Assembly (NCBI GenBank): GCA_963664875.1
Contig: OY761611.1
Coordinates: forward strand, 2,208,001 to 2,272,000
Source of the DNA: Candidatus Kapaibacterium sp.
GTDB lineage: Bacteria > Bacteroidota > Ignavibacteria > Kapaibacteriales > UBA2268
Direction: 5' to 3'
DNA length: 64,000 bases
The notes under the pieces are model-generated. The model had not been told where the DNA came from. It saw only the letters and a list, made by a program, of their open reading frames with translations, and did no database searches. Shown in pieces: positions 1 through 64,000 of the stretch. Position 1 is the stretch's first letter, and every line of letters starts with the position of its first letter. Position numbers and translations under genes: made by a program.

Positions 1-1256
1 GGTCTTCGCTCACCTTGACCTATCGTTTTGATTCTGTTTTCTGCTACTCCCCTATCTACTATGTATTGCTTGACGCTTTCAGCTCTTTTTTTAGAGAGAT
101 AGTCATTTACTGCGTCCGGGCCAACTGAATCAGTGTGACCTTCGACTACAATAGCAATGTTCTGTTTGTCTCTCATAAACTTTGCCATAATGTCAAGTTC
201 AGGTACATTATTAGGAAGTGATGCATCATTTGTTTCGTATAGCAAGTTTTCAATTATAAGCTTTCTTCCGAGCTCTACTATAGGGATTTTTCTTTTCACT
301 AATTTCTGAGTTTTTTCATCATATAGTGCTATCTCTATTTCATCAGGAATTGCGTCCTGATCTGAGCGATAGTACATAGCAAAAAGATTTGTCAACTGTG
401 TAGAGAAATTATTCAAAATAAAAGAAAAATCTGATTCAATGTCATAAGCCGAGCCACGGGTAGATCTTGCCATCGAAGCATACTGTTTGAATTTGGGCGG
501 AACAATCGGAAATATCCTGATGTTTTTTGTCATAAACAAGTCAACTATTGACTCAGTTGTCTGATTAGTTACACCATTGCCCGGCACATTTTTCTGATGG
601 TAAGAAGCATCAGTAATCAGTACAGTAACTTTGTCTGCGAAATCTCTGTATTTGATTTTTGCAGCAGCTTCAAGTGCTTCGAGAGCGTTTTCTGGTTCGT
701 CTCCACCGCCTTTTGTTTTTACTTCCGAAAGCCATTGCTGGAATTTCGTTACATCTGTAATAGGCTGGTAAACCATTTCTAAATCGTCTGAAAAAAGTAC
801 TAGACCAAGTCTGTAATCGATACCTTTAAGGTTTAATACCTCAGTAAATTTTACGATATTAGCTTTGAGCATATCGATTTTATTTTGCATTGAACCGGTA
901 ATGTCCAAAACAAAAACGAAGTCAACAGGCACAACCTCAGCCGCAGGGATTTTTTCGACTCTAAGTACTTTTTTTTGTTTCCCGTCTTCATAAACGTAAA
1001 GGTTATCAGCAGAAAGCTCTTCTAAAGGTTCGCCTTCTTTGTTGTAAGCCTCAATGATTATTTTAATTTCGGGAAACTTAGTGATATCAACGTTTCTAGC
1101 TGTAATTTCAATTTCGTCTTCGGTATAGGAAAGCTTAGCACCTTCCAATACTTTTCTTTTTTGCTCTAATGTGTCTATTTTGCTGACTAATGCTGCATTC
1201 AAAAAAGGGGGGGATACTATCAGCAGTAGGCATAATAAGTACAATATGCGATTCAT
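1..1256 (-). CDS. VWA domain + C-terminal OmpA-like peptidoglycan-binding protein (3' end runs off the window)
   Basis: Absent from the ORF track; translated by hand from the ATG at 1256. Signal peptide MNRILYLLCLLLIVSPPFLNA, MIDAS motif VFVLDITGSM, GGGDEPEN...LITDA, then OmpA motif VEGHTDSVGPDAVNDYLSKKRAESV...GQGERRP. The frame stays open to position 1. Confidence 0.85.
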   Translation of the reverse strand, partial: MNRILYLLCLLLIVSPPFLNAALVSKIDTLEQKRKVLEGAKLSYTEDEIEITARNVDITKFPEIKIIIEAYNKEGEPLEELSADNLYVYEDGKQKKVLRVEKIPAAEVVPVDFVFVLDITGSMQNKIDMLKANIVKFTEVLNLKGIDYRLGLVLFSDDLEMVYQPITDVTKFQQWLSEVKTKGGGDEPENALEALEAAAKIKYRDFADKVTVLITDASYHQKNVPGNGVTNQTTESIVDLFMTKNIRIFPIVPPKFKQYASMARSTRGSAYDIESDFSFILNNFSTQLTNLFAMYYRSDQDAIPDEIEIALYDEKTQKLVKRKIPIVELGRKLIIENLLYETNDASLPNNVPELDIMAKFMRDKQNIAIVVEGHTDSVGPDAVNDYLSKKRAESVKQYIVDRGVAENRIKTIGQGERR

Positions 1257-1304
1257 GTGCTTTTATAACCCTACTTTTATATATTAAAATTTTACAGTAA
1301 TAAA

Positions 1305-1350
1305 TAATGCCCCCTGCTCTTTCTAATCGAAAAAACTAACGGGGGCATTA
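1305..1350 (-). terminator. Inverted repeat / probable terminator or stabilising hairpin
   Basis: taatgccccc...gggggcatta 10-bp stem between the 499-aa gene and the VWA-OmpA gene; the loop is long. Confidence 0.45.
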
Positions 1351-1366
1351 TAACTTTATATTTTTA

Positions 1367-2866
1367 TTATATAGTAAGTCTAAGAACAGGCGAAATCATG
1401 AAGAAGTTACCAACTTCATAAGGGCGTTTGTCGCGCAATACTGTAGAGTATTTACCTTCGAGGTAGAACCAGTTGCCAAACAACGGTAGATAGATTCTTG
1501 CCATCAATACCTGATTAGCTAACTGCACGCTTGCACCAAACGGATAAGCTGCCTGATTTCTATATTCAACTTTAGCAAACATCCAATCACCAAATGATTC
1601 CGGTTTATAGAATTTAAGACCATCTACTTCATTTGTTGTGATGAAGTAGTTAGAAGATTTTTCAGATTGGTCATATTGTTTGTAAAGTCCGTATTCTTGT
1701 ACTTCATTGTAGCTAAGACCTAAGTCAAATCTAAAGTAGTTTTCAGGATCTTTGGGATCCAACCACCAGTGGTAAAAAGCAGAAATTCTACCTGCAGTAC
1801 CTAAGATAGGAGCTACAGCCATAATTTCTTCCTGAGTACCAGAATTTGGTGAAAAAGCTACATTATTGGTGTTAGCAAGAAAACCGAATGAAGTTACATC
1901 AATTTGTTCTGTAGTAATTTTCGATACAGGGAATTGGAAATCAGCTGCCAAACCTGCTTCAGGATGAAACGGCATGTGGAAATCCATACCAAGAACGATT
2001 TTACCTTTAGGTTCAGCATTTAATATTCTTTTCTGCATCCAGTCAACCACACCACTTGTTCCGCCGGCATCTTTTGCATCTGTAACTTGTTCAGGAATCA
2101 AATCTCTATTGATACCTGTAGAAATTTTATATGCACCACCAAGATAAGCGTTGATAAGGTAAGGCACTTTGTCAGTAGTTCTTTCATCTGTGTTTACATA
2201 AAGAGGTCTCTGCAAAGTAATGCTTCCCTGGCCTGCTTGCCAGAAATGGTAACCAATATCATCAATACCGATTTTTGAACGCAACCAGAAGCCTGTTTTA
2301 CCGATTTTAATAGCCTGCTCAAACATAGACAAAGTAAATGCATGAGTAACGTTAGAAGGCTGTAAATAATCAATAATAGCAGTTGTCTGCGAGTTAGTTA
2401 ACGGAATTTCCTGTGGAATTTCGTTAAAGCAATAATCACGAGTAGCTATGTCAGATCTGACACCGCGATCCTGACCATTGTAAACCAATTCGCCGGAAAG
2501 GAATCCGACTAAGATTTCAGTTAGCTGAACATCTATATCATAAGCAGACATAGACTCTTTACCGCAACTGATAGTAATGATTTCGAAAGGTTCGTCATCA
2601 AAAGATCTCGGTGCGGCAAGGATTTCAACGTTGTTCATATCCAAATTTTCTTTTGGAAACTGAGCATTTACGAATGATCTATAAATTTGGAACTGTAAGT
2701 CTCTTTCACATACTTTCCATCTTGGGAAGTATCCCTTGATTTCTGAGTCAATAGTAGTAAGAGAATCTATGATTGCTCTTTTGTCCGGTATCATTGTCTG
2801 AGCATCAGATTTATAATATCCGAAAACAAACGCAAGTACTAACAAGAATAAGATATTTCTTTTCAT
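1367..2866 (-). CDS. Uncharacterised exported protein, probable outer-membrane beta-barrel (paralog of 2911-4662)
   Basis: Signal peptide; amphipathic strands in the C-terminal half; ends SPVLRLTI; shares GIDDI, P(F/Y)GxSVQ and LEGK motifs with its neighbour. Confidence 0.6.
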   Translation of the reverse strand: MKRNILFLLVLAFVFGYYKSDAQTMIPDKRAIIDSLTTIDSEIKGYFPRWKVCERDLQFQIYRSFVNAQFPKENLDMNNVEILAAPRSFDDEPFEIITISCGKESMSAYDIDVQLTEILVGFLSGELVYNGQDRGVRSDIATRDYCFNEIPQEIPLTNSQTTAIIDYLQPSNVTHAFTLSMFEQAIKIGKTGFWLRSKIGIDDIGYHFWQAGQGSITLQRPLYVNTDERTTDKVPYLINAYLGGAYKISTGINRDLIPEQVTDAKDAGGTSGVVDWMQKRILNAEPKGKIVLGMDFHMPFHPEAGLAADFQFPVSKITTEQIDVTSFGFLANTNNVAFSPNSGTQEEIMAVAPILGTAGRISAFYHWWLDPKDPENYFRFDLGLSYNEVQEYGLYKQYDQSEKSSNYFITTNEVDGLKFYKPESFGDWMFAKVEYRNQAAYPFGASVQLANQVLMARIYLPLFGNWFYLEGKYSTVLRDKRPYEVGNFFMISPVLRLTI

Positions 2867-2910
2867 GTGATTTCTTCTTTATTTCTTTGACTAATTCAAC
2901 AACCATTTAA

Positions 2911-4644
2911 TTAAAATACAAAGATAAATCGAGCCATAGGGATAAATAGATTTTCTTCTACTTCCCAAGCTTGAGGTGTATCTTTCAACGCTGTAAAGAA
3001 TGATTTGCCTTCTAATCTAAGAGCGAACAAATCTTTGATTACCGGGATGTGAATCCAAGCACTTGCATATATTGATTCATCAAAGTATTGCACTGATACG
3101 CCATAAGGAGTAGCAATATTTTTAACCATGAAGTCCATTTTTGCAGAGATGCCGCCGATTGTTTCTTTGTCTAACTCTTTATAAACAGCTGTTTCTATGT
3201 TAGTTTCAGGATCGGCTTCCATTCTGTCTCCCCATGTTTCTATAGTATAGACAGTACCGCCCAAACCAAATCTCAAGTGATAATCTTTATCGATAGCTAA
3301 ACCAAATGTATAATGCAATGTAGCATTTGCTCTAACTAAATAGTCGTTTCCGGATTCGTCTTCCGGATTGATAGTCAAAATCTGATCTAAGTCAATTTTA
3401 TCTTTGTATCCTGCTCTTTCTGCATCGCCAAACACCCAGCCAAAACCTAAGTGGAACACACCACTTTGAGGAATAACTTTGAATGGAAAGTCTAATTGAC
3501 CTGCGATACCAAGACCACCATGTGTAAATACTCTATCGTATTCCAACATTTCTTTGCCTAATTCTGACCAGCCGTAAGTTGGAAGAATAGCACCGATTTT
3601 AATATTTTCCCATAATGCAGAGAAAGTCATCCTTTCGCTCCACATAGAAGGCATATTGATATCGTCGATACCGTATTTCAATTCAAGACCGAATTTTGGC
3701 AAGCTACTGTTTGTAATAAAAGAAAGTGTATCTACAAAACCGTCTTCATAAGTATATGTTTCGATTTCGTAGCGTTTCCAGCTAACTAAATCAGGAGAAA
3801 CTATGATTTCGTGGTTTTGAGTATAGTCCATTGGTTCTGCATTAGAGATTCTAACAAATTTTTGAACATCTGCAGAAGAAATATCGCCTTCTCTTTCTAT
3901 CAAAGAGCGGGAAACACCATACTGAGGGTCAGTCCATTTTTTCATGGTACCGATACCTTGAGCTTCGCTTGTTCTTTTTTCTACGTTAGACTGCATAAAT
4001 GCATTTTCTAAAAGCTGATACATGTTTTCAGCATTGTATTTTTCAGGATCCAAATCAAACTGAACAAGTTCAGGCCAAGTAAAAACGTTTTTGCCTGAAG
4101 CATTATCAACATTTTTGCCAATATCAGTGTTGTCTTCATAAGAAATTATCATAGCGATAATAGTATTCGGAACAACCTGATCTCTGTCGGCTTTTTTAGT
4201 AGTTACGATATAAGCTTCTCTCACTACTTGTTGAGAGCCCTTGTTAGGGCTCAGGATTTCAACAAGTGCGTCAAAGTTTTTAGGTAATTCGCCGTAACGA
4301 CCAATCAACTCTCTTTGGATTTTAGTTTTAGTAGAACCTGATAGCAACTGGTTTCTAATTGAAGAAACAACCTGTGGATCAGTTTCAGCTAAAATTTTAT
4401 CTGCATCACCTACTGCAGCAGTAGTGTTTTCTGATGCTTCTTTATCTTTAATTATCTGTCTTACGTCTCTTACATCTTTCAAAGAATATAAGTCAACTGT
4501 AGAAAAGCGATAGTTTTTATATCTGTTAAGAATACTTTCAAGTTTAACCCTGAACGATTCGTCACCTTGTGCCTGCACAGTCAAAGGCATAACTATGCTT
4601 AGCATAAGAAGGCTTAACAACAAACTGGATGCTTTCTTCATCAT
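2911..4644 (-). CDS. Uncharacterised exported protein, probable outer-membrane beta-barrel
   Basis: Likely start MMKKASSLL (4644) with signal peptide; ends in a BAM-type terminal strand ARFIFVF; the ORF track starts at TTG 4662. Confidence 0.6.
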   Translation of the reverse strand: MMKKASSLLLSLLMLSIVMPLTVQAQGDESFRVKLESILNRYKNYRFSTVDLYSLKDVRDVRQIIKDKEASENTTAAVGDADKILAETDPQVVSSIRNQLLSGSTKTKIQRELIGRYGELPKNFDALVEILSPNKGSQQVVREAYIVTTKKADRDQVVPNTIIAMIISYEDNTDIGKNVDNASGKNVFTWPELVQFDLDPEKYNAENMYQLLENAFMQSNVEKRTSEAQGIGTMKKWTDPQYGVSRSLIEREGDISSADVQKFVRISNAEPMDYTQNHEIIVSPDLVSWKRYEIETYTYEDGFVDTLSFITNSSLPKFGLELKYGIDDINMPSMWSERMTFSALWENIKIGAILPTYGWSELGKEMLEYDRVFTHGGLGIAGQLDFPFKVIPQSGVFHLGFGWVFGDAERAGYKDKIDLDQILTINPEDESGNDYLVRANATLHYTFGLAIDKDYHLRFGLGGTVYTIETWGDRMEADPETNIETAVYKELDKETIGGISAKMDFMVKNIATPYGVSVQYFDESIYASAWIHIPVIKDLFALRLEGKSFFTALKDTPQAWEVEENLFIPMARFIFVF

Positions 4645-4723
4645 ATTTATTTGCCCTTGCAATTAAATTACTTACTAATTTTTTTAAAACTAATGATTAT
4701 AACAAATCTACTATACTAACTGT

Positions 4724-7021
4724 TTATCTTCTTCTTCTGCCACCTTGTGCAGCCCCGCCTCTAGAGTCAGGTTCGAAGTCAATCCTTACAGGAACTATTG
4801 TCTGGTTAGGATCAGCAGCAACACCGTTGATTGCGTTGACAGCAGTAGCTCTAAGTTGTACGTTTACAGTTCCACGAACTTTTTTCTCGCCGGCAGGCAA
4901 TTTACCTGACAATTCGAATTCCATTTCGTAAACTCCGTCACCTGTTTTGTCAACTGTAGGTTCTACAGCAACGCTATAGCCTGATAAGCCTTCAGCAATT
5001 TCAGTGTTTAATACGTTAACCTGAACATTTGCGTTAGTACCTTTTTTATCACCACTTGTAGGTGAAGTAACAGTTAGACCGGTAACGCGTACTTTAACTT
5101 TGCTTGAAGTACCGGAACATTCAGTAACAACATTAGTATTGATACTTGCTTCTTCCTGTTTCAAAGCAATTGTTTTCTGAGGATAAATATCAACCATTCT
5201 TCCTGTGTGCGGTTGTTCCCAAGCAACTCTGAATTTCACTTCCTTAGCATCAGGAGTATATTCAATGTTATCATTAAGAGTAACTGCCAATCCGGAAATA
5301 ACTGTTGGTTGAGATTGTGCGTCAGTAGAAACATAGATTTTGAACTCTTCAGGTTTAATAGCACCCTGAGAAGCAGGTTCTACGTTTACAATCATTTTCC
5401 AGCCATAGTAAGTCATGAAATCAAGCTTTTGAGCAACGTCTTTCATAGAGCCCGGAGTCAAGCCTGTTTTGTAAACATTAAGTGCAACATTTGTTTCAGC
5501 AGTTTTGTTTGAACCACTAATTGAATGAGTAAGCTTAATTGTGTATGATCCCTCAGGTAGTTTCTTATTCAAAGTACCTTGGTATCTACGTTCACCACCT
5601 TTTATAGGTTCAGCATTTCTGGAAGCCATATCGTTTACAGGAGCGTAATTAACAGAAGCAACCTGAGCACCGTTTTCATCAACTACATAACCAGAAACTC
5701 TATTGCCGTCGCCTTGATAAGGTGCTATACCAAACATAAACACAGGCTCTACAGCATCGAAGCAGCTAAGTTTGTTAGCAACATTGATAATAGGATCTGC
5801 CATAGGTGGTTTAGGTTTAATCACACGAATGTCAAATTCGATATAACCTTTGTTCTGGTCGAAGTGAACAGACATACCCGGAGCAATAAGTTTAGCTATA
5901 TATCCATAAAGCTTGATTTTAGATTGAATATCATTTGCTTCGCTTTCTGTAGATGCTTTATCGGCAGCAGCACGAAGACCTGCGTCAAATTTTTCTAAGT
6001 CAGCTTCTTTTGTAAGGATTTCAACATCCGGCAATTCATATTTTTCAAGTTCTGATTTCAAAGATTTATGCACTTTACGCAATTCCTTTACGCTAAGCTG
6101 AACTGTACCAATATTTACAGTCGCATCGTCATCCAACTCTTTGCCTTGATATTCACCACGAATACCAAGAATTTTGTTAGTTTTTGATGCAAATCTTAGT
6201 TTGTACCAGCCTTCTCTGTCAGGAGGTTGGAATTGAACTACGAAAGCACGTTTGTTTTTTTCTTTACCTTGCAATGAGTTTACACTCAAATCATGGTTGT
6301 AATAAAATACACTATCGGCACTCACATCTTTTGGTTGGAAAGTAGGGCCGACTTGAATTTCAGTTTCTTTAGGATAAACAGGTCTGAAATCATCAGGACT
6401 GATGTTAGACATATCAAGCTGATTGAAAGTAGCTTCATTGTCCATATCCAATTTTCTGAGAGACAAAAATTCCCACTGAGTGCCATCTGCAGCAGTAACT
6501 TTCTGACCTTCAGTAAAGTCATCGAAACCTGTGATTCCCTGAGCTAACAAATCTTTGTCAGAAGGGAATGATGGAGTAACACCCGGAGTGTTATCGGTAT
6601 TATAAAACACCTGATACTCTAACTCTTCAACGTTAGAAAGTTTTACCAAAGTTTTTATTCTTTGGAAATATTCTTTCTCGGATTCACCCTCTTTTCTTTT
6701 GACAGAAGCAGAAACGTCAGTAACACCAACCTCAACGATATATTTACGCCAAGATTTAATGTCTGTTCCTAATACCTCTTTGATATTAACTCCTGCTGGT
6801 GGGATGGTTATCTCATCCTGTGGGCGCGTGTTGATACCTTCGGTACCTGCACCTGATTGAAGCTGAGAAAGGATGGACTGCACGATACGCATAGTTTCTT
6901 TTTGCTTAAGGTGCAAACCTTCTTCTGCCTCATCACGCTCCACGATGATGATAAGCAATTCCAATACCACGGCTAAGTACAATACGAAATATACTTTACC
7001 TGCACCGCCTGATCTTAACAT
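4724..7021 (-). CDS. Bitopic inner-membrane protein with large beta-rich periplasmic region (possibly distant GldM/PorM-like)
   Basis: One N-terminal TM segment KVYFVLYLAVVLELLIII, a coiled segment, then ~650 aa of Ig-like beta-rich sequence; GGAGG RBS upstream. The CDS is confident; the family is only inferred. Confidence 0.6.
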   Translation of the reverse strand: MLRSGGAGKVYFVLYLAVVLELLIIIVERDEAEEGLHLKQKETMRIVQSILSQLQSGAGTEGINTRPQDEITIPPAGVNIKEVLGTDIKSWRKYIVEVGVTDVSASVKRKEGESEKEYFQRIKTLVKLSNVEELEYQVFYNTDNTPGVTPSFPSDKDLLAQGITGFDDFTEGQKVTAADGTQWEFLSLRKLDMDNEATFNQLDMSNISPDDFRPVYPKETEIQVGPTFQPKDVSADSVFYYNHDLSVNSLQGKEKNKRAFVVQFQPPDREGWYKLRFASKTNKILGIRGEYQGKELDDDATVNIGTVQLSVKELRKVHKSLKSELEKYELPDVEILTKEADLEKFDAGLRAAADKASTESEANDIQSKIKLYGYIAKLIAPGMSVHFDQNKGYIEFDIRVIKPKPPMADPIINVANKLSCFDAVEPVFMFGIAPYQGDGNRVSGYVVDENGAQVASVNYAPVNDMASRNAEPIKGGERRYQGTLNKKLPEGSYTIKLTHSISGSNKTAETNVALNVYKTGLTPGSMKDVAQKLDFMTYYGWKMIVNVEPASQGAIKPEEFKIYVSTDAQSQPTVISGLAVTLNDNIEYTPDAKEVKFRVAWEQPHTGRMVDIYPQKTIALKQEEASINTNVVTECSGTSSKVKVRVTGLTVTSPTSGDKKGTNANVQVNVLNTEIAEGLSGYSVAVEPTVDKTGDGVYEMEFELSGKLPAGEKKVRGTVNVQLRATAVNAINGVAADPNQTIVPVRIDFEPDSRGGAAQGGRRRR

Positions 7022-7557
7022 AACAAATTACCTCCACATGGTGCTTGTTTTATTAAACTAAAATTTTTTCTTCTGTCTTAGAAAATTGAGTGTAGCCTTT
7101 TTGCAACTTGATGTGTATCTAATATATAAAGTAACAATCATTGGCTCGACTGTTTACCAATACTTAACACGAAAATCTCAATTTTGGCAAAACGCCTTAC
7201 AAATTATCTTAAATATAGCATTTATACAAGCAATTTTTGTTAATAATCCAAAATAATAAAAAATTGCATATAATAAGACTATTTCTAATTACCATGCTTC
7301 AATAATTTTTTAATACAAATCAACAAATATGAAGCAAAGTACTCAGCAAGCCAATATACAACTATATTATTCGGAAAAAAATACTATTTTGCTTTAGCTA
7401 TAAATCTAAAGGACATTTGAGTTTTTTAAAAACGAGGTAGAAAAAATTTCATCGGCGTCCGTGGTTTGTTTTTTATATGGGTTATTCGTCAGAAGACTAA
7501 TTATAATAAAATACGCATTTTTCAAATTAAATCACAATTATTTTTTTAACAGTCTAT

Positions 7558-8388
7558 ATGCAAACTGCTATGAACATAGATTACAGCTATATTTTGCACA
7601 ATTTGAACAATACACTTCTTTTTGAAAAAAATCCTACATCTGCATTATCAGAATCTTTATTTTCTGATTTGTGTAAGATTCCTCACGTTGCTGCTATGAT
7701 AGATTGCCCTCAAGATCCTGAGTGGCATCCGGAAGGAGATGTATGGTCGCACACAATTCTTGTAGTCGAAAAATCAACAAAGTATCGTCATTTGTTCTCA
7801 ACAGAAGCAGAAAGATCAGCATTTATGCTTGGTGCATTCTTCCACGATATTGGCAAACCACTTACTACTATATATAAAGATGATAGATGGCGCTCCCCTT
7901 CGCATGATGTAAAAGGAGCAAAAATTTGCCGAGATTTACTTTTATCGGCTAATTTTCCTGAATACATAGCAAATAAAGCAGCATCATACACACTTGAGCA
8001 TCTGAAGCCAATAAATTTATATAAAAACAGAGACAAAGTTTCAAACTCAGCGATAAGAAGACTTGCTGCCAGAATAAACATCTCCGACTTGATACTCCTT
8101 GCCGAATCAGATCATTTCGGAAGAACTACGCAAGACGCAATAGATGAAGAATTTCCAGCGGGTGACTGGCTCTTAGCAAAATATAATAATATTCTCAAAT
8201 ATGACAACAAGCCTAAACCATTGCTAAAAGGAAGACTCCTTGCAGGATATGGTTTAAAACCGGGGAAAATAATGGGACAAATTCTAAGCGAAAGCATCAA
8301 AGCCCAAATAGACGGAGAAATCAATAACAAAGAGGAAGCAAGATTGTGGGCTAAAGAAAGGTTAAAACAACTAGGATATCTCAAATAA
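7558..8388 (+). CDS. HD-domain phosphohydrolase resembling the C-terminal half of multifunctional CCA-adding enzymes
   Basis: PQDPEWHPEGDVWSHT, FHDIGKP, H..HLKP, SDHFGR and tail PLLKGRLL..G.KPG..MG.IL; no N-terminal nucleotidyltransferase DxD domain. Confidence 0.75.
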   Translation: MQTAMNIDYSYILHNLNNTLLFEKNPTSALSESLFSDLCKIPHVAAMIDCPQDPEWHPEGDVWSHTILVVEKSTKYRHLFSTEAERSAFMLGAFFHDIGKPLTTIYKDDRWRSPSHDVKGAKICRDLLLSANFPEYIANKAASYTLEHLKPINLYKNRDKVSNSAIRRLAARINISDLILLAESDHFGRTTQDAIDEEFPAGDWLLAKYNNILKYDNKPKPLLKGRLLAGYGLKPGKIMGQILSESIKAQIDGEINNKEEARLWAKERLKQLGYLK

Positions 8389-8498
8389 TTCGTAAAATAA
8401 AAGCAAGTAGTAATATTCCCTAAGGATGTAGAAGTTGTTTATTTTTTGCGTAATTTGTATTTTCTCAAATTTTGACTTTCCCAGATTAGGTTAGCTTA

Positions 8499-9839
8499 AT
8501 GAATCTTATAATAATTGGTGCCGGAAGTGTAGGTGTCAGGCTTGCTCAGCGTTTATCTTTCGACAAACATAATATAACAATAATAGAAAAAGCTCCTGCC
8601 AAAGTAAAATACGCACAGGAACATTTAGATGCAATGGTCATAGAAGGAAATGCAACTTCTATTGATATACTTAAAGCTGCAGATATTCAACATACTGATG
8701 TATTTGCTGCTATGACCACAAATGACGAAGTCAATCTAATCACTTGTAAGATTGCCAAAATGTTCGGAGTTCCTACGACAATTGCGAGGGTTAAAAATCC
8801 TGATTACGCAGCTGATTCGTTTATCATCCCCAAAGATGAGTTAGGTGCAGACTATATTATACACCCTGAAAAAGAAACAGCAGATGCTATCATCAGGCTT
8901 ATTAAACAGTCAAATGCAACTGATATAGTAGAGTTCGACGAAGGGAAAATTCAATTCCTCGGCATAAGATTGGATGCTGACTGCCCTGTGCTACGTACTC
9001 CATTGAAAGATTTGGGTAAAACTCACGGCAATCCTCCTTTACGAATTGTTGCTCTCAAAAGAAAACAATTTACAATAGTTCCCCGAGGTGAAGACAGATT
9101 GTTCGAAGGCGACCAAATTTTTATTATTTGTGCTCCGGACTTTATGTCTCAGGCTTTAGCTTATTTCGGAAAGACAAAAGCAATCATTGAAGATATAATG
9201 ATAATAGGTGGCGGGCAGGTAGGTAGATTCATTGCTAAAGCCTTGCAGTCAGAAATGAAAATAAAAATTATTGAAAAAAATCGCAAGAAAGCCGAAAAGT
9301 TAGCAGAAGACCTGAAAAAAACACTTGTAATAAATGGTGACGGTTCCGATTTGGATTTGCTTACTTTCGAAAATCTTAGCGATATGGATGAGTTTATAGC
9401 TGTCACAGGCGATGACGAAACAAATATTATCACAAGCCTTATAGCTCGGCATCTAAAAATCCCAAGAACAGTAACGCTTATCAAAAAGAATGAATATATG
9501 CCGCTTACTCCGACTATAGGTATGGATGCTGTGGTAAGCAAGCAGATGATAACTGTAAATGCCATACAAAAATTTATTAGGAGCCGTCAGGTAACTCAGT
9601 ATGCAGAGCTACCCGGCATGGATGCAGAAATTATTGAATTTGAAGCTAAAGACAAAGCTGCCATCTGCAAAAAACCACTTATGGAATTAAAATTCCCTCA
9701 GAATAGTCTGATTGCAGCGGTTCTAAAACAAGGCAAGTTCCTCGAAATACCTACGGGGCTTACTCAAGTGCAGCCAGGCGACCGAGTTGTCGTCTTTGCT
9801 TTGCCGGGTGCAGTAAAAAATGTAGAAAAGATGTTTTAA
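8499..9839 (+). CDS. trkA: Trk system potassium uptake protein TrkA
   Basis: Two Rossmann RCK_N motifs (IIGAGSVG, IIGGGQVG) with RCK_C domains; 446 aa; directly upstream of trkH. Confidence 0.95.
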   Translation: MNLIIIGAGSVGVRLAQRLSFDKHNITIIEKAPAKVKYAQEHLDAMVIEGNATSIDILKAADIQHTDVFAAMTTNDEVNLITCKIAKMFGVPTTIARVKNPDYAADSFIIPKDELGADYIIHPEKETADAIIRLIKQSNATDIVEFDEGKIQFLGIRLDADCPVLRTPLKDLGKTHGNPPLRIVALKRKQFTIVPRGEDRLFEGDQIFIICAPDFMSQALAYFGKTKAIIEDIMIIGGGQVGRFIAKALQSEMKIKIIEKNRKKAEKLAEDLKKTLVINGDGSDLDLLTFENLSDMDEFIAVTGDDETNIITSLIARHLKIPRTVTLIKKNEYMPLTPTIGMDAVVSKQMITVNAIQKFIRSRQVTQYAELPGMDAEIIEFEAKDKAAICKKPLMELKFPQNSLIAAVLKQGKFLEIPTGLTQVQPGDRVVVFALPGAVKNVEKMF

Positions 9840-9848
9840 GAAGGGACT

Positions 9849-11291
9849 ATGAGATATAAAATAATAATAAGGATTTTGGGCTTTATTACAATGTTTTTGG
9901 GAGCATCTATGCTCCTTTCTCTGCCTTTTTCGTTTTATTACGGCAGCAACGACATAATCCCTATTTCTTTAAGTGCAGCAATTACAATGGTAATCGGAGC
10001 ACTTGGTTTTTTCCTTTTTAAATCGAAGCAGGAAGTACGCCCCAAAGAAGGCTTTATGATAGTCGCTCTTGGGTGGATAGTTTTTTCTGCACTGGGTTCA
10101 TTGCCATATATGCTCGGAAACTATATTCCTCCTTTTACAGATGCTTTTTTTGAAACCATGTCCGGTTTTACAACAACCGGAGCTACTATATTAACCGATA
10201 TAGAAATCTTGCCGGAAGGCATACTTTTTTGGCGAAGTTTTACTCACTGGCTTGGCGGTATGGGAATTATCGTGCTTGGCATTGCAATATTGCCTTTGCT
10301 CGGCGTGGGCGGTATGCAGCTTTTTAAGGCAGAAGTACCCGGACCGATAGCAGACAAACTCACCCCTCGCGTTACAGAAACAGCCAAAATATTATGGATA
10401 GTTTATGTTCTGCTTACAGCAATAGAAACAGCACTTTTGATGATAGGCGGTATGAATTTACATCAGTCACTATGCCACACATTTGGCACGATGGCAACCG
10501 GAGGTTACTCTACCTTAAACAAAAGCGTTGGTGGTTTCGATTCCGCTTATATTGACTATGTGATAATTATCTTTATGATTTTGGCAGGTATGAATTTTTC
10601 TTTGCATTACCGTATGCTAAAAGGCAATGTCAAAGAGATGTTTATAAATCGCGAAAGTCAGTTTTACTTCGCAATCATAGGCTTTGCTACTTTAGTAATC
10701 GGAATAGATACATATATAAATAATTACTCTTCAATACTTGAAACTCTCAGATATACATTATTTCAAGTAGTCTCAATAATTACTACTACCGGCTTCGGAA
10801 CTGCTGATTATGAGCAATGGTCTATCAGCTCGCAGTTAGTATTGTTTCTGCTTATGTTTATAGGTGGCATGGCGGGTTCTACAGGTGGCGGTATGAAAGT
10901 AATGCGTATATACCTTTTATTCAAATTTGTGTATGCAGAAATAGTCCGATTGGTTCACCCGCAGGCAATAGTCCCTGTTAGGATGGGAAACATAACTGTC
11001 AATCGCGATGTAATGATGAATGTACTTGGCTTTTTTGTGTTATATATGCTGATAGCAGCATTTTCTTCGCTTTATTTATCATTCTATGAAATCGATATTG
11101 CGACTTCCATAGGAGCAGTTGCAGCGACTCTAAACAATATAGGTCCCGGTTTGGAGTTGGTAGGTCCTACTGATAATTATGCTTTTTTACCAAGTCCTGT
11201 TAAGTGGCATTTATCTTTTTTGATGCTATTGGGGAGATTGGAAGTATATACGGTAGTGATATTATTAGCACCTTCATTCTGGCAGAAATAA
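9849..11291 (+). CDS. trkH: Trk system potassium uptake protein TrkH
   Basis: FETMSGFTTTGAT, WLGGMG, TTTGF, GSTGGG and LMLLGRLE motifs; multi-TM. Confidence 0.95.
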   Translation: MRYKIIIRILGFITMFLGASMLLSLPFSFYYGSNDIIPISLSAAITMVIGALGFFLFKSKQEVRPKEGFMIVALGWIVFSALGSLPYMLGNYIPPFTDAFFETMSGFTTTGATILTDIEILPEGILFWRSFTHWLGGMGIIVLGIAILPLLGVGGMQLFKAEVPGPIADKLTPRVTETAKILWIVYVLLTAIETALLMIGGMNLHQSLCHTFGTMATGGYSTLNKSVGGFDSAYIDYVIIIFMILAGMNFSLHYRMLKGNVKEMFINRESQFYFAIIGFATLVIGIDTYINNYSSILETLRYTLFQVVSIITTTGFGTADYEQWSISSQLVLFLLMFIGGMAGSTGGGMKVMRIYLLFKFVYAEIVRLVHPQAIVPVRMGNITVNRDVMMNVLGFFVLYMLIAAFSSLYLSFYEIDIATSIGAVAATLNNIGPGLELVGPTDNYAFLPSPVKWHLSFLMLLGRLEVYTVVILLAPSFWQK

Positions 11292-11349
11292 TTTTGAAGA
11301 TGGTATTGTCTCCAATATTTGTATTGGGGTAAATAACATATAATACAAA

Positions 11350-11389
11350 GTGCACCATCAGAAGCAATTTTTTGTTTAAAATGGTGCAC
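11350..11389. terminator. Hairpin between convergent trkH and rsmB
   Basis: gtgcaccat...atggtgcac inverted repeat. Confidence 0.45.
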
Positions 11390-11418
11390 ATTTAATTCCT
11401 TTCTCTTTGTAAAATATC

Positions 11419-12792
11419 TTAAGATATTCTTACAAACCTAACTCCGAACGCACCGTCTATACCATGGATATGAGGGAATGTCTGGAGCATGCCGTCTTTA
11501 CAGTATCTTTCCGGCAAATAGTTTTCTGCAGAGTCTAATTCGAAATTTGGAAATTTTTCGAGAAACCATTTTGCTATGTCTGTATTTTCTTCAGGCTCTA
11601 TCGTACAAGTTGAGTAAACAAGGGCTCCGCCTACTTTGACAAGTTCTGCTGCATTTTGTAAAATAGATTTTTGCAGATTGGCAATTTTTTTCAAATCATC
11701 TATATCTCTTGCCCATTTAATGTCGGGCTTTTTGGATATAATCCCAAATCCTGAGCAAGGAGCATCGCAAATTACTACATCTGCTTTTTCATCAGACTTG
11801 TATGTTTCAGCATCAGCTTCCATAGCTTCTATGATATCAAAGCCTAATCTTTCTTTTCCGTAATTGATAATTGCAAGTTTTGATTCATACTTATCAAAAG
11901 CAACAACCCTACCTTGATTTTGCATCATTTCCGCAATGTAAAAGGACTTCCCACCTGGAGCAGCACACAAATCATAGACCAAATCTCCTGATTTTGCATT
12001 TGTCAGCTTTGAAGCTAAAGTAGCACTTGGATCCTGAATAGATATTTTCCCTGTTTTGTATAAGTCAGTAGAAGTAATGTCAAATTTTGTATTATAGACA
12101 TAAATAGAGCAATCCATGTCAGGAATTTTTTCATACTCAAGTTCATGCACGTCAAATAATTGCAAAATATCTTCCACGTCAGCACGCATCATATTTACAC
12201 GCACGGAGACTGGAGGGTGTTCATTGCTTCTAATCAGTAACTTTTCTGTTTCTTCTTCGCCAAATCTTTCCATCCATCTCTTGACCATCCACTTTTGGTG
12301 CGAATGAAGTATTGCATAGTAATATGTTCGGTCATCTTCTATGTTAGGGTATCTGATATTGTGCAGATTGCGAGCTATGTTTCTAAGAACACCGTTTACA
12401 ATTGCAGCAGTTTTTTCGCCTTGGATTTGCTTGACAATTTCTACAGATTCGAATATTGCTGCCGGAATAGGAATTCTATCCATAAACATTATCTGATATA
12501 ATCCAACACGCATGGCATTTTTGACTATATTCAAACATTTTTGATACTCACCGTGATAAAAACCAATAAGCACCCAGTCGAGTTTAGCTTTCCATCTCAC
12601 GATACCATTGACAAGCTCAGTAAGCAAAGCTTTATCTCGGGGCTCTAAACCACCACTTTTTAGCTCATTATTCAAAAGTTTATCAATATATGCATCACTT
12701 CGTTCGTATCTATTTAAAATCTTCACTGCTTTATATCGTGGAGTTTTTTTGTAGCTACCGGGTGAAATATTTTGTTCGTTAGTTGTAACCAT
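11419..12792 (-). CDS. rsmB: 16S rRNA m5C967 methyltransferase RsmB/Sun (NusB-like N-terminal domain)
   Basis: DLCAAPGGKS, DAPCSG and YSTCT..PEEN motifs; N-terminal NusB-like region (VNGVLRN). Confidence 0.93.
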   Translation of the reverse strand: MVTTNEQNISPGSYKKTPRYKAVKILNRYERSDAYIDKLLNNELKSGGLEPRDKALLTELVNGIVRWKAKLDWVLIGFYHGEYQKCLNIVKNAMRVGLYQIMFMDRIPIPAAIFESVEIVKQIQGEKTAAIVNGVLRNIARNLHNIRYPNIEDDRTYYYAILHSHQKWMVKRWMERFGEEETEKLLIRSNEHPPVSVRVNMMRADVEDILQLFDVHELEYEKIPDMDCSIYVYNTKFDITSTDLYKTGKISIQDPSATLASKLTNAKSGDLVYDLCAAPGGKSFYIAEMMQNQGRVVAFDKYESKLAIINYGKERLGFDIIEAMEADAETYKSDEKADVVICDAPCSGFGIISKKPDIKWARDIDDLKKIANLQKSILQNAAELVKVGGALVYSTCTIEPEENTDIAKWFLEKFPNFELDSAENYLPERYCKDGMLQTFPHIHGIDGAFGVRFVRIS

Positions 12793-12901
12793 TTTAAGAC
12801 TAATTTGTATATTTATAATAATAGTGTCAAAAGTAAAAGAATTTGACTAAAGTTTTTAGTTTTGAGGTAAATTTAATAGTAAATACTTAACGGAAATAAT
12901 T

Positions 12902-13696
12902 ATGCGTTTATTGTCTATCGCTGTTGCTTTTTTATTCTTTTATAGTCTGCTTCCGGCTCAAACAAGAACTGATGTAGATTTTAAGCTCACACCTCTAACC
13001 CTAAAAGATGATCGCCCGCAACAAGATTACGGCTTTATTCTCGGATTGGGGCAGACCTTTCAAACAGGCGAGCAGTATGCTGCATGCCCGGAATGTCGAT
13101 TTAAAGGAGGAGCAGGATTTTCTTTTTCTTTGGGTATGCTATACGAGTGGGAAATATTCAGAGGTATCAGACTCGGGGCTCTTGGTGTCTATAATGATTT
13201 CAGTTTTCTTTCCAAATTTCAGGAAACGGAAATGCTACACGACCCTGAATCAGGAGCAGTACTCCCGTTTGAATTTTTCCATGAGGGACATTTCAAATTG
13301 AATTCTCTGATAGTTGCTCCATATACAAAATTTTACCCTTGGGATTTTGTTTTTTTCAGAATGGGATTGCCGATTTCGTATATTTTTTCAAATAATTTTA
13401 AACATGATAAAATCTTAGTTAGCCGCAGTATTAGCCAAAACGGAATAACTTATGCGGTCAAAGCAGAAGATACAACAGTAGAAGATGGTGAAATCATAGG
13501 TCTGAATCAAATTCAGATATTTTTATCTACTGCACTTGGCTTTGATTTTAGATTATCCAAAAACATCTACCTTTCTCCAATTTTTGAATATTACATACCA
13601 TTTACAGAATTGAGCTCGAATGGAGATGCCTCAAAAATAAACAACTGGAAAATCAACTTTGAACTCAGAGTCGCTTTAAAAGAGCGTAGCCGTTAG
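12902..13696 (+). CDS. Outer-membrane beta-barrel protein (PorT/OMP_b-brl-like)
   Basis: Signal peptide; alternating aromatic/hydrophobic strands (GFSFSLGMLYEW, LGFDFRL, YLSPIFEYYIPF). Confidence 0.6.
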   Translation: MRLLSIAVAFLFFYSLLPAQTRTDVDFKLTPLTLKDDRPQQDYGFILGLGQTFQTGEQYAACPECRFKGGAGFSFSLGMLYEWEIFRGIRLGALGVYNDFSFLSKFQETEMLHDPESGAVLPFEFFHEGHFKLNSLIVAPYTKFYPWDFVFFRMGLPISYIFSNNFKHDKILVSRSISQNGITYAVKAEDTTVEDGEIIGLNQIQIFLSTALGFDFRLSKNIYLSPIFEYYIPFTELSSNGDASKINNWKINFELRVALKERSR

Positions 13697-14091
13697 CTAA
13701 TTGAACCAACAGAATAAAATACTTGCCTATTAAGGAGTTATTATCTAAATTAACCCTTAGGTAAGTGCATAATTTTACAGCCTTGCACTTTTGATATTAT
13801 GTTTTACATAAGTTATATTTTTACTATTTGTTTTTTTTAGTGAAAATATTTATGTAAATTATAGTAATTCGATACAAAATTGCTATATGTATATATTTAA
13901 ATTATTTTACAAGGGGTGCAGATAGGGAACTTGCTACACAATTCTTCCAATTAAAAATTCAAATTGACATTTTAGTCTTGAATGCCGGTCAGTTGGGCAA
14001 TTCCTTATACGCATATACCCTATTGTAGTTACATTGCTATTACTATAGAAAATGAACATATAATATTAAAAAACAAAATGGGTAGGAACTT

Positions 14092-16722
14092 ATGCGAGGT
14101 TTATTTACAAACTCCGTTTTTGCAATTATCTTGATTGCTATATTTGGTTTGCATAGTTACGAAGCCAAAGCTACAAAAAACACTGAAGCCACATCTACAA
14201 TCTACTGTATCACATTAGATAATGGCGACGAAGAAACAGGCGATATTTTTAGTAATAAAAATATCCGAATTATTAACTTAGGTCCCGGTGTGAACTCAAG
14301 CAGATTTGACTATGCACCTACTATCAGTGCAGACGGTAAAACTATTTACTTTGTTTCAGACAGAAAAGGTTCTACTCCTTTTATCTCTGATCCTGACAGA
14401 GTTTCTCACGACTTTTGGGCTGTGAAAAAGCAGCATCGCAATGATACTACTTTTTCTGAGCCTTATAATATCGATCCTAATTCAGAATTCGGCGATCAGG
14501 GTGTAAATACGAGATACCACGAAGGTGTTGCTTCTATAGCTGCCGATGGTCAAACTTTGTATTTCGCAGCGTCAAACAGATCAGATGGTCTCGGCGATTC
14601 AGATCTTTATCTTTCTCGCATCGAAGGTGATAAATGGACTCGTCCAGTAAACTTAGGCAAAAATGTTAATACTAAATATACCGAAACGATGCCTTCGATT
14701 GCTCCTGACCAGTCTAAATTGTTCTTCGCTTCTGATAGACCTTTGCCTGGTGAAGAAGACAGACAGGACAACACAAATTTGTGGTACTCAGATTATGACT
14801 TTGATATGGAAGAGTGGCTCCCTGCAAAAGTTTTGACAGAATTGAACACTGAAGATTTTGACGAAGCTCCTTTTATTGCAGCTGACAACCAAACTTTGTT
14901 TTTCTCGTCAGATGGCAGAGATGACTCAAAAGGCGGAAAAGATTTCTATATGACTAAATGGGATCCGGTTTCTAAAAAATGGTCAACACCAAGAAACCTC
15001 GGAGAGCCTATCAATAGTGAAGATAACGAATTGTTTATTACAATGCCTGCCTCAGGCGACATTATCTATTTTACTTCTGACCGCGAAGATATCAAAGGTT
15101 ATCAGGGATCTTTAGATAACTACATGGCTTTTGTGCCAACTTTCTTCAGAAACGTGTCATTGACAGGTACAGTAGCTGATGAATGTTCTGACGAATTTAT
15201 TCCGGCAGTTATCTCTGTTAAAAATCCTATTACAGGTAAAATTTTCAAAGACAGCTTAAACGAATCTCATGCTGAATTTTCTATGGTAGTTACTAATGAT
15301 GCTTTTGGCGATCCAAGAGACTCTGTCAAATACATTGATTATGAAATCACTGCTACACACCCTAAATATGGTTCAAAAACTATAGTGCAGAGAGTAGAAA
15401 AACCAACAGTAACTCAAGATCAGTCTAAAGCAGGCGAAGTTGTAGAAACTTATCCGACTAAAGTTACATTAGGTCAAAGACCTGTGGTATCTTCATTGAT
15501 AGACGAAGCAGAATATATTGCTCAAATCAAAGCTGTACAGCCTGAATTTATTAACTGGCGTGGGCTTGTGATGTCTGAGGTTCTATCTTGGAACTTGTAT
15601 CCGCTCCTTAATTATGTATTCTTCGATGAAGGCAGCTCAGAATTGCCAAGCAGATACAAAACTCTTTCTAAAGCTCAGACTTCTATGTTTAGCGATACAA
15701 CTATCCCGGGCGGAACTTTAGATAAATATTACCACATTTTGAACATTTACGGTTTCCGTCTTAACAAGCACCCTGAAGTGAAAATTACTGTATTGGGTAC
15801 TAACGACAACAAATCAGAAAAAGAAAAAGGTAACACAAACCTATCAAAAGCTCGTGCTACTTTAGTATATAACTACCTTAGAGACGTTTGGGGAATCAGC
15901 GAAGAAAGAATGAAGTTAGAATTTACTAACCTTTCTCCTAACGCTTCTCAAACAAAAGTAAGCGATGACAGAGACTTGGCTGATGAAGAAAACAGACGCG
16001 TAGAACTTTTAACTGACGAATGGGAAGTTAAAAAACCTGTATTTGAAACTGATCCTAAAATCTATCCTCAGCCTGAGTTGATGAAATTTAAACTTGAAAA
16101 CGGTATAGAAGATGCAATCGTTGCAAACAGAAGATTGGAAGTTACTCGTGGTGGCAAACCTTGGAATACTTTCACTGAAATCGGTACTACAGAAGGCGAA
16201 TACGTTTGGAACTGGCAAAACACAGATTTGGAATACCCAACTGACGAAGTTCCTTTCACAGCACAGTTGATTGTAACTACTAAATCAGGTGCAGAATGTA
16301 AATCTGACCCGATTAATATACCGGTTAAACAGGTATCTTCTCGCGAACGTATCGTAACAACCGGCTCTGACTCAACAGACGAAAAATATTCATTGATTCT
16401 CTTCCCGTTCAACAGATTTGATGCAGGTCCGTTCAACGAAAGAATCTTGAAAGATTATGTTTATAACCGTGTAACTCCTGAATCTAAAGTAACTGTAATT
16501 GGTCACACAGACGTTGTTGGTCTTGAAAATCACAACCAAAAATTATCTGAAAGACGTGCGAATACAGTATCTACCGGTATCAAACAAAAATCTAAACAAA
16601 TTGGCGAACTTAATTCAGTAGGTGTTGGCGAATCTGCCCCACTTTACCCTAATGAATTACCTGAAGGTCGCTTGTACAACCGTACAATCCAAGTGTTGAT
16701 TAAAACTCCTCTTAAACAATAA
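14092..16722 (+). CDS. PD40 (WD40-like) beta-propeller + tandem OmpA-like domains (PorE-like)
   Basis: Repeated NLG..VNS..D..P.ISADG..(I/L)YF.SDR PD40 units; internal OmpA-like domain (YVFFD...LSKARA...ENRRVE); C-terminal OmpA (VIGHTDVVG...LSERRA...NRTI). Confidence 0.85.
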   Translation: MRGLFTNSVFAIILIAIFGLHSYEAKATKNTEATSTIYCITLDNGDEETGDIFSNKNIRIINLGPGVNSSRFDYAPTISADGKTIYFVSDRKGSTPFISDPDRVSHDFWAVKKQHRNDTTFSEPYNIDPNSEFGDQGVNTRYHEGVASIAADGQTLYFAASNRSDGLGDSDLYLSRIEGDKWTRPVNLGKNVNTKYTETMPSIAPDQSKLFFASDRPLPGEEDRQDNTNLWYSDYDFDMEEWLPAKVLTELNTEDFDEAPFIAADNQTLFFSSDGRDDSKGGKDFYMTKWDPVSKKWSTPRNLGEPINSEDNELFITMPASGDIIYFTSDREDIKGYQGSLDNYMAFVPTFFRNVSLTGTVADECSDEFIPAVISVKNPITGKIFKDSLNESHAEFSMVVTNDAFGDPRDSVKYIDYEITATHPKYGSKTIVQRVEKPTVTQDQSKAGEVVETYPTKVTLGQRPVVSSLIDEAEYIAQIKAVQPEFINWRGLVMSEVLSWNLYPLLNYVFFDEGSSELPSRYKTLSKAQTSMFSDTTIPGGTLDKYYHILNIYGFRLNKHPEVKITVLGTNDNKSEKEKGNTNLSKARATLVYNYLRDVWGISEERMKLEFTNLSPNASQTKVSDDRDLADEENRRVELLTDEWEVKKPVFETDPKIYPQPELMKFKLENGIEDAIVANRRLEVTRGGKPWNTFTEIGTTEGEYVWNWQNTDLEYPTDEVPFTAQLIVTTKSGAECKSDPINIPVKQVSSRERIVTTGSDSTDEKYSLILFPFNRFDAGPFNERILKDYVYNRVTPESKVTVIGHTDVVGLENHNQKLSERRANTVSTGIKQKSKQIGELNSVGVGESAPLYPNELPEGRLYNRTIQVLIKTPLKQ

Positions 16723-16750
16723 AAGTTTACGCAGGACATATTTAGCTGAG

Positions 16751-16783
16751 ACACTCTGCTCGAAAGGGCAGAGTGTTTTTTTT
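16751..16783 (+). terminator. Rho-independent terminator
   Basis: acactctgctcgaaagggcagagtgt stem-loop followed by a T run. Confidence 0.85.
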
Positions 16784-17163
16784 ATATACAATACTGACCC
16801 TTCCTAAATGTGGAATATAGCTTCCATTTGCAATTGAATAGATATTGCCTATGATTCGAGATAATAATTGAATACGCTATTGGAATTTTATCTTGTATAA
16901 TGCCAAGTATTTGTACTTTACTTCTGCTTTGCTATGCATAATCTTTCAGATCATCCTTCTTTTCTTTTTCCAAAGAAGCAATAAGTAATCTTTTTAACAC
17001 TGTAAATTTTAGTATATTTTAAACAAAGGCAGAACACAATATCATTAAAATTGCTCTAGTAATATTTTTGGAAAAGCACAACACAAAAATAAAGGCTGCT
17101 CACATAATACAGAACAGCCTATAATTCCTATATGAATTTGCTTGTCAATATAAAAAAAACAAT

Positions 17164-20100
17164 CTAAGGATTTAGATACCTGCCTCCTTTGCTGTAATTT
17201 TCTTTGCTTTTATTTCCCTGGCCTTGGGTATTGATTTTAAACTGATTGACTACTACATTCAGCTGAGAAGTGTAGTCAGTCATTCTGTTTGCTGCTTCTG
17301 CAATGTAAGATATTTGCTCAGATGTTTCCTGCGAGACGCTGCTGATACCGGTAATATTTTTTGCAACCTGTGCAGTCGTAGAAGATTGTTCATCGCTTGC
17401 AGCTGCAATGTGCATAATCATTTCTATAAGCTGGTTAGTACTTTGTACGATATCAGAAAGAGACTCCCCTGCCTCATCCGCAAACTTGATACCTAATTTT
17501 ACTTCTTCGTTTCCTTTATTCATAGTAGAAACAGCTGCTTGAGTTTCTTCCTGTACACCCTTTATCATGACAGATATCTGTTTTGTAGCATCAGTAGTGC
17601 GTTCTGCCAATTTTCGTACTTCATCGGCAACAACGGCGAAACCTCTTCCCTGCTCGCCTGCTCTGGCAGCTTCTATTGCTGCATTGAGAGCAAGAAGATT
17701 TGTTTGATCTGCTATTTCTTCGATTACTGCAATAATTTGACCGATTTGCTTTCCTGATTCTCCCAATTTTTGAATATTCTGAGCAGATTGGCTTACAACT
17801 CCGGCAATATCCTGCATTTTGGTAACGGTTTGTGATACAATTTTCCTACCTTCTGAGGCAATATTTCCGTTGGTTTTAGCAACATCAGAAGTATTAGCTG
17901 CATTATCTGCATTTTCTATAACTGTACGAGCCATTTCTTCCATAGCAGCAGCTATCTCCTCAGCTTGAGAAGTTTGCATTTGCGAAGCAGAAGCTACAGA
18001 GCTTGAATTAGCACTAATTTCGTTTGAAGCATCCGACACAGCATTAACAACTTCGATAACGTTAAGAATCAGATCTTGAAGAGAAGAGCCAAGTTTATTG
18101 ATGTTTCGACTAAGTTCGTCGAACTCACCGGAATAAAGTCCTTGCATCCTGACTGTAAGATCGCCTGAAGCAAGACTTCCAAGGACGTTTCCTGCTTCAT
18201 GCAAAGGAGCTGCCATAGCATCCATGATATTATTCATGCCCTCAATCATAAACTGCCAGTTGCCAAGGTATTTATCGGATGCAGCCCGCTTATCGAGTTC
18301 ACCATTTATAGAAGATTGTGTTTGAAATTTAATATCTTCAGCAAAATTTTCAATGACATTTAGACAGTCATTTATATTATCCGCCATCACTTTATATTCG
18401 CCAAGAAACTGCTCTTCGATTTTTGAGAAATGCTCACCTTTACTTGTAGCGTCAGCAAAAGCAGCAGCAATTCGAAGGGGTTTGACGAGATTATCGATAC
18501 TTTTATTCAATTCAATTATTACTTGTTTGAATTCGCCATTGTGCTGTTCAGTATCAGCCCTTTCATCTAACTTTCCTTCTGCGGCACTTACAGAAATCCG
18601 GGTAGCATCCGAAACAAGCATTTGTATCGATTGTATCATTTTTACAAAAGCAGGTATAAGTTCGTCATTTTGGCTCCTCTTACCTATTGTAACCAGATGC
18701 TCAAGGTCTTCGAGCTTGCCGTTACTAACGTTTCGGGCTATTTGCAATATTTGGCGAAGTCCTTCAATTACTTCTTTAGTGTGTTGCTGCTGTTCAAGCC
18801 AAATACCGGTGTAACCTTTTTCGAGTGTGATATCGTAATCGTTTTTTGAGATATTTAATAGAATGGAATTCATCGCATTAACAGGCTTTGCGACAGACTC
18901 TTTCATATTATTTAAGCCTTCGACAAGCTCTTTCCAGCCATTTCTGAACTTATTAGTGTCGCAACTATAGCTCAAATTCCCATTCCGAATTTCTGATGCA
19001 AGCAAATCCAATTCCGATACAACATTGAGCAGATTATCCCTAAGAAGATCACACCTCTCGTTTGCCAGTACTTGCTTGCCAGGAAGCTTTTTAAGTACAG
19101 GAGCAAAGTTGCCCTCCGCATACTCTTTGATAATGTCGAGTATCAATAATTCATTTTGTACATGTATCAAAACGGATTTGTTAACACCATCAGCCATTGT
19201 CTGATAAGCTCCCTGAAACTTAGAAACATCGATAGTAAACTCTATGTCGCCGGCAAGGTGCAGATTGTACATTTGCTGCATACTTTCAATAAATTCGTTT
19301 AGGTTGCTAATGAGCTGATTCAAATTCAATTTGATAAGATTAAAATCACCTTTGTACTCTTCAGCTATAAGATCAGGAATATTGCCATGCGAAATCATAT
19401 CAACGTAATCTGCAGTCACTTTAAGCGGAGTAATTACAGAGTCTAATGTGATATTTACTCCCGTAGCTATTTCTTTAAATGCTCCACGGAATTTGTTTTC
19501 CTCAAGCCTAGTAGCTAAACTACCATTACTCACAGCTTTGGAAACTTGATTCAATTCATTGATTACAAGAAGCAGAGAGTCTCTCAAAACATCTAATTTT
19601 TCGTTAGCCTCAGCCTGATTGCCCGGTAATTTTTCCATTACAACAGAGAAATCCCCAACAGAATAAGCACTAAGCACACTTAGCATTTTTCTTACATTAT
19701 TGATGTGAATATTTGCAATATTATTCACACCTGAAGCCATACTTGCAAAGACACCTGTGTAGCTCTGGGAATCAATTGTGTGGTCAGAGTTGCCTTCCTT
19801 TTGGGCATTATACATAGCGGTCATATCAGCTACAAATAAATCAAGATTTTGAATTAGCTTATTGATATTGTTTTTGATTTCGTTGTAATCACCTAAATAT
19901 TCCTCTTCAATGATATGAGGAATATCACCTTTAGAAATTCTGTCGATATACTCAGCCGTAATATTAAGTGGCTTTATTACTGCATCGAGAGTATGATTAA
20001 GTCCCTGAATAATTTCTTTGAATTCTCCTGCAAACTTATCAGTCATGCCACGCTTATCTAACCTACCTTCGATAGTTGCTTCAGTAACTTGTTTAATTTC

Positions 20101-21261
20101 TGCGGTAATTGACTTAATAGTCATTTGCATGGTACTAAATGACCTGGCGAGTATTGCAATTTCATCTTCCGATTGCTTGTTTAAGAATAATTCAAATGGA
20201 GAGTTTGCAGAAAAATATTCAAAATTCCCTGCAGTTAGTGCGGTATTTGCTTCAAGAAGTACTTTCAGCCTCTTTGAAACCAATCGGTTAATAATAATCA
20301 GAAGTGCGACTCCCAGTAATAACAGAATGCTGTAAATTATTATTATGATTCTATCAATCGAGGCAAACTGCAGAGAAAGATTTTTACTTAAAACGATAAA
20401 GCCAACTACGCTGCCGGAGTAGTCAAGCATCGGGATGTAACTCATTGCAGTTTCGCCCGACAGAACAGTCTCAATGCCTTTGCTTGTGACTAATTTCTCA
20501 GCTAACTTTTCGTCGAATAGCTTTGATGGAGAAACAGTGCTGTTTTCTACCTTTGAGATATAGTAATTTCCTTTTGTGCCTTCGTAAGCATCTTTGAGCT
20601 GTTCTTCCAAAAACAAGGTTTCAGCCAAATCTTTATTTACAACGTAAAAATTATTGAACAAAGTATCGCCAGCAGTAACAAGAGGCAATATATCAAATGG
20701 ATTAAAAAACAACTCAACAGAACCAAGATATTCGCTACTATCAATTATAGGAACGATACTTCTTATCGCTACGCCTCCTCTGCCAATTTCCGTAGCTTTA
20801 AGGCTTTGTTTAGTCTCAGCAACTCTAAGGATAGTATGCCTAAAGGAACTTAGATCATCGAATCTTTTCTTTGACCATAGTCTAAGAAGACTTTTGGCAG
20901 GTGGTCTGTGAAAATGGAGTCTTAGGATGTCTCCTTCATTTGCAGCTCCTATGGAATTGCTTAGTGGTAGGGCATAGTCGGTAAGTAGCTGAGCTGCCGT
21001 TTCATCATCTAATTTATACGCTTCCTTTACTCTCGGGTCATCGGCTATAAAGGTGAGAGTCTCGAGTGTCTTGCTTTGCATATTAGCCATAAGTGCCGCA
21101 AGCTGGTTTGATGCCTTGTCGGTTTCTCTTAATACTTCCGATTCGATTTGTTTTCCCATATTATCGCGAATCAACCAACCACTCAAAAAGAGGAGGACGA
21201 TAAAAAATGGAGCAAGCATAAAGAGGATTTTCAAAGAAATCCGGTTAATTTTAAAAATCAT
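17164..21261 (-). CDS. Methyl-accepting chemotaxis protein, Cache-type sensor + poly-HAMP
   Basis: TM-periplasmic domain (LHFH..PAKSLLR, dCache_3-like)-TM, ~700 aa of HAMP-like repeats, signalling motif [38 protein letters not shown]; likely start MIFKINR. Confidence 0.92.
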
Positions 21262-21582
21262 TATCAACCCCTTAAATTGTAATAGAAGCATTATCTATAA
21301 GAAGGATGAATAGAATATTTGTTTTTATCTCATCCGATAACAAATGATGCAATACTTTCATCTATCTGTTGTTTATATATAAAGACTTATTTTTTGGTAA
21401 AGCAAATAAAAGGAAAATTATTTGTTTTAAGTTTATGAGCCTTCGTATTGAAAAGTCCCTTATAATATAATTCTATAAGAGAACTAATAGTCTATTACTA
21501 TATTTATTTTGTTTCAAATTATGTCAATTATGACTATATTTGATTTGTAACTGTCTATCACATGTTTTTTTTAGGAGCATTT

Positions 21583-24500
21583 ATGAGCTTACGTGTACGA
21601 AGTAAAATTGTATTGCTTGCCAATATTTGTATTACGCTGCCTTTGGCTATCATCATTTCCATAATTTTTATTGAAAAAAATGGTGCCGCAGAAGAAAATC
21701 TCACTATTATCAATGAAATGACTAAAGATAATTTGTCTCAGATTAGTAAAAACGTTTATGCTATATGTAATGCATCAAATAGTGTTATAAACTCTAAGCT
21801 AAATAGTAGCATCAAACTACTCGAAGAAAAAATTGCTCAAAAAGGTGGCTTAAATCTCTCTGATGAAACTGCCTCATGGGAAGCGATAAATCAATTCGAT
21901 AAAAGTAGCCTCAGCTTAGATTTGCCCAAAGTATTACTTGGTAAAAACTGGCTTGGACAAAATGCGGATGTAAATACCGAAACACCATTGCTTGATAACG
22001 TTGCAGATATTATGGATGCTACGTTTACCATTTTCCAAAGGATGAATGAGCAAGGTGACATGCTTAGGGTTGCGACTACTATAAGGAAATTGGACGATAC
22101 TCGTGCTATCGGGACTTTCATTCCTGCAACCAACCCTACCGGCGAAGCCAACCCTGTAATTAGTAAAATAATGAATAAAGAAGAATATCGTGGTTCTGCA
22201 TTTGTAGTAAATAAAGTTTACCAGACTGTTTACAAACCTTTGCTTGATGATGCGGGTGAGGTAATAGGAATACTTTATGTAGGGGTAAGGCAAGAGCAGG
22301 ATGAAGGCTTGCGTCAAAGCATTATGGATATTAAGGTAGGTAAAACCGGATATGTATATATCTTGCAGGGCAAGGGACCAAAACAAGGTGAATATGTTAT
22401 ATCTTACTTAGGCAAAAGAGATGGGGAAAATCTCATGACTTCTGACAATCCGGCTGTTGCTAAGGTTGGCAAAGATGTAGTTGAGATTGCTCTTAAACTC
22501 AAAGGCAATGAAACCGGCTTGTACGAATATGGATGGAAAAACGAAGGCGAATCAGAGCCAAGAGACAAAATTACACTTATCAATTACTACGCTCCCTGGG
22601 ATTGGGTAATCGGAGTTGGAGCTTACAAAGAAGATTTTATGACAATTAGTGAAAAAATGTTGGCTTCTTTGGATAAATTGATATTGATTAGTGTTGTTAC
22701 TGCTCTTATAGTGAATGGGATACTCGGTTTATTTGTTTTTGGCTATATCAAACGTATGATGAAGCCTCTTGAAGACATGGCGATTGCAGCTAAAAATCTT
22801 GCACTTGGCAACATCAATAATAAAATCGATTACGCAAATGAAGATGAAATAGGAGAACTTGCAGATTCATTTAGAGCGATGCAAGGAAGCCTTACAAATA
22901 TTATTGATGAAATCGCTATTGTAACAGAAAGTGTTTCCAACGGACAACTCGACAGAAGAGGCAAAGCCGGATCTTTCAATGGTTCGTATAGAGACATTGT
23001 CGAAGGACTTAATGGCACACTTGATGCTGTAATCAAACCTCTTAATGTAACTGCTGAGTATTTGGACAGAATCTCTAAAGGAGACATTCCAACAAAAATA
23101 TCAGAAGATTACAAAGGCGATTTTAACGAAATCAAAAACAATATAAACCAACTTATCGATAGTTTGAATTTCTTTGTTGATGACATGCTTGGTATGTATG
23201 AAAACCAGAAAGCCGGCGAACTTGATGTAATGATGCAATCTGATAAACTACTTGGTGTATATCACAAAATGGCAGAAGGTGTAAACAATGTTGCAAAAAT
23301 ACATATCAACAACATTTTAAAGATTCTTGACATTCTGAAATCTTATGCAGAAGGCGACCTGACACCTGTGTTGGAAAAACTTCCGGGCAAACAGATAATT
23401 GCTAATGAAAGGCTGGACTTGCTTCGCAATACTCTAAATAAAATCATCACAGAGCTAAATTCGGTTTCTGTAAATATTGAGGCAGGACAATTGGCATACA
23501 GAGCCAACTCTGACAGTTTCGAAGGTGCCTACAAAGAAATCATTCTTGGCCTCAACGGAAGTCTGGAAATGGTAATTTCTCCTTTGAATATTACTGCTGA
23601 ATATCTAAGCAAAATTTCAAGAGGTGAAATACCACCGAAATTTGAAGATGAAGCAAAAGGAGACTTCATCCTAATCAAAAACAGCGTAAATACGCTTATA
23701 GACAATTTGAACTTGTTCATTTCCGACATGCTTCACAATTACAAAGAGCATGAAGCCGGTGATTTTGATGCGTTTATAGACTCTTCGCAGTATCAGGGTG
23801 CCTTTGCAGATATGACAATAGGAGTCAATAACTCTATCAACCTTTATTCTTCACTGCTCGGCGAAATACTAAATATTGTAGAATCTTATGCGAACGGTGA
23901 CTTTGATAAATTACTCAAAGAGCTGCCCGGCAAACAAAAAGATGCTAACAACAGAATGAATCTTCTCAGAACAAATCTGCTTAATGTGGTGACTGAATTG
24001 GAAGACCTTTCTGCAGCAGTTCGCAGAGGCGATTTGGCTTATAACTGCGATGCAAGTAAGTTTAAACAGGATTGGGCAAAACTTGTAGCAGGTCTAAATG
24101 CTATGAAAGATGAAGTAGCCAAACCGGTTAATGAAATCAATAATATTTTGAGTAAAATTGCAGTGAATGACCATGTTGTAGAATTTAGTCCCGGCTACGA
24201 AGGCTTGTGGTTAGAGCTGCAAGACTATACTAAAGGAGTTCTCTCTAGAATCCAAAACGTAGTCCGCATACTTAAAAATATTAGTGTAGGCAATTTGGCT
24301 GATGTTGTAGATCTGAAACGTGTAGGAAAGCGTAGCGATAATGACGAATTAATTCCATCTATGATTCTAATGATTGAGTCAATACAAGCACTTGTTGATG
24401 ACGCAGAATTGCTCGCGAAACACGCAGCAGACGGCTCCCTTGACAAACGTGCAGACGAAAATGCCCACAAAGGTGAATATAAAAATGTAATCGCCGGATT

Positions 24501-25842
24501 TAATAAAACTATTGACAATCTTGTGTCACCACTTAGGATAGCAGCTTCGTTTGCAGATGCTATAAGCAAAGGCAGCAAATTTGAAAAGCTTGCTGATGAT
24601 TATCAGGGTGAATACAAAATCATGGCAACTAATATTAATATTTGCTTAACCGTAATGGAAAACTTCGCAGAGGATATTTATAATCAGACACAAGCATCAA
24701 TCAATGGACAACTGGATCTTAGGACTGATGTGACCAAATACGATGGTAATTGGAAGTCCATGGTAGCGGGCATGAATAATATTATGGATGCTATGTCAGC
24801 TCCACTTTCTGAAGCCGGAAATGTCCTCGAAGAACTTGCTTCAGGTGATTTGCGTTCTAGGATGCAAGGGGCTTACGAGGGAGAATTTGATAAACTCAGC
24901 AATAATGTAAACAAGCTTGGTAATTCTCTTCAAGATTTAATCAGAAATGTGGTTGAAGTTGTAGAAGCAGTCTCAGTTGCGTCTAATCAAATCAGCATCA
25001 ATTCCAATACTGTTGCCACTGCCTCGCAAGAGCAGAGCTCACAAGCGGAAGAAATTGCAACTGCAATTGAACAAATGGCAAGAACCGTTATGGAAAATGC
25101 AGATAATGCCTCCAGCACTTCTGATGAAGCAAAAACAAACGGTAATATTGCCCGAGATGGCGGAGAAATTGTAGCACAGACAGTTTTAAAAATGCAGGAC
25201 ATAGCTACTGTTGTAAGCCAATCCGCTTCAAACATTCAAAAACTTGGAGAATCAGGAAAGCAGATAGGTCAGATTATTTCAGTTATCGAAGAGATAGCCG
25301 ATCAAACAAATCTACTTGCTTTGAATGCCGCTATTGAAGCAGCCCGAGCCGGAGAGCAAGGTCGTGGCTTTGCAGTTGTTGCCGACGAGGTAAGAAAATT
25401 AGCAGAAAGAACCACAGAAGCAACTAAGCAAATATCCAACATGATAAAAGGGGTTCAAAACGAAACAGAATCAGCAGTAACTATAATGAACAAAGGAAAT
25501 CAAGAAGTAAATCTTGGTATCCAGTTTGCAGATAAAGCAGGTCAATCTCTGTCAAATATCGTGAACAGTACAAACAAAGTAATAGAGATGATAATGCACA
25601 TAGCAGCTGCAAGCGAAGAACAATCTGCTACTACAGAAGAAATAGCCAAAAACATAGCAGCTATCTCTAATGTATCGCAGGATACTGCAGAGCAAATTTC
25701 TCACATAGCAGAAGCAGCTAATAGAATGAACGAATACACTTCTCAGCTAAATTTGGTCATCAATCAATTTAAAATAGACGATTTTGCAGGCGATGAAGAT
25801 TTTAGAATTGATGCAAGTCAATCAAAGTACTTACTTTCATAA
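21583..25842 (+). CDS. Methyl-accepting chemotaxis protein, Cache_3/Cache_2-type sensor + poly-HAMP
   Basis: [26 protein letters not shown] and [17 protein letters not shown] Cache motifs, HAMP repeats, MCP signalling motif; AGGAG RBS before MSLRV. Confidence 0.92.
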
Positions 25843-25860
25843 TCACAAACAACACTAACA

Positions 25861-25894
25861 CAAAAGGTCGCAGGTTTACATCTGCGACCTTTTG
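25861..25894 (+). terminator. Rho-independent terminator
   Basis: caaaaggtcgcag-gtttacat-ctgcgaccttttg. Confidence 0.8.
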
Positions 25895-25953
25895 TATTAT
25901 TGCAGTTTTTTACATTTGACGACCAATTTACTTCGTTATCTTGTTTCTTGGTG

Positions 25954-26201
25954 GGAGCTGTCTCATAAGTCAAAAACTGAATGGCATTCCAAAATTTGGC
26001 GACTTTAACCGCAAGCTACGCTACGACTCGCTTTGCTTGCTCAGTAACTTTATGTGGTTGGACTGATGTAACTCCTTGCAAACGAGAAAGGTTACTGAGC
26101 TTGTCGAAGTATAGCCGTCTGCAGAAACAAGTTTGACTTTTTTATAAGTTACTGTATCTACAAGATTTTTAATGTAAAAAGAGCACTTATGAGACAGCCT
26201 C
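25954..26201. mobile_element. MITE-like non-autonomous element with terminal inverted repeats and an internal REP-like hairpin
   Basis: Perfect 14-bp IR gctgtctcataagt (25957-25970) / acttatgagacagc (26185-26198); internal stem gctcagtaac (26039) / gttactgagc (26091) next to gagcttgtcgaag; no transposase. Confidence 0.6.
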
Positions 26202-26298
26202 TTCAATGATTCAATAAGTAGGAGTTGCCTACAAGAATCTTAAAATTGTAATGACAAATTTCAGTTTATCTATCATTATAGCTATATGCGATAAAATC

Positions 26299-26346
26299 AA
26301 AAAAGCAGCTAATTCAAAACTGTTATTTACGAATTAGCTGCTTTTT
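26299..26346 (-). terminator. Rho-independent terminator downstream of the OmpA-family gene
   Basis: aaaaagcagctaattc...gaattagctgcttttt. Confidence 0.75.
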
Positions 26347-26366
26347 GTTATTCACAATAAGGGGTA

Positions 26367-28301
26367 CTATTTTGCTAAAGGAATCACATCTACTATAACA
26401 TTTCGGTTATAAAATCTGCCCTCAGGCAAATCATTATTAAATGTTGCAGGAGTCATTGCTTCGCCGTAACCAATAGCTTCTGTATATATATTTTTTGATG
26501 ACTTTTTAAATTCATCGTCAAAAATATCCTTTACTTCATTAGCTCTTTTTAGAGATAAAGTTTTATTCCCTGAAGTTGAGCCAATCAAATCTGTATGCCC
26601 GTGAATCATAACTTTATTGCCTTCGGCTATTCTACCAGCCATATCGTTGCGAATAGTCTGTTCATTGGCAATTACAGCATCAGATTGAGCATAATTAAAT
26701 ATTACAGAGAATCTATTGCCGATTGATTCAGAGTCAACAATTTTTTTGAGGAAAAATTCGCCGGATTCGACTACATCCCCGCTTGAAGTGTTCATGGTGA
26801 TGTTAGCAGTGAAATCACCTTCTTCTTTGCCTTTAAGCATATCAATAGGATTGATACGTTCGTTATTAGTTTCAAAAGGTCCGTATGTAAAAGATTTTCC
26901 ATTATCATCAGTAACTACGACATTCCAAGAATTAAAAGTTTGCGACGGATCAATGGAGACAATAATATCATTATCAACAGAAGCCTCGTCTATAGTACGA
27001 ATCCAAATAGGTGCATACATTTCGATTTTGTCAAACATAAAAGAGACCCGTCTGTTTTCCTGACGGATTCTTGTTTTTTCAGCTGCAGGAGTAGCAGATG
27101 TTCCTGAAGGAATATCCGGCATTTCCTGACCGATGACTTCAATTCTGTTTGCGTCGATTCCGCCAATATTTACCATATAATCTTTGATTTTGTTGGCAAG
27201 CATTTCACCGTCTTTGCTTACAGGAGCAGAACCAACAAGTTTAACTGTAGCGTCGTCATATTCTCTCATTCTGGCGATATAAATATTCAAAAGATTGTAG
27301 TACACGTACATTTGCTGTTCTGTTCTGCTCATTGTTTTTAAGTTCTGGTTTTCAGTCAAATCTTTAAGATCTTCTTCTTTGAAGGTGCCGGCTTGCTCTT
27401 TAGTAAGCAACATATAACGCTGCGGTATCTCTTGATTATCAATATCAAAAAACACATGGCTTGCAAGCGGGAAAGCTTCATCAACTTTTCTTATATAAAC
27501 ATTGCCGTTTTGCGGAGTGTTAAGTCTTGCTTTGTTGTAGTTATTGCGATACTCTTTTTCTGCAAGCGGAGTGTGAATGTAAGCCATTAGCCCCAAGCGG
27601 ATAGTGGAAGTTGACCAGACATCATCAAACGAGTTCTGAAAATCTGTGAAGTCGCTGCCTTTCTGGTTGGCAAGCAAAGCATACTCTACAAACGGAGAAA
27701 GCATAAAACTACTTGATTTGCCAACTTTACTTACTTCGAAATCATAAGATGCACCAAGATTAAAGCCATAAGCCATAGAACTGATATTTTCTATATCAAC
27801 ATCTTCCTCTGTAGGGTTTGAAGCTCCTGAAGGTGTGAAAGAATATTTGCCGCTCATTTTAAATCCGAGCACCGGGCCAAAATAGGGCTCAAATCCACCA
27901 AGAGCATCTGTGCTTAATTTGAGCATTGGCTCAAAAGTGAAGTAAGAAGCCTTGAGATCGAATTCAGGATTAGGAGTATATGTTTCGTCTTTCACTGATG
28001 CGTTTCGCGAATCAAACGCGAGTCTTAGCTGTAGATTCCACCAGTCACCTGAGCGGTACTCAGCGAATGCTCCTAAGTAAGGAGCCAAAGAAGTGCCGTC
28101 ATTAGTAACCTTATCAATAAAATCGCCACCCTGCGAACTTAGGTTCTGGTAGCCTAAGCCTGCCATATTGATGTTGATTCCGGGAACAATACCGTAGCGT
28201 ATTGCTTCATTTGATGATGCCTTGCCGGCTGTAATGACTTTCTGAGAAAAAGCATTGACAGAGAGCAAAGCGAATGCTAATACCAAGAATATTTTATACA
28301 T
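26367..28301 (-). CDS. Outer-membrane beta-barrel (PorT-like) + tandem OmpA-like domains
   Basis: Signal peptide MYKIFLVLAFALLSVNAFSQ, N-terminal barrel strands, internal OmpA-like domain (HVFFD...ENRRVSF), C-terminal IHGHTDLIGS..NKTLSLKRA..GYGE..NRNV. Confidence 0.8.
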   Translation of the reverse strand: MYKIFLVLAFALLSVNAFSQKVITAGKASSNEAIRYGIVPGININMAGLGYQNLSSQGGDFIDKVTNDGTSLAPYLGAFAEYRSGDWWNLQLRLAFDSRNASVKDETYTPNPEFDLKASYFTFEPMLKLSTDALGGFEPYFGPVLGFKMSGKYSFTPSGASNPTEEDVDIENISSMAYGFNLGASYDFEVSKVGKSSSFMLSPFVEYALLANQKGSDFTDFQNSFDDVWSTSTIRLGLMAYIHTPLAEKEYRNNYNKARLNTPQNGNVYIRKVDEAFPLASHVFFDIDNQEIPQRYMLLTKEQAGTFKEEDLKDLTENQNLKTMSRTEQQMYVYYNLLNIYIARMREYDDATVKLVGSAPVSKDGEMLANKIKDYMVNIGGIDANRIEVIGQEMPDIPSGTSATPAAEKTRIRQENRRVSFMFDKIEMYAPIWIRTIDEASVDNDIIVSIDPSQTFNSWNVVVTDDNGKSFTYGPFETNNERINPIDMLKGKEEGDFTANITMNTSSGDVVESGEFFLKKIVDSESIGNRFSVIFNYAQSDAVIANEQTIRNDMAGRIAEGNKVMIHGHTDLIGSTSGNKTLSLKRANEVKDIFDDEFKKSSKNIYTEAIGYGEAMTPATFNNDLPEGRFYNRNVIVDVIPLAK

Positions 28302-28377
28302 TTTGTTATCCCATAGTAGTTTAAAAAAATATACCACAAGACGGTGAATATTGTTATATATTTCTCGGTATTATTAC

Positions 28378-29457
28378 TTAATTGACTATTTCACTTGGAT
28401 TTAGTCCGGTCTTAACATTTGCAACCGGTTTAGAAAAATTCTTATATTTGAAAATGAAAACTTCCCCGCTATTCTGATAGTCCTTAGCATTAGACACCGC
28501 TACAGCATCTAAAGCAGGCAATATTCCTAAACCGTAAAGATTGGCTCGGCTGTCTCCGATGTCCCATAATTTGATTAGTGTCCTGTCAGCAGAAACAAGG
28601 TCAATAACATACAAAGCAGACTTATCAATAACAAACAAACTATCTTGAGTTGAGCTAAGTTCCATCTCTACAGGATGAACATCCCATTCCGCAGTTATTA
28701 CTTTGCTATCAGGGGAGTATTCTATAATCTTCGGCATTGCAGGGTCTGCAGACGGATAATCTGTAGATCCGAAGTAAAGTTTATTGTGTTTATTACTTGC
28801 CAAAGCTCTCATAGGATTGTGAGGCACTGCAAAATTATCAACTTCCGCAAAGTTATTGATATCATAAACAGAAACAGTCCCGGCTTTTTCTTTATCCTTC
28901 AAAAAATCTCCGTAACCGGAATTTACTACGTAAACAAATCCATTTAAATAAGCTACTTCCTCAGGAGCAGGACCTGTTGGGATGCCGTATTGGAGGATCT
29001 CCATAGTGCTTGGATTAAATGCATGCATTGTATGTGCAAAAATATCAGTTACAAAAGCCAAATCTTTGTTTACATATACCATTTCTTTTAGACCTTTAGC
29101 CGGCGAGTCAAATACTAATCTTCCAATAGCTTTGCCTGAATGTATATCGATTTTTAAAATATATTTTGAAGTGGTCATAGCTATCCACAGCGTATCTTCA
29201 ATGTTAATCATAGAATTTGCCAAATCTCCGAGCTCGAATTCAGGATTGTGATTTTTAAACCAGTATTGCTCGGCTTCGAAGGTCTCAGGATTAATAGCTG
29301 TAAGCGAAGAATTTGCTTGCCCCCACAAACCTTCGTTCATTACAAAAATCGGATTGACATTTTTGTCGATAGGTGGGTTCGTGATAGAATCAGGTTCGTC
29401 TGTACACGAAGCAAATAGCAATACAAAGCCAAATAATATATATCTGAGAGATTTCAT
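28378..29457 (-). CDS. YncE-type beta-propeller surface lipoprotein, BtuG-like cobalamin-binding protein
   Basis: Lipobox LFASC; FVMNEGLWGQANSSL..N...LGDLANSM; YV.NSG; DYQNSGEV; lies in the B12 riboswitch operon. Confidence 0.75.
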   Translation of the reverse strand: MKSLRYILFGFVLLFASCTDEPDSITNPPIDKNVNPIFVMNEGLWGQANSSLTAINPETFEAEQYWFKNHNPEFELGDLANSMINIEDTLWIAMTTSKYILKIDIHSGKAIGRLVFDSPAKGLKEMVYVNKDLAFVTDIFAHTMHAFNPSTMEILQYGIPTGPAPEEVAYLNGFVYVVNSGYGDFLKDKEKAGTVSVYDINNFAEVDNFAVPHNPMRALASNKHNKLYFGSTDYPSADPAMPKIIEYSPDSKVITAEWDVHPVEMELSSTQDSLFVIDKSALYVIDLVSADRTLIKLWDIGDSRANLYGLGILPALDAVAVSNAKDYQNSGEVFIFKYKNFSKPVANVKTGLNPSEIVN

Positions 29458-29544
29458 TTTATTTATTCCGGTTTTTATGGCAAAGTCGCAAAAATATTAT
29501 CCGTTTACATCTATTCCAAGGTAATCTCAGAGTTAATTACCTAA

Positions 29545-30408
29545 CTATCTAATCATCAGCTTTTTGGCATATACCTTGCCTTCTGTAAATACCTGAAGGA
29601 AATAGATACCTGCCGGCAATGAGTTGGTTGCAATTATAGGATTGCTGCCCTCTATGACAGTCTCTCCGGCTAAGTTGTAAAGTTTATATTCGATTTTCAG
29701 AGATGATTCTATCGCAATATAGTCAGAGTAATATCTTAGATTTATATTGTCAGGTAATTCATTGATACTATTGGTTTGGTGTCTCACATAGTGAGCAAGC
29801 ACAGCATCTAAATCAAAGCCCGATAGCATTACTAAAGGACTATAATAGAATGAGGTAGGATCTAAGGAAGCATAGTGAGCTACGTCTTTGATTTTTATAT
29901 ACGATATTTTTTCCAAACCTAAATCTGCGAGATCGTAACTGTCGCCACCTAATCCGGCATCAGGTGTAGTATCGCCGGGTGCATAAGTCGGAGTCTTACC
30001 CGCGAGGCCATCTAAAGTCAAAGAATCATACGGAAATTCTACGAAATTTACACCGTCTTCGCTGACAGAAATTATTGCAGGTTCTGCAAATATTCTATCC
30101 GCAGCTTCGATATAAAATGCGTTTTCAAAGATAGTAAAATCATTGCCATCGCCGTCAACAATGTAAAAATCTTTGATACCTACTACTATTTCACCTCCAA
30201 GCCCTAAGGAGACTACTTCTGTTTCAGCAGATGCAGGCACAGTGCGGCTTGCCTTGCTGCTGGGGAAACCGAATATGTTTGCAGGGAATACCTCTTCTCC
30301 TCTTCCGTAATCCTGACCTTCGCCCGGGGTAAATGAGTAAACGGTGTCAATCGGCATCTCTGCATGAACAGAAGCGCAAAAAGTAAGTAGGACAAATAAA
30401 AACTTCAT
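29545..30408 (-). CDS. BtuH-like (cell-surface B12-binding) domain with T9SS C-terminal sorting domain
   Basis: VYSFTPGEGQ, SLGLGGEIVVG, DGNDFTIFENAF, EPAIISVS.DG and GFDLDAV resemble Bacteroides BtuH-type domains; C-terminal CTD (YNLAGE...LPAGIYFLQV...KKLMIR). Confidence 0.65.
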   Translation of the reverse strand: MKFLFVLLTFCASVHAEMPIDTVYSFTPGEGQDYGRGEEVFPANIFGFPSSKASRTVPASAETEVVSLGLGGEIVVGIKDFYIVDGDGNDFTIFENAFYIEAADRIFAEPAIISVSEDGVNFVEFPYDSLTLDGLAGKTPTYAPGDTTPDAGLGGDSYDLADLGLEKISYIKIKDVAHYASLDPTSFYYSPLVMLSGFDLDAVLAHYVRHQTNSINELPDNINLRYYSDYIAIESSLKIEYKLYNLAGETVIEGSNPIIATNSLPAGIYFLQVFTEGKVYAKKLMIR

Positions 30409-30412
30409 TATA

Positions 30413-32395
30413 TTATCTCCAATCATACGATATTTTTAGATTCCAATATCTGCCCGGCATTGGGTAGTTTTTTATTATCTGATATTCTTTGTTGTCAAAT
30501 AGATTTTTGAGATCAAACCTTAGAGAAATAGTGTTTTTACCTATCTCATAAGTGTATTTTAGCCCAACATTAGCCAGAAAGTAGCGTCCGAGCATATTGT
30601 CTGTAGTGTTCTCAGCGGTAGTAAATCTATGTGAAATATATTCGCCTTCAAGCGCTAGCAAGGTGTTGTATTTTTCAAAAGCCAGAAGCATATTCAACAT
30701 TTCCTCCGGAGAGTAAACAAGCTGCTTGTTGAAGTTATAGCTGACACCGTCTTGAGTTTTGTCTATCGCAGATTGTAGAGTATAGGCGATGTCAAATTTT
30801 ACCCATTCAAAAGGTGTATATGTGGTATTAAACTCTACACCTTTTGTTTCAACTCGACCAAGGTTTTGAGCAGACCAGGTTATAGGCGATTTGGGCACTG
30901 CTACAATTTGGTCTTTAGTATTTATAAAAAACAAATTACTTTCTATGCTTATGTTTTCAAGTGGAGTAAAGGCAAAACCAAGATTATAAGAATGCGATCT
31001 CTCCGGTTTTAAATCCATGTTCCCAAAATTCATATAATACATTTCGTTGAAGCTTGGAGGACGGAAATTGTATGAATACGAAAACTTAGTTTCAAGTGAA
31101 ATTGCTTCAAAATCATAACTTACACCAAGCATAGGCGAAATAGCAGACATATCTTCAATATAGTCATATCGCAAGGCAACATTGTAATTTAATTCTTGCG
31201 ATTCAGATAGATTTGAACTGCCATAATAAGCCGCACTCATGGCTAAATTGCCTCTTTCGGCTTTTGTTCCAGCCGCTTCCTGTAGCATTTCTCCACGTAA
31301 CTCGTTATACTCCATAGATGTTTCAAAATCCATGACCCCAAATTCACTCATTGAGCTTAGTTTTGCTTTTATTATAGCATTCCTGTCAAAGTAGGTATTA
31401 TCTACTTTATCAGAATTTAGTCCAATTTGAGTACTATCTTGGTAGTTCAATTCTCCAAATTTTGTATAAGCCTTTATAGAGTATATCAAATTATCATTTA
31501 TAATTTTATCAAAATTGAAAAAAGAGTATAAATCTTTTGAATTTAGAGCTGCAGGGGAATATAATTTATTGAGATATGCCGCCCCGGGCACACCTCTGTC
31601 AGAATAAGAGACAACATTCCGAAGGCTAATAGAGTAAGTTTCAAAGCATTTTCCAATTACAATGTTGCCCCGGAGTGATTCGGACTGTGCATTTTCTCTT
31701 TTATATTCCTTTCTGATAGGTTCTTGCCGGTTGTCGAAGCCAAGGACCTCAAAGGGGAAATCTCCATCGCTTTTAGCATATTCGGCATTTACTATCCAAA
31801 AGTATCCACCATCGGAATCGGAGTACTTCGCAGCATATCTCTGAGTGCTAAAAGCACCATGCGTGGCACTCAGAGATAGATTTCTGCGAGGGTTGTTGTC
31901 TGTTAGGACATTTATAGCCCCACCTATGGCGTTGCCGCCAAATAGAGCAGAGGCACCTCCGCGAATGACTTCTATCCGATTTGCTATGTCAGTGGATAAG
32001 ATGCCGAGGTCAAATGCGCCATTCTGCGAAGAGTTTAATTTTATACCGTCTATCATAACTGCTGTCTGATTTGAAGATGTCCCACGCACGGAAACGGTTT
32101 TCAATCCACCAAGACCGCCATAATCTTTTATGTATATACCCGGTACAGAATTAAGCACTTCGTTTATAGTTTCGCTGCCTTTCTGCTCTATGATTGATCT
32201 GCCGATAGTTTTAGATGCCACATATTTCTTAGTGTCGGAGTATTTTACCTTGGAGTCGGTAACAATTACTTTTTCAGTTCGCACAGTGTCAGTCATCGCT
32301 GCAAGAGATGATTGAGACATAATTAAACAAGCTCCGCAACCACAAATCAAATTGCGGAGCTTGCGATAATCCATATTTTTCAGACCACTTAGCAT
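30413..32395 (-). CDS. btuB: TonB-dependent cobalamin receptor (BtuB-like)
   Basis: Plug motifs VPGIYIKDYGGLGGLKTVSVRG and IEVIRGGASALFGGNAIGG; FRPPSFNEMY; ends NLFD...YPMPGRYW; downstream of the B12 riboswitch. Confidence 0.82.
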   Translation of the reverse strand: MLSGLKNMDYRKLRNLICGCGACLIMSQSSLAAMTDTVRTEKVIVTDSKVKYSDTKKYVASKTIGRSIIEQKGSETINEVLNSVPGIYIKDYGGLGGLKTVSVRGTSSNQTAVMIDGIKLNSSQNGAFDLGILSTDIANRIEVIRGGASALFGGNAIGGAINVLTDNNPRRNLSLSATHGAFSTQRYAAKYSDSDGGYFWIVNAEYAKSDGDFPFEVLGFDNRQEPIRKEYKRENAQSESLRGNIVIGKCFETYSISLRNVVSYSDRGVPGAAYLNKLYSPAALNSKDLYSFFNFDKIINDNLIYSIKAYTKFGELNYQDSTQIGLNSDKVDNTYFDRNAIIKAKLSSMSEFGVMDFETSMEYNELRGEMLQEAAGTKAERGNLAMSAAYYGSSNLSESQELNYNVALRYDYIEDMSAISPMLGVSYDFEAISLETKFSYSYNFRPPSFNEMYYMNFGNMDLKPERSHSYNLGFAFTPLENISIESNLFFINTKDQIVAVPKSPITWSAQNLGRVETKGVEFNTTYTPFEWVKFDIAYTLQSAIDKTQDGVSYNFNKQLVYSPEEMLNMLLAFEKYNTLLALEGEYISHRFTTAENTTDNMLGRYFLANVGLKYTYEIGKNTISLRFDLKNLFDNKEYQIIKNYPMPGRYWNLKISYDWR

Positions 32396-32398
32396 GTA

Positions 32399-33724
32399 CT
32401 ATTTGATTACAACAAATGGAATTGATTGAATCGCATTATTTGCTTTGAGGTGTAGGACGTAAGTACCCGCAGCAAATTCTGTACAGTCTATAGAGATTTG
32501 AGTCAGTGAATTACCCGCTATGTCAGATGAAACCTCTGCTACTTTAATGCCATCTATATTATAAATAGATATACTTTCCAAACCTACAGCCGGTGTGCTG
32601 AAACTGAGTTCTGCTCTATCTGTTACAGGGTTAGGATAAAGCTTCATCTCTGCAGCGAATGCCTCTTCTGTAACTGAAGTAACAATTTGGAAGAAAGATA
32701 CTGAATTGTTCGGAGTGTAGTCTGCGTTGCTTATGTTGCAAACAGATATAATATTATTAGAAATATCAAGCCCTTCGCCTTTTGCAGGCAACTCATACGA
32801 ATCAACCATCTCCCCTGTGGCAAGGTCGAAAGCTCTGAGGTCTTCGTTGTAGGTTGTTACGTATAATGTGTTTTCGTGGACTCTACTTTGGCGTGGACCG
32901 TTCAAACCCTCAGTACCTGTTGCTATTGTTTTTGCGATTTCTTTTGATTTCAAATCTATAACTTTTACTTCGTGGCTGCCGTTAACAGTTACATAAAGTT
33001 TGCCGTCAGCTATATTGATATGATTACCTGTGTCTCCCACATAAATGGTATCTATGGAAGTTACGGTAGTTCCTTCGCCTTGGTGATTCAATTTGTAAAT
33101 CATCACATTAGATGAGTCCACTCCGTAAGGGCCATTATTTAAAGCAACAAAACCCATTTCTCCGCTTACCATGTAAGGCAAGACTTCCATCAGGTTGATT
33201 CCTGCAGGGACATCAAAGAGTTTGTTTTTTGATTTTGTACTTATCACTTCGATTTTGGATTCAGCTCCCGGCACAGCAATAAATAAATGAGAAGAGTATA
33301 AACTCAACGATCCTGAATACCCGGTGTAAACATTTTCGTCTTTGACTGTGCCTAATCCGAGATTAAGAGCTACTATGCCTGTGCCTTGGCTAATATATAG
33401 AGTGCCGCTATTACTATCAAAGGCGTGGCGGGCGTTGAACTGAACTCCACCCATAGGAAAATCCATTACCTTTTCCGTTTCCATTGCACCGATATGAACT
33501 GGTATTTTCCACCACGAAGGATATTCATCACCTTCCTCAAAAACTCCGTTATAATTGAGATCGCGACCGACACAGAAAACTTGATAATAGCCTTCATAAT
33601 AAAATGATTCGGCAGGTTGCTGACCTACCTCGAAATCGTGCAAGTGCTTAAAGTCTGCCAAAGCCGAAAAAGTGAGTGTTGCAAATGCTACGGCAAACGC
33701 AAATAATCGCATAAGATTTTTCAT
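32399..33724 (-). CDS. YncE/BtuG-like beta-propeller with T9SS C-terminal sorting domain
   Basis: Sec signal peptide without lipobox; propeller motifs VGDTGNHI..KLYVTVNGSHEV.VID and GPRQ..LYVT.Y; CTD MKLYPNPV...GTYVLHL...FVVIK; first gene after the riboswitch. Confidence 0.72.
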   Translation of the reverse strand: MKNLMRLFAFAVAFATLTFSALADFKHLHDFEVGQQPAESFYYEGYYQVFCVGRDLNYNGVFEEGDEYPSWWKIPVHIGAMETEKVMDFPMGGVQFNARHAFDSNSGTLYISQGTGIVALNLGLGTVKDENVYTGYSGSLSLYSSHLFIAVPGAESKIEVISTKSKNKLFDVPAGINLMEVLPYMVSGEMGFVALNNGPYGVDSSNVMIYKLNHQGEGTTVTSIDTIYVGDTGNHINIADGKLYVTVNGSHEVKVIDLKSKEIAKTIATGTEGLNGPRQSRVHENTLYVTTYNEDLRAFDLATGEMVDSYELPAKGEGLDISNNIISVCNISNADYTPNNSVSFFQIVTSVTEEAFAAEMKLYPNPVTDRAELSFSTPAVGLESISIYNIDGIKVAEVSSDIAGNSLTQISIDCTEFAAGTYVLHLKANNAIQSIPFVVIK

Positions 33725-34098
33725 CTCACACCCCAAATAGATATATTTATAAAAAAAGATATTTCAAATAAGTATATTGACTGCCAAGTAGTTAAATGAT
33801 TGGTATATAGCTCCGCTACGCGTAATAGCTATGATGCCAATAATCATATTGAAGTAGTATAATTATATGATATTCAGCCTTGTGCAGACAGATACCTTCC
33901 GCTTATGCGAAACGAATCGATGAAATATTACAATACTAATTCAAAAACTAACACTTTGCTTTAAAAGCCAATTTCTTTGATAATCTAAATATGAGGTACG
34001 AAACAAACATGAAGGCAGTATAACTGCGGAACAGTCGGAATTGAACCTCATTGCATTCGTAAAGCGCGAATGTATATATATTGCTATAATCAATGAGA

Positions 34099-34250
34099 AT
34101 CCCAGGGCTGTATTCTGACTTCGGGGTCATTCGCTTTTTCCGCCTTCCCGCATAAGAAGCAGTGGCTTGCTTTCGCATGGAAAATTTGTCACCCGTCACA
34201 GCGGCGCAACCGTGCAGGAATTTCACCTGCTTCCAATCTACACCTGAGAC
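34099..34250 (-). promoter_or_regulatory. Cobalamin (B12) riboswitch
   Basis: Minus strand reads gtctcaggtg..ggaagcaggtgaaattcctgcacgg..gccgctgtga..gccactg..gggaaggc..aagtcagaatacagccctgggat, containing the B12-box elements; upstream of a btuB-containing operon. Confidence 0.92.
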
Positions 34251-34761
34251 TATGGACAAAACTAATAAGAGTAAGCTAATTATCCAAATAAATGTTTAGA
34301 TATTTGGAACTATGGGCAGTAAACAGCAGTGAGTCATGGCTTACATTGCTTAGTTTTTTTTACAGTATAGTACTCCTTTTTGCTATTCACTTCTCATTAC
34401 TCTGCTGTCATTTAGTTGTGCCTCTACTTTGGATTTTGCTAAACAAGCTATCAACTGTGTACTTATATGATATTACTTTCTAATTGTTGCTAAGGCTCAC
34501 TTGCTTTATAGCCAAAAATCAGCTTGTGGCAAGTCTATTTTACTTATTCATTACTAATATGGAAAGCCATAGACTTGAAAAATATGCAGTAATTAGGCTG
34601 ATTATGAAATATATTCATATAGTATAAAGTGATATGATATTTAGCACCATATATTCAAGTTAGTAGAAAATATGACATGGTATTATATGATTTAAATCCT
34701 ATAATATTAAGTACTTAGCGGCGTTTTTCTTTGTGTAGTTTGTTCACAGGAGAGAAAAATC

Positions 34762-35373
34762 ATGATACAAAAAAACGCTGAAACAAAAGTTGCCATTGAT
34801 TACACTTTGGCGTCTCGATGGAGTCCGTTTTCATTTAATCCATCCAAAAAATTGTCAAACGAACAGATAATTTCACTCTGCGAAGCCGGCAGGTGGGCAC
34901 ATTCTTCAATAAATGAAGAGCCTTGGAGGATAATAGTATGCGACAGAGAGCGCAATCCCAATGCTTTTGACAAATCAATGGAATGCATTGGCGAATGGCA
35001 TAGAAAATGGGCAAAAAATGCTCCTTTGATGTTGATTGTATGTGCTGACTATTTTATTAAAAAGAAAAACGTAACTCACAATAAATGGGCTCAGTACGAC
35101 ACGGGAGCATGTGCTGAAAACATAGCTCTACAGGCAACCGCCATAGGTGCTGCTTCGCATCAGATAGTCGGTTTTAGTGCTGCAAAGACCAGAGAGTTAT
35201 TTGACATTCCGGACAGATATGAGCCGATGGCATTTATGGCTATAGGCTACCAGGATATGTCAAACAAACTCGGCGAAGATTACTACGAAAAAGAATCTGA
35301 AGAAAGAAACAGAAGAGACCTCGGGGATTCTTTTTTTGACGGGGAATGGGGTAAAGCATATCTTTCCAAATAA
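34762..35373 (+). CDS. Nitroreductase family (FMN-binding) protein
   Basis: SRWSPFSF, WAHSSINEEPWRII, YDTGAC.ENIALQA, HQIVGF and AIGY motifs. Confidence 0.88.
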   Translation: MIQKNAETKVAIDYTLASRWSPFSFNPSKKLSNEQIISLCEAGRWAHSSINEEPWRIIVCDRERNPNAFDKSMECIGEWHRKWAKNAPLMLIVCADYFIKKKNVTHNKWAQYDTGACAENIALQATAIGAASHQIVGFSAAKTRELFDIPDRYEPMAFMAIGYQDMSNKLGEDYYEKESEERNRRDLGDSFFDGEWGKAYLSK

Positions 35374-35430
35374 ATGGCAAAGCTCATTTTGTTCCATTTG
35401 AAGAAATCAAAATAGTTGTAAAATTAGTAA

Positions 35431-35464
35431 AAAAAAGGACAAGGCTTTGCGGCTTTGTCCTTTT
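35431..35464. terminator. Bidirectional terminator between convergent genes
   Basis: aaaaggacaaggc...gctttgtcctttt. Confidence 0.7.
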
Positions 35465-35484
35465 AAATTTGGTGTGTGGCGTTA

Positions 35485-38244
35485 CTATTTGCTGATCTCG
35501 CTCTGCAAATACTTCAAAGCCTCTTCGAGTATTATGTCTCTGTCGAGAGCTTTGTAAATCGGATTATCATCAACGATTACATCGGGTTTTTGCTGACCGC
35601 TGATAGTTTCTCCGTCAAAAAGGAGATTGAGGGCAGGCATCGAGATGTAATAGTTGCCTGCTAGATTTACAATATCCATTATCGAAGAATTGCCCGAAGT
35701 TAGCTTGCCAAATGATTTTGCAATTTTACCGTTAGATGCGGTTTTCAATATTGCTTCGGAAAAACCGCTTGTTTTTTCGTCTATAAGCAAGGCTAACTTA
35801 GCTCTGAATGCAATATCGCTCGGAACAAGATTGCCACCAAGAGTATCACGTTTTGGAAGTTTTGCGGCGTGGTAATAAGTAAAACTCTCTCCTGAGTAGC
35901 ATTTAACTGTATCTTTCAGGAAGAAAGAAAGAAAATGTTCGGACACGAGTGCATTGCCTCTGAGATCTAAAATAATCCCTGAATAATCTTTCAAGCCGTC
36001 TATAAGTTTTGCCAATTCTTTATCATCGACTGCACAGGCATCAATATAAACCACAGAACTATCAACCAAAGCAATGCGTTCAGGAACAAAATATTTCAAC
36101 TCGCCCAGCAGCATGTTTTGTTCTACAGTTACTGAATATACTGACTCATCAGGTCTCATTAGTTCTAAGGAAACAGATTTGTCGCGGTATTTGTCTGTAA
36201 ATATCATATTAACCGCTTTTGCATATCGAGTCTCAATATTATCTGCAGGATTTAGAGTTTTGAGTTTATCTTCGACCAACTCATTTATCGGAATATTGTT
36301 GATTTTTAGAATTCTGTCTCCAGGATTGATATTGGAAGCAGAATCAAGCGTTTTGGTAATAATAACCTGATTATTGTAATATTCAGCAAGAAACGGAAGA
36401 TACTGAACGAGCTCGTCTTCGCCTTTCCAAATAGACACACCAGGCACATTGAGGCTGTAAACAGCTTCGCTTAATGCTTGCTGAAAACTATCCCTATTGT
36501 TAGCTACGGCTACTTTGTCGAAAAGAGTATTAAGTAGCTTGTTTTTTAAAGAATCATCAGATGATTTTTCAAAAAATCTAATTGCATTCCAAAGATTTAT
36601 AGCGATAGAGAGTCGAGAGTTCAAATCTTCTTCCAGATAAACAAACGAAGAATCTCTACCGGTAGTTAATGAAGGCAAAATAGATTCCGGCAGCAATTTG
36701 TATCCGTCGGAGTAAAAGCAGAGCGGAACATTAGCCCATAAAGTATCTTGAAGAGCTAAAGCTAAGCTTTCGCCCGGTGCAGGGAACGGCAAGGATTGAC
36801 TTTCGTCAGAGCTGATAACGAGGTAGTTATTTGATTTGCTTTTTTCCACGTAAATATTGTATCCTGCAAGTCTGCTGTGCTCGGGGATTAGCCATTTTGC
36901 GGGAGAGCCGTCGCTATCTAAAATATCAAATTCCGGATTGAACAATTTGAAAGGAAGCTCTACACCTTGAGTAACAATTTTTGATTTAATGTTGTCAAAT
37001 GTAGCTTTGCCGTCGCCATTTAGAGTAAATGCCAAAGTAATGGTCTGCGTGCCATCAGGAAAATCAAATTGAGTAGTATATCTTTTTAGCTTTTTATCTG
37101 TGATACGTATATTGTCAGCTATCAATTTTGCAAGAGGTTTGCCGTTTTGACCGTCTATTTTGATCCATAGCTCGCCTCTTGAACCTGTGATTTTAGAATC
37201 AAGAGAAGCGTCAAAAGAAACTTCCATTTTGCCGGCTTTGAAATCACTAAGACTCACAATCTGCATAGCTGTACCGTGCGATTTCCTTTGTGAATTCATA
37301 ATATTTATATTTGAAGAAACAAAGTTATCATCTTGTTTCAACTCCGGCAGACCGCTATGAATCATAGCCATAACTACATCTTCCAAAGCACCTTTAGGTT
37401 TAGTATATGACTTTAACCCATCTTTATTTTTCGCAAAGCTAATGCCAGGCAAAGTATATTTGCAAAGCGGATTGATTTGAGCAAGAAAATCAATATCATT
37501 TTTTGCCTTTAGCGAAGCATTTACTCCATGAAGCAGGATATTATCCCAGTCTATACTTTCAATTTTAGACTGCGAAGAATAATATCTCATATATCCGAAT
37601 AGCTTAGCAAAGATTGTAAGATAATGTTTTTGCAGTTCAGAGAGGTTTGTTTCTCGGTTAATAGCTTCAAATCCTGAATGTACAAGTTTAAAATCAAGCT
37701 CGTCAACCCATATTCTACCCTGACCTCTGCTAAATGCACCGTAGCTTATTTTGTCAGCTTCCAGAGGAACATAAAACTTAATCTCATATTTAGTCCAACT
37801 GTCTTTTTGCGTAGTTGGGATATACTCAGTATTATAAACATCCAGTGGAGTAGTTCCCTGAAACAAATTCACCCATAATCCTGCCTGAGATTTATCGCTT
37901 AGGTATTGTTCTTTTATATAGCCGGTAAGAGTAACCCATTTCCCACGGAACGCAAACGCATCAAGCTCCTGTTTCAACACGCCCTCTTTTTCTTTCAAAG
38001 GCAAAGTATCAGAAATGGTATAATTAGAAATCTCAGCTGAGAATTTTCCGTTATTTACTTCGGTGTCAGTTAAAACAGCGACATATCCCCGCTTCTCCGA
38101 ATTTTGAGTCATCGACCATGAGATTGGCATTTCGCCTTTGATGCCCAATTCAAATTTGGTATTATAAGGATGAGGAATAGAAGCAAAACAAAAATTACCA
38201 AAGAAAGAAAGAAGAAAAATTGCAACAGATAGATTTTTTATCAT
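35485..38244 (-). CDS. S41-family peptidase-like protein with two carbohydrate-binding-like domains and a PDZ domain
   Basis: FAKLFGYMRYY helical unit, PGDRILKIN PDZ, GIILDLRGN, FGKLTSG, PDVIV; two jelly-roll domains (WTKYEI..VP..I.YG..G.G.IWVDE). Confidence 0.75.
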   Translation of the reverse strand: MIKNLSVAIFLLSFFGNFCFASIPHPYNTKFELGIKGEMPISWSMTQNSEKRGYVAVLTDTEVNNGKFSAEISNYTISDTLPLKEKEGVLKQELDAFAFRGKWVTLTGYIKEQYLSDKSQAGLWVNLFQGTTPLDVYNTEYIPTTQKDSWTKYEIKFYVPLEADKISYGAFSRGQGRIWVDELDFKLVHSGFEAINRETNLSELQKHYLTIFAKLFGYMRYYSSQSKIESIDWDNILLHGVNASLKAKNDIDFLAQINPLCKYTLPGISFAKNKDGLKSYTKPKGALEDVVMAMIHSGLPELKQDDNFVSSNINIMNSQRKSHGTAMQIVSLSDFKAGKMEVSFDASLDSKITGSRGELWIKIDGQNGKPLAKLIADNIRITDKKLKRYTTQFDFPDGTQTITLAFTLNGDGKATFDNIKSKIVTQGVELPFKLFNPEFDILDSDGSPAKWLIPEHSRLAGYNIYVEKSKSNNYLVISSDESQSLPFPAPGESLALALQDTLWANVPLCFYSDGYKLLPESILPSLTTGRDSSFVYLEEDLNSRLSIAINLWNAIRFFEKSSDDSLKNKLLNTLFDKVAVANNRDSFQQALSEAVYSLNVPGVSIWKGEDELVQYLPFLAEYYNNQVIITKTLDSASNINPGDRILKINNIPINELVEDKLKTLNPADNIETRYAKAVNMIFTDKYRDKSVSLELMRPDESVYSVTVEQNMLLGELKYFVPERIALVDSSVVYIDACAVDDKELAKLIDGLKDYSGIILDLRGNALVSEHFLSFFLKDTVKCYSGESFTYYHAAKLPKRDTLGGNLVPSDIAFRAKLALLIDEKTSGFSEAILKTASNGKIAKSFGKLTSGNSSIMDIVNLAGNYYISMPALNLLFDGETISGQQKPDVIVDDNPIYKALDRDIILEEALKYLQSEISK

Positions 38245-38604
38245 TTTTAAACCTCACTATGTTTTACTCTTTAGTGCATTTCATATTACGAAAAAAAATA
38301 TTCGTCCAATATACGTAAAATAAATATATTTAGTATGCCGGCATAGTAATAGACACAATACATGCTATTAAGTTAGCAGATAAAATAATCATACTTAGTA
38401 TTTTTCTGTCCGAGTCTTCCATTTTTTAACAATAACATTAGCGAATTTAGATTTCATTCTTAAAATATTAGTCGCAACTTTGAATTTTCCATTTTTATAG
38501 AATTCTTATGCTGCTATACATTAAATTTTTAGTCAATTATCGAAATTTTATTTATATTAATATTACACCAAAACGTAAGTCCAAATCTAATTATATATAA
38601 TTGT

Positions 38605-41268
38605 ATGCAAAACACAGGGCATAGAAAAATCGGCTATATAAAAAAGTATAGCAAGTATGAAGCATTTTCGGATAATCAAAGCAATACGCTGAGGGCTTGC
38701 CCTGCATTTATAGGTGCAGATTGTTTTGATTTGTTTTTTTATGCCAAGACTCAGATTGATGTTTTTGACAGAGCCGGAGATATCTTAATATCCAATACAC
38801 TTTATTTAGATCATGGTGAACCATACAATATATTACTTGACCCACAGCTGGAGCTTTTTGATTTGTCTGCGAGATTTGAAGAGGTCAAATCAGGAAAAAT
38901 GATTGAATTTCCTGCAATAGAATATTTTATAAATGCTACTCAGTCCTTGTGGTTAGAAATAAAATTGATGCCTGTAAGTGATACAAATGATTCGGCAATT
39001 GTTTGTATCAGTCAAGATGTGAGCAAGTATAAAAACAAAGAATTTGAACTACTCCGAAATATGGCTGATAAAACAACTCATCATAAGCCCGGGCAGCAGC
39101 TGATAAGCGATCATGTTGCTTTTTTAAAATATTTTATTAAGCTTTTGCCCCATGATGTAGCTGTTTTCAATTCCGAAAAGAAGCTAATTTGTAGCAATTA
39201 CGAGCTCAAACAAGGTGTCATGGAAGAATCTTACATCAGCTCCATTGCTCCTAAAGTCAGCACTTTTAAGCCATTTACTTATCTTGGGCATAAATTCTAT
39301 GTCCAATTTAAAGATTCAATGCCTGACCGCTTGAATCTACACAAAGATGTGCTTTGTGTAACTGATATAGATGGAATGATACTTGACATATCTGATTCAG
39401 CCGAAAAATATTTGGATGAACCCAAAAGCAAGCTAATTGGAAATAATATCCAAAACTATTATAAATTTCCCAAAGAGCGGGAAACTATAATCAAAAAAAT
39501 CAAACAAGATAAGAGTATCTCTGATTATACTTTAACCTTAAAAAATTCGAAAGGAAGAGTCTTCAGGCATCTGACAAATATCAAACTTATTGAAGATTTT
39601 TCCAAACCCGTTCTGGTGTCTTCACTGAGAGAGATAGACAGCACAAGCTCCAAGTTGGAAAAGGTGTGCCGCAGCGAAGAATTGCTGACAGAAACACAAA
39701 AATTTTCTAAAACAGGTAGCTGGACTTATGATTTGTTAGATGGCGAACTTGACTTCTCACAGCAGTTAGCTGTTATCTTTGATTTGGAACCGGATGCAAT
39801 TGCTATGAGAAACCTAATTAGACCAATTGCTTGTAAAGATAAAATAAGGACGCTTAGATTCTTTGCTAATCTTAAATCTGCTGACAAACAAATTTCTCTT
39901 GAATGTATGATACTTACCAAACTTGGGAACAAAAAAATAATCTATTCTGAAGGGAAATTGGAAAAGGATTATTACGGCAATCCTCGCAGAATTGTTGGTT
40001 TTACACAAGATATTACTAAACTAAGAGAATTTGAAGCCGAAAAACAAACAGCACAAAACGACATGACTTCCTTGTATCGAGCCATACCGGCGATGCTGAT
40101 TCAAACTGATGAATTGTGCAATATAGTAAATGCTAGTATGTATTGTTTGGATAAACTCGGATATAATCTCAATGAAATTAAAGATCAACCATTGTACGAA
40201 TTGTTGCTGAAAGAGGGAAAAGTAATAGATATTTGCACTTTGAAAAATGCGACTCAAATCGATGCAGATATTATCAAAAAAGACAACACATTGCTACATG
40301 TTCGTGTTAATATCTCACCAATATTTGACAGAGAAAACATCACCGGCTTGACTGTTGTTTTGTCGGACATCTCCGATAAAGTACAAATCAACAGAGAATT
40401 AGAAATCAAAACTCAGGATTTGACCAATCGGGTAGAAATGAAAGCAGAAAAGCTTAAAGAGATGGTAGAGACTCTGCAAGCTGAAAATGAAAGGAATAAG
40501 AAACTGCAGTCTCAATTAGTCAAAGCTCAGCTCGAAATATCTAAAACTTTAGCTACTGAGCAGGAATCCAGCGAGCTTAAATCCAGATTTATTGATATGA
40601 TTTCTCATGAGTACAGAACTCCTCTGACTGTAATTATGTCTTCTGCTTATATAATCGAAAGGCTAGCAGACATAAATAATGATCAAAAAATACCTAAACA
40701 TATAGATAAGATTATTAAAGCATCACATGCAATGACCGGGCTTTTGGATAGTACATTAGATATGGTATTTCAGAATAGGCACGATTATCAGTTTATGCCT
40801 TCGCTATTCAATCTTGACAACTGTCTTGAAAGAGTAATCAAAGAGCTTGAAATAATAGACGGCAACTCGCACAAAATTGAATATATAAATAAAATTGAAG
40901 AACCTACCCTTTATACTGATTTAAGGCTAACAAGACTTGCCGTATATAATATTATTATGAATGCTCTCAAATATTCTCCCAAAAACTCTACTGTAACGAT
41001 AAAAGCAGAAGAAAATGACGGTATTGTTACTATCTCAGTAAGAGATGAGGGAGATGGCATTCCCGAATCAGAGCAGGATATGATATTTACACCATTTTAC
41101 AGGGGTAGCCAGATGGGCGGTCTGGTGCCGGGCACCGGATTGGGGCTAACAGTCAGCAAATCATGTATCGAAAAACTAAACGGGACAATAACATTTGATA
41201 CAGAGCATGGAAAAGGCAGCAGCTTCTACTGTACCTTCCCAAAGAGATTTGTGCTGAGAAGTAAATAA
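38605..41268 (+). CDS. Cytoplasmic multi-PAS sensor histidine kinase
   Basis: PAS/PAC repeats, H-box ISHEYRTPL, N-box NALKYS, DEGDGIP, GTGLGL; no TM segment. Confidence 0.9.
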   Translation: MQNTGHRKIGYIKKYSKYEAFSDNQSNTLRACPAFIGADCFDLFFYAKTQIDVFDRAGDILISNTLYLDHGEPYNILLDPQLELFDLSARFEEVKSGKMIEFPAIEYFINATQSLWLEIKLMPVSDTNDSAIVCISQDVSKYKNKEFELLRNMADKTTHHKPGQQLISDHVAFLKYFIKLLPHDVAVFNSEKKLICSNYELKQGVMEESYISSIAPKVSTFKPFTYLGHKFYVQFKDSMPDRLNLHKDVLCVTDIDGMILDISDSAEKYLDEPKSKLIGNNIQNYYKFPKERETIIKKIKQDKSISDYTLTLKNSKGRVFRHLTNIKLIEDFSKPVLVSSLREIDSTSSKLEKVCRSEELLTETQKFSKTGSWTYDLLDGELDFSQQLAVIFDLEPDAIAMRNLIRPIACKDKIRTLRFFANLKSADKQISLECMILTKLGNKKIIYSEGKLEKDYYGNPRRIVGFTQDITKLREFEAEKQTAQNDMTSLYRAIPAMLIQTDELCNIVNASMYCLDKLGYNLNEIKDQPLYELLLKEGKVIDICTLKNATQIDADIIKKDNTLLHVRVNISPIFDRENITGLTVVLSDISDKVQINRELEIKTQDLTNRVEMKAEKLKEMVETLQAENERNKKLQSQLVKAQLEISKTLATEQESSELKSRFIDMISHEYRTPLTVIMSSAYIIERLADINNDQKIPKHIDKIIKASHAMTGLLDSTLDMVFQNRHDYQFMPSLFNLDNCLERVIKELEIIDGNSHKIEYINKIEEPTLYTDLRLTRLAVYNIIMNALKYSPKNSTVTIKAEENDGIVTISVRDEGDGIPESEQDMIFTPFYRGSQMGGLVPGTGLGLTVSKSCIEKLNGTITFDTEHGKGSSFYCTFPKRFVLRSK

Positions 41269-41357
41269 GCTTATTAAGAAAAAGAAAATACTAGTAACTT
41301 CTTTGGTTTGTAGAGAAGAATACAATTCGTATTTGTTAGTAAATCTTACATATTACA

Positions 41358-41392
41358 TTATTGGCAAGGGGTTTTTACTCCCCTGCCAATAA
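41358..41392. terminator. Hairpin between the convergent kinase and T9SS cargo genes
   Basis: ttattggca.gggg...cccctgccaataa inverted repeat. Confidence 0.6.
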
Positions 41393-41443
41393 ACAAAAAT
41401 ATTACTTGATTGGATTTTCTAATCCCATTTTTGGGATAAATGA

Positions 41444-41751
41444 ATCCCACCTATTTCACTACAACAATCTTCTTCATAGCCGAAACTTCGCCGTTGTGTT
41501 TTACATTCAGGAAATATGTGCCTGCTGTGAGGTAGTCCGGCAAATTGAAACTGAGGGCGTGTTGAGTGCCTGCTGTGAGATGCTCTGAGGCAAGCGGCAG
41601 CTCGAACTCTCTTCCGCTGAGGTCGCTGATTGAATAAGAATAGTCGCCTGACTGTTGCACTTCGAATGACACGCTAAGGCTTGCGCCTGAGTAAACAGGA
41701 TTTGGATTTGCCGCAAGGCTGTTTATCTTTCGTCTTAGTTCGGATATGGAG
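41444..41751. repeat. 308-bp direct repeat copy 1 (T9SS CTD-coding module)
   Basis: Matches 43210-43517 with 7 substitutions by manual alignment; ~48% GC. Confidence 0.95.
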
Positions 41752-42890
41752 GTTTTAGCTTCTAAAGTAGCAATAAAGCCGTTAAACGCCAACATCCCTT
41801 TAGTTTCGGAGCTCATTGCGGCATCACGAATAATTGGTCGCATTTCTTTAGGCCATTCCTCACCATATTCTGATTCATAAAAAGTATTGCAATTGTCATT
41901 GCTTACAAAAACCCTAGACGTAGTAATTACTACCATAATATTCTTATCAATGGCATCCAATTTTTGAATGACACCCCTACTCTCACTCAATACAGTATCT
42001 ATAGTTGCTCCAAAATCATGAGATTTGTACAATGCAGTAACCGTGACAACTTTAGTAGAACTATCGCCTACCGGATCGATATAAGGCTGAGTTTTTGCAT
42101 ATTGCATAGCGAGATATAATGTATTATCATGAGATAAATGAAGATAATCGCAAACTCTATTATCCATTCGAGGTTTGGTTTGCCATGTTTTGCCTCTATC
42201 AAAAGAAACAAGCAATTTGAAGTCCCATTCATAATCAAGAGAAGGATTCTGTAAATCCTCGAATCGAACAAGTTCGACTACAACAAAGCAAGTATCTCCA
42301 AAAACATAAGATTGGACAGGATCGACGTAGTCCTTCGAATAAAACGAAGTATCATAATCTATTTTGATTACCTCTTTTTCCCAAGTTTTCCCCTTATCTG
42401 TGCTTATAGCCAATGTGTCAGGCCAGACCACACACGAAAGTGTTCCATTGTGATAATTAATCTTCCCATATATATAATTAGTATCAAACGGAAAAAAATC
42501 ATTCCCCCAAGTCTCGCCATCATCTGTGCTACGAATCACTCTGTCATTTTTTGCCTGAGCCCAAAGTTCTCCATCTCCTAAATTGATAAGATTAATAATG
42601 AAATCCGGATCCCAAAAATTTTTAAGTTTTACACTATCTCTTCTAAATACAGTTTTCCATGTCTTACCATAATCAGTTGTTTTTTCAAAATAAATATATG
42701 GCTCTAAAGCTCCTTTCACAGAGTGTGCCCAGATATAAGTGTTCGAATCAATATCTATTATTTCAGTAGTTTCTGCCCAAAGCGTATCATTCGCAGGCTG
42801 GTGAAGTTTCCATTCATTTGCAACTGCATACGTGTTTAGGGTAGCTAAAAATAATGAAGTTAAAAATACCATATTAAAAACCGCTTTCAT
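41451..42890 (-). CDS. Asp-box (BNR) repeat beta-propeller protein with T9SS C-terminal sorting domain
   Basis: KTTDYGKTW, RSTDDGETW, STDKGKTW, SFDRGKTW; CTD ANPNPV...GTYFLNV...KKIVVVK; start MKAVF with AGGAG RBS (the ORF track extends to 43004). Confidence 0.85.
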   Translation of the reverse strand: MKAVFNMVFLTSLFLATLNTYAVANEWKLHQPANDTLWAETTEIIDIDSNTYIWAHSVKGALEPYIYFEKTTDYGKTWKTVFRRDSVKLKNFWDPDFIINLINLGDGELWAQAKNDRVIRSTDDGETWGNDFFPFDTNYIYGKINYHNGTLSCVVWPDTLAISTDKGKTWEKEVIKIDYDTSFYSKDYVDPVQSYVFGDTCFVVVELVRFEDLQNPSLDYEWDFKLLVSFDRGKTWQTKPRMDNRVCDYLHLSHDNTLYLAMQYAKTQPYIDPVGDSSTKVVTVTALYKSHDFGATIDTVLSESRGVIQKLDAIDKNIMVVITTSRVFVSNDNCNTFYESEYGEEWPKEMRPIIRDAAMSSETKGMLAFNGFIATLEAKTSISELRRKINSLAANPNPVYSGASLSVSFEVQQSGDYSYSISDLSGREFELPLASEHLTAGTQHALSFNLPDYLTAGTYFLNVKHNGEVSAMKKIVVVK

Positions 42891-43055
42891 AACAACTCCT
42901 AATTTTAATAACTCAGTTTGATATATAAAGAAATACATTGTATTTACACTATATAACAACAATATCAATAAAATGTTCACAATAAAATAAAAAAATATTA
43001 GCATTGATTAGGTGAAAATATCATAGGATATGACAATAGGAAAGTGTCTTGTGAA

Positions 43056-43189
43056 ATGCACAAAAAAAACCGCAGTATTGTAAAAATAACTGCGGTTTTA
43101 GATTCTTAGATTTTATAGTAAAATCAATAAACAGAATAATCCTATCTATACACTACAAATCTGCCATTTATAAACTTATCATTTGCCAC
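43056..43189. repeat. 134-bp perfect direct repeat copy 1: orphan copy of the last 16 codons of the FN3 gene plus its terminator
   Basis: Identical to 46047-46180; includes the hairpin aaaaccgcagt...actgcggtttt (43062-43099). Confidence 0.95.
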
Positions 43190-43209
43190 ATAGCCATTAT
43201 GATATAACC

Positions 43210-43517
43210 ATCCCACCTATTTCACTACAACAATCTTCTTCATTGCCGAAACTTCGCCGTTGTGTTTTACATTCAGGAAATATGTGCCTGCTGTAAGGTC
43301 GTCCGGCAAATTGAAACTGAGGGCGTGTTGAGTGCCTGCTGTGAGATGCTCTGAGGCAAGCGACAGCTCGAACTCTCTTCCGCTGAGGTCGCTGATTGAA
43401 TAAGAATAGTCGCCTGACTGTTGCACTTCGAATGACACGCTAAGGCTTGCGCCTAAGTAAACAGGATTAGGATTTGCCGCAAGGCTGTTTATCTTTCGCC
43501 TTAGTTCGGATATGGAG
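43210..43517. repeat. 308-bp direct repeat copy 2 (T9SS CTD-coding module)
   Basis: Matches 41444-41751 with 7 substitutions. Confidence 0.95.
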
Positions 43518-44653
43518 CTTGTGCTTTCGTATCTAATGTATGCGTTTATCCTTCCTATCATTCCGTGATTTTCATCTGCCATTACCAAATCGCTAAAACT
43601 GATTATTGTTTTCGGATCTTTTATTCCTTCGGAATCTCTAAATTTTTCTAAATACCATGTTTCGCCTTTGTCTTCTGACCTTAAAGCATTATTTACAAAC
43701 ATCATATTAAATTTGTTGCCTGTTAGACATACCTTACCCCCAACAGTTGGGTACTCACCTCGAGGCGTGTCCCAAACTGTATCTATTTGGTTGGTTTCTG
43801 TGTCAAATTTTAGCAAATGCGAATATGTAGCACAACGTAAGTATGGAGTATCCTCCCCTGGTTTATACACAGTATCCTGAAGTACATAATACTCATTCAA
43901 AAAATAAATATTGCCGTCATTATCTTTTGCAACTGACTTACACACTGTTTCATCCAATCTTACAATCGAATCCCAACTTTCTCCAGAATCAGTTGATTTA
44001 TACAATACAAAATCGGAAATATAAGGCATATTGATGTAGTTGCTTCTTCTTGTTATCTTTGCAGAACTATATATATTACCATTGATGAATATCGGTGCAG
44101 AACACCAAGGTGTAAAAACATCATCCGAGCTGTGATCAATGTTGATTTTGATATTTATCTTTTCCCAAGTATCGCCAAAATCTTCAGTATAATAAAATGC
44201 ACTATCAATTCGATTGCCTGCATAAATGACATCATTCTCAACAACTATCTCCATAGAAACGTTGGCTGTTGCAGAATCACCTACCCAGCTGTGAATCCAA
44301 CTATCTCCACCGTTTGTAGTCTTCCAGAACTCTCCATAACCTTCTAATGCAAATATTGAATCCTTGCTTTTGTAGTATAGATCATATATTTGATTTTTTC
44401 CGTTCTCGGCAATTGAATCCTCCCTGAAGAAAATAGTATCCCAGGTTTGACCGTAATCTGATGTACGTTCGATATATCTGTTTTCGAGCATACCACTTGT
44501 AGAGCGGGCTATGATAAAATTGGCTGAGTCAAGAGCAGAAACATGAATTTGAAATTCTGTCCAGTTCAAATCACTTTTTTTGGTAAATATCCACTCTCCG
44601 GAATATAAAGATGATGTAATCAATAACAAGCAAAATAGTATTGTTCTTCTCAT
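43217..44653 (-). CDS. Asp-box (BNR) repeat beta-propeller protein with T9SS C-terminal sorting domain
   Basis: RTSDYGQTW, KTTNGGDSW, TEDFGDTW, KSTDSGESW, RSEDKGETW; same CTD as the 41451 gene; start MRRTIL with AGGAGA RBS. Confidence 0.85.
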   Translation of the reverse strand: MRRTILFCLLLITSSLYSGEWIFTKKSDLNWTEFQIHVSALDSANFIIARSTSGMLENRYIERTSDYGQTWDTIFFREDSIAENGKNQIYDLYYKSKDSIFALEGYGEFWKTTNGGDSWIHSWVGDSATANVSMEIVVENDVIYAGNRIDSAFYYTEDFGDTWEKINIKINIDHSSDDVFTPWCSAPIFINGNIYSSAKITRRSNYINMPYISDFVLYKSTDSGESWDSIVRLDETVCKSVAKDNDGNIYFLNEYYVLQDTVYKPGEDTPYLRCATYSHLLKFDTETNQIDTVWDTPRGEYPTVGGKVCLTGNKFNMMFVNNALRSEDKGETWYLEKFRDSEGIKDPKTIISFSDLVMADENHGMIGRINAYIRYESTSSISELRRKINSLAANPNPVYLGASLSVSFEVQQSGDYSYSISDLSGREFELSLASEHLTAGTQHALSFNLPDDLTAGTYFLNVKHNGEVSAMKKIVVVK

Positions 44654-44681
44654 TCTGTTTTCTCCTGATATATATAGGAAA

Positions 44682-44705
44682 GGGTAGAGCAGAAAAGCTC
44701 TACCC
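44682..44705 (-). terminator. Intercistronic stem-loop
   Basis: gggtagagc-agaaaa-gctctaccc. Confidence 0.55.
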
Positions 44706-44725
44706 AATTTGATTTAATAAACTAA

Positions 44726-45775
44726 CTACTTAGTGATTGTAAGCATTATTGTATCGATTTTTGTTTCTTCTGCGTAGATAGATACCGTATAGGTTCCCGA
44801 GGAAAGATTGGAAATATCGTATGATGAAACATTTGAGTTTTGAGTAGTTTCAAATACAACATTACCTAATACATCTGTTACTATGATGTTGTAAACCTGT
44901 TTGCTGTAATCGTCGATCCTTACGGTCAAATTGTCATCAGCCGGATTTGGAGATACTTTTACAGTAGTTCCGATATTATCAGTAGTTGCCAATTTACCTG
45001 CACTTGCCTCAAAGTAAGTATTTAAATCAGCACAAGAGTATTTACAATCCAAATCAGGGCATACATCTTCTCCTGCATAGTCCACAACTACCTCTCTTAC
45101 ACCATTGTTTATGGTAATAGTATTCGGAGGATTAAATCCTTCATCGTATCCAAAATGCCAATAGGCTATGCAGCACGGAGAACCATCACACCCCATCATG
45201 GAAACATCAGAATGGAATATAATTTCTCCTGTTTCAGAATCGTAATGAAAAGGCATTTCCGGCCAATATTCATCTCCTTTTAAAGCAACTAATCTTTTAT
45301 CGATTGCAACAAAACCAATTTCTTCATTTTTTGATTTGCATGTTGCAGTACTTGCTACCCATACTTGTGCATCCATGGTGCTAGTGTTTTGTGTGAATTT
45401 TTCAATAAGCTTTATTTCCAAATATCCGAAGATATCTACAATGCCGTTCAAATCACGGAAACCACCATTGACCAAATCATAGAAATTATGAGTACATCCG
45501 GGCTGAGATTCGTTAATATCTACCCTCGTTACAGAAATGGCAGGTAAGCCATTAGGCATTGTTGCTATGTAATATTCGTACATAACATAACAGCCGCAAG
45601 GGAGTTGCATCATTTCGACTCTACGATCGCCCCATACAACTGTTTCATTCAAGATTTTGTCGCAAGGCGGTTTGCCTTCGAATCTTTCTTCTGTGTGAGC
45701 GAAAGTATTGGTAGGAATACCAAAAGAAAAAGCTAGCAAGATGCATAAAAGCATGAGCTGAATAAAATTTTTCAT
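44726..45775 (-). CDS. Cysteine-rich secreted protein of unknown function with T9SS C-terminal sorting domain
   Basis: Signal peptide; 11 Cys in the mature region; CTD VKVSPNPADD...SNLSSGTY...LTITK. Confidence 0.8.
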   Translation of the reverse strand: MKNFIQLMLLCILLAFSFGIPTNTFAHTEERFEGKPPCDKILNETVVWGDRRVEMMQLPCGCYVMYEYYIATMPNGLPAISVTRVDINESQPGCTHNFYDLVNGGFRDLNGIVDIFGYLEIKLIEKFTQNTSTMDAQVWVASTATCKSKNEEIGFVAIDKRLVALKGDEYWPEMPFHYDSETGEIIFHSDVSMMGCDGSPCCIAYWHFGYDEGFNPPNTITINNGVREVVVDYAGEDVCPDLDCKYSCADLNTYFEASAGKLATTDNIGTTVKVSPNPADDNLTVRIDDYSKQVYNIIVTDVLGNVVFETTQNSNVSSYDISNLSSGTYTVSIYAEETKIDTIMLTITK

Positions 45776-46046
45776 ACGAAAAACCTTTTTTAAATTTGTA
45801 AATATTACATTTAATTACATGGCATTTTGCAGAATGCCATGGGTGAGGATTGGCGTGTACACAATAGACCAATCCTCATTTTTTTTACGGCCATAAAAAA
45901 AATATTACAGCTAAATAAAAATCAGCTGCTATAGCGTGTACATTTATACACTAATTTGTATTCAATATATGATATTTTGTATTATTTGCAAAGTAATTTT
46001 TTAAATTATTTGAAATTTTATCAACTACTTTGCAGTTAATAAAGAT

Positions 46047-46180
46047 ATGCACAAAAAAAACCGCAGTATTGTAAAAATAACTGCGGTTTTAGATTCTTAG
46101 ATTTTATAGTAAAATCAATAAACAGAATAATCCTATCTATACACTACAAATCTGCCATTTATAAACTTATCATTTGCCAC
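46047..46180. repeat. 134-bp perfect direct repeat copy 2 (native 3' end and terminator of the FN3 gene)
   Basis: Identical to 43056-43189; terminator hairpin at 46053-46090. Confidence 0.95.
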
Positions 46181-48766
46181 GATTGTGTAAGTGTAAACAC
46201 CCGCTACCAAGTCGCTGACATTTAGGCGAATTGTTTGTGTGCCGGCGGCTAATTGCTGCATTGGAAGAGCAATAACTTTGCTGCCTGATGCATCAAAGAT
46301 ATCCACAGTAACATTAGTTAACGTGCTTAGCTCTAAGCTAATGGAAGTTTCAGTCTGAGCCGGATTAGGATAAACATTAACATCGCCACCAAATTCCTGA
46401 TAATCAGCAACAGAAGTTTCATCTTCTGTAGTAAACGAATAAACCGGAGACCAAGTAGTTTCACCAGCTTCGTTGTATGCTTTTATTCTCCAGAAATAAG
46501 TAGTATTGTAATCCAAATCCTGTAGATAAAGGTCATTAGTCCAGTAATTTTCTTTTTCGTAAACCATGTTGCCGAACTGATTATCTTTAGCTACCTGCAC
46601 ATGGTAATACAAAGCATTTGGCACTACAGCCCATTCTAAAGTAATGTCAGTAAGCATTTCAGTAGCATTGTCAGCAGGGAATACCAAAACAACATCGCCT
46701 TCTGGAGCTTTCATAATTGTTCTAAATTTCCAGGCTTCAGACCACTGAGAGTAACCTGAATCATTAAGAGCACGAACTCTCCAGTAGTATTGAGTATTGT
46801 TTTTCAAGCCGCTATATGAAGCAGTAGTGTCTGCCAAATCTTTAAGCTCAGCAGTAAGAGTAACAAAAGCGTCGCGTTCTGCGATTTGCAATTCGTAAGA
46901 GTCCGCACCTTCAGTAGTAAACCAAGTGAAAGTGATATTAGTATCCAATTTTGTTTCGCTCTTCGCCGGGTACTCTAACATAGGTTTAGCAGGACCTGCA
47001 ATAATAGTAGTGAAAGCATAAGCTTGAGACCAAGGACCATTACCTTCTGCATTGCGAGCGTAAACTCTCCACCAATATTTAGTGTTAGGAGCAAAAATAG
47101 CAGCTTGCACGCTATTGGCAGGAATGTCTCTGACTTCAGTTACAGGATTAGCAAACAAAGAGTCAGTTGCTACTTCAACAACATAAGTTTCGGCAAGCGG
47201 CACTGATGTCCATCTGAAAAGCACATTGTGAACTACATCAATAGCACCATCAGCAGGGAAAGTAAGCTCAGGAGCACCAATAGAAGTTCTAAATTTGTGA
47301 GTTTCAGTCCATTCACTTTCGCAATCGCCAAGCATTGCTTTCACGCGCCAGAAATAATTAGTATTAAAAGTGTCAAGAGCAAAAGCAAAAGAGTTATTGA
47401 TACCTGTGAGAGTGTCCAAAATCAATAAAGTATCAACGAAGTTAGAATCTTTGCTAAGTTGCAATCTGTAGTTATCGTGAGCATCAGCAAATGACCATGC
47501 AAATTCCATAATTTTGCTGATACCTGTCATATTTTGAGCAGGGAAAGTAAGCACAGGAGCCAATAAAGCACTTGTAAAGCTATGAATTTCGCTCCATTCG
47601 CCGGTGTTTTTAGCATCCATGGCTCTAACTCTCCAGAAGAACTCATAGTTTGATCTATCAAGAGGAACAACTACAAAGTTTGTATCTATATCAGCAACAT
47701 CAAAAGCGATGTGATTGACAAAATCATTTGTATATGCTATCTGAATCTGATAAGCATCTGCATTAGGAACTTCAGTCCACTCAAAAGCAGCATTGATATC
47801 AACGCAAAGAGCTTCGTGTTCCGGCATAGTAGTAGCCGGAGCTTCGTAGCGAGTCCAAAAAGCAAAAACATCAGAGTAGTCAGACCAGCATGAGTTAGTG
47901 TCGCCTTTAACTTTCCAGAAGTACTTAGTACCTTTTGCAAGTTCGGAAACAGAGTAGCTTGTGTCAGTGGTCATGAAAATCTGAGCATCGTCGAAGTTTT
48001 CTTTGTCAGCCACCATTAACTGATAATTTTGGAACTCTACATCAGCAGACCAAAGGAGATTGACATTTACATCTAAATTAGATGCGTTATTTGCAGGAGT
48101 CAAAGCAATTGGTTTTTGAGCAGCAGTTGTAACTCTGAATGTCTGAGACCAATCAGATTTGCAGTTAAGATATTCTCTTCTGACTTTCCAGAAGTAGTCT
48201 GTCAAAAAGCCACTTAAATGTCCAATATAGAAGTTAGTGTCAACTTCTTCGAAATGGATGGTATCAGTGAAGTCAACATTTGTAGAAATCCAAATTTCGT
48301 AAGTGTTGCTTGCATCTGCTTCTGTCCAAGAGAATTCTACATTCTGAGGCAGACAGGAAGTATTGTTATCCGGCAAAGTAAGCACTACCGGCTCAGTTTC
48401 AGTAGCAAAAGTGTATTCCATAGAGTACTCAGTAGTGTAATCATCAAAAGTAGTGATTACTCTCCAGAAATAATCAGTAGAAAAGTTAGGCAAATCAACT
48501 GTAACTGCGTTAGTGTCCACAGTCTGATTTGTTACGAAAGTAGAAAAATCCTGAGCAGCAGATACCTGAAGGACATAGTTCATGACCCTGTTAGAGTCTT
48601 TTACAGTCCAAGTAAATTCTGTGGAAATTTCCTGACATATTGCATTGTTAGCAGGTGATTGCAACACAGCAGCGTCGAAGGAAAACAGACTGCCTGTGCT
48701 TACAATGCTTACCAACAGAAGCAATAAGAAGTGTCTTAATAATTTGCTATTTAGCCTCATGGCCAA
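46133..48766 (-). CDS. Fibronectin type III-like repeat protein (8 repeats) with T9SS C-terminal sorting domain
   Basis: Eight ~95-aa units P.L..PA.....F.W......Y..Q.....F......Y(F/Y)WRV.A......WS....F.T; CTD VYPNPAQ...GVYTY...FVVYR. Confidence 0.88.
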   Translation of the reverse strand: MAMRLNSKLLRHFLLLLLVSIVSTGSLFSFDAAVLQSPANNAICQEISTEFTWTVKDSNRVMNYVLQVSAAQDFSTFVTNQTVDTNAVTVDLPNFSTDYFWRVITTFDDYTTEYSMEYTFATETEPVVLTLPDNNTSCLPQNVEFSWTEADASNTYEIWISTNVDFTDTIHFEEVDTNFYIGHLSGFLTDYFWKVRREYLNCKSDWSQTFRVTTAAQKPIALTPANNASNLDVNVNLLWSADVEFQNYQLMVADKENFDDAQIFMTTDTSYSVSELAKGTKYFWKVKGDTNSCWSDYSDVFAFWTRYEAPATTMPEHEALCVDINAAFEWTEVPNADAYQIQIAYTNDFVNHIAFDVADIDTNFVVVPLDRSNYEFFWRVRAMDAKNTGEWSEIHSFTSALLAPVLTFPAQNMTGISKIMEFAWSFADAHDNYRLQLSKDSNFVDTLLILDTLTGINNSFAFALDTFNTNYFWRVKAMLGDCESEWTETHKFRTSIGAPELTFPADGAIDVVHNVLFRWTSVPLAETYVVEVATDSLFANPVTEVRDIPANSVQAAIFAPNTKYWWRVYARNAEGNGPWSQAYAFTTIIAGPAKPMLEYPAKSETKLDTNITFTWFTTEGADSYELQIAERDAFVTLTAELKDLADTTASYSGLKNNTQYYWRVRALNDSGYSQWSEAWKFRTIMKAPEGDVVLVFPADNATEMLTDITLEWAVVPNALYYHVQVAKDNQFGNMVYEKENYWTNDLYLQDLDYNTTYFWRIKAYNEAGETTWSPVYSFTTEDETSVADYQEFGGDVNVYPNPAQTETSISLELSTLTNVTVDIFDASGSKVIALPMQQLAAGTQTIRLNVSDLVAGVYTYTIVANDKFINGRFVVYR

Positions 48767-49481
48767 ACTCCAAGTTGTGATTAAAACTATATATTTAGCT
48801 GTATATTACAAATTTACGGATAAATGGATAAAGTTCATTATTAATAATGTTGCATATTTGTAGCATTATTTTGTTAGTTTAGTTCTTTAATATCAAGACA
48901 TTACATGCAAAAATCATACCGATATATATTGGCGAAAAATAATATCAATATTTGCTATACCTTATAATATAAGACACATTTAGAGTAAAAAAGTTATTCT
49001 TGCACCCTGAATAGAGAGAAAGCAAAGAATTTGTCTATATTTTCCGTGATAGGCATACTATTGCACTTTGATATTTAAAACGATTTCTGCAATTAGCTAT
49101 GACCTTATCTGTCAATTTTATTACTATCAAATCCGATTAAAATAAAATATTCTGAAATTAAAACACTCAGCTGTCAGAATTGAATTCGAACATAGTTATT
49201 TTTTGCACAAAGAGAATCCTATATAGGCGATTTTTAGCAATTATAGGCTATTATAAAGTTTCTTTTATCTGTATTAACATTGAAATTACTTTAGACTAAA
49301 GTAGAAATAAAATACTTAGAGATGCGTATTAATAATAAGTGCCTTTGACTTTGGTATTTTCTTTTATATTACTGATAAATTGGTAGTCCCACTTTTCATA
49401 TAAACACAAAAGATGCGACTGCTTCAGTCTAATCTAAAATGGCAATCATTGTTATTATCAAATATTTTTGAGGGAATCGCT

Positions 49482-49988
49482 ATGAAAAAGAATGTTACAC
49501 TAATCTCCTTATTTGCATTTGTAGCTTTGCTGTTTGCTACGGCTTTAGCTCAAAAACCTGCACCGGCAAACGTTGCTGCGGCACTTACCGTAAAGATTGC
49601 GGGTTTTAACAAAAATCTCACAGGAGATATTACTATCTATGTTGTCGGCAATGATGACATAGCATCTGAGTTAAAAAAAGCAGTAGGCAAACCTCTCGGT
49701 GGTGGTACTTTAAAAAGTGTAACTACCGGTAGCGGAGCACCTTCTTCTAAACCATCTATTATTTTTATTTCTAATGCAGGTGCAGTTGGAGCTATTACAA
49801 AATACTCAAGAGCAAACAAAGTGCTTACAGTAACTAACGATCCGGGTATCGTTTCTGATGGTGCTACTCTTGGTGTAGTGGTTGGCGATGACGGCAAACC
49901 AAAAATCTTACTTAACCTAACTTCATCTGTAGAAGAAGGCGTAGATTGGAACCCTGCAATTATGAAAGTAGCTCAAACAATTAAGTAA
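49482..49988 (+). CDS. YfiR/HmsC-like (DUF4154) periplasmic protein
   Basis: Signal peptide MKKNVT...ALA; C-terminal KVLTVT.....V..GATLGV....KPKILLNL....EGVDW...IMKVA motif typical of the YfiR family; no Cys. Confidence 0.72.
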   Translation: MKKNVTLISLFAFVALLFATALAQKPAPANVAAALTVKIAGFNKNLTGDITIYVVGNDDIASELKKAVGKPLGGGTLKSVTTGSGAPSSKPSIIFISNAGAVGAITKYSRANKVLTVTNDPGIVSDGATLGVVVGDDGKPKILLNLTSSVEEGVDWNPAIMKVAQTIK

Positions 49989-50009
49989 CAGATGTGGTTG
50001 GGATTTTAT

Positions 50010-53000
50010 ATGAATACAAAATCGATTAAGTTCAAAATACTGTTGCTGATTGCAGGTATCGACATTGTTTTGTCACTGATTCTTGCGATTTATGCTCCTC
50101 AGCAGGCTGAAAGCATGGGTAACAGTATAACAAATCAGAATGCTAATTTTATTGCCGAACTTGTAGCAGAAAATGTATCTTTGGGCCTTCAGACTATGAT
50201 TATAGATGACGGTGCAGCTCTTCAGCAAACACTTGACATACTGAAGCCCAAAAGTGACAAAAGTAAAAAAGACAAAGCTAAAGAAGCGGAAACTATCTCG
50301 AATGTATATGTTTATGATGCAGATCTTGCTCTTTTAAAAGCAACTGACACTGCAGCGACTGCTAAACAAAAGAATTTTAAAAAATCAAAAAATATAGAAT
50401 TCAAACACACAGATGATTTGCTTACAGCTTGGATGCCGGTAAAAGATGCTGATGCCAATGTGCAGGGCTACGTGCAGATAGATTTCTCGTTGGATTATCT
50501 CAATCAACGCGTCTCCGAACAAAGTGCTACTTTTGCTACTATTGCTGTTATAGTATTCATCCTGACAATGATACTTGGTTACTTCTTCCTTAACACAATG
50601 GTTAAGAAGCTGGTAGTCATCACTGATGCCGCACAAAAAATTGCTGTCGGCGATGTAGATATTACTATTGATGTAGTCTCGAATGACGAAATAGGCCAGT
50701 TAGCCGAATCTTTCAAAGAAATTATTCAAAGCTTTAAAGACAAAGCCAATGTGGCTATTGAAATTGCAAACGGTAATCTTAACGTCCGTGCAAATGTGCT
50801 TTCTGAGAAGGACATTCTTGGTTCGTCCATGAATACTATGAAAGACAACATCAGCAATTTGGCCAAAGATGTCAAATCACTCGCTTTAGACGCACAAAAT
50901 GGTGTTTTAGATTCTAGAGCAGACATCAGCAAACATCAGGGCGACTTTAGAGTAATTGTAGAAGGTATGAATAACACTCTCGATTCTGTAATTAGCCCAC
51001 TAAATATGGCAGCAAATTACATTGATAGAATATCTAAGGGTGATTTGCCTGAAAAAATCAAAGATGAGTTTAAAGGTGAATTTAATACAATCAAAAACAA
51101 CCTAAATATTGCGATTGATGCAATTGGGGCTCTAATCGCCGATGCGAATATGCTTGCAGGAGCTGCAGTTAGCGGTAACCTTGGTGCCAGAGCCGACGTT
51201 ACTAAACATCAAGGCGATTTCAGAGCTATCATCGAAGGTGTCAATAATACATTAGATGCTGTTATTGCTCCATTAAATCTTACTGCTGACTACATCGACA
51301 GAATTTCTAAGGGCGATATCCCAGATAAAATTACTCAAGCATACAAAGGTGAATTTAATACCCTAATTAATAACCTCAATGTATGTATTGGCGCTATAGA
51401 CAATATGATAGAAGACACAATGTCGCTTGTTAGTGCTGCTGCAGAAGGCAAGCTCAAAAACAGAGCTCAGGCAGACAGACATCAGGGTGATTTCAGAAAA
51501 ATCATTCAGGGATTTAACGATACTTTAGATAATATTCTTACACCTGTAAATGATGCAATGGCTGCTGTAGCAAAACAGGCAAAAGGCGAATTTGCAATCA
51601 TAGACAAAGTTTACAAAGGCGACTACGAAACAATCAAACGCAATGTAAACGATGTATCAAGAGCATTTACAGCGATTACGGAGCAATTCAACAACCTTTC
51701 TGAAGCAGGCAATGCAGGCAATCTTAGTTTCCGCGGTGATGCAACAGAATTCCAGGGAGATTTCCAGAAAATAGTTGAAATAGTAAACCAAACTCTTGAT
51801 AATATCCTAACACCGCTAAATGAAGCAATGGATGCACTCGCCGAAGTTGCTCAAGGTAATTTTGTAGTTATAGACAAAGTTTATAATGGTGATTATGAAG
51901 GTATCAAGCAAAACGTAAATAATGTTTCTAATGCCATGATAGAGATGAAAGGGCAATTTAATTTGCTATCTAATGCAGGCACGAACGGTAATCTTCAATT
52001 CCGTGGCAATGCGGAGCAGTTCCATGGCGATTTCAAAGAGATAGTTCTAATTGTCAATCAAACTTTAGACAATATACTTACTCCTCTCAATGAAGCAATG
52101 AATGCTTTGGCTGAAGTTGCCCAAGGTAACTTGTTTGTTATCGAAAAGCAATATCAAGGCGATTATGAAACAATCAAGCAGAATGTAAACAACGTTTCTA
52201 AAACACTAATCGACATGACACACCAATTTGAATTGCTTGCCGATGCAGGTGACAATGGCAAATTGAGTTACCGTGGCAACGCAGACCAATTCCAGGGAGA
52301 TTTCAAAAAAATCGTTCAAATTGTTAATCAGTCATTAGATAATATCATCAATCCTTTGTATATGACAGCGGACAATCTAAACCGCATATCTAAGGGAGAT
52401 ATTCCTCCTATAATTAAAGATGACTACAAAGGTGATTTCAACGAAATTAAAGAAAGCATCAATCAGTGTATCACTGCAGTTAACAACCTTGTTGCAGATG
52501 CAAATATGCTTGCAGAGTCTGCCGTCTCCGGTAACTTAAATGTTAGGGCAGATGCCGGCAAACATCAAGGTGATTTTGCTAGAGTTATCGAAGGTGTAAA
52601 TAATACTCTTGATGCAATTGTTGATCCTATCAATGAAGCAAACGAAGTCTTAAGTGTGTTGGCAACCGGGGACTTTACTGTGCAGATGCATGGAAATTAC
52701 CGAGGTGATCACCAAAAAATCAAAGAAAATATCAACACACTTGTATTTTCTCTTTCTAAACTAATTCGACAGCTTAACGAAGCAGTAGATACAGTAAGTA
52801 ATTCGACAAATCACATTTCTACAATCACTGACACTATGGTTATTGCGGCAAACAACCAAAATAATCAGATAGAAGAAGTAGCCACTGCGATAGAGGAAAT
52901 GAGCAAAACTGTATATGACAATGCAAATGCAGCAACTCAAACTGCCTCAATGGCGCAGGACAATGGTAGCATTGCTCAAGATGGCGGCAAAATTGTAGAA

Positions 53001-53663
53001 CAAACCGTTCATAAAATGAGAGACATTGCAGCTGTTGTAAATCAATCTGCTGAAAAAATTGCTGCTCTTGGTGAGTCCGGAAAGGCTATTGGCGAGATTG
53101 TCTCTGTTATCAATGACATTGCTGATCAGACCAACCTGCTTGCATTAAACGCAGCTATAGAAGCTGCCAGAGCTGGCGAGCAGGGAAGAGGCTTTGCGGT
53201 AGTAGCTGATGAAGTGAGAAAACTTGCAGAAAGAACGACTGATGCTACAAAACAAATCGCCGGAATGATTAAAAACATTCAAGACGAAACACAAGATGCA
53301 GTTCGAGTGATGACTCATGGTAACGAAGAGGTAACTGTAGGTATCGAATATGCTGATAAAGCAGGTCAGGCACTTCGTTCTATTTTGAACAGTTCGGATC
53401 AGCTTCTTGGCATGATTAGTCAAATAGCTGCTGCTAACGAAGAGCAATCTGCTACTAGTGAACAGCTCGCTAAAAATGTTACTTCCATATCTGCTGTTAC
53501 TAATGATTCGACTCAAAAGATGCAAGAAATTGCCGGCTCTACAGAGGATTTGGTCAGACTTACAACTGAGCTGACTGAAATCATGGGACAGTTTGTTATT
53601 GAAGATATTAACAGTCATGGTTATAACAGATTAGATCATGGGGGACGGAAACTAAAGCCATAG
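50010..53663 (+). CDS. Methyl-accepting chemotaxis protein, single PAS-like (CHASE8-like) periplasmic sensor + poly-HAMP
   Basis: TM-~150 aa periplasmic domain-TM, long HAMP array with 270-bp internal repeats, MCP motif [38 protein letters not shown]. Confidence 0.92.
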
Positions 53664-53693
53664 ATATTTCTAATTCCACAAAATAAATTGCAA

Positions 53694-53729
53694 TCCGGGC
53701 AGTAAAGCACACTTCTAAATCTGCCCGGA
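53694..53729 (+). other. Intercistronic stem-loop (no U-tract)
   Basis: tccgggcag...ctgcccgga. Confidence 0.5.
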
Positions 53730-53757
53730 AAGCAAATAGTTTCAACTCGGAGGCATT

Positions 53758-55923
53758 ATGAAAAAGATGTTCCTATCTCTGATTGTTTTAATCACATTTT
53801 CAATGAATTTATCTGCCCAAGAGACTGATGAGTTATTAGATATGTCTCTTGATGAGCTTATGAATATCAAAGTAGTTTCTTCTACTAAAAAGGCAGAAAA
53901 AATCAGTAAAGCACCAAGTGTTATTAATAGTATCAGCAAACAGCAAAGAGACACTTACGGCTGGAATACAATTAATGACATTCTTTTTGCTCAACCCGGT
54001 TTTTTTCATTCCATCGACTTTGATCGACACACTGTAGGTTTCAGAGGAGCCTCAGAAAGTTGGAACAATAACCACTTGTTGATGCTAATCGATGGTATTC
54101 CTTACAATGACAACCAATATGGCTCAGCTTATACTTCAGAAGTTACTCCTTTGTTTTTTGCAAACAATATTGAAATAATTCGTGGCCCAGGCTCCGCATT
54201 ATATGGCTCAAACGCTACAAACGGCGTAATAAGCATCAATTCTGTAACCCCTAAAAAGGGTGAAAGCTCAATGGATATGCGTATGAGCTACGGCAGTTTT
54301 AATACAATGTCATTTGATGTGCTAAGCAATTACGATACTGACATTGCTTCTTTCAGCGTTGGCTACAATAAGTTTAAAACTGACGGTTTCGAATATGAAA
54401 CAGTAGATGGCTCAGGCCGTGCGAATGAAGCCGGAACATTACTAAAATTTGAAACTAACGACAACAGAAACAGCGACTACTTATATGCAAAAGTTCTCCC
54501 TAAGGGTGCACTTGAAGGATTGATGTTGCAGGTACATTTCCAAAGGTGGGAATTCGAAACAAATTATGGTTGGTTGTTTGCAGTGCCTGACATTGAAGAA
54601 TCTATGCACGAAAGCAGAAATATGATAGCACTTCGCTACAAACCGGAACTCGAAGGTCCGTTGCAGTTTGAAATTACAAGCAGATACCAGTATCACAAAA
54701 TCAACTGGTTTATGCAATTGTATCAGCATGGTGCTTTTGATAACTTTTATCCAGCAGGAGTAAATGAGTATCTGATAACAAATACAGAAGATTTATTCAC
54801 TAGAGTGCAGCTATCTTATGACTTCAATGATATAGGAACATCATTGTTGCTTGGTGCAGAATCAGATATCTTTTGGTATGGTGGCGAAGATAAGGAGCAT
54901 TCTTCGAATGTTGACCTTTCCGATACAGGCGAGCCGTTTCCTAACGGAGAAATGAGACCTTTAGGTCAATGGTTAGGCTGGATTGGCGATAATAAAGTAA
55001 TGAACTACGCAGCTTTCCTACAATTAACAAGTGGCAGTATCTTTTCTGATGATTTATCTGCTGTAGCAGGTTTCAGATATGACTATCAATCATTCGATTT
55101 CTTCACACTTGATGGGGCTGATCCTACCGCAACTCAGAATAAAACATTTTCACAGGTAGGCCCACGTATAGGATTAGTTTATCATCCAACTGAAGCTTTG
55201 TCTTTCAAAGCATTATTTGGTAAAGCATTCAGAGCGCCATCCCCTACTGAAATGTTTGGAGCTAACACATGGACGCTTGCTTCAAATGTCTCTACTATTA
55301 AACCTGAAGAGATTTACACAGCTGATTTTGCGATTGATTATATGCTAAATACAAATATCAATCTAAAATTGAATGCTTTTTACTCTGACTTCAGAAACAA
55401 AACAGCATATTCGCCAACAGGCAATAATGCCATTGCTAACATTTACAGCACTGAAACCGCCGGAGCAGAATTTGAAGTAAACTTCAAAATAGACGCTTTC
55501 TCAGGTTATCTCAATTACTCCTATACTCATCTTTTAGAAGAGACAATAGCCGAAGAGCAAAAAGTAGCAATATTTGAATCCGATGAGATTGTATGGGCAC
55601 CAAAAATGCTCCTCAAATACGGGATCAGTTACAAGCTGAGCGATTTTAGATTTACTTTGGCAGGCATTTACACAGATAAATTTCTGCGAAGAACAAGCGA
55701 CAATCTAATAGCTTCTAATTTAGATTTAAGAGGCAAAGAAGTAGATGCAAGTTTGGTATTAGACTTTAAAGCAGAGTATCAGATTTTAAAAAATATTAGA
55801 ATCAATGTGAAATTGAATAATATTCTCGATGCAGAATATTATATAATCAAAAATACTGACATGCCTTTCGACTATAAAATGCCGGGCATGAATTTATTAA
55901 GTCAAATAATTGTAGATATCTAA
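53758..55923 (+). CDS. TonB-dependent receptor (LLDMSLDELMNI N-terminal type)
   Basis: Plug motifs LLMLIDGIP and IEIIRGPGSALYGSNA..GVI; AFRAPS; C-terminal NILD..Y...PG; GGAGG RBS. Confidence 0.9.
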   Translation: MKKMFLSLIVLITFSMNLSAQETDELLDMSLDELMNIKVVSSTKKAEKISKAPSVINSISKQQRDTYGWNTINDILFAQPGFFHSIDFDRHTVGFRGASESWNNNHLLMLIDGIPYNDNQYGSAYTSEVTPLFFANNIEIIRGPGSALYGSNATNGVISINSVTPKKGESSMDMRMSYGSFNTMSFDVLSNYDTDIASFSVGYNKFKTDGFEYETVDGSGRANEAGTLLKFETNDNRNSDYLYAKVLPKGALEGLMLQVHFQRWEFETNYGWLFAVPDIEESMHESRNMIALRYKPELEGPLQFEITSRYQYHKINWFMQLYQHGAFDNFYPAGVNEYLITNTEDLFTRVQLSYDFNDIGTSLLLGAESDIFWYGGEDKEHSSNVDLSDTGEPFPNGEMRPLGQWLGWIGDNKVMNYAAFLQLTSGSIFSDDLSAVAGFRYDYQSFDFFTLDGADPTATQNKTFSQVGPRIGLVYHPTEALSFKALFGKAFRAPSPTEMFGANTWTLASNVSTIKPEEIYTADFAIDYMLNTNINLKLNAFYSDFRNKTAYSPTGNNAIANIYSTETAGAEFEVNFKIDAFSGYLNYSYTHLLEETIAEEQKVAIFESDEIVWAPKMLLKYGISYKLSDFRFTLAGIYTDKFLRRTSDNLIASNLDLRGKEVDASLVLDFKAEYQILKNIRINVKLNNILDAEYYIIKNTDMPFDYKMPGMNLLSQIIVDI

Positions 55924-55934
55924 TCAAATATATC

Positions 55935-55974
55935 AGGGTATGACTTACTTTGAAAGTAAGTCTGCCCTTTTTTT
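55935..55974 (+). terminator. Terminator-like hairpin between the two TonB-dependent receptor genes
   Basis: aggg..gacttactt-tga-aagtaagtc.gccct followed by a T run. Confidence 0.7.
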
Positions 55975-55988
55975 ATACAGGAGGATGT

Positions 55989-58007
55989 ATGAATTACAAA
56001 TTACTTCTATCTATTCTAATTGTTTTTTCCGCAATTAGTATGAAAGCTCAGGAGACTGATGAGTTATTAGATATGTCTCTTGACGAGCTTATGAATATCG
56101 AAGTTAGTGTTGCTTCTAAAAAAGCAGAATCTATCAATGATGCTCCGGGAATTATCACGGTAGTTACAAAGCATGAAATTGAAGGTTTTGGAGCTCAGCA
56201 TCTTGGTGATGTAATAAATAGAGTTGTCTCTATGTCTTTCCTTTCTGCAAACGTTTTTACAGATAATATTGCTAATATGCGTGCATCCGCTACTACTCCT
56301 TACGATAATCACGTGCTTATTCTCATGAATGGCAGACCAGTGAGAGATCCTATTTCAGGTGGCTTGAATCAGGCTGTTTATACAGGCTTCCCACTTGATA
56401 TGATTGAACGACTTGAGATTATCCGAGGTCCCGGCTCTGTACTTTATGGGTCTTGTGCTTATGCAGGAGTAATCAATATAGTAACTAAACAAGCTAAGCA
56501 AAACGAACAACACGGCACTATGGGCTTGACTTTAGGCAATGAAGAAACTTATGGCGGTAACGGATATATTGGTTTTGCTAAAGGTGATTTTAGTGCTAAT
56601 GTTGGTGTTATGGGATATTATACAGCCGGTCCTGAATTTGATTTTACTGATTATTCTAATGTAACAGATACTAATCATTTCTGGAGAAAAAATATTTCCG
56701 TAGCCGGTACTTTTAAGTTATCAGATTTCCAGGTAAATACTTTCTACTCTAATTACAGACCATACGGATTGAACGGACCTGATAACTCGTGGGATTATCC
56801 TGAAGAAGGTAAAAATCTTAATGACCACGAAGTATTTATGTTTGACTTAGGTTATTCTAAAGAAGTAAACAAATTCTTAGATATAAATGCAAATATTACT
56901 TTCAATAACCATTATTGGAATCAGGATGCCGGAACAGAAATGACTGCTCATGAGTTCCTTTCTGAATTGATGCTTGCTATTCATCCGATGGAAGATATGA
57001 ATATTTTGCTCGGTGGTACATTTATCAAATCAAAACAGATCAGTTCCCGATTTATTGGCGAGATTATGGATCAACTCGATGTTAACTCTTCAGTTTATAC
57101 TCAAATAGACTACCGCCCAATCGAAAACTTAAAATTGATTGCCGGTGCTCAGATGAATATGATTGAAGGATTAGATGCTAACATCTCTCCGCGTGTAGGT
57201 GCTATCTATAACTTCAATAAAGAACTCGGTGTAAAATTGCTTTACAGCTCAGCATTCAGAAAAGCCTACCCGTTAGAATACGGATTTAACCATCCTGTAT
57301 TCAGAGGTAATCCTGACATAAGTCCTGAACTTATAAATACCTTAGAAGCTCAGATTTTCTACCAAAAAGAAAAATTGTCATTAGCACTTACATTTTATAA
57401 TAGTGTGATGAATGATATCATCATCCGAACATGGTATGATGACCCTTCTGTTGATGTCGGTGGTGGCTACTTGAAATACGGCAACGGAAAAGATTTTACG
57501 TTTATGGGTATTGAGTTTGAAGCCAAGTATAGCTTTGACAGAAATTGGTTAGCTCTTGCATCATTCAACTGGCAAACCAATAAAAACCCTAACGGTTTAG
57601 GCGATGGTCAAGAACTGGAAAATGCGACATTGCATCCAAATATAATGGCAAAAGGCGGAATACTATACGATCAGGAAAAACTATCGATTGGTGTATTTGC
57701 ATCAATGTTTGGTGAGCCATACTCAGTGAACGAATACTACGGATATGAGCAAGACTCTGACAATTACAATAAACTTGTAGTAAATGAAGAAGGTGAATCA
57801 TATATATTGCTTTCTGCAAAAGCTACATTGAAATTAGATAAATTGCTACCTTTGAATACTGCCTATGGAGTAAATCTATCAATAGAAGCAGAAAACTTGC
57901 TTGATGAAACTATTAGATACCCTGAATTTACATCTAAAGGTAAAAATACTCTTATTCCTTTGAAATCAGGAATGGGATTATATGGAATAATATCTATAGT
58001 GTTCTAA
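55989..58007 (+). CDS. TonB-dependent receptor (LLDMSLDELMNI N-terminal type)
   Basis: Start MNYKLL after AGGAGG; VLILMNGRP, LEIIRGPGSVLYGS.AYAGVINIVTK, GNPDISPE, ENLLD; C-terminal F. Confidence 0.9.
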   Translation: MNYKLLLSILIVFSAISMKAQETDELLDMSLDELMNIEVSVASKKAESINDAPGIITVVTKHEIEGFGAQHLGDVINRVVSMSFLSANVFTDNIANMRASATTPYDNHVLILMNGRPVRDPISGGLNQAVYTGFPLDMIERLEIIRGPGSVLYGSCAYAGVINIVTKQAKQNEQHGTMGLTLGNEETYGGNGYIGFAKGDFSANVGVMGYYTAGPEFDFTDYSNVTDTNHFWRKNISVAGTFKLSDFQVNTFYSNYRPYGLNGPDNSWDYPEEGKNLNDHEVFMFDLGYSKEVNKFLDINANITFNNHYWNQDAGTEMTAHEFLSELMLAIHPMEDMNILLGGTFIKSKQISSRFIGEIMDQLDVNSSVYTQIDYRPIENLKLIAGAQMNMIEGLDANISPRVGAIYNFNKELGVKLLYSSAFRKAYPLEYGFNHPVFRGNPDISPELINTLEAQIFYQKEKLSLALTFYNSVMNDIIIRTWYDDPSVDVGGGYLKYGNGKDFTFMGIEFEAKYSFDRNWLALASFNWQTNKNPNGLGDGQELENATLHPNIMAKGGILYDQEKLSIGVFASMFGEPYSVNEYYGYEQDSDNYNKLVVNEEGESYILLSAKATLKLDKLLPLNTAYGVNLSIEAENLLDETIRYPEFTSKGKNTLIPLKSGMGLYGIISIVF

Positions 58008-58034
58008 GTCTTTTTTGGGCTTTCTACTTTTTTC

Positions 58035-58064
58035 AGGGTGGTTTTTAAATTAAAGCCACCCTTT
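58035..58064 (+). terminator. Rho-independent terminator
   Basis: agggtggttt...aaagccaccctttg. Confidence 0.65.
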
Positions 58065-58122
58065 GTATTTTAAGTTGTACTAAATAATGATAAATGTTGC
58101 TTATTAAAGGGTAGAATGACCT

Positions 58123-58497
58123 ATGAAAAGAATACTGATTTATGACGGAGATTGTGGTATCTGCTCTTATCTTGCCGCTTATGTTACAAAACGAACAAAA
58201 TCGCCATTGCATGCCTTGCCCGAAATTACGTCGGAGATTGAGAAAGATTATGGAGAAGAGCTGTCCGCTATGGCTAAATCAGGGGTATTGTTTATCGAGG
58301 CAGGGAGTGTCTTTTATAAAACACAAGCTGTAGGCAAATGTTTATTATTATTGCCCTATCCGATAAAGCTGTTGGCTTATTTGTTTACAAATAAAATGTT
58401 GGCTTACTTGTTTAATCCTATATATGATCTCATTGCGAGAAACCGACATAAAATATCGAGGTTATTCGGATTGGCAAGTTGCAAAATTAAATCCTGA
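58123..58497 (+). CDS. DCC1-like thiol-disulfide oxidoreductase family protein (DUF393)
   Basis: N-terminal YDGDCGIC motif and C-terminal YDLIARNRH. Confidence 0.85.
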   Translation: MKRILIYDGDCGICSYLAAYVTKRTKSPLHALPEITSEIEKDYGEELSAMAKSGVLFIEAGSVFYKTQAVGKCLLLLPYPIKLLAYLFTNKMLAYLFNPIYDLIARNRHKISRLFGLASCKIKS

Positions 58498-61400
58498 TTG
58501 ACATTACCCTTTCGATTTCTTCTAAAAGTCCATCGAAGTTAATGGGTTTAGTTATTCTACCGGAAAATCCATAATCTCTATAGTTTGCAACAATGGACTT
58601 ATCCGAATGTGCACTACAAACTATGGCTCTAATTTCAGGATTAAGTACAAGCAGTTTATTTAAAGTCTCTTCTCCTTCCATACCGCCTACGATAGTCAAA
58701 TCAAGAATCGCCAAGTCAAATGGTCGGCTTGTAAGATAAGCTTTTTGATATTCAATCAAAGCAGTTTCTCCTTTTGAGACAGAAACTACATTATGACCTG
58801 AAAGTTCTAATATTTCGGTCATACTTATTCGAAGTGCGTCATCGTCGTCCATGAGAAGGATTCGGTAACTGTTTTTCCTGATGATTTTTTCCTCAATCTG
58901 TTTTTTCACCATGATGCCATTCTTGTTAGCAGGCAAAAATATATTGAATTCTGTACCGATATTTTCCTGAGAGTGGACTTTGATAAAGCCTTTATGTTTT
59001 TTTATAATGAGATTGACAGTAGCAAGACCGAGACCGTGCCCGTTATCTTTAGTAGTAAAAAACGGATCGAATACCTTGCTTATTATGTTTTCAGGGATAC
59101 CAATACCTTCATCTCGGACAGATATTTTAACAAAATCGCCTGTAAACTTATTTACTTTAGGATTATCCAGAGTGCAGTTTTCGACATCTACATATATCTT
59201 GCCTTGCTTATTTTCCATAGCTTGTTTTGAGTTAAGGAAAAGATTAGTAAAAACTTCAGTAATTTGTTTTGTATCAATCTCAACATTCCAGACTTTGCGG
59301 TCATAATTATTAATATGCTGAACATTAGTACCACCAAGAGCTATACTTAGCGATTCATCAATAACTTCGCAAACATTAGCTATTTCTCTGACAGGTTCGC
59401 CTCCGGAAGAAAATGTCTGGAATCTGAGAGCAATAGCATTTGCCTGAGCGATAGTCTTTTCGATTCTGTCTGCATAGATATTAAGTTTGTCAGGTTTGCG
59501 TCTCGCCAAATCTACAGAAAGGCTAATCGAAGCAAGCATATTTTTAAAGTTATGTGCAATACCACTTGCGAGGACGCTTAGAGATTCGAGTTTTGCCATC
59601 TTTGTTAACTCTTCTTCAGCATATTTCCTTGCTGTAATATCGAGTATAAACCCTTCCAACCAGATAAGCCTGTCATTTTCGTATAGACCAATACCGTTTT
59701 CTTCTACCCATTTATAATTTCCGGTGATTCCTTGAATTCTGTATTCAATTCTAAAAGATTCGAGTTTAGCAACGGCATCGTTTATTGAACCCCTGACGTA
59801 ATCAAAATCCTCAGGATGAATAAGACTGTCGTAAGTCTTTGCTCCGTTCAGGAATAATTCTTTTGCATACCCGGTAAGTTTTTCAATTTCATCATTGAGA
59901 TAAATCATTGTATAATTAGCATCATTTTCGCAAAGGTATATAGTACCCGGGACATTTTCCGCAAGCAATCTGAATTGAGTTTCGCTCTGTCTTATTTTTG
60001 TTTCAGCTTCATTTCTCTCAGTAATATCTTCTATGGCAGCCTGAACTCCTATCACTTTGCCATTGTCAAACACAGGTGAAAGATAAGATTTCAAATAAAG
60101 ATTTTTTCCAAATCTGGAGTAGTAAGGAAATTCTGCAACAACATTTTGCTTTGAGTCAATACACTGTTCAAAATATTGAAATGTAGAAAACTTAAGGATA
60201 GAATCCTGCGACAAAATATTCTCACCAAGGCTCGCTTCTTTGCCGGGGGAACCTACCATATTTAGCATAGCAGTATTAATATCAAGGATATCTCCATCAA
60301 GATTCATATAAATGATACCAATTGGAGTATTTTCAAAGAGTCCTCTGTATTTTTGCTCGTTTTCAGAAATAATCGCTCTGGAATGTAATAGTTCCTGTTC
60401 CGCTCTTTTCCTTTGAGTGATATCGTGAACTATCGAATAGAGTCTTATCTTTCCGCCAATTTGCACTTTGCCGGCGTAAGATTCGATATCTCTGATTTCA
60501 CCATTAGCGAGTCTGTGCTTGAATTCAAAGTGATTTCTTTGCTCAGTAAAAGCCTTTTGAATTTCAACGGTAATTTGCTCAGGAGTAAGAATATTGATAT
60601 TGCTGATATTTATTCTTGTTATTTCTTCGTAGGTGTAGCCATAGTAACGACACGCAGCTTCATTAGCATCTAAAATATCGCCGGTTTCAGGTTCGATAAG
60701 AAGCATAATACTGTAGCTCGTTCTGAACAAAGACTCATACCGGTCTCTCGCTTCTGAAAGCTCTTTTTCGAGTTTTCGCTTTATTTGGAGATTATAGGCT
60801 AAAATAAAAATGATTAGAACAACAAGAGTGAGAAGAAAAGCGACTATGTAAAAAGTATTTTTACTAATAAAAATTATCTCTTGGGGCTGATTTATAAGCC
60901 TTGCATGTTCGGAAATATTGGCGAGATAAAGTCCAAATTTTTTGAGTACTTCAAAATCAAAAACAAGGGTATTCGGACTTTTTTTAATAACTTTTATTTT
61001 CGCCGGAGATGTCCCGTTAAATATAGAATCTACAAGCAACAATGCAGTTTTTGCCTGATTGGCATGACTGATTAGCTTTCCACCTGCGATACCGTCTCCG
61101 AGTCCATGCTCCCAAAGATGATAGACAGGAATCTTTGCCTTCTCTATAATCTTTTTCAGGCTGTATTCGAAAGTATAGTTTTTGTTTTCTGCATCTATAA
61201 AGCCGGAAAGAAGTAAAAATGCTTTATTCCCTTTGATTTTATCTATTTCATTTAAAAATCTGTCTAATTTGTACAAACTAAAATCCATTTCCGTAAATTT
61301 GATTTTTGGAAACTTTGAAGCCTCGGCGAAGAAATTCCTTTTATCCGCAAGCCCGGTTTCAGTATCATCTGTGATCGCAATAATTTCCTGTAAATTCGGA

Positions 61401-61870
61401 TTTAATTCATTTGCATGCTTTATAGTTTCATAGACAGATATATCTTCTACTACGCCGGTTACAAATTTATTTGTATCCTGTGAGTGAGCAAGTTCTTTGT
61501 TGTTGATGCCCCAAAATACAATAGGTATCCTTTGGAACAGGCTGTCTTGCATTTGCAATACAAATTGAAGTGCAAAGTCATCTGAAACAAGGACTAAGTC
61601 GAGATCAGTACATTTTTTGCGAACATATTCAAATCTTTCTTTGAGAATTGGAATATAATCGCTACTATTATATTTCTTTGCGTATAAGAACTGTGTTTCT
61701 ATCTGATTGTTGGTTTCCTTGGCATAAGCGTCAAGCACAGGCTTGATTTTTTCATAAGTCGGAAAATTCGGACTATAGGAATTAATATATAAAATATGCC
61801 TGCCTTCGTGTGCCGAGCATAACAAAGGAAAGATTGCAATGAAAAGAATTATATATTTTTGTATTCCCAT
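58487..61870 (-). CDS. Hybrid sensor histidine kinase (periplasmic ABC-substrate-binding-like sensor, 3 PAS, HisKA/HATPase, receiver)
   Basis: ILYINSYS periplasmic domain, TM, PAS repeats, SGIAHNFKN H-box, FDPFFTTK..GHGLGL, receiver ILLMDDD..DL.ILDL..KP. Confidence 0.9.
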   Translation of the reverse strand: MGIQKYIILFIAIFPLLCSAHEGRHILYINSYSPNFPTYEKIKPVLDAYAKETNNQIETQFLYAKKYNSSDYIPILKERFEYVRKKCTDLDLVLVSDDFALQFVLQMQDSLFQRIPIVFWGINNKELAHSQDTNKFVTGVVEDISVYETIKHANELNPNLQEIIAITDDTETGLADKRNFFAEASKFPKIKFTEMDFSLYKLDRFLNEIDKIKGNKAFLLLSGFIDAENKNYTFEYSLKKIIEKAKIPVYHLWEHGLGDGIAGGKLISHANQAKTALLLVDSIFNGTSPAKIKVIKKSPNTLVFDFEVLKKFGLYLANISEHARLINQPQEIIFISKNTFYIVAFLLTLVVLIIFILAYNLQIKRKLEKELSEARDRYESLFRTSYSIMLLIEPETGDILDANEAACRYYGYTYEEITRINISNINILTPEQITVEIQKAFTEQRNHFEFKHRLANGEIRDIESYAGKVQIGGKIRLYSIVHDITQRKRAEQELLHSRAIISENEQKYRGLFENTPIGIIYMNLDGDILDINTAMLNMVGSPGKEASLGENILSQDSILKFSTFQYFEQCIDSKQNVVAEFPYYSRFGKNLYLKSYLSPVFDNGKVIGVQAAIEDITERNEAETKIRQSETQFRLLAENVPGTIYLCENDANYTMIYLNDEIEKLTGYAKELFLNGAKTYDSLIHPEDFDYVRGSINDAVAKLESFRIEYRIQGITGNYKWVEENGIGLYENDRLIWLEGFILDITARKYAEEELTKMAKLESLSVLASGIAHNFKNMLASISLSVDLARRKPDKLNIYADRIEKTIAQANAIALRFQTFSSGGEPVREIANVCEVIDESLSIALGGTNVQHINNYDRKVWNVEIDTKQITEVFTNLFLNSKQAMENKQGKIYVDVENCTLDNPKVNKFTGDFVKISVRDEGIGIPENIISKVFDPFFTTKDNGHGLGLATVNLIIKKHKGFIKVHSQENIGTEFNIFLPANKNGIMVKKQIEEKIIRKNSYRILLMDDDDALRISMTEILELSGHNVVSVSKGETALIEYQKAYLTSRPFDLAILDLTIVGGMEGEETLNKLLVLNPEIRAIVCSAHSDKSIVANYRDYGFSGRITKPINFDGLLEEIERVMSIRI

Positions 61871-61965
61871 ATATATTATATACAAAGTAGGCATATATTT
61901 ATTTTAAGTATGTAGCCATAATATATGAAATATTTTATTAATTATACAAGTTGGTTTTTAAAAAT

Positions 61966-64000
61966 ATGAATCAGAGAAAAGAATTATATCTGATAGACGG
62001 TATGAGTGTCGTATTTAGAGCTTTCCATGCGATGAGTCGTTCGGATTTGACCTCCCCGTCAGGAATGCCTTCGGGAGCTATATTTGCTTTTGTAAATATT
62101 ATTACGAGGCTTTTAGAAAAACAAAAACCGGAGCACATAGCCTGTGTTTTTGACAGGTCAGAGCCTACTTTCAGGCACGAAATGTATCCTGAATACAAGG
62201 CAAACCGAGACGAATTCCCTCAGGAGTTAGTACCCCAGTTACCAATAATTAAACAATTCCTTGATTTAATTGGTATGCAGCGAATAGAAAAACCCGGTTT
62301 TGAGGCTGATGATATAATAGGAACACTTGCCAAAAGAGCATCTGATGACGGATTCAAAGTGATATGTTTGACTAATGACAAAGATTATTATCAGTTAGTC
62401 AATGACAATACCTTGCTCTACAAACCTCAAAAAGGTGATGAATTTGATATAGTAGATATTGAAGCTGTTAAAGATAAATTTGGTGTAAGCCCGGAACAGG
62501 TAATTGATGTGCTTGCATTGATGGGTGACGCAAGCGACAATGTCCCCGGAGTAAAAGGTATAGGCGAAAAAACCGCAATTCCTATGGTACAGGAGTTTGG
62601 CTCTGTAGAAGGTATATATCAAAATCTTGATAAAATCACACGCAAGGCTGTACTAACAAAGCTGGAAAGTGATAAGGATAAAGCATTTCTTTCCAAAAAG
62701 CTCGTAACTATCGATACCAATGTTGATTTGGAACTTCACCATGCAGATATTAAATTAAGCACACCGGATTACTCGCAGTTAGATGTCTTATTCAAAAATC
62801 TCGGATTTCGCACTTTACGTGAAAAATGGCTCGCCAAAGCCGGTACTGATTATACTATCCCATCGATCGAAAGCGAGAGTAATGAAGATTCCGAATATGA
62901 AGATATTAAGCAGGAAATAGTGGGATTTGATTCTAAATCAGTTAATTACAAGCTGATCAGCACAGAAACGGAGTTAGATAGCATCATTAGTCAAATTAAG
63001 GAAAATCAACTCCTTAGTTTTGATCTTGAGACAGACGCTTTGGATAGGCTATCCTGCAATATTGTAGGTGTCGCACTTTCGTGGAAGGAAGGTTCGGCAT
63101 GCTATATATCTGTTTCAGGCAGTGCCCCCGACGGAAAATCACATATTCGACAAGCTGCCTCACTGTTCGATGAACCACAGGAAGAAATCCCATTTGCAGA
63201 CAGTTGCATCCCTGTAGAAACAGCATTAGCAAAACTAAAACCTATTTTAGAGAATGAAAACATCCCTAAATGCGGGCAAAATGCAAAATTTGATATGTAT
63301 ATTCTTAAGCGATATGGTGTCGAAGTAAACGGATTTTTGATAGACTCAATGTTAGCTTCGTATTTGCTCGACCCTGCAGAAAAACACAATATGGATGCTC
63401 TTGCAGTCAAATGGCTTAATTATGAGCCTATAAGCATAACCTCACTTATAGGAGAAAAGAAAAAAGATCAGAAATCAATGCGAGATCTCCATCCTACTGA
63501 AGTTTCAAATTATGCCTGCGAAGATGCCGACATCACTCTTCGACTTTGCAACCTGTTATCCAAAAAGATACGCGAAGAAAAACTGGAGCGCTTAGCTTAT
63601 GAAATAGAATTCCCTTTGACAAAAGTGCTTACAGACATGGAATTTGAGGGAGCAAAAATTGACGAAGCAGCGTTAAAAGAGTTAAGTGTCGAAATGAAAA
63701 AAGACCTCGAACTTCTTACTAAAAAGATATATTCAGAAGCAGGTGCAGAATTCAATATAGATTCACCTAAACAGTTAGGTCATATATTATTTGAAAAGTT
63801 AATGATACCTCCCGTCAAAAAAACAAAGACGGGCTATAGCACAGATGTGGAGGTAATGAATGAGCTTTCTCAGACTTACCCTATTGCAGAGCTAATATTG
63901 GAATACCGCAGTCTTGCAAAATTGCTTTCTACATACATAGACGCTTTGCCAAAACTCGTAAATCCCACAACAGGCAGGATACATACAACTTATAATCAGA
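61966..64000 (+). CDS. polA: DNA polymerase I (3' end runs off the window)
   Basis: Absent from the ORF track; translated by hand: MNQRKELYLIDGMSVVFRAF, YKANR, GFEADDIIGTLA, GDASDNVPGVKGIGEKTA, FDLET, FNIDSPKQL, KLLSTY, TGRIHT. Confidence 0.97.
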   Translation, partial: MNQRKELYLIDGMSVVFRAFHAMSRSDLTSPSGMPSGAIFAFVNIITRLLEKQKPEHIACVFDRSEPTFRHEMYPEYKANRDEFPQELVPQLPIIKQFLDLIGMQRIEKPGFEADDIIGTLAKRASDDGFKVICLTNDKDYYQLVNDNTLLYKPQKGDEFDIVDIEAVKDKFGVSPEQVIDVLALMGDASDNVPGVKGIGEKTAIPMVQEFGSVEGIYQNLDKITRKAVLTKLESDKDKAFLSKKLVTIDTNVDLELHHADIKLSTPDYSQLDVLFKNLGFRTLREKWLAKAGTDYTIPSIESESNEDSEYEDIKQEIVGFDSKSVNYKLISTETELDSIISQIKENQLLSFDLETDALDRLSCNIVGVALSWKEGSACYISVSGSAPDGKSHIRQAASLFDEPQEEIPFADSCIPVETALAKLKPILENENIPKCGQNAKFDMYILKRYGVEVNGFLIDSMLASYLLDPAEKHNMDALAVKWLNYEPISITSLIGEKKKDQKSMRDLHPTEVSNYACEDADITLRLCNLLSKKIREEKLERLAYEIEFPLTKVLTDMEFEGAKIDEAALKELSVEMKKDLELLTKKIYSEAGAEFNIDSPKQLGHILFEKLMIPPVKKTKTGYSTDVEVMNELSQTYPIAELILEYRSLAKLLSTYIDALPKLVNPTTGRIHTTYNQ

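Follow-up and report, generated by a model that had tools for sequence, protein, structure and literature searches.

The window, a 64,000-nucleotide stretch of a Candidatus Kapaibacterium sp. genome (contig OY761611.1), contains four plus-strand genes between positions 49482 and 58007, which encode a YfiR-like periplasmic protein, a poly-HAMP methyl-accepting chemotaxis protein (MCP), and two TonB-dependent receptors (TBDR1 and TBDR2). Their features are listed in Table 1. Strands and coordinates of all four genes agreed with the co-oriented cluster described in an earlier note on this DNA. The intergenic gaps are 3, 94, and 26 nt in the order of the genes. Homologue starts suggest that the true start of the MCP is at ~50010, and the likely start of TBDR2, judged from the sequence, is the ATG at 55989, located behind GGAGGA. 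The AT-rich region at the 5' side, likely the promoter region, separates the cluster from a divergent minus-strand gene (46133-48766). The inverted repeat in the 94-nt MCP-TBDR1 gap has no T-run. The terminator-like hairpins separating MCP, TBDR1, and TBDR2, as read from the sequence, would be a point against one joint module, and the TBDR genes may or may not be co-transcribed. The Rfam scan of positions 48500-58600 (E ≤ 0.1) matched no family and thus gave no riboswitch clue to the ligand. No OmpA-family gene was found within 49482-58007 by the Pfam domain scan (OmpA-domain genes lie no nearer than 26367-28337 and 14092-16722), and the same type of scan found no anti-sigma or ECF sigma gene in the cluster. 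A hybrid kinase encoded on the minus strand at 58487-61894 was considered as a part of the module and rejected, its N-terminal domain having no homologue in the 40 related loci described below.

Table 1. Features of the four-gene cluster and its upstream region, in window coordinates.
Feature	Position	Strand	Remarks
AT-rich intergenic region	48767..49481	+	~715 nt; 5' of the cluster
YfiR-like periplasmic protein	49482..49988	+	168 aa; PF13689; signal-peptide-like hydrophobic N-terminal leader
Poly-HAMP methyl-accepting chemotaxis protein	49992..53663	+	1223 aa; HAMP, 7 HAMP_2, MCPsignal
Periplasmic single Cache/PAS-like sensor domain	50097..50525	+	aa 36-178, ~143 aa; between TM1 and TM2
HAMP, then seven HAMP_2 stretches	50586..52946	+	HAMP at aa 199-247; outer boundaries approximate
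MCP signalling domain	52947..53501	+	aa 986-1170; PF00015, E 2.7e-51
Imperfect inverted repeat	53681..53742	+	22-nt arms, 77% complementary, GC-rich core
TonB-dependent receptor 1	53758..55923	+	721 aa; Plug + TonB_dep_Rec barrel
TBDR1 N-terminal extension and TonB-box region	53821..53874	+	aa 22-39, ETDELLDMSLDELMNIKV
Terminator-like hairpin	55942..55962	+	perfect 10-bp, then T-run; between TBDR1 and TBDR2
TonB-dependent receptor 2	55950..58007	+	685 aa from TTG 55950; Plug + TonB_dep_Rec barrel
TBDR2 N-terminal extension and TonB-box region	56052..56105	+	aa 35-52, ETDELLDMSLDELMNIEV
Terminator-like hairpin	58035..58062	+	11 pairs, with T-run; closes the cluster

The product of the first gene matched the Pfam family PF13689 (DUF4154, 'YfiR/HmsC-like') with an E value of 9.1e-12 and 45.7 bits, exceeding the gathering score of 24.9, and the match spans profile positions 5-142 of 143. 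Its AF2 model had a pLDDT of 90.6, and a Foldseek search with this model retrieved the YfiR structures 4yn7, 4zhu, and 4xjy at E ~1e-4 (TM 0.62-0.67 by query and 0.69-0.75 by target). The profile, the model, and the structural search agree with the YfiR fold proposed earlier for the small protein. Its sequence relation to YfiR of P. aeruginosa and E. coli is very weak (E 0.94 in the PDB profile search; probability of 1.5% when hhalign compared the YfiR-like alignment with E. coli YfiR). Further top Foldseek matches were 'substrate-binding protein' entries of Rhodothermus marinus and the PF04392-type binding proteins 3lft and 3lkv. The YfiR fold corresponds to half of a solute-binding protein, which suits a role as ligand carrier just as well. 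The P. aeruginosa YfiR is reported to contain two conserved disulfide pairs (PMC4655355). The 168-aa window protein contains no Cys, just as the earlier note had it, and no conserved Cys was found in the 28-sequence YfiR-like alignment; both disulfide pairs are missing, and disulfide-based redox input of the P. aeruginosa type is therefore absent, as had been argued. The same alignment has 19 invariant columns, 12 of which correspond to residues 130-162. The C-terminal region of P. aeruginosa YfiR is described as binding YfiB and overlapping the YfiN-binding residues (PMC4655355).

The transmembrane segments of the MCP were placed by hydropathy at ~aa 14-35 and 180-203. The AF2 model of the periplasmic domain between them had a pLDDT of 80, and Foldseek matched it to the sensor domains of WalK/YycG, KinD, CitA, and PctA, which upholds the assignment of a single PAS/Cache-like domain. 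Pfam returned the ArlS_N and dCache_1 matches alone, both sub-threshold. The CHASE8 family (PF17152), named in the earlier note as a check, had no Pfam match in the periplasmic domain of the window MCP and weak matches in 3 of 31 members of the sensor family (best E 0.0045). The hhalign comparison with a 14-sequence DgcN alignment gave a probability of 25% and an E value of 7.7e-4, in register across 123 columns; the sensor domain was also aligned with E. coli DgcN alone. These comparisons did not detect CHASE8 above noise, and membership of the periplasmic domain in this family is not demonstrable. The length of the MCP is unusual, as is its poly-HAMP array, and both were absent from the earlier note.

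Plug (PF07715) and 22-strand barrel (PF00593) domains were found in both TBDRs of the cluster, and the Pfam domain scan gave no match to the STN domain (PF07660) in either. The common N-terminal motif attributed to them was recovered, the back-translated MSLDELMNI pattern having exactly two matches in the window, at 53842 and 56073, one per TBDR gene (chance expectation 0.06; at least two matches in 0 of 100 shuffles). The motif is absent from the third TBDR of the window (30413-32395, minus strand). The conserved extension is acidic, comprises ~14 residues, and is located directly ahead of the TonB box. At the mature N-terminus, the motif can be written as the pattern [DE]-L-[LM]-x-[ML]-x-L-x-[DE]-L-[LM]-x-[ILM]-x-V. 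Across the 40 loci, 23 TBDR ORFs have a complete N-terminus, and the motif was seen in every one of them, 13 being called by a strict regular expression and 10, as variants, by eye. In the 25-sequence TBDR alignment, the motif window was the second most conserved 15-column stretch (0.70 vs a mean of 0.41); since the motif overlaps the TonB box, part of this conservation may reflect TonB docking alone. In tblastn searches against plasmids, the N-terminal 80 aa of TBDR2 had no match, and all 30 matches listed for the full TBDR2 begin downstream of the motif. The best NCBIfam match of TBDR2 was NF053590 (TOL_0244 family, E 8.3e-28), which was also matched by the N-terminal part of TBDR1; both receptors align to the N-terminal 140-160 positions of this profile, with scores of 75.4 and 97.3, below the cut-off of 645. 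The YfiR-like protein scored 28.8 against NF053591 (TOL_0243 YfiR-like; equivalog cut-off 125). Together, NF053591 and NF053590 are a curated neighbouring-locus-tag pairing of a YfiR-like protein with a TBDR. With scores far below the equivalog cut-offs, the window proteins are relatives rather than members of these families. With regard to the ligands of the TBDRs, the nearest profile families were haem, B12, and siderophore receptors, each with a score far short of its cut-off.

The neighbourhood survey covered 40 related loci from genome contigs of about a dozen phyla. A sensor with a homologous periplasmic domain was found in the cluster at 35 loci, being encoded directly downstream of the YfiR-like gene on the same strand at 33 and elsewhere in the cluster at two (L005 and L013). 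The remaining five loci comprised one with a dCache_1 MCP (L027), two at a contig edge (L011 and L031), and two with no sensor (L030 and L039). Of the 35 sensors, 30 have an MCP output and three (L010, L017, and L021) a histidine kinase output; in two, the output is cut off. A motif-bearing TBDR was present in the cluster at 21/40 loci, which is 21 of the 32 assessable ones, belonging to Kapaibacteria, Calditrichota, Fibrobacterota, KSB1, Desulfobacterota, Marinimicrobia, and Lentisphaerota. These loci showed at least six different gene orders, and all TBDR homologues detected by phmmer in the 40 loci fall inside the cluster. The other neighbours (129 ORFs within 3 genes) were unrelated housekeeping genes. 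The pair without a nearby TBDR was found at 11 of the 32 assessable loci (Acidobacteriota, Zixibacteria/GN15, and most Melioribacteraceae clades), so the TBDR is not obligatory, at least in cis. Conservation was strong for the YfiR-like/sensor pair and partial for the TBDR partner. Judged from these neighbourhoods, the YfiR-like gene and the sensor together make up the firmly conserved unit.

An exhaustive profile search revealed, among the best 150 of 2270 matches, two proteins (P0215 and P0270) in which the YfiR-like domain is joined to a TonB C-terminal domain, the module by which TonB boxes are bound. An earlier search by word index, aimed at longer YfiR-like proteins, had missed them. Fusions of TPR with the YfiR-like domain also exist. 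The YfiR parts of both fusions are closest to the TBDR-linked loci. In one such locus (L019), TonB_C-containing proteins are encoded a few genes from its TBDR. At the level of domain architecture, the YfiR-like::TonB_C fusions lend new support to a tie with the periplasmic N-terminus of the TBDR.

The cluster resembles the YfiBNR system (TpbB/DgcN) of P. aeruginosa and E. coli in having a DUF4154/YfiR-fold gene directly upstream of a PAS/Cache-like and HAMP sensor, with an outer-membrane protein encoded alongside. It differs in the output, which is an MCP signalling domain behind a poly-HAMP array with no GGDEF, in the TBDRs found where YfiBNR has a YfiB-type OmpA/Pal lipoprotein, and in the YfiR-like protein, which is Cys-free, unlike that of P. 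aeruginosa, and marginally related in sequence to classical YfiR. An extension ahead of the TonB box is also known from the FecA-FecR-FecI transducers, where it passes on ligand occupancy; the FecA type has an STN domain of ~80 residues instead of ~14 residues, and no sigma/anti-sigma gene accompanies the window TBDRs. Indirect chemoreception through a periplasmic binding protein is known from LamB, maltose-binding protein (MBP), and Tar. The order of outer-membrane channel, soluble periplasmic protein, and MCP periplasmic domain is the same there, but MBP has two lobes and also serves an ABC importer, and LamB works passively, as a porin, whereas the window cluster has no ABC transporter and its periplasmic protein has a repressor-type fold.

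Two published studies supply precedents for parts of the arrangement. A modular YfiR-YfiN[PAS/HAMP] core was proposed by Malone 2012 (PMC3375315), where kinase, GGDEF/EAL, and MCP outputs are stated to occur. In Cycloclasticus sp. P1, Wang 2023 (PMC10570129) described the PahS/PahP/PahK/PahR relay, in which a periplasmic protein connects a TBDR to a kinase; by SPR, two-hybrid, and FRET analyses, PahP was reported to bind the TBDR and, after ligand, the sensor, with chemotaxis among the downstream responses. By architecture alone, the window cluster is like this system in combining a TBDR (687 aa in the PahS system), a periplasmic protein, and an inner-membrane sensor. PahP is described as a two-lobe solute-binding protein of 318 aa, unlike the single-lobe 168-aa window protein, and the Pah output as a histidine kinase with a GacA-type regulator, unlike the window chemoreceptor. 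The statement that such clusters are little characterised has to be qualified by the MCP outputs reported by Malone 2012 and the experimentally studied relay of Wang 2023. The literature search found no relevant paper joining YfiR to a TonB-dependent receptor, and none of the CHASE8 papers was on the topic.

From domain identities, folds, pair conservation, TBDR enrichment, motif constraint, and TonB_C fusions, all computed here, an envelope signalling module of three layers, with a YfiR-type partner switch at its centre, can be proposed with roughly even confidence; its physical contacts, signalling direction, and ligand we infer. The secreted YfiR-like protein would bind the poly-HAMP chemoreceptor at its single Cache/PAS-like periplasmic domain and, when bound, would hold the receptor in one signalling state. 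This core is inferred from the conserved pairing and the analogy with YfiR-YfiN, and it is probable that the YfiR-like protein regulates the chemoreceptor. The motif-bearing TBDRs would take the role of YfiB in YfiBNR and of PahS in PahS/PahP/PahK. Loading of a TBDR with ligand would make its periplasmic N-terminus, that is the acidic extension and the TonB box, available to engage the YfiR-like protein, and this engagement would alter the amount of YfiR-like protein on the chemoreceptor and hence the control of CheA and swimming. That the TBDRs feed into the YfiR-like/chemoreceptor pair could equally be true or false, and a contact made by the N-terminal extension itself is conceivable but doubtful. 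Parts of the idea have precedents, and the TBDR-to-chemoreceptor relay is therefore plausible. In its most specific form, advanced here tentatively and as rather doubtful, the ~14-residue acidic extension ahead of the TonB box would make ordinary TBDRs signal transmitters, ligand-triggered capture of the YfiR-like protein freeing the Cache-like domain; in lineages with TonB_C fusions, capture might alternatively be by the TonB box itself.

The same genes could serve import-coupled sensing in the style of LamB, maltose-binding protein, and Tar. The TBDRs would then import a large ligand with TonB energy, the YfiR-like protein or the Cache domain would bind it, the liganded YfiR-like protein would dock on the chemoreceptor, and the TBDR N-terminus would carry no signal. 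Such a route agrees with the substrate-binding entries among the top Foldseek matches (Rhodothermus marinus; 3lft and 3lkv), with the ordinary Plug and barrel domains and TonB-box-like segment of the TBDRs, with the small ligands commonly bound by Cache domains (e.g., CitA and PctA), and with the reported function of the periplasmic protein of PahS/PahP/PahK as a ligand carrier to the kinase (PMC10570129). It is nevertheless rather doubtful, given that the single-lobe protein has no two-lobe binding cleft, that conservation peaks in the C-terminal region, which is the partner-binding surface in P. aeruginosa YfiR, and that the strong constraint on the TBDR extension and the TonB_C fusions would be superfluous for simple import.

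The 11 of 32 assessable loci without a TBDR, together with the terminator-like hairpins that set off the TBDR genes, are consistent with a YfiR-like protein and MCP that form a self-contained periplasmic sensor of the envelope state or another cue, the TBDRs being merely co-located or co-regulated nutrient transporters. The view of Malone 2012 (PMC3375315) that the core formed by YfiR and YfiN[PAS] is ancient and the outer-membrane inputs came later also fits this explanation. It appears unlikely in view of the TBDR found at 21 of 32 assessable loci, in the groups named above and many gene orders with nothing else conserved nearby, the N-terminal motif common to all linked TBDRs with a complete N-terminus, and the TonB_C fusions, which point to a TBDR link. 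These fusions put the YfiR-like domain at TonB boxes, and the TonB_C-containing proteins at L019 are encoded a few genes from its TBDR; both would also suit a YfiR-like protein whose main task is the regulation of the TBDRs or TonB coupling (e.g., as a gate to the TonB box), with the chemoreceptor reporting occupancy indirectly or not at all. The invariant neighbour is the sensor and not the TBDR (35/40 vs 21/40 loci), which makes this explanation very unlikely.

In the usual view, chemoreceptors sense substances that have entered the periplasm; TBDRs are, to our knowledge, known to signal to anti-sigma and ECF sigma pairs only. If true, the TBDR-to-chemoreceptor relay would couple motility to the capture of scarce or bulky ligands at the surface and carry the principle of the YfiR partner switch over from c-di-GMP control to chemotaxis. 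Should the acidic extension act as tentatively proposed, non-permeant ligands would steer motility from the outer membrane, where they are bound, without import. TBDR cell-surface signalling would then have a second type that depends on neither sigma nor anti-sigma factors, and chemotaxis a new input route spread across many little-studied phyla. The TonB_C fusions provide an independent clue to the adaptor-receptor route. The module would be open to concrete tests through its short peptide motif, its 15-kDa soluble protein, and its 143-residue sensor domain, and it is found in phyla in which almost no signalling has been studied (Kapaibacteria, Calditrichota, Fibrobacterota, Acidobacteriota, and Zixibacteria).

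Four co-oriented genes at positions 49482-58007 encode a YfiR-like protein, a poly-HAMP MCP chemoreceptor (the sensor) and two TonB-dependent receptors (TBDR1 and TBDR2). The product of the first gene matched Pfam PF13689 ("YfiR/HmsC-like") with an E-value of 9.1e-12 and 45.7 bits (cut-off 24.9) and is a cysteine-free protein with a hydrophobic leader. Its AlphaFold2 model, built from 28 homologues, was confident (pLDDT 90.6, pTM 0.82), and the top PDB matches were the P. aeruginosa YfiR structures 4yn7, 4zhu, and 4xjy (TM 0.66-0.75), which bears out the Cys-free YfiR-like protein of the earlier note. Rhodothermus marinus entries named "substrate-binding protein" were also among the best PDB matches, and one lobe of the two-lobe PF04392-type binding proteins matched the model. 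The likeness to classical YfiR by sequence was marginal (PDB profile E 0.94), with an hhalign probability of 1.5% against E. coli YfiR.

Coordinates of genes and repeats in the YfiR-like cluster
Feature	Position	Strand	Remarks
Gene 1, YfiR-like protein	49482-49988	+	168 aa, Pfam PF13689
Gene 2, MCP chemoreceptor	49992-53663	+	1223 aa
Imperfect inverted repeat	53681-53742		
Hairpin with T-run	55942-55962		
Strong terminator-like hairpin	58035-58062		

The chemoreceptor has a periplasmic domain of ~143 residues between two transmembrane segments, and the membrane part is followed by one HAMP, seven HAMP_2 stretches, and an MCP signalling domain. In the model of residues 1-220 (pLDDT 80), a long helix, a five-stranded sheet, and a return helix were observed; the nearest solved folds were the extracellular domains of WalK/YycG, KinD, CitA, and PctA. 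Judged by this model, the domain is a single Cache/PAS-type sensor, as the earlier note had read it. It belongs to no Pfam family (ArlS_N and dCache_1 matches were sub-threshold), and the Pfam scan gave no CHASE8 match in it. Conservation in the sensor family peaks in the first periplasmic helix (F53 to G74). Two further giant poly-HAMP chemoreceptors, divergently arranged and with dCache_3 and Cache_3-Cache_2 sensor domains, are located at 17164-21291 (-, 1375 aa) and 21562-25842 (+, 1426 aa); the poly-HAMP array is therefore a general tendency of this genome rather than something specific to the YfiR-linked receptor.

A profile search of a species-level genome collection with the YfiR-like protein retrieved 40 loci. 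The nearest were L001, a Candidatus Kapaibacterium MAG (88% identity), and L002 (84%), both with the window's gene order (YfiR-like, MCP, TBDRs), a third TBDR, and different flanking genes. According to profile searches and Pfam, a sensor gene lies immediately downstream of the YfiR-like gene on the same strand in 33 loci and elsewhere within the cluster in L005 and L013; the L036 sensor was located on the + strand by a stop-to-stop scan. L027 has a dCache_1 MCP in the sensor's stead, L011 and L031 run into a contig edge, and no sensor was found beside the YfiR-like gene of L030 and L039 by these searches. The output is MCPsignal in 30 of the 35 sensors (29 by Pfam, L036 by phmmer only) and a HAMP-GAF-histidine kinase in three, from the Calditrichota loci L010, L017, and L021, while in L022 and L033 it is cut off by the contig end. 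Since Pfam detected no other recurrent family among 129 additional ORFs lying up to three genes away from the YfiR-like gene, this gene and the sensor constitute the conserved core. Two YfiR-like copies were found in L010, L017, L035, and L039. In L028 (5326-16053), the YfiR-like gene and MCP are embedded in a row of four additional MCP genes, and a CheW gene lies upstream. In L032 and L034, both from Acidobacteriota, the pair is followed by a PilZ-domain protein (376 aa) and then NAD synthase; in L037, a 377-aa ORF without a Pfam match takes the place of the PilZ protein, with NAD synthase next.

Homologues of the window TBDRs lie inside the cluster in 21 of the 40 loci and are absent from 11 with at least 2.5 kb visible on each side (L009, L016, L026, L028, L032, and L034-L039), eight loci being left out of the tally as not assessable. 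The conservation of the four-gene cluster thus holds for the YfiR-like gene and sensor (35/40 loci) and only partly for the TBDRs. All TBDR homologues detected by phmmer were within the cluster; Pfam added just one distant protein with TonB_C and a barrel, in L019. There, two TonB_C-containing ORFs (L019:2486-6288), one of them of 966 aa with TonB_C and a TBDR barrel, lie a few genes from the cluster TBDR. Two overlapping TBDR fragments flanked by the two YfiR-like copies of L010 (8791-9800) look like a decayed second TBDR. On a tree of 45 YfiR-like sequences, the TBDR label changed 8 times versus 15.3 after shuffling (0/500 as low); since relatives share TBDR labels, this statistic shows clustering alone. 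The TBDR-less clades are Acidobacteriota, Zixibacteria/GN15, and most Melioribacteraceae.

In both cluster TBDRs, which contain Plug and barrel domains, ETDELLDMSLDELMNI comes immediately behind the signal peptide and is succeeded by a TonB-box-like K/E-V-x-x-x-S segment. The N-terminal motif noticed earlier was thereby corroborated, and the DNA pattern of its core occurs twice in the window versus 0.06 expected. It was present in all 23 TBDR ORFs with complete N-termini (13 by a strict regular expression, 10 variants by eye). In a 25-sequence TBDR alignment (mean conservation 0.41), the motif window (consensus DLLDMSLDDLLNIEV) was the second-highest 15-column stretch (0.70), with only the universal plug motif above it (0.81). 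The third window TBDR (30413-32395, -) has an ordinary N-terminus and no motif; ORFs 29545-30426 and 28378-29457 downstream of it have no Pfam family. Type IX secretion C-terminal sorting domains were found in the ORF upstream of it (32399-33736) and at 43217-44707, 44726-45775, and 46133-48766, all on the - strand, in keeping with an organism of the Bacteroidota, Ignavibacteriota, or Kapaibacteria type. A DCC1-like thiol-disulfide oxidoreductase gene (58123-58497, +) comes right after the terminator-like hairpin of the cluster, a position occupied by the third TBDR in L001 and L002. It is followed by a convergent hybrid histidine kinase (58487-61894, -, 1135 aa), the N-terminal periplasmic region of which gave a sub-threshold match to ABC_sub_bind (PF04392, E 1.3e-4), a two-lobe relative of the YfiR fold; no homologue of this domain was detected in the 40 loci.

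On the model of YfiBNR, the YfiR-like protein would dock on the sensor's periplasmic domain, an outer-membrane partner would titrate it away, and the TBDRs would supply the outer input via the conserved extension and TonB-box region. In YfiBNR, as described by Malone 2012 (PMC3375315), YfiR acts on the periplasmic PAS-like domain of YfiN to repress it, YfiB sequesters YfiR, and the C-terminal region of YfiR is reported to serve both partners (PMC4655355). Such a partner-binding region is consistent with the 12 of 19 invariant columns of the YfiR-like family held by residues 130-162. The sensor stretch F53-G74 appears to occupy the same relative position as YfiN 48-87, highlighted in Malone 2012 (PMC3375315). 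That the TBDR genes are co-located only is unlikely: they recur in many gene orders (T>Y>S>, T<Y>S>, Y>S>T>, Y>S>T<, Y>T>S>, Y>T>Y>S>, and S<T>Y>T>, where T is the TBDR, Y the YfiR-like gene, and S the sensor), and domain fusions also weaken this explanation.

When 1.84 billion cluster representatives were searched exhaustively with a profile, 2270 matched at E<=0.001 (453 at E<=1e-10, 118 at E<=1e-30). Among the best 150 of the 2270, 11 proteins of unusual length were scanned against Pfam. P0215 (281 aa) and P0270 (245 aa, truncated) comprise a signal peptide, a YfiR-like domain, a ~30-residue linker, and a TonB C-terminal domain (E 3.1e-21 and 6e-9, respectively). Neither has the membrane anchor or the proline-rich rod of TonB, which makes it unlikely that they arose by reading through into a normal tonB gene. 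In both proteins, the YfiR-like portion is nearest to loci linked to a TBDR, namely L005, L017, and L013 in one and L013, L014, and L023 in the other. The TonB boxes of TBDRs are bound by TonB_C, and its fusion ties this YfiR-like subfamily to the TBDR periplasmic N-terminus. A literature search found no published description of secreted YfiR-like::TonB_C fusions. In P0267, P0281, and P0314 (514-536 aa, TPR-like N-terminal parts) and P0211 (356 aa), the YfiR-like domain is C-terminal, behind TPR/YfiO-like or PEGA-containing parts, and in L032 and L034, Acidobacteriota loci without a TBDR, TPR genes immediately precede the YfiR-like gene. These are hints of interchangeable outer partners, TPR parts perhaps being the alternatives in TBDR-less lineages. 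The E. coli records P0102 and P0103, with CHASE8, DUF4154, and GGDEF together, probably reflect read-through from yfiR into dgcN or gene calls that were merged, as the two genes overlap in K-12.

A modest chance is left to import-coupled sensing of the LamB, MBP, and Tar kind, in which the TBDRs bring in a ligand and either the Cache domain or the YfiR-like protein then detects it; that the YfiR-like protein chiefly gates TonB coupling is highly improbable. The observation of the earlier note was confirmed, and its interpretation, a proposed relay from the TBDR N-terminus through YfiR to the MCP, was partly supported.

The Discussion of Malone 2012 (PMC3375315) mentions "MCP domains" replacing GGDEF in divergent Yfi homologues, and TonB does not occur in that text. 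The window proteins match the adjacent NCBIfam families TOL_0243 (YfiR-like) and TOL_0244 (TBDR), both below the cut-off. A literature search covering few subscription journals found no paper on a cluster of TBDR, YfiR-like protein, and chemoreceptor. The TBDR PahS, the two-lobe periplasmic binding protein PahP, and the kinase PahK are encoded together, and PahP reportedly binds to PahS and, following ligand, to PahK (Wang et al. 2023, PMC10570129); the likeness to the window cluster is one of architecture. The cluster would be a form of two known kinds of system, the YfiR partner switch and the relay in which a periplasmic adaptor connects a TBDR to a sensor; new here are its output into chemotaxis and the short extension of the TBDRs.
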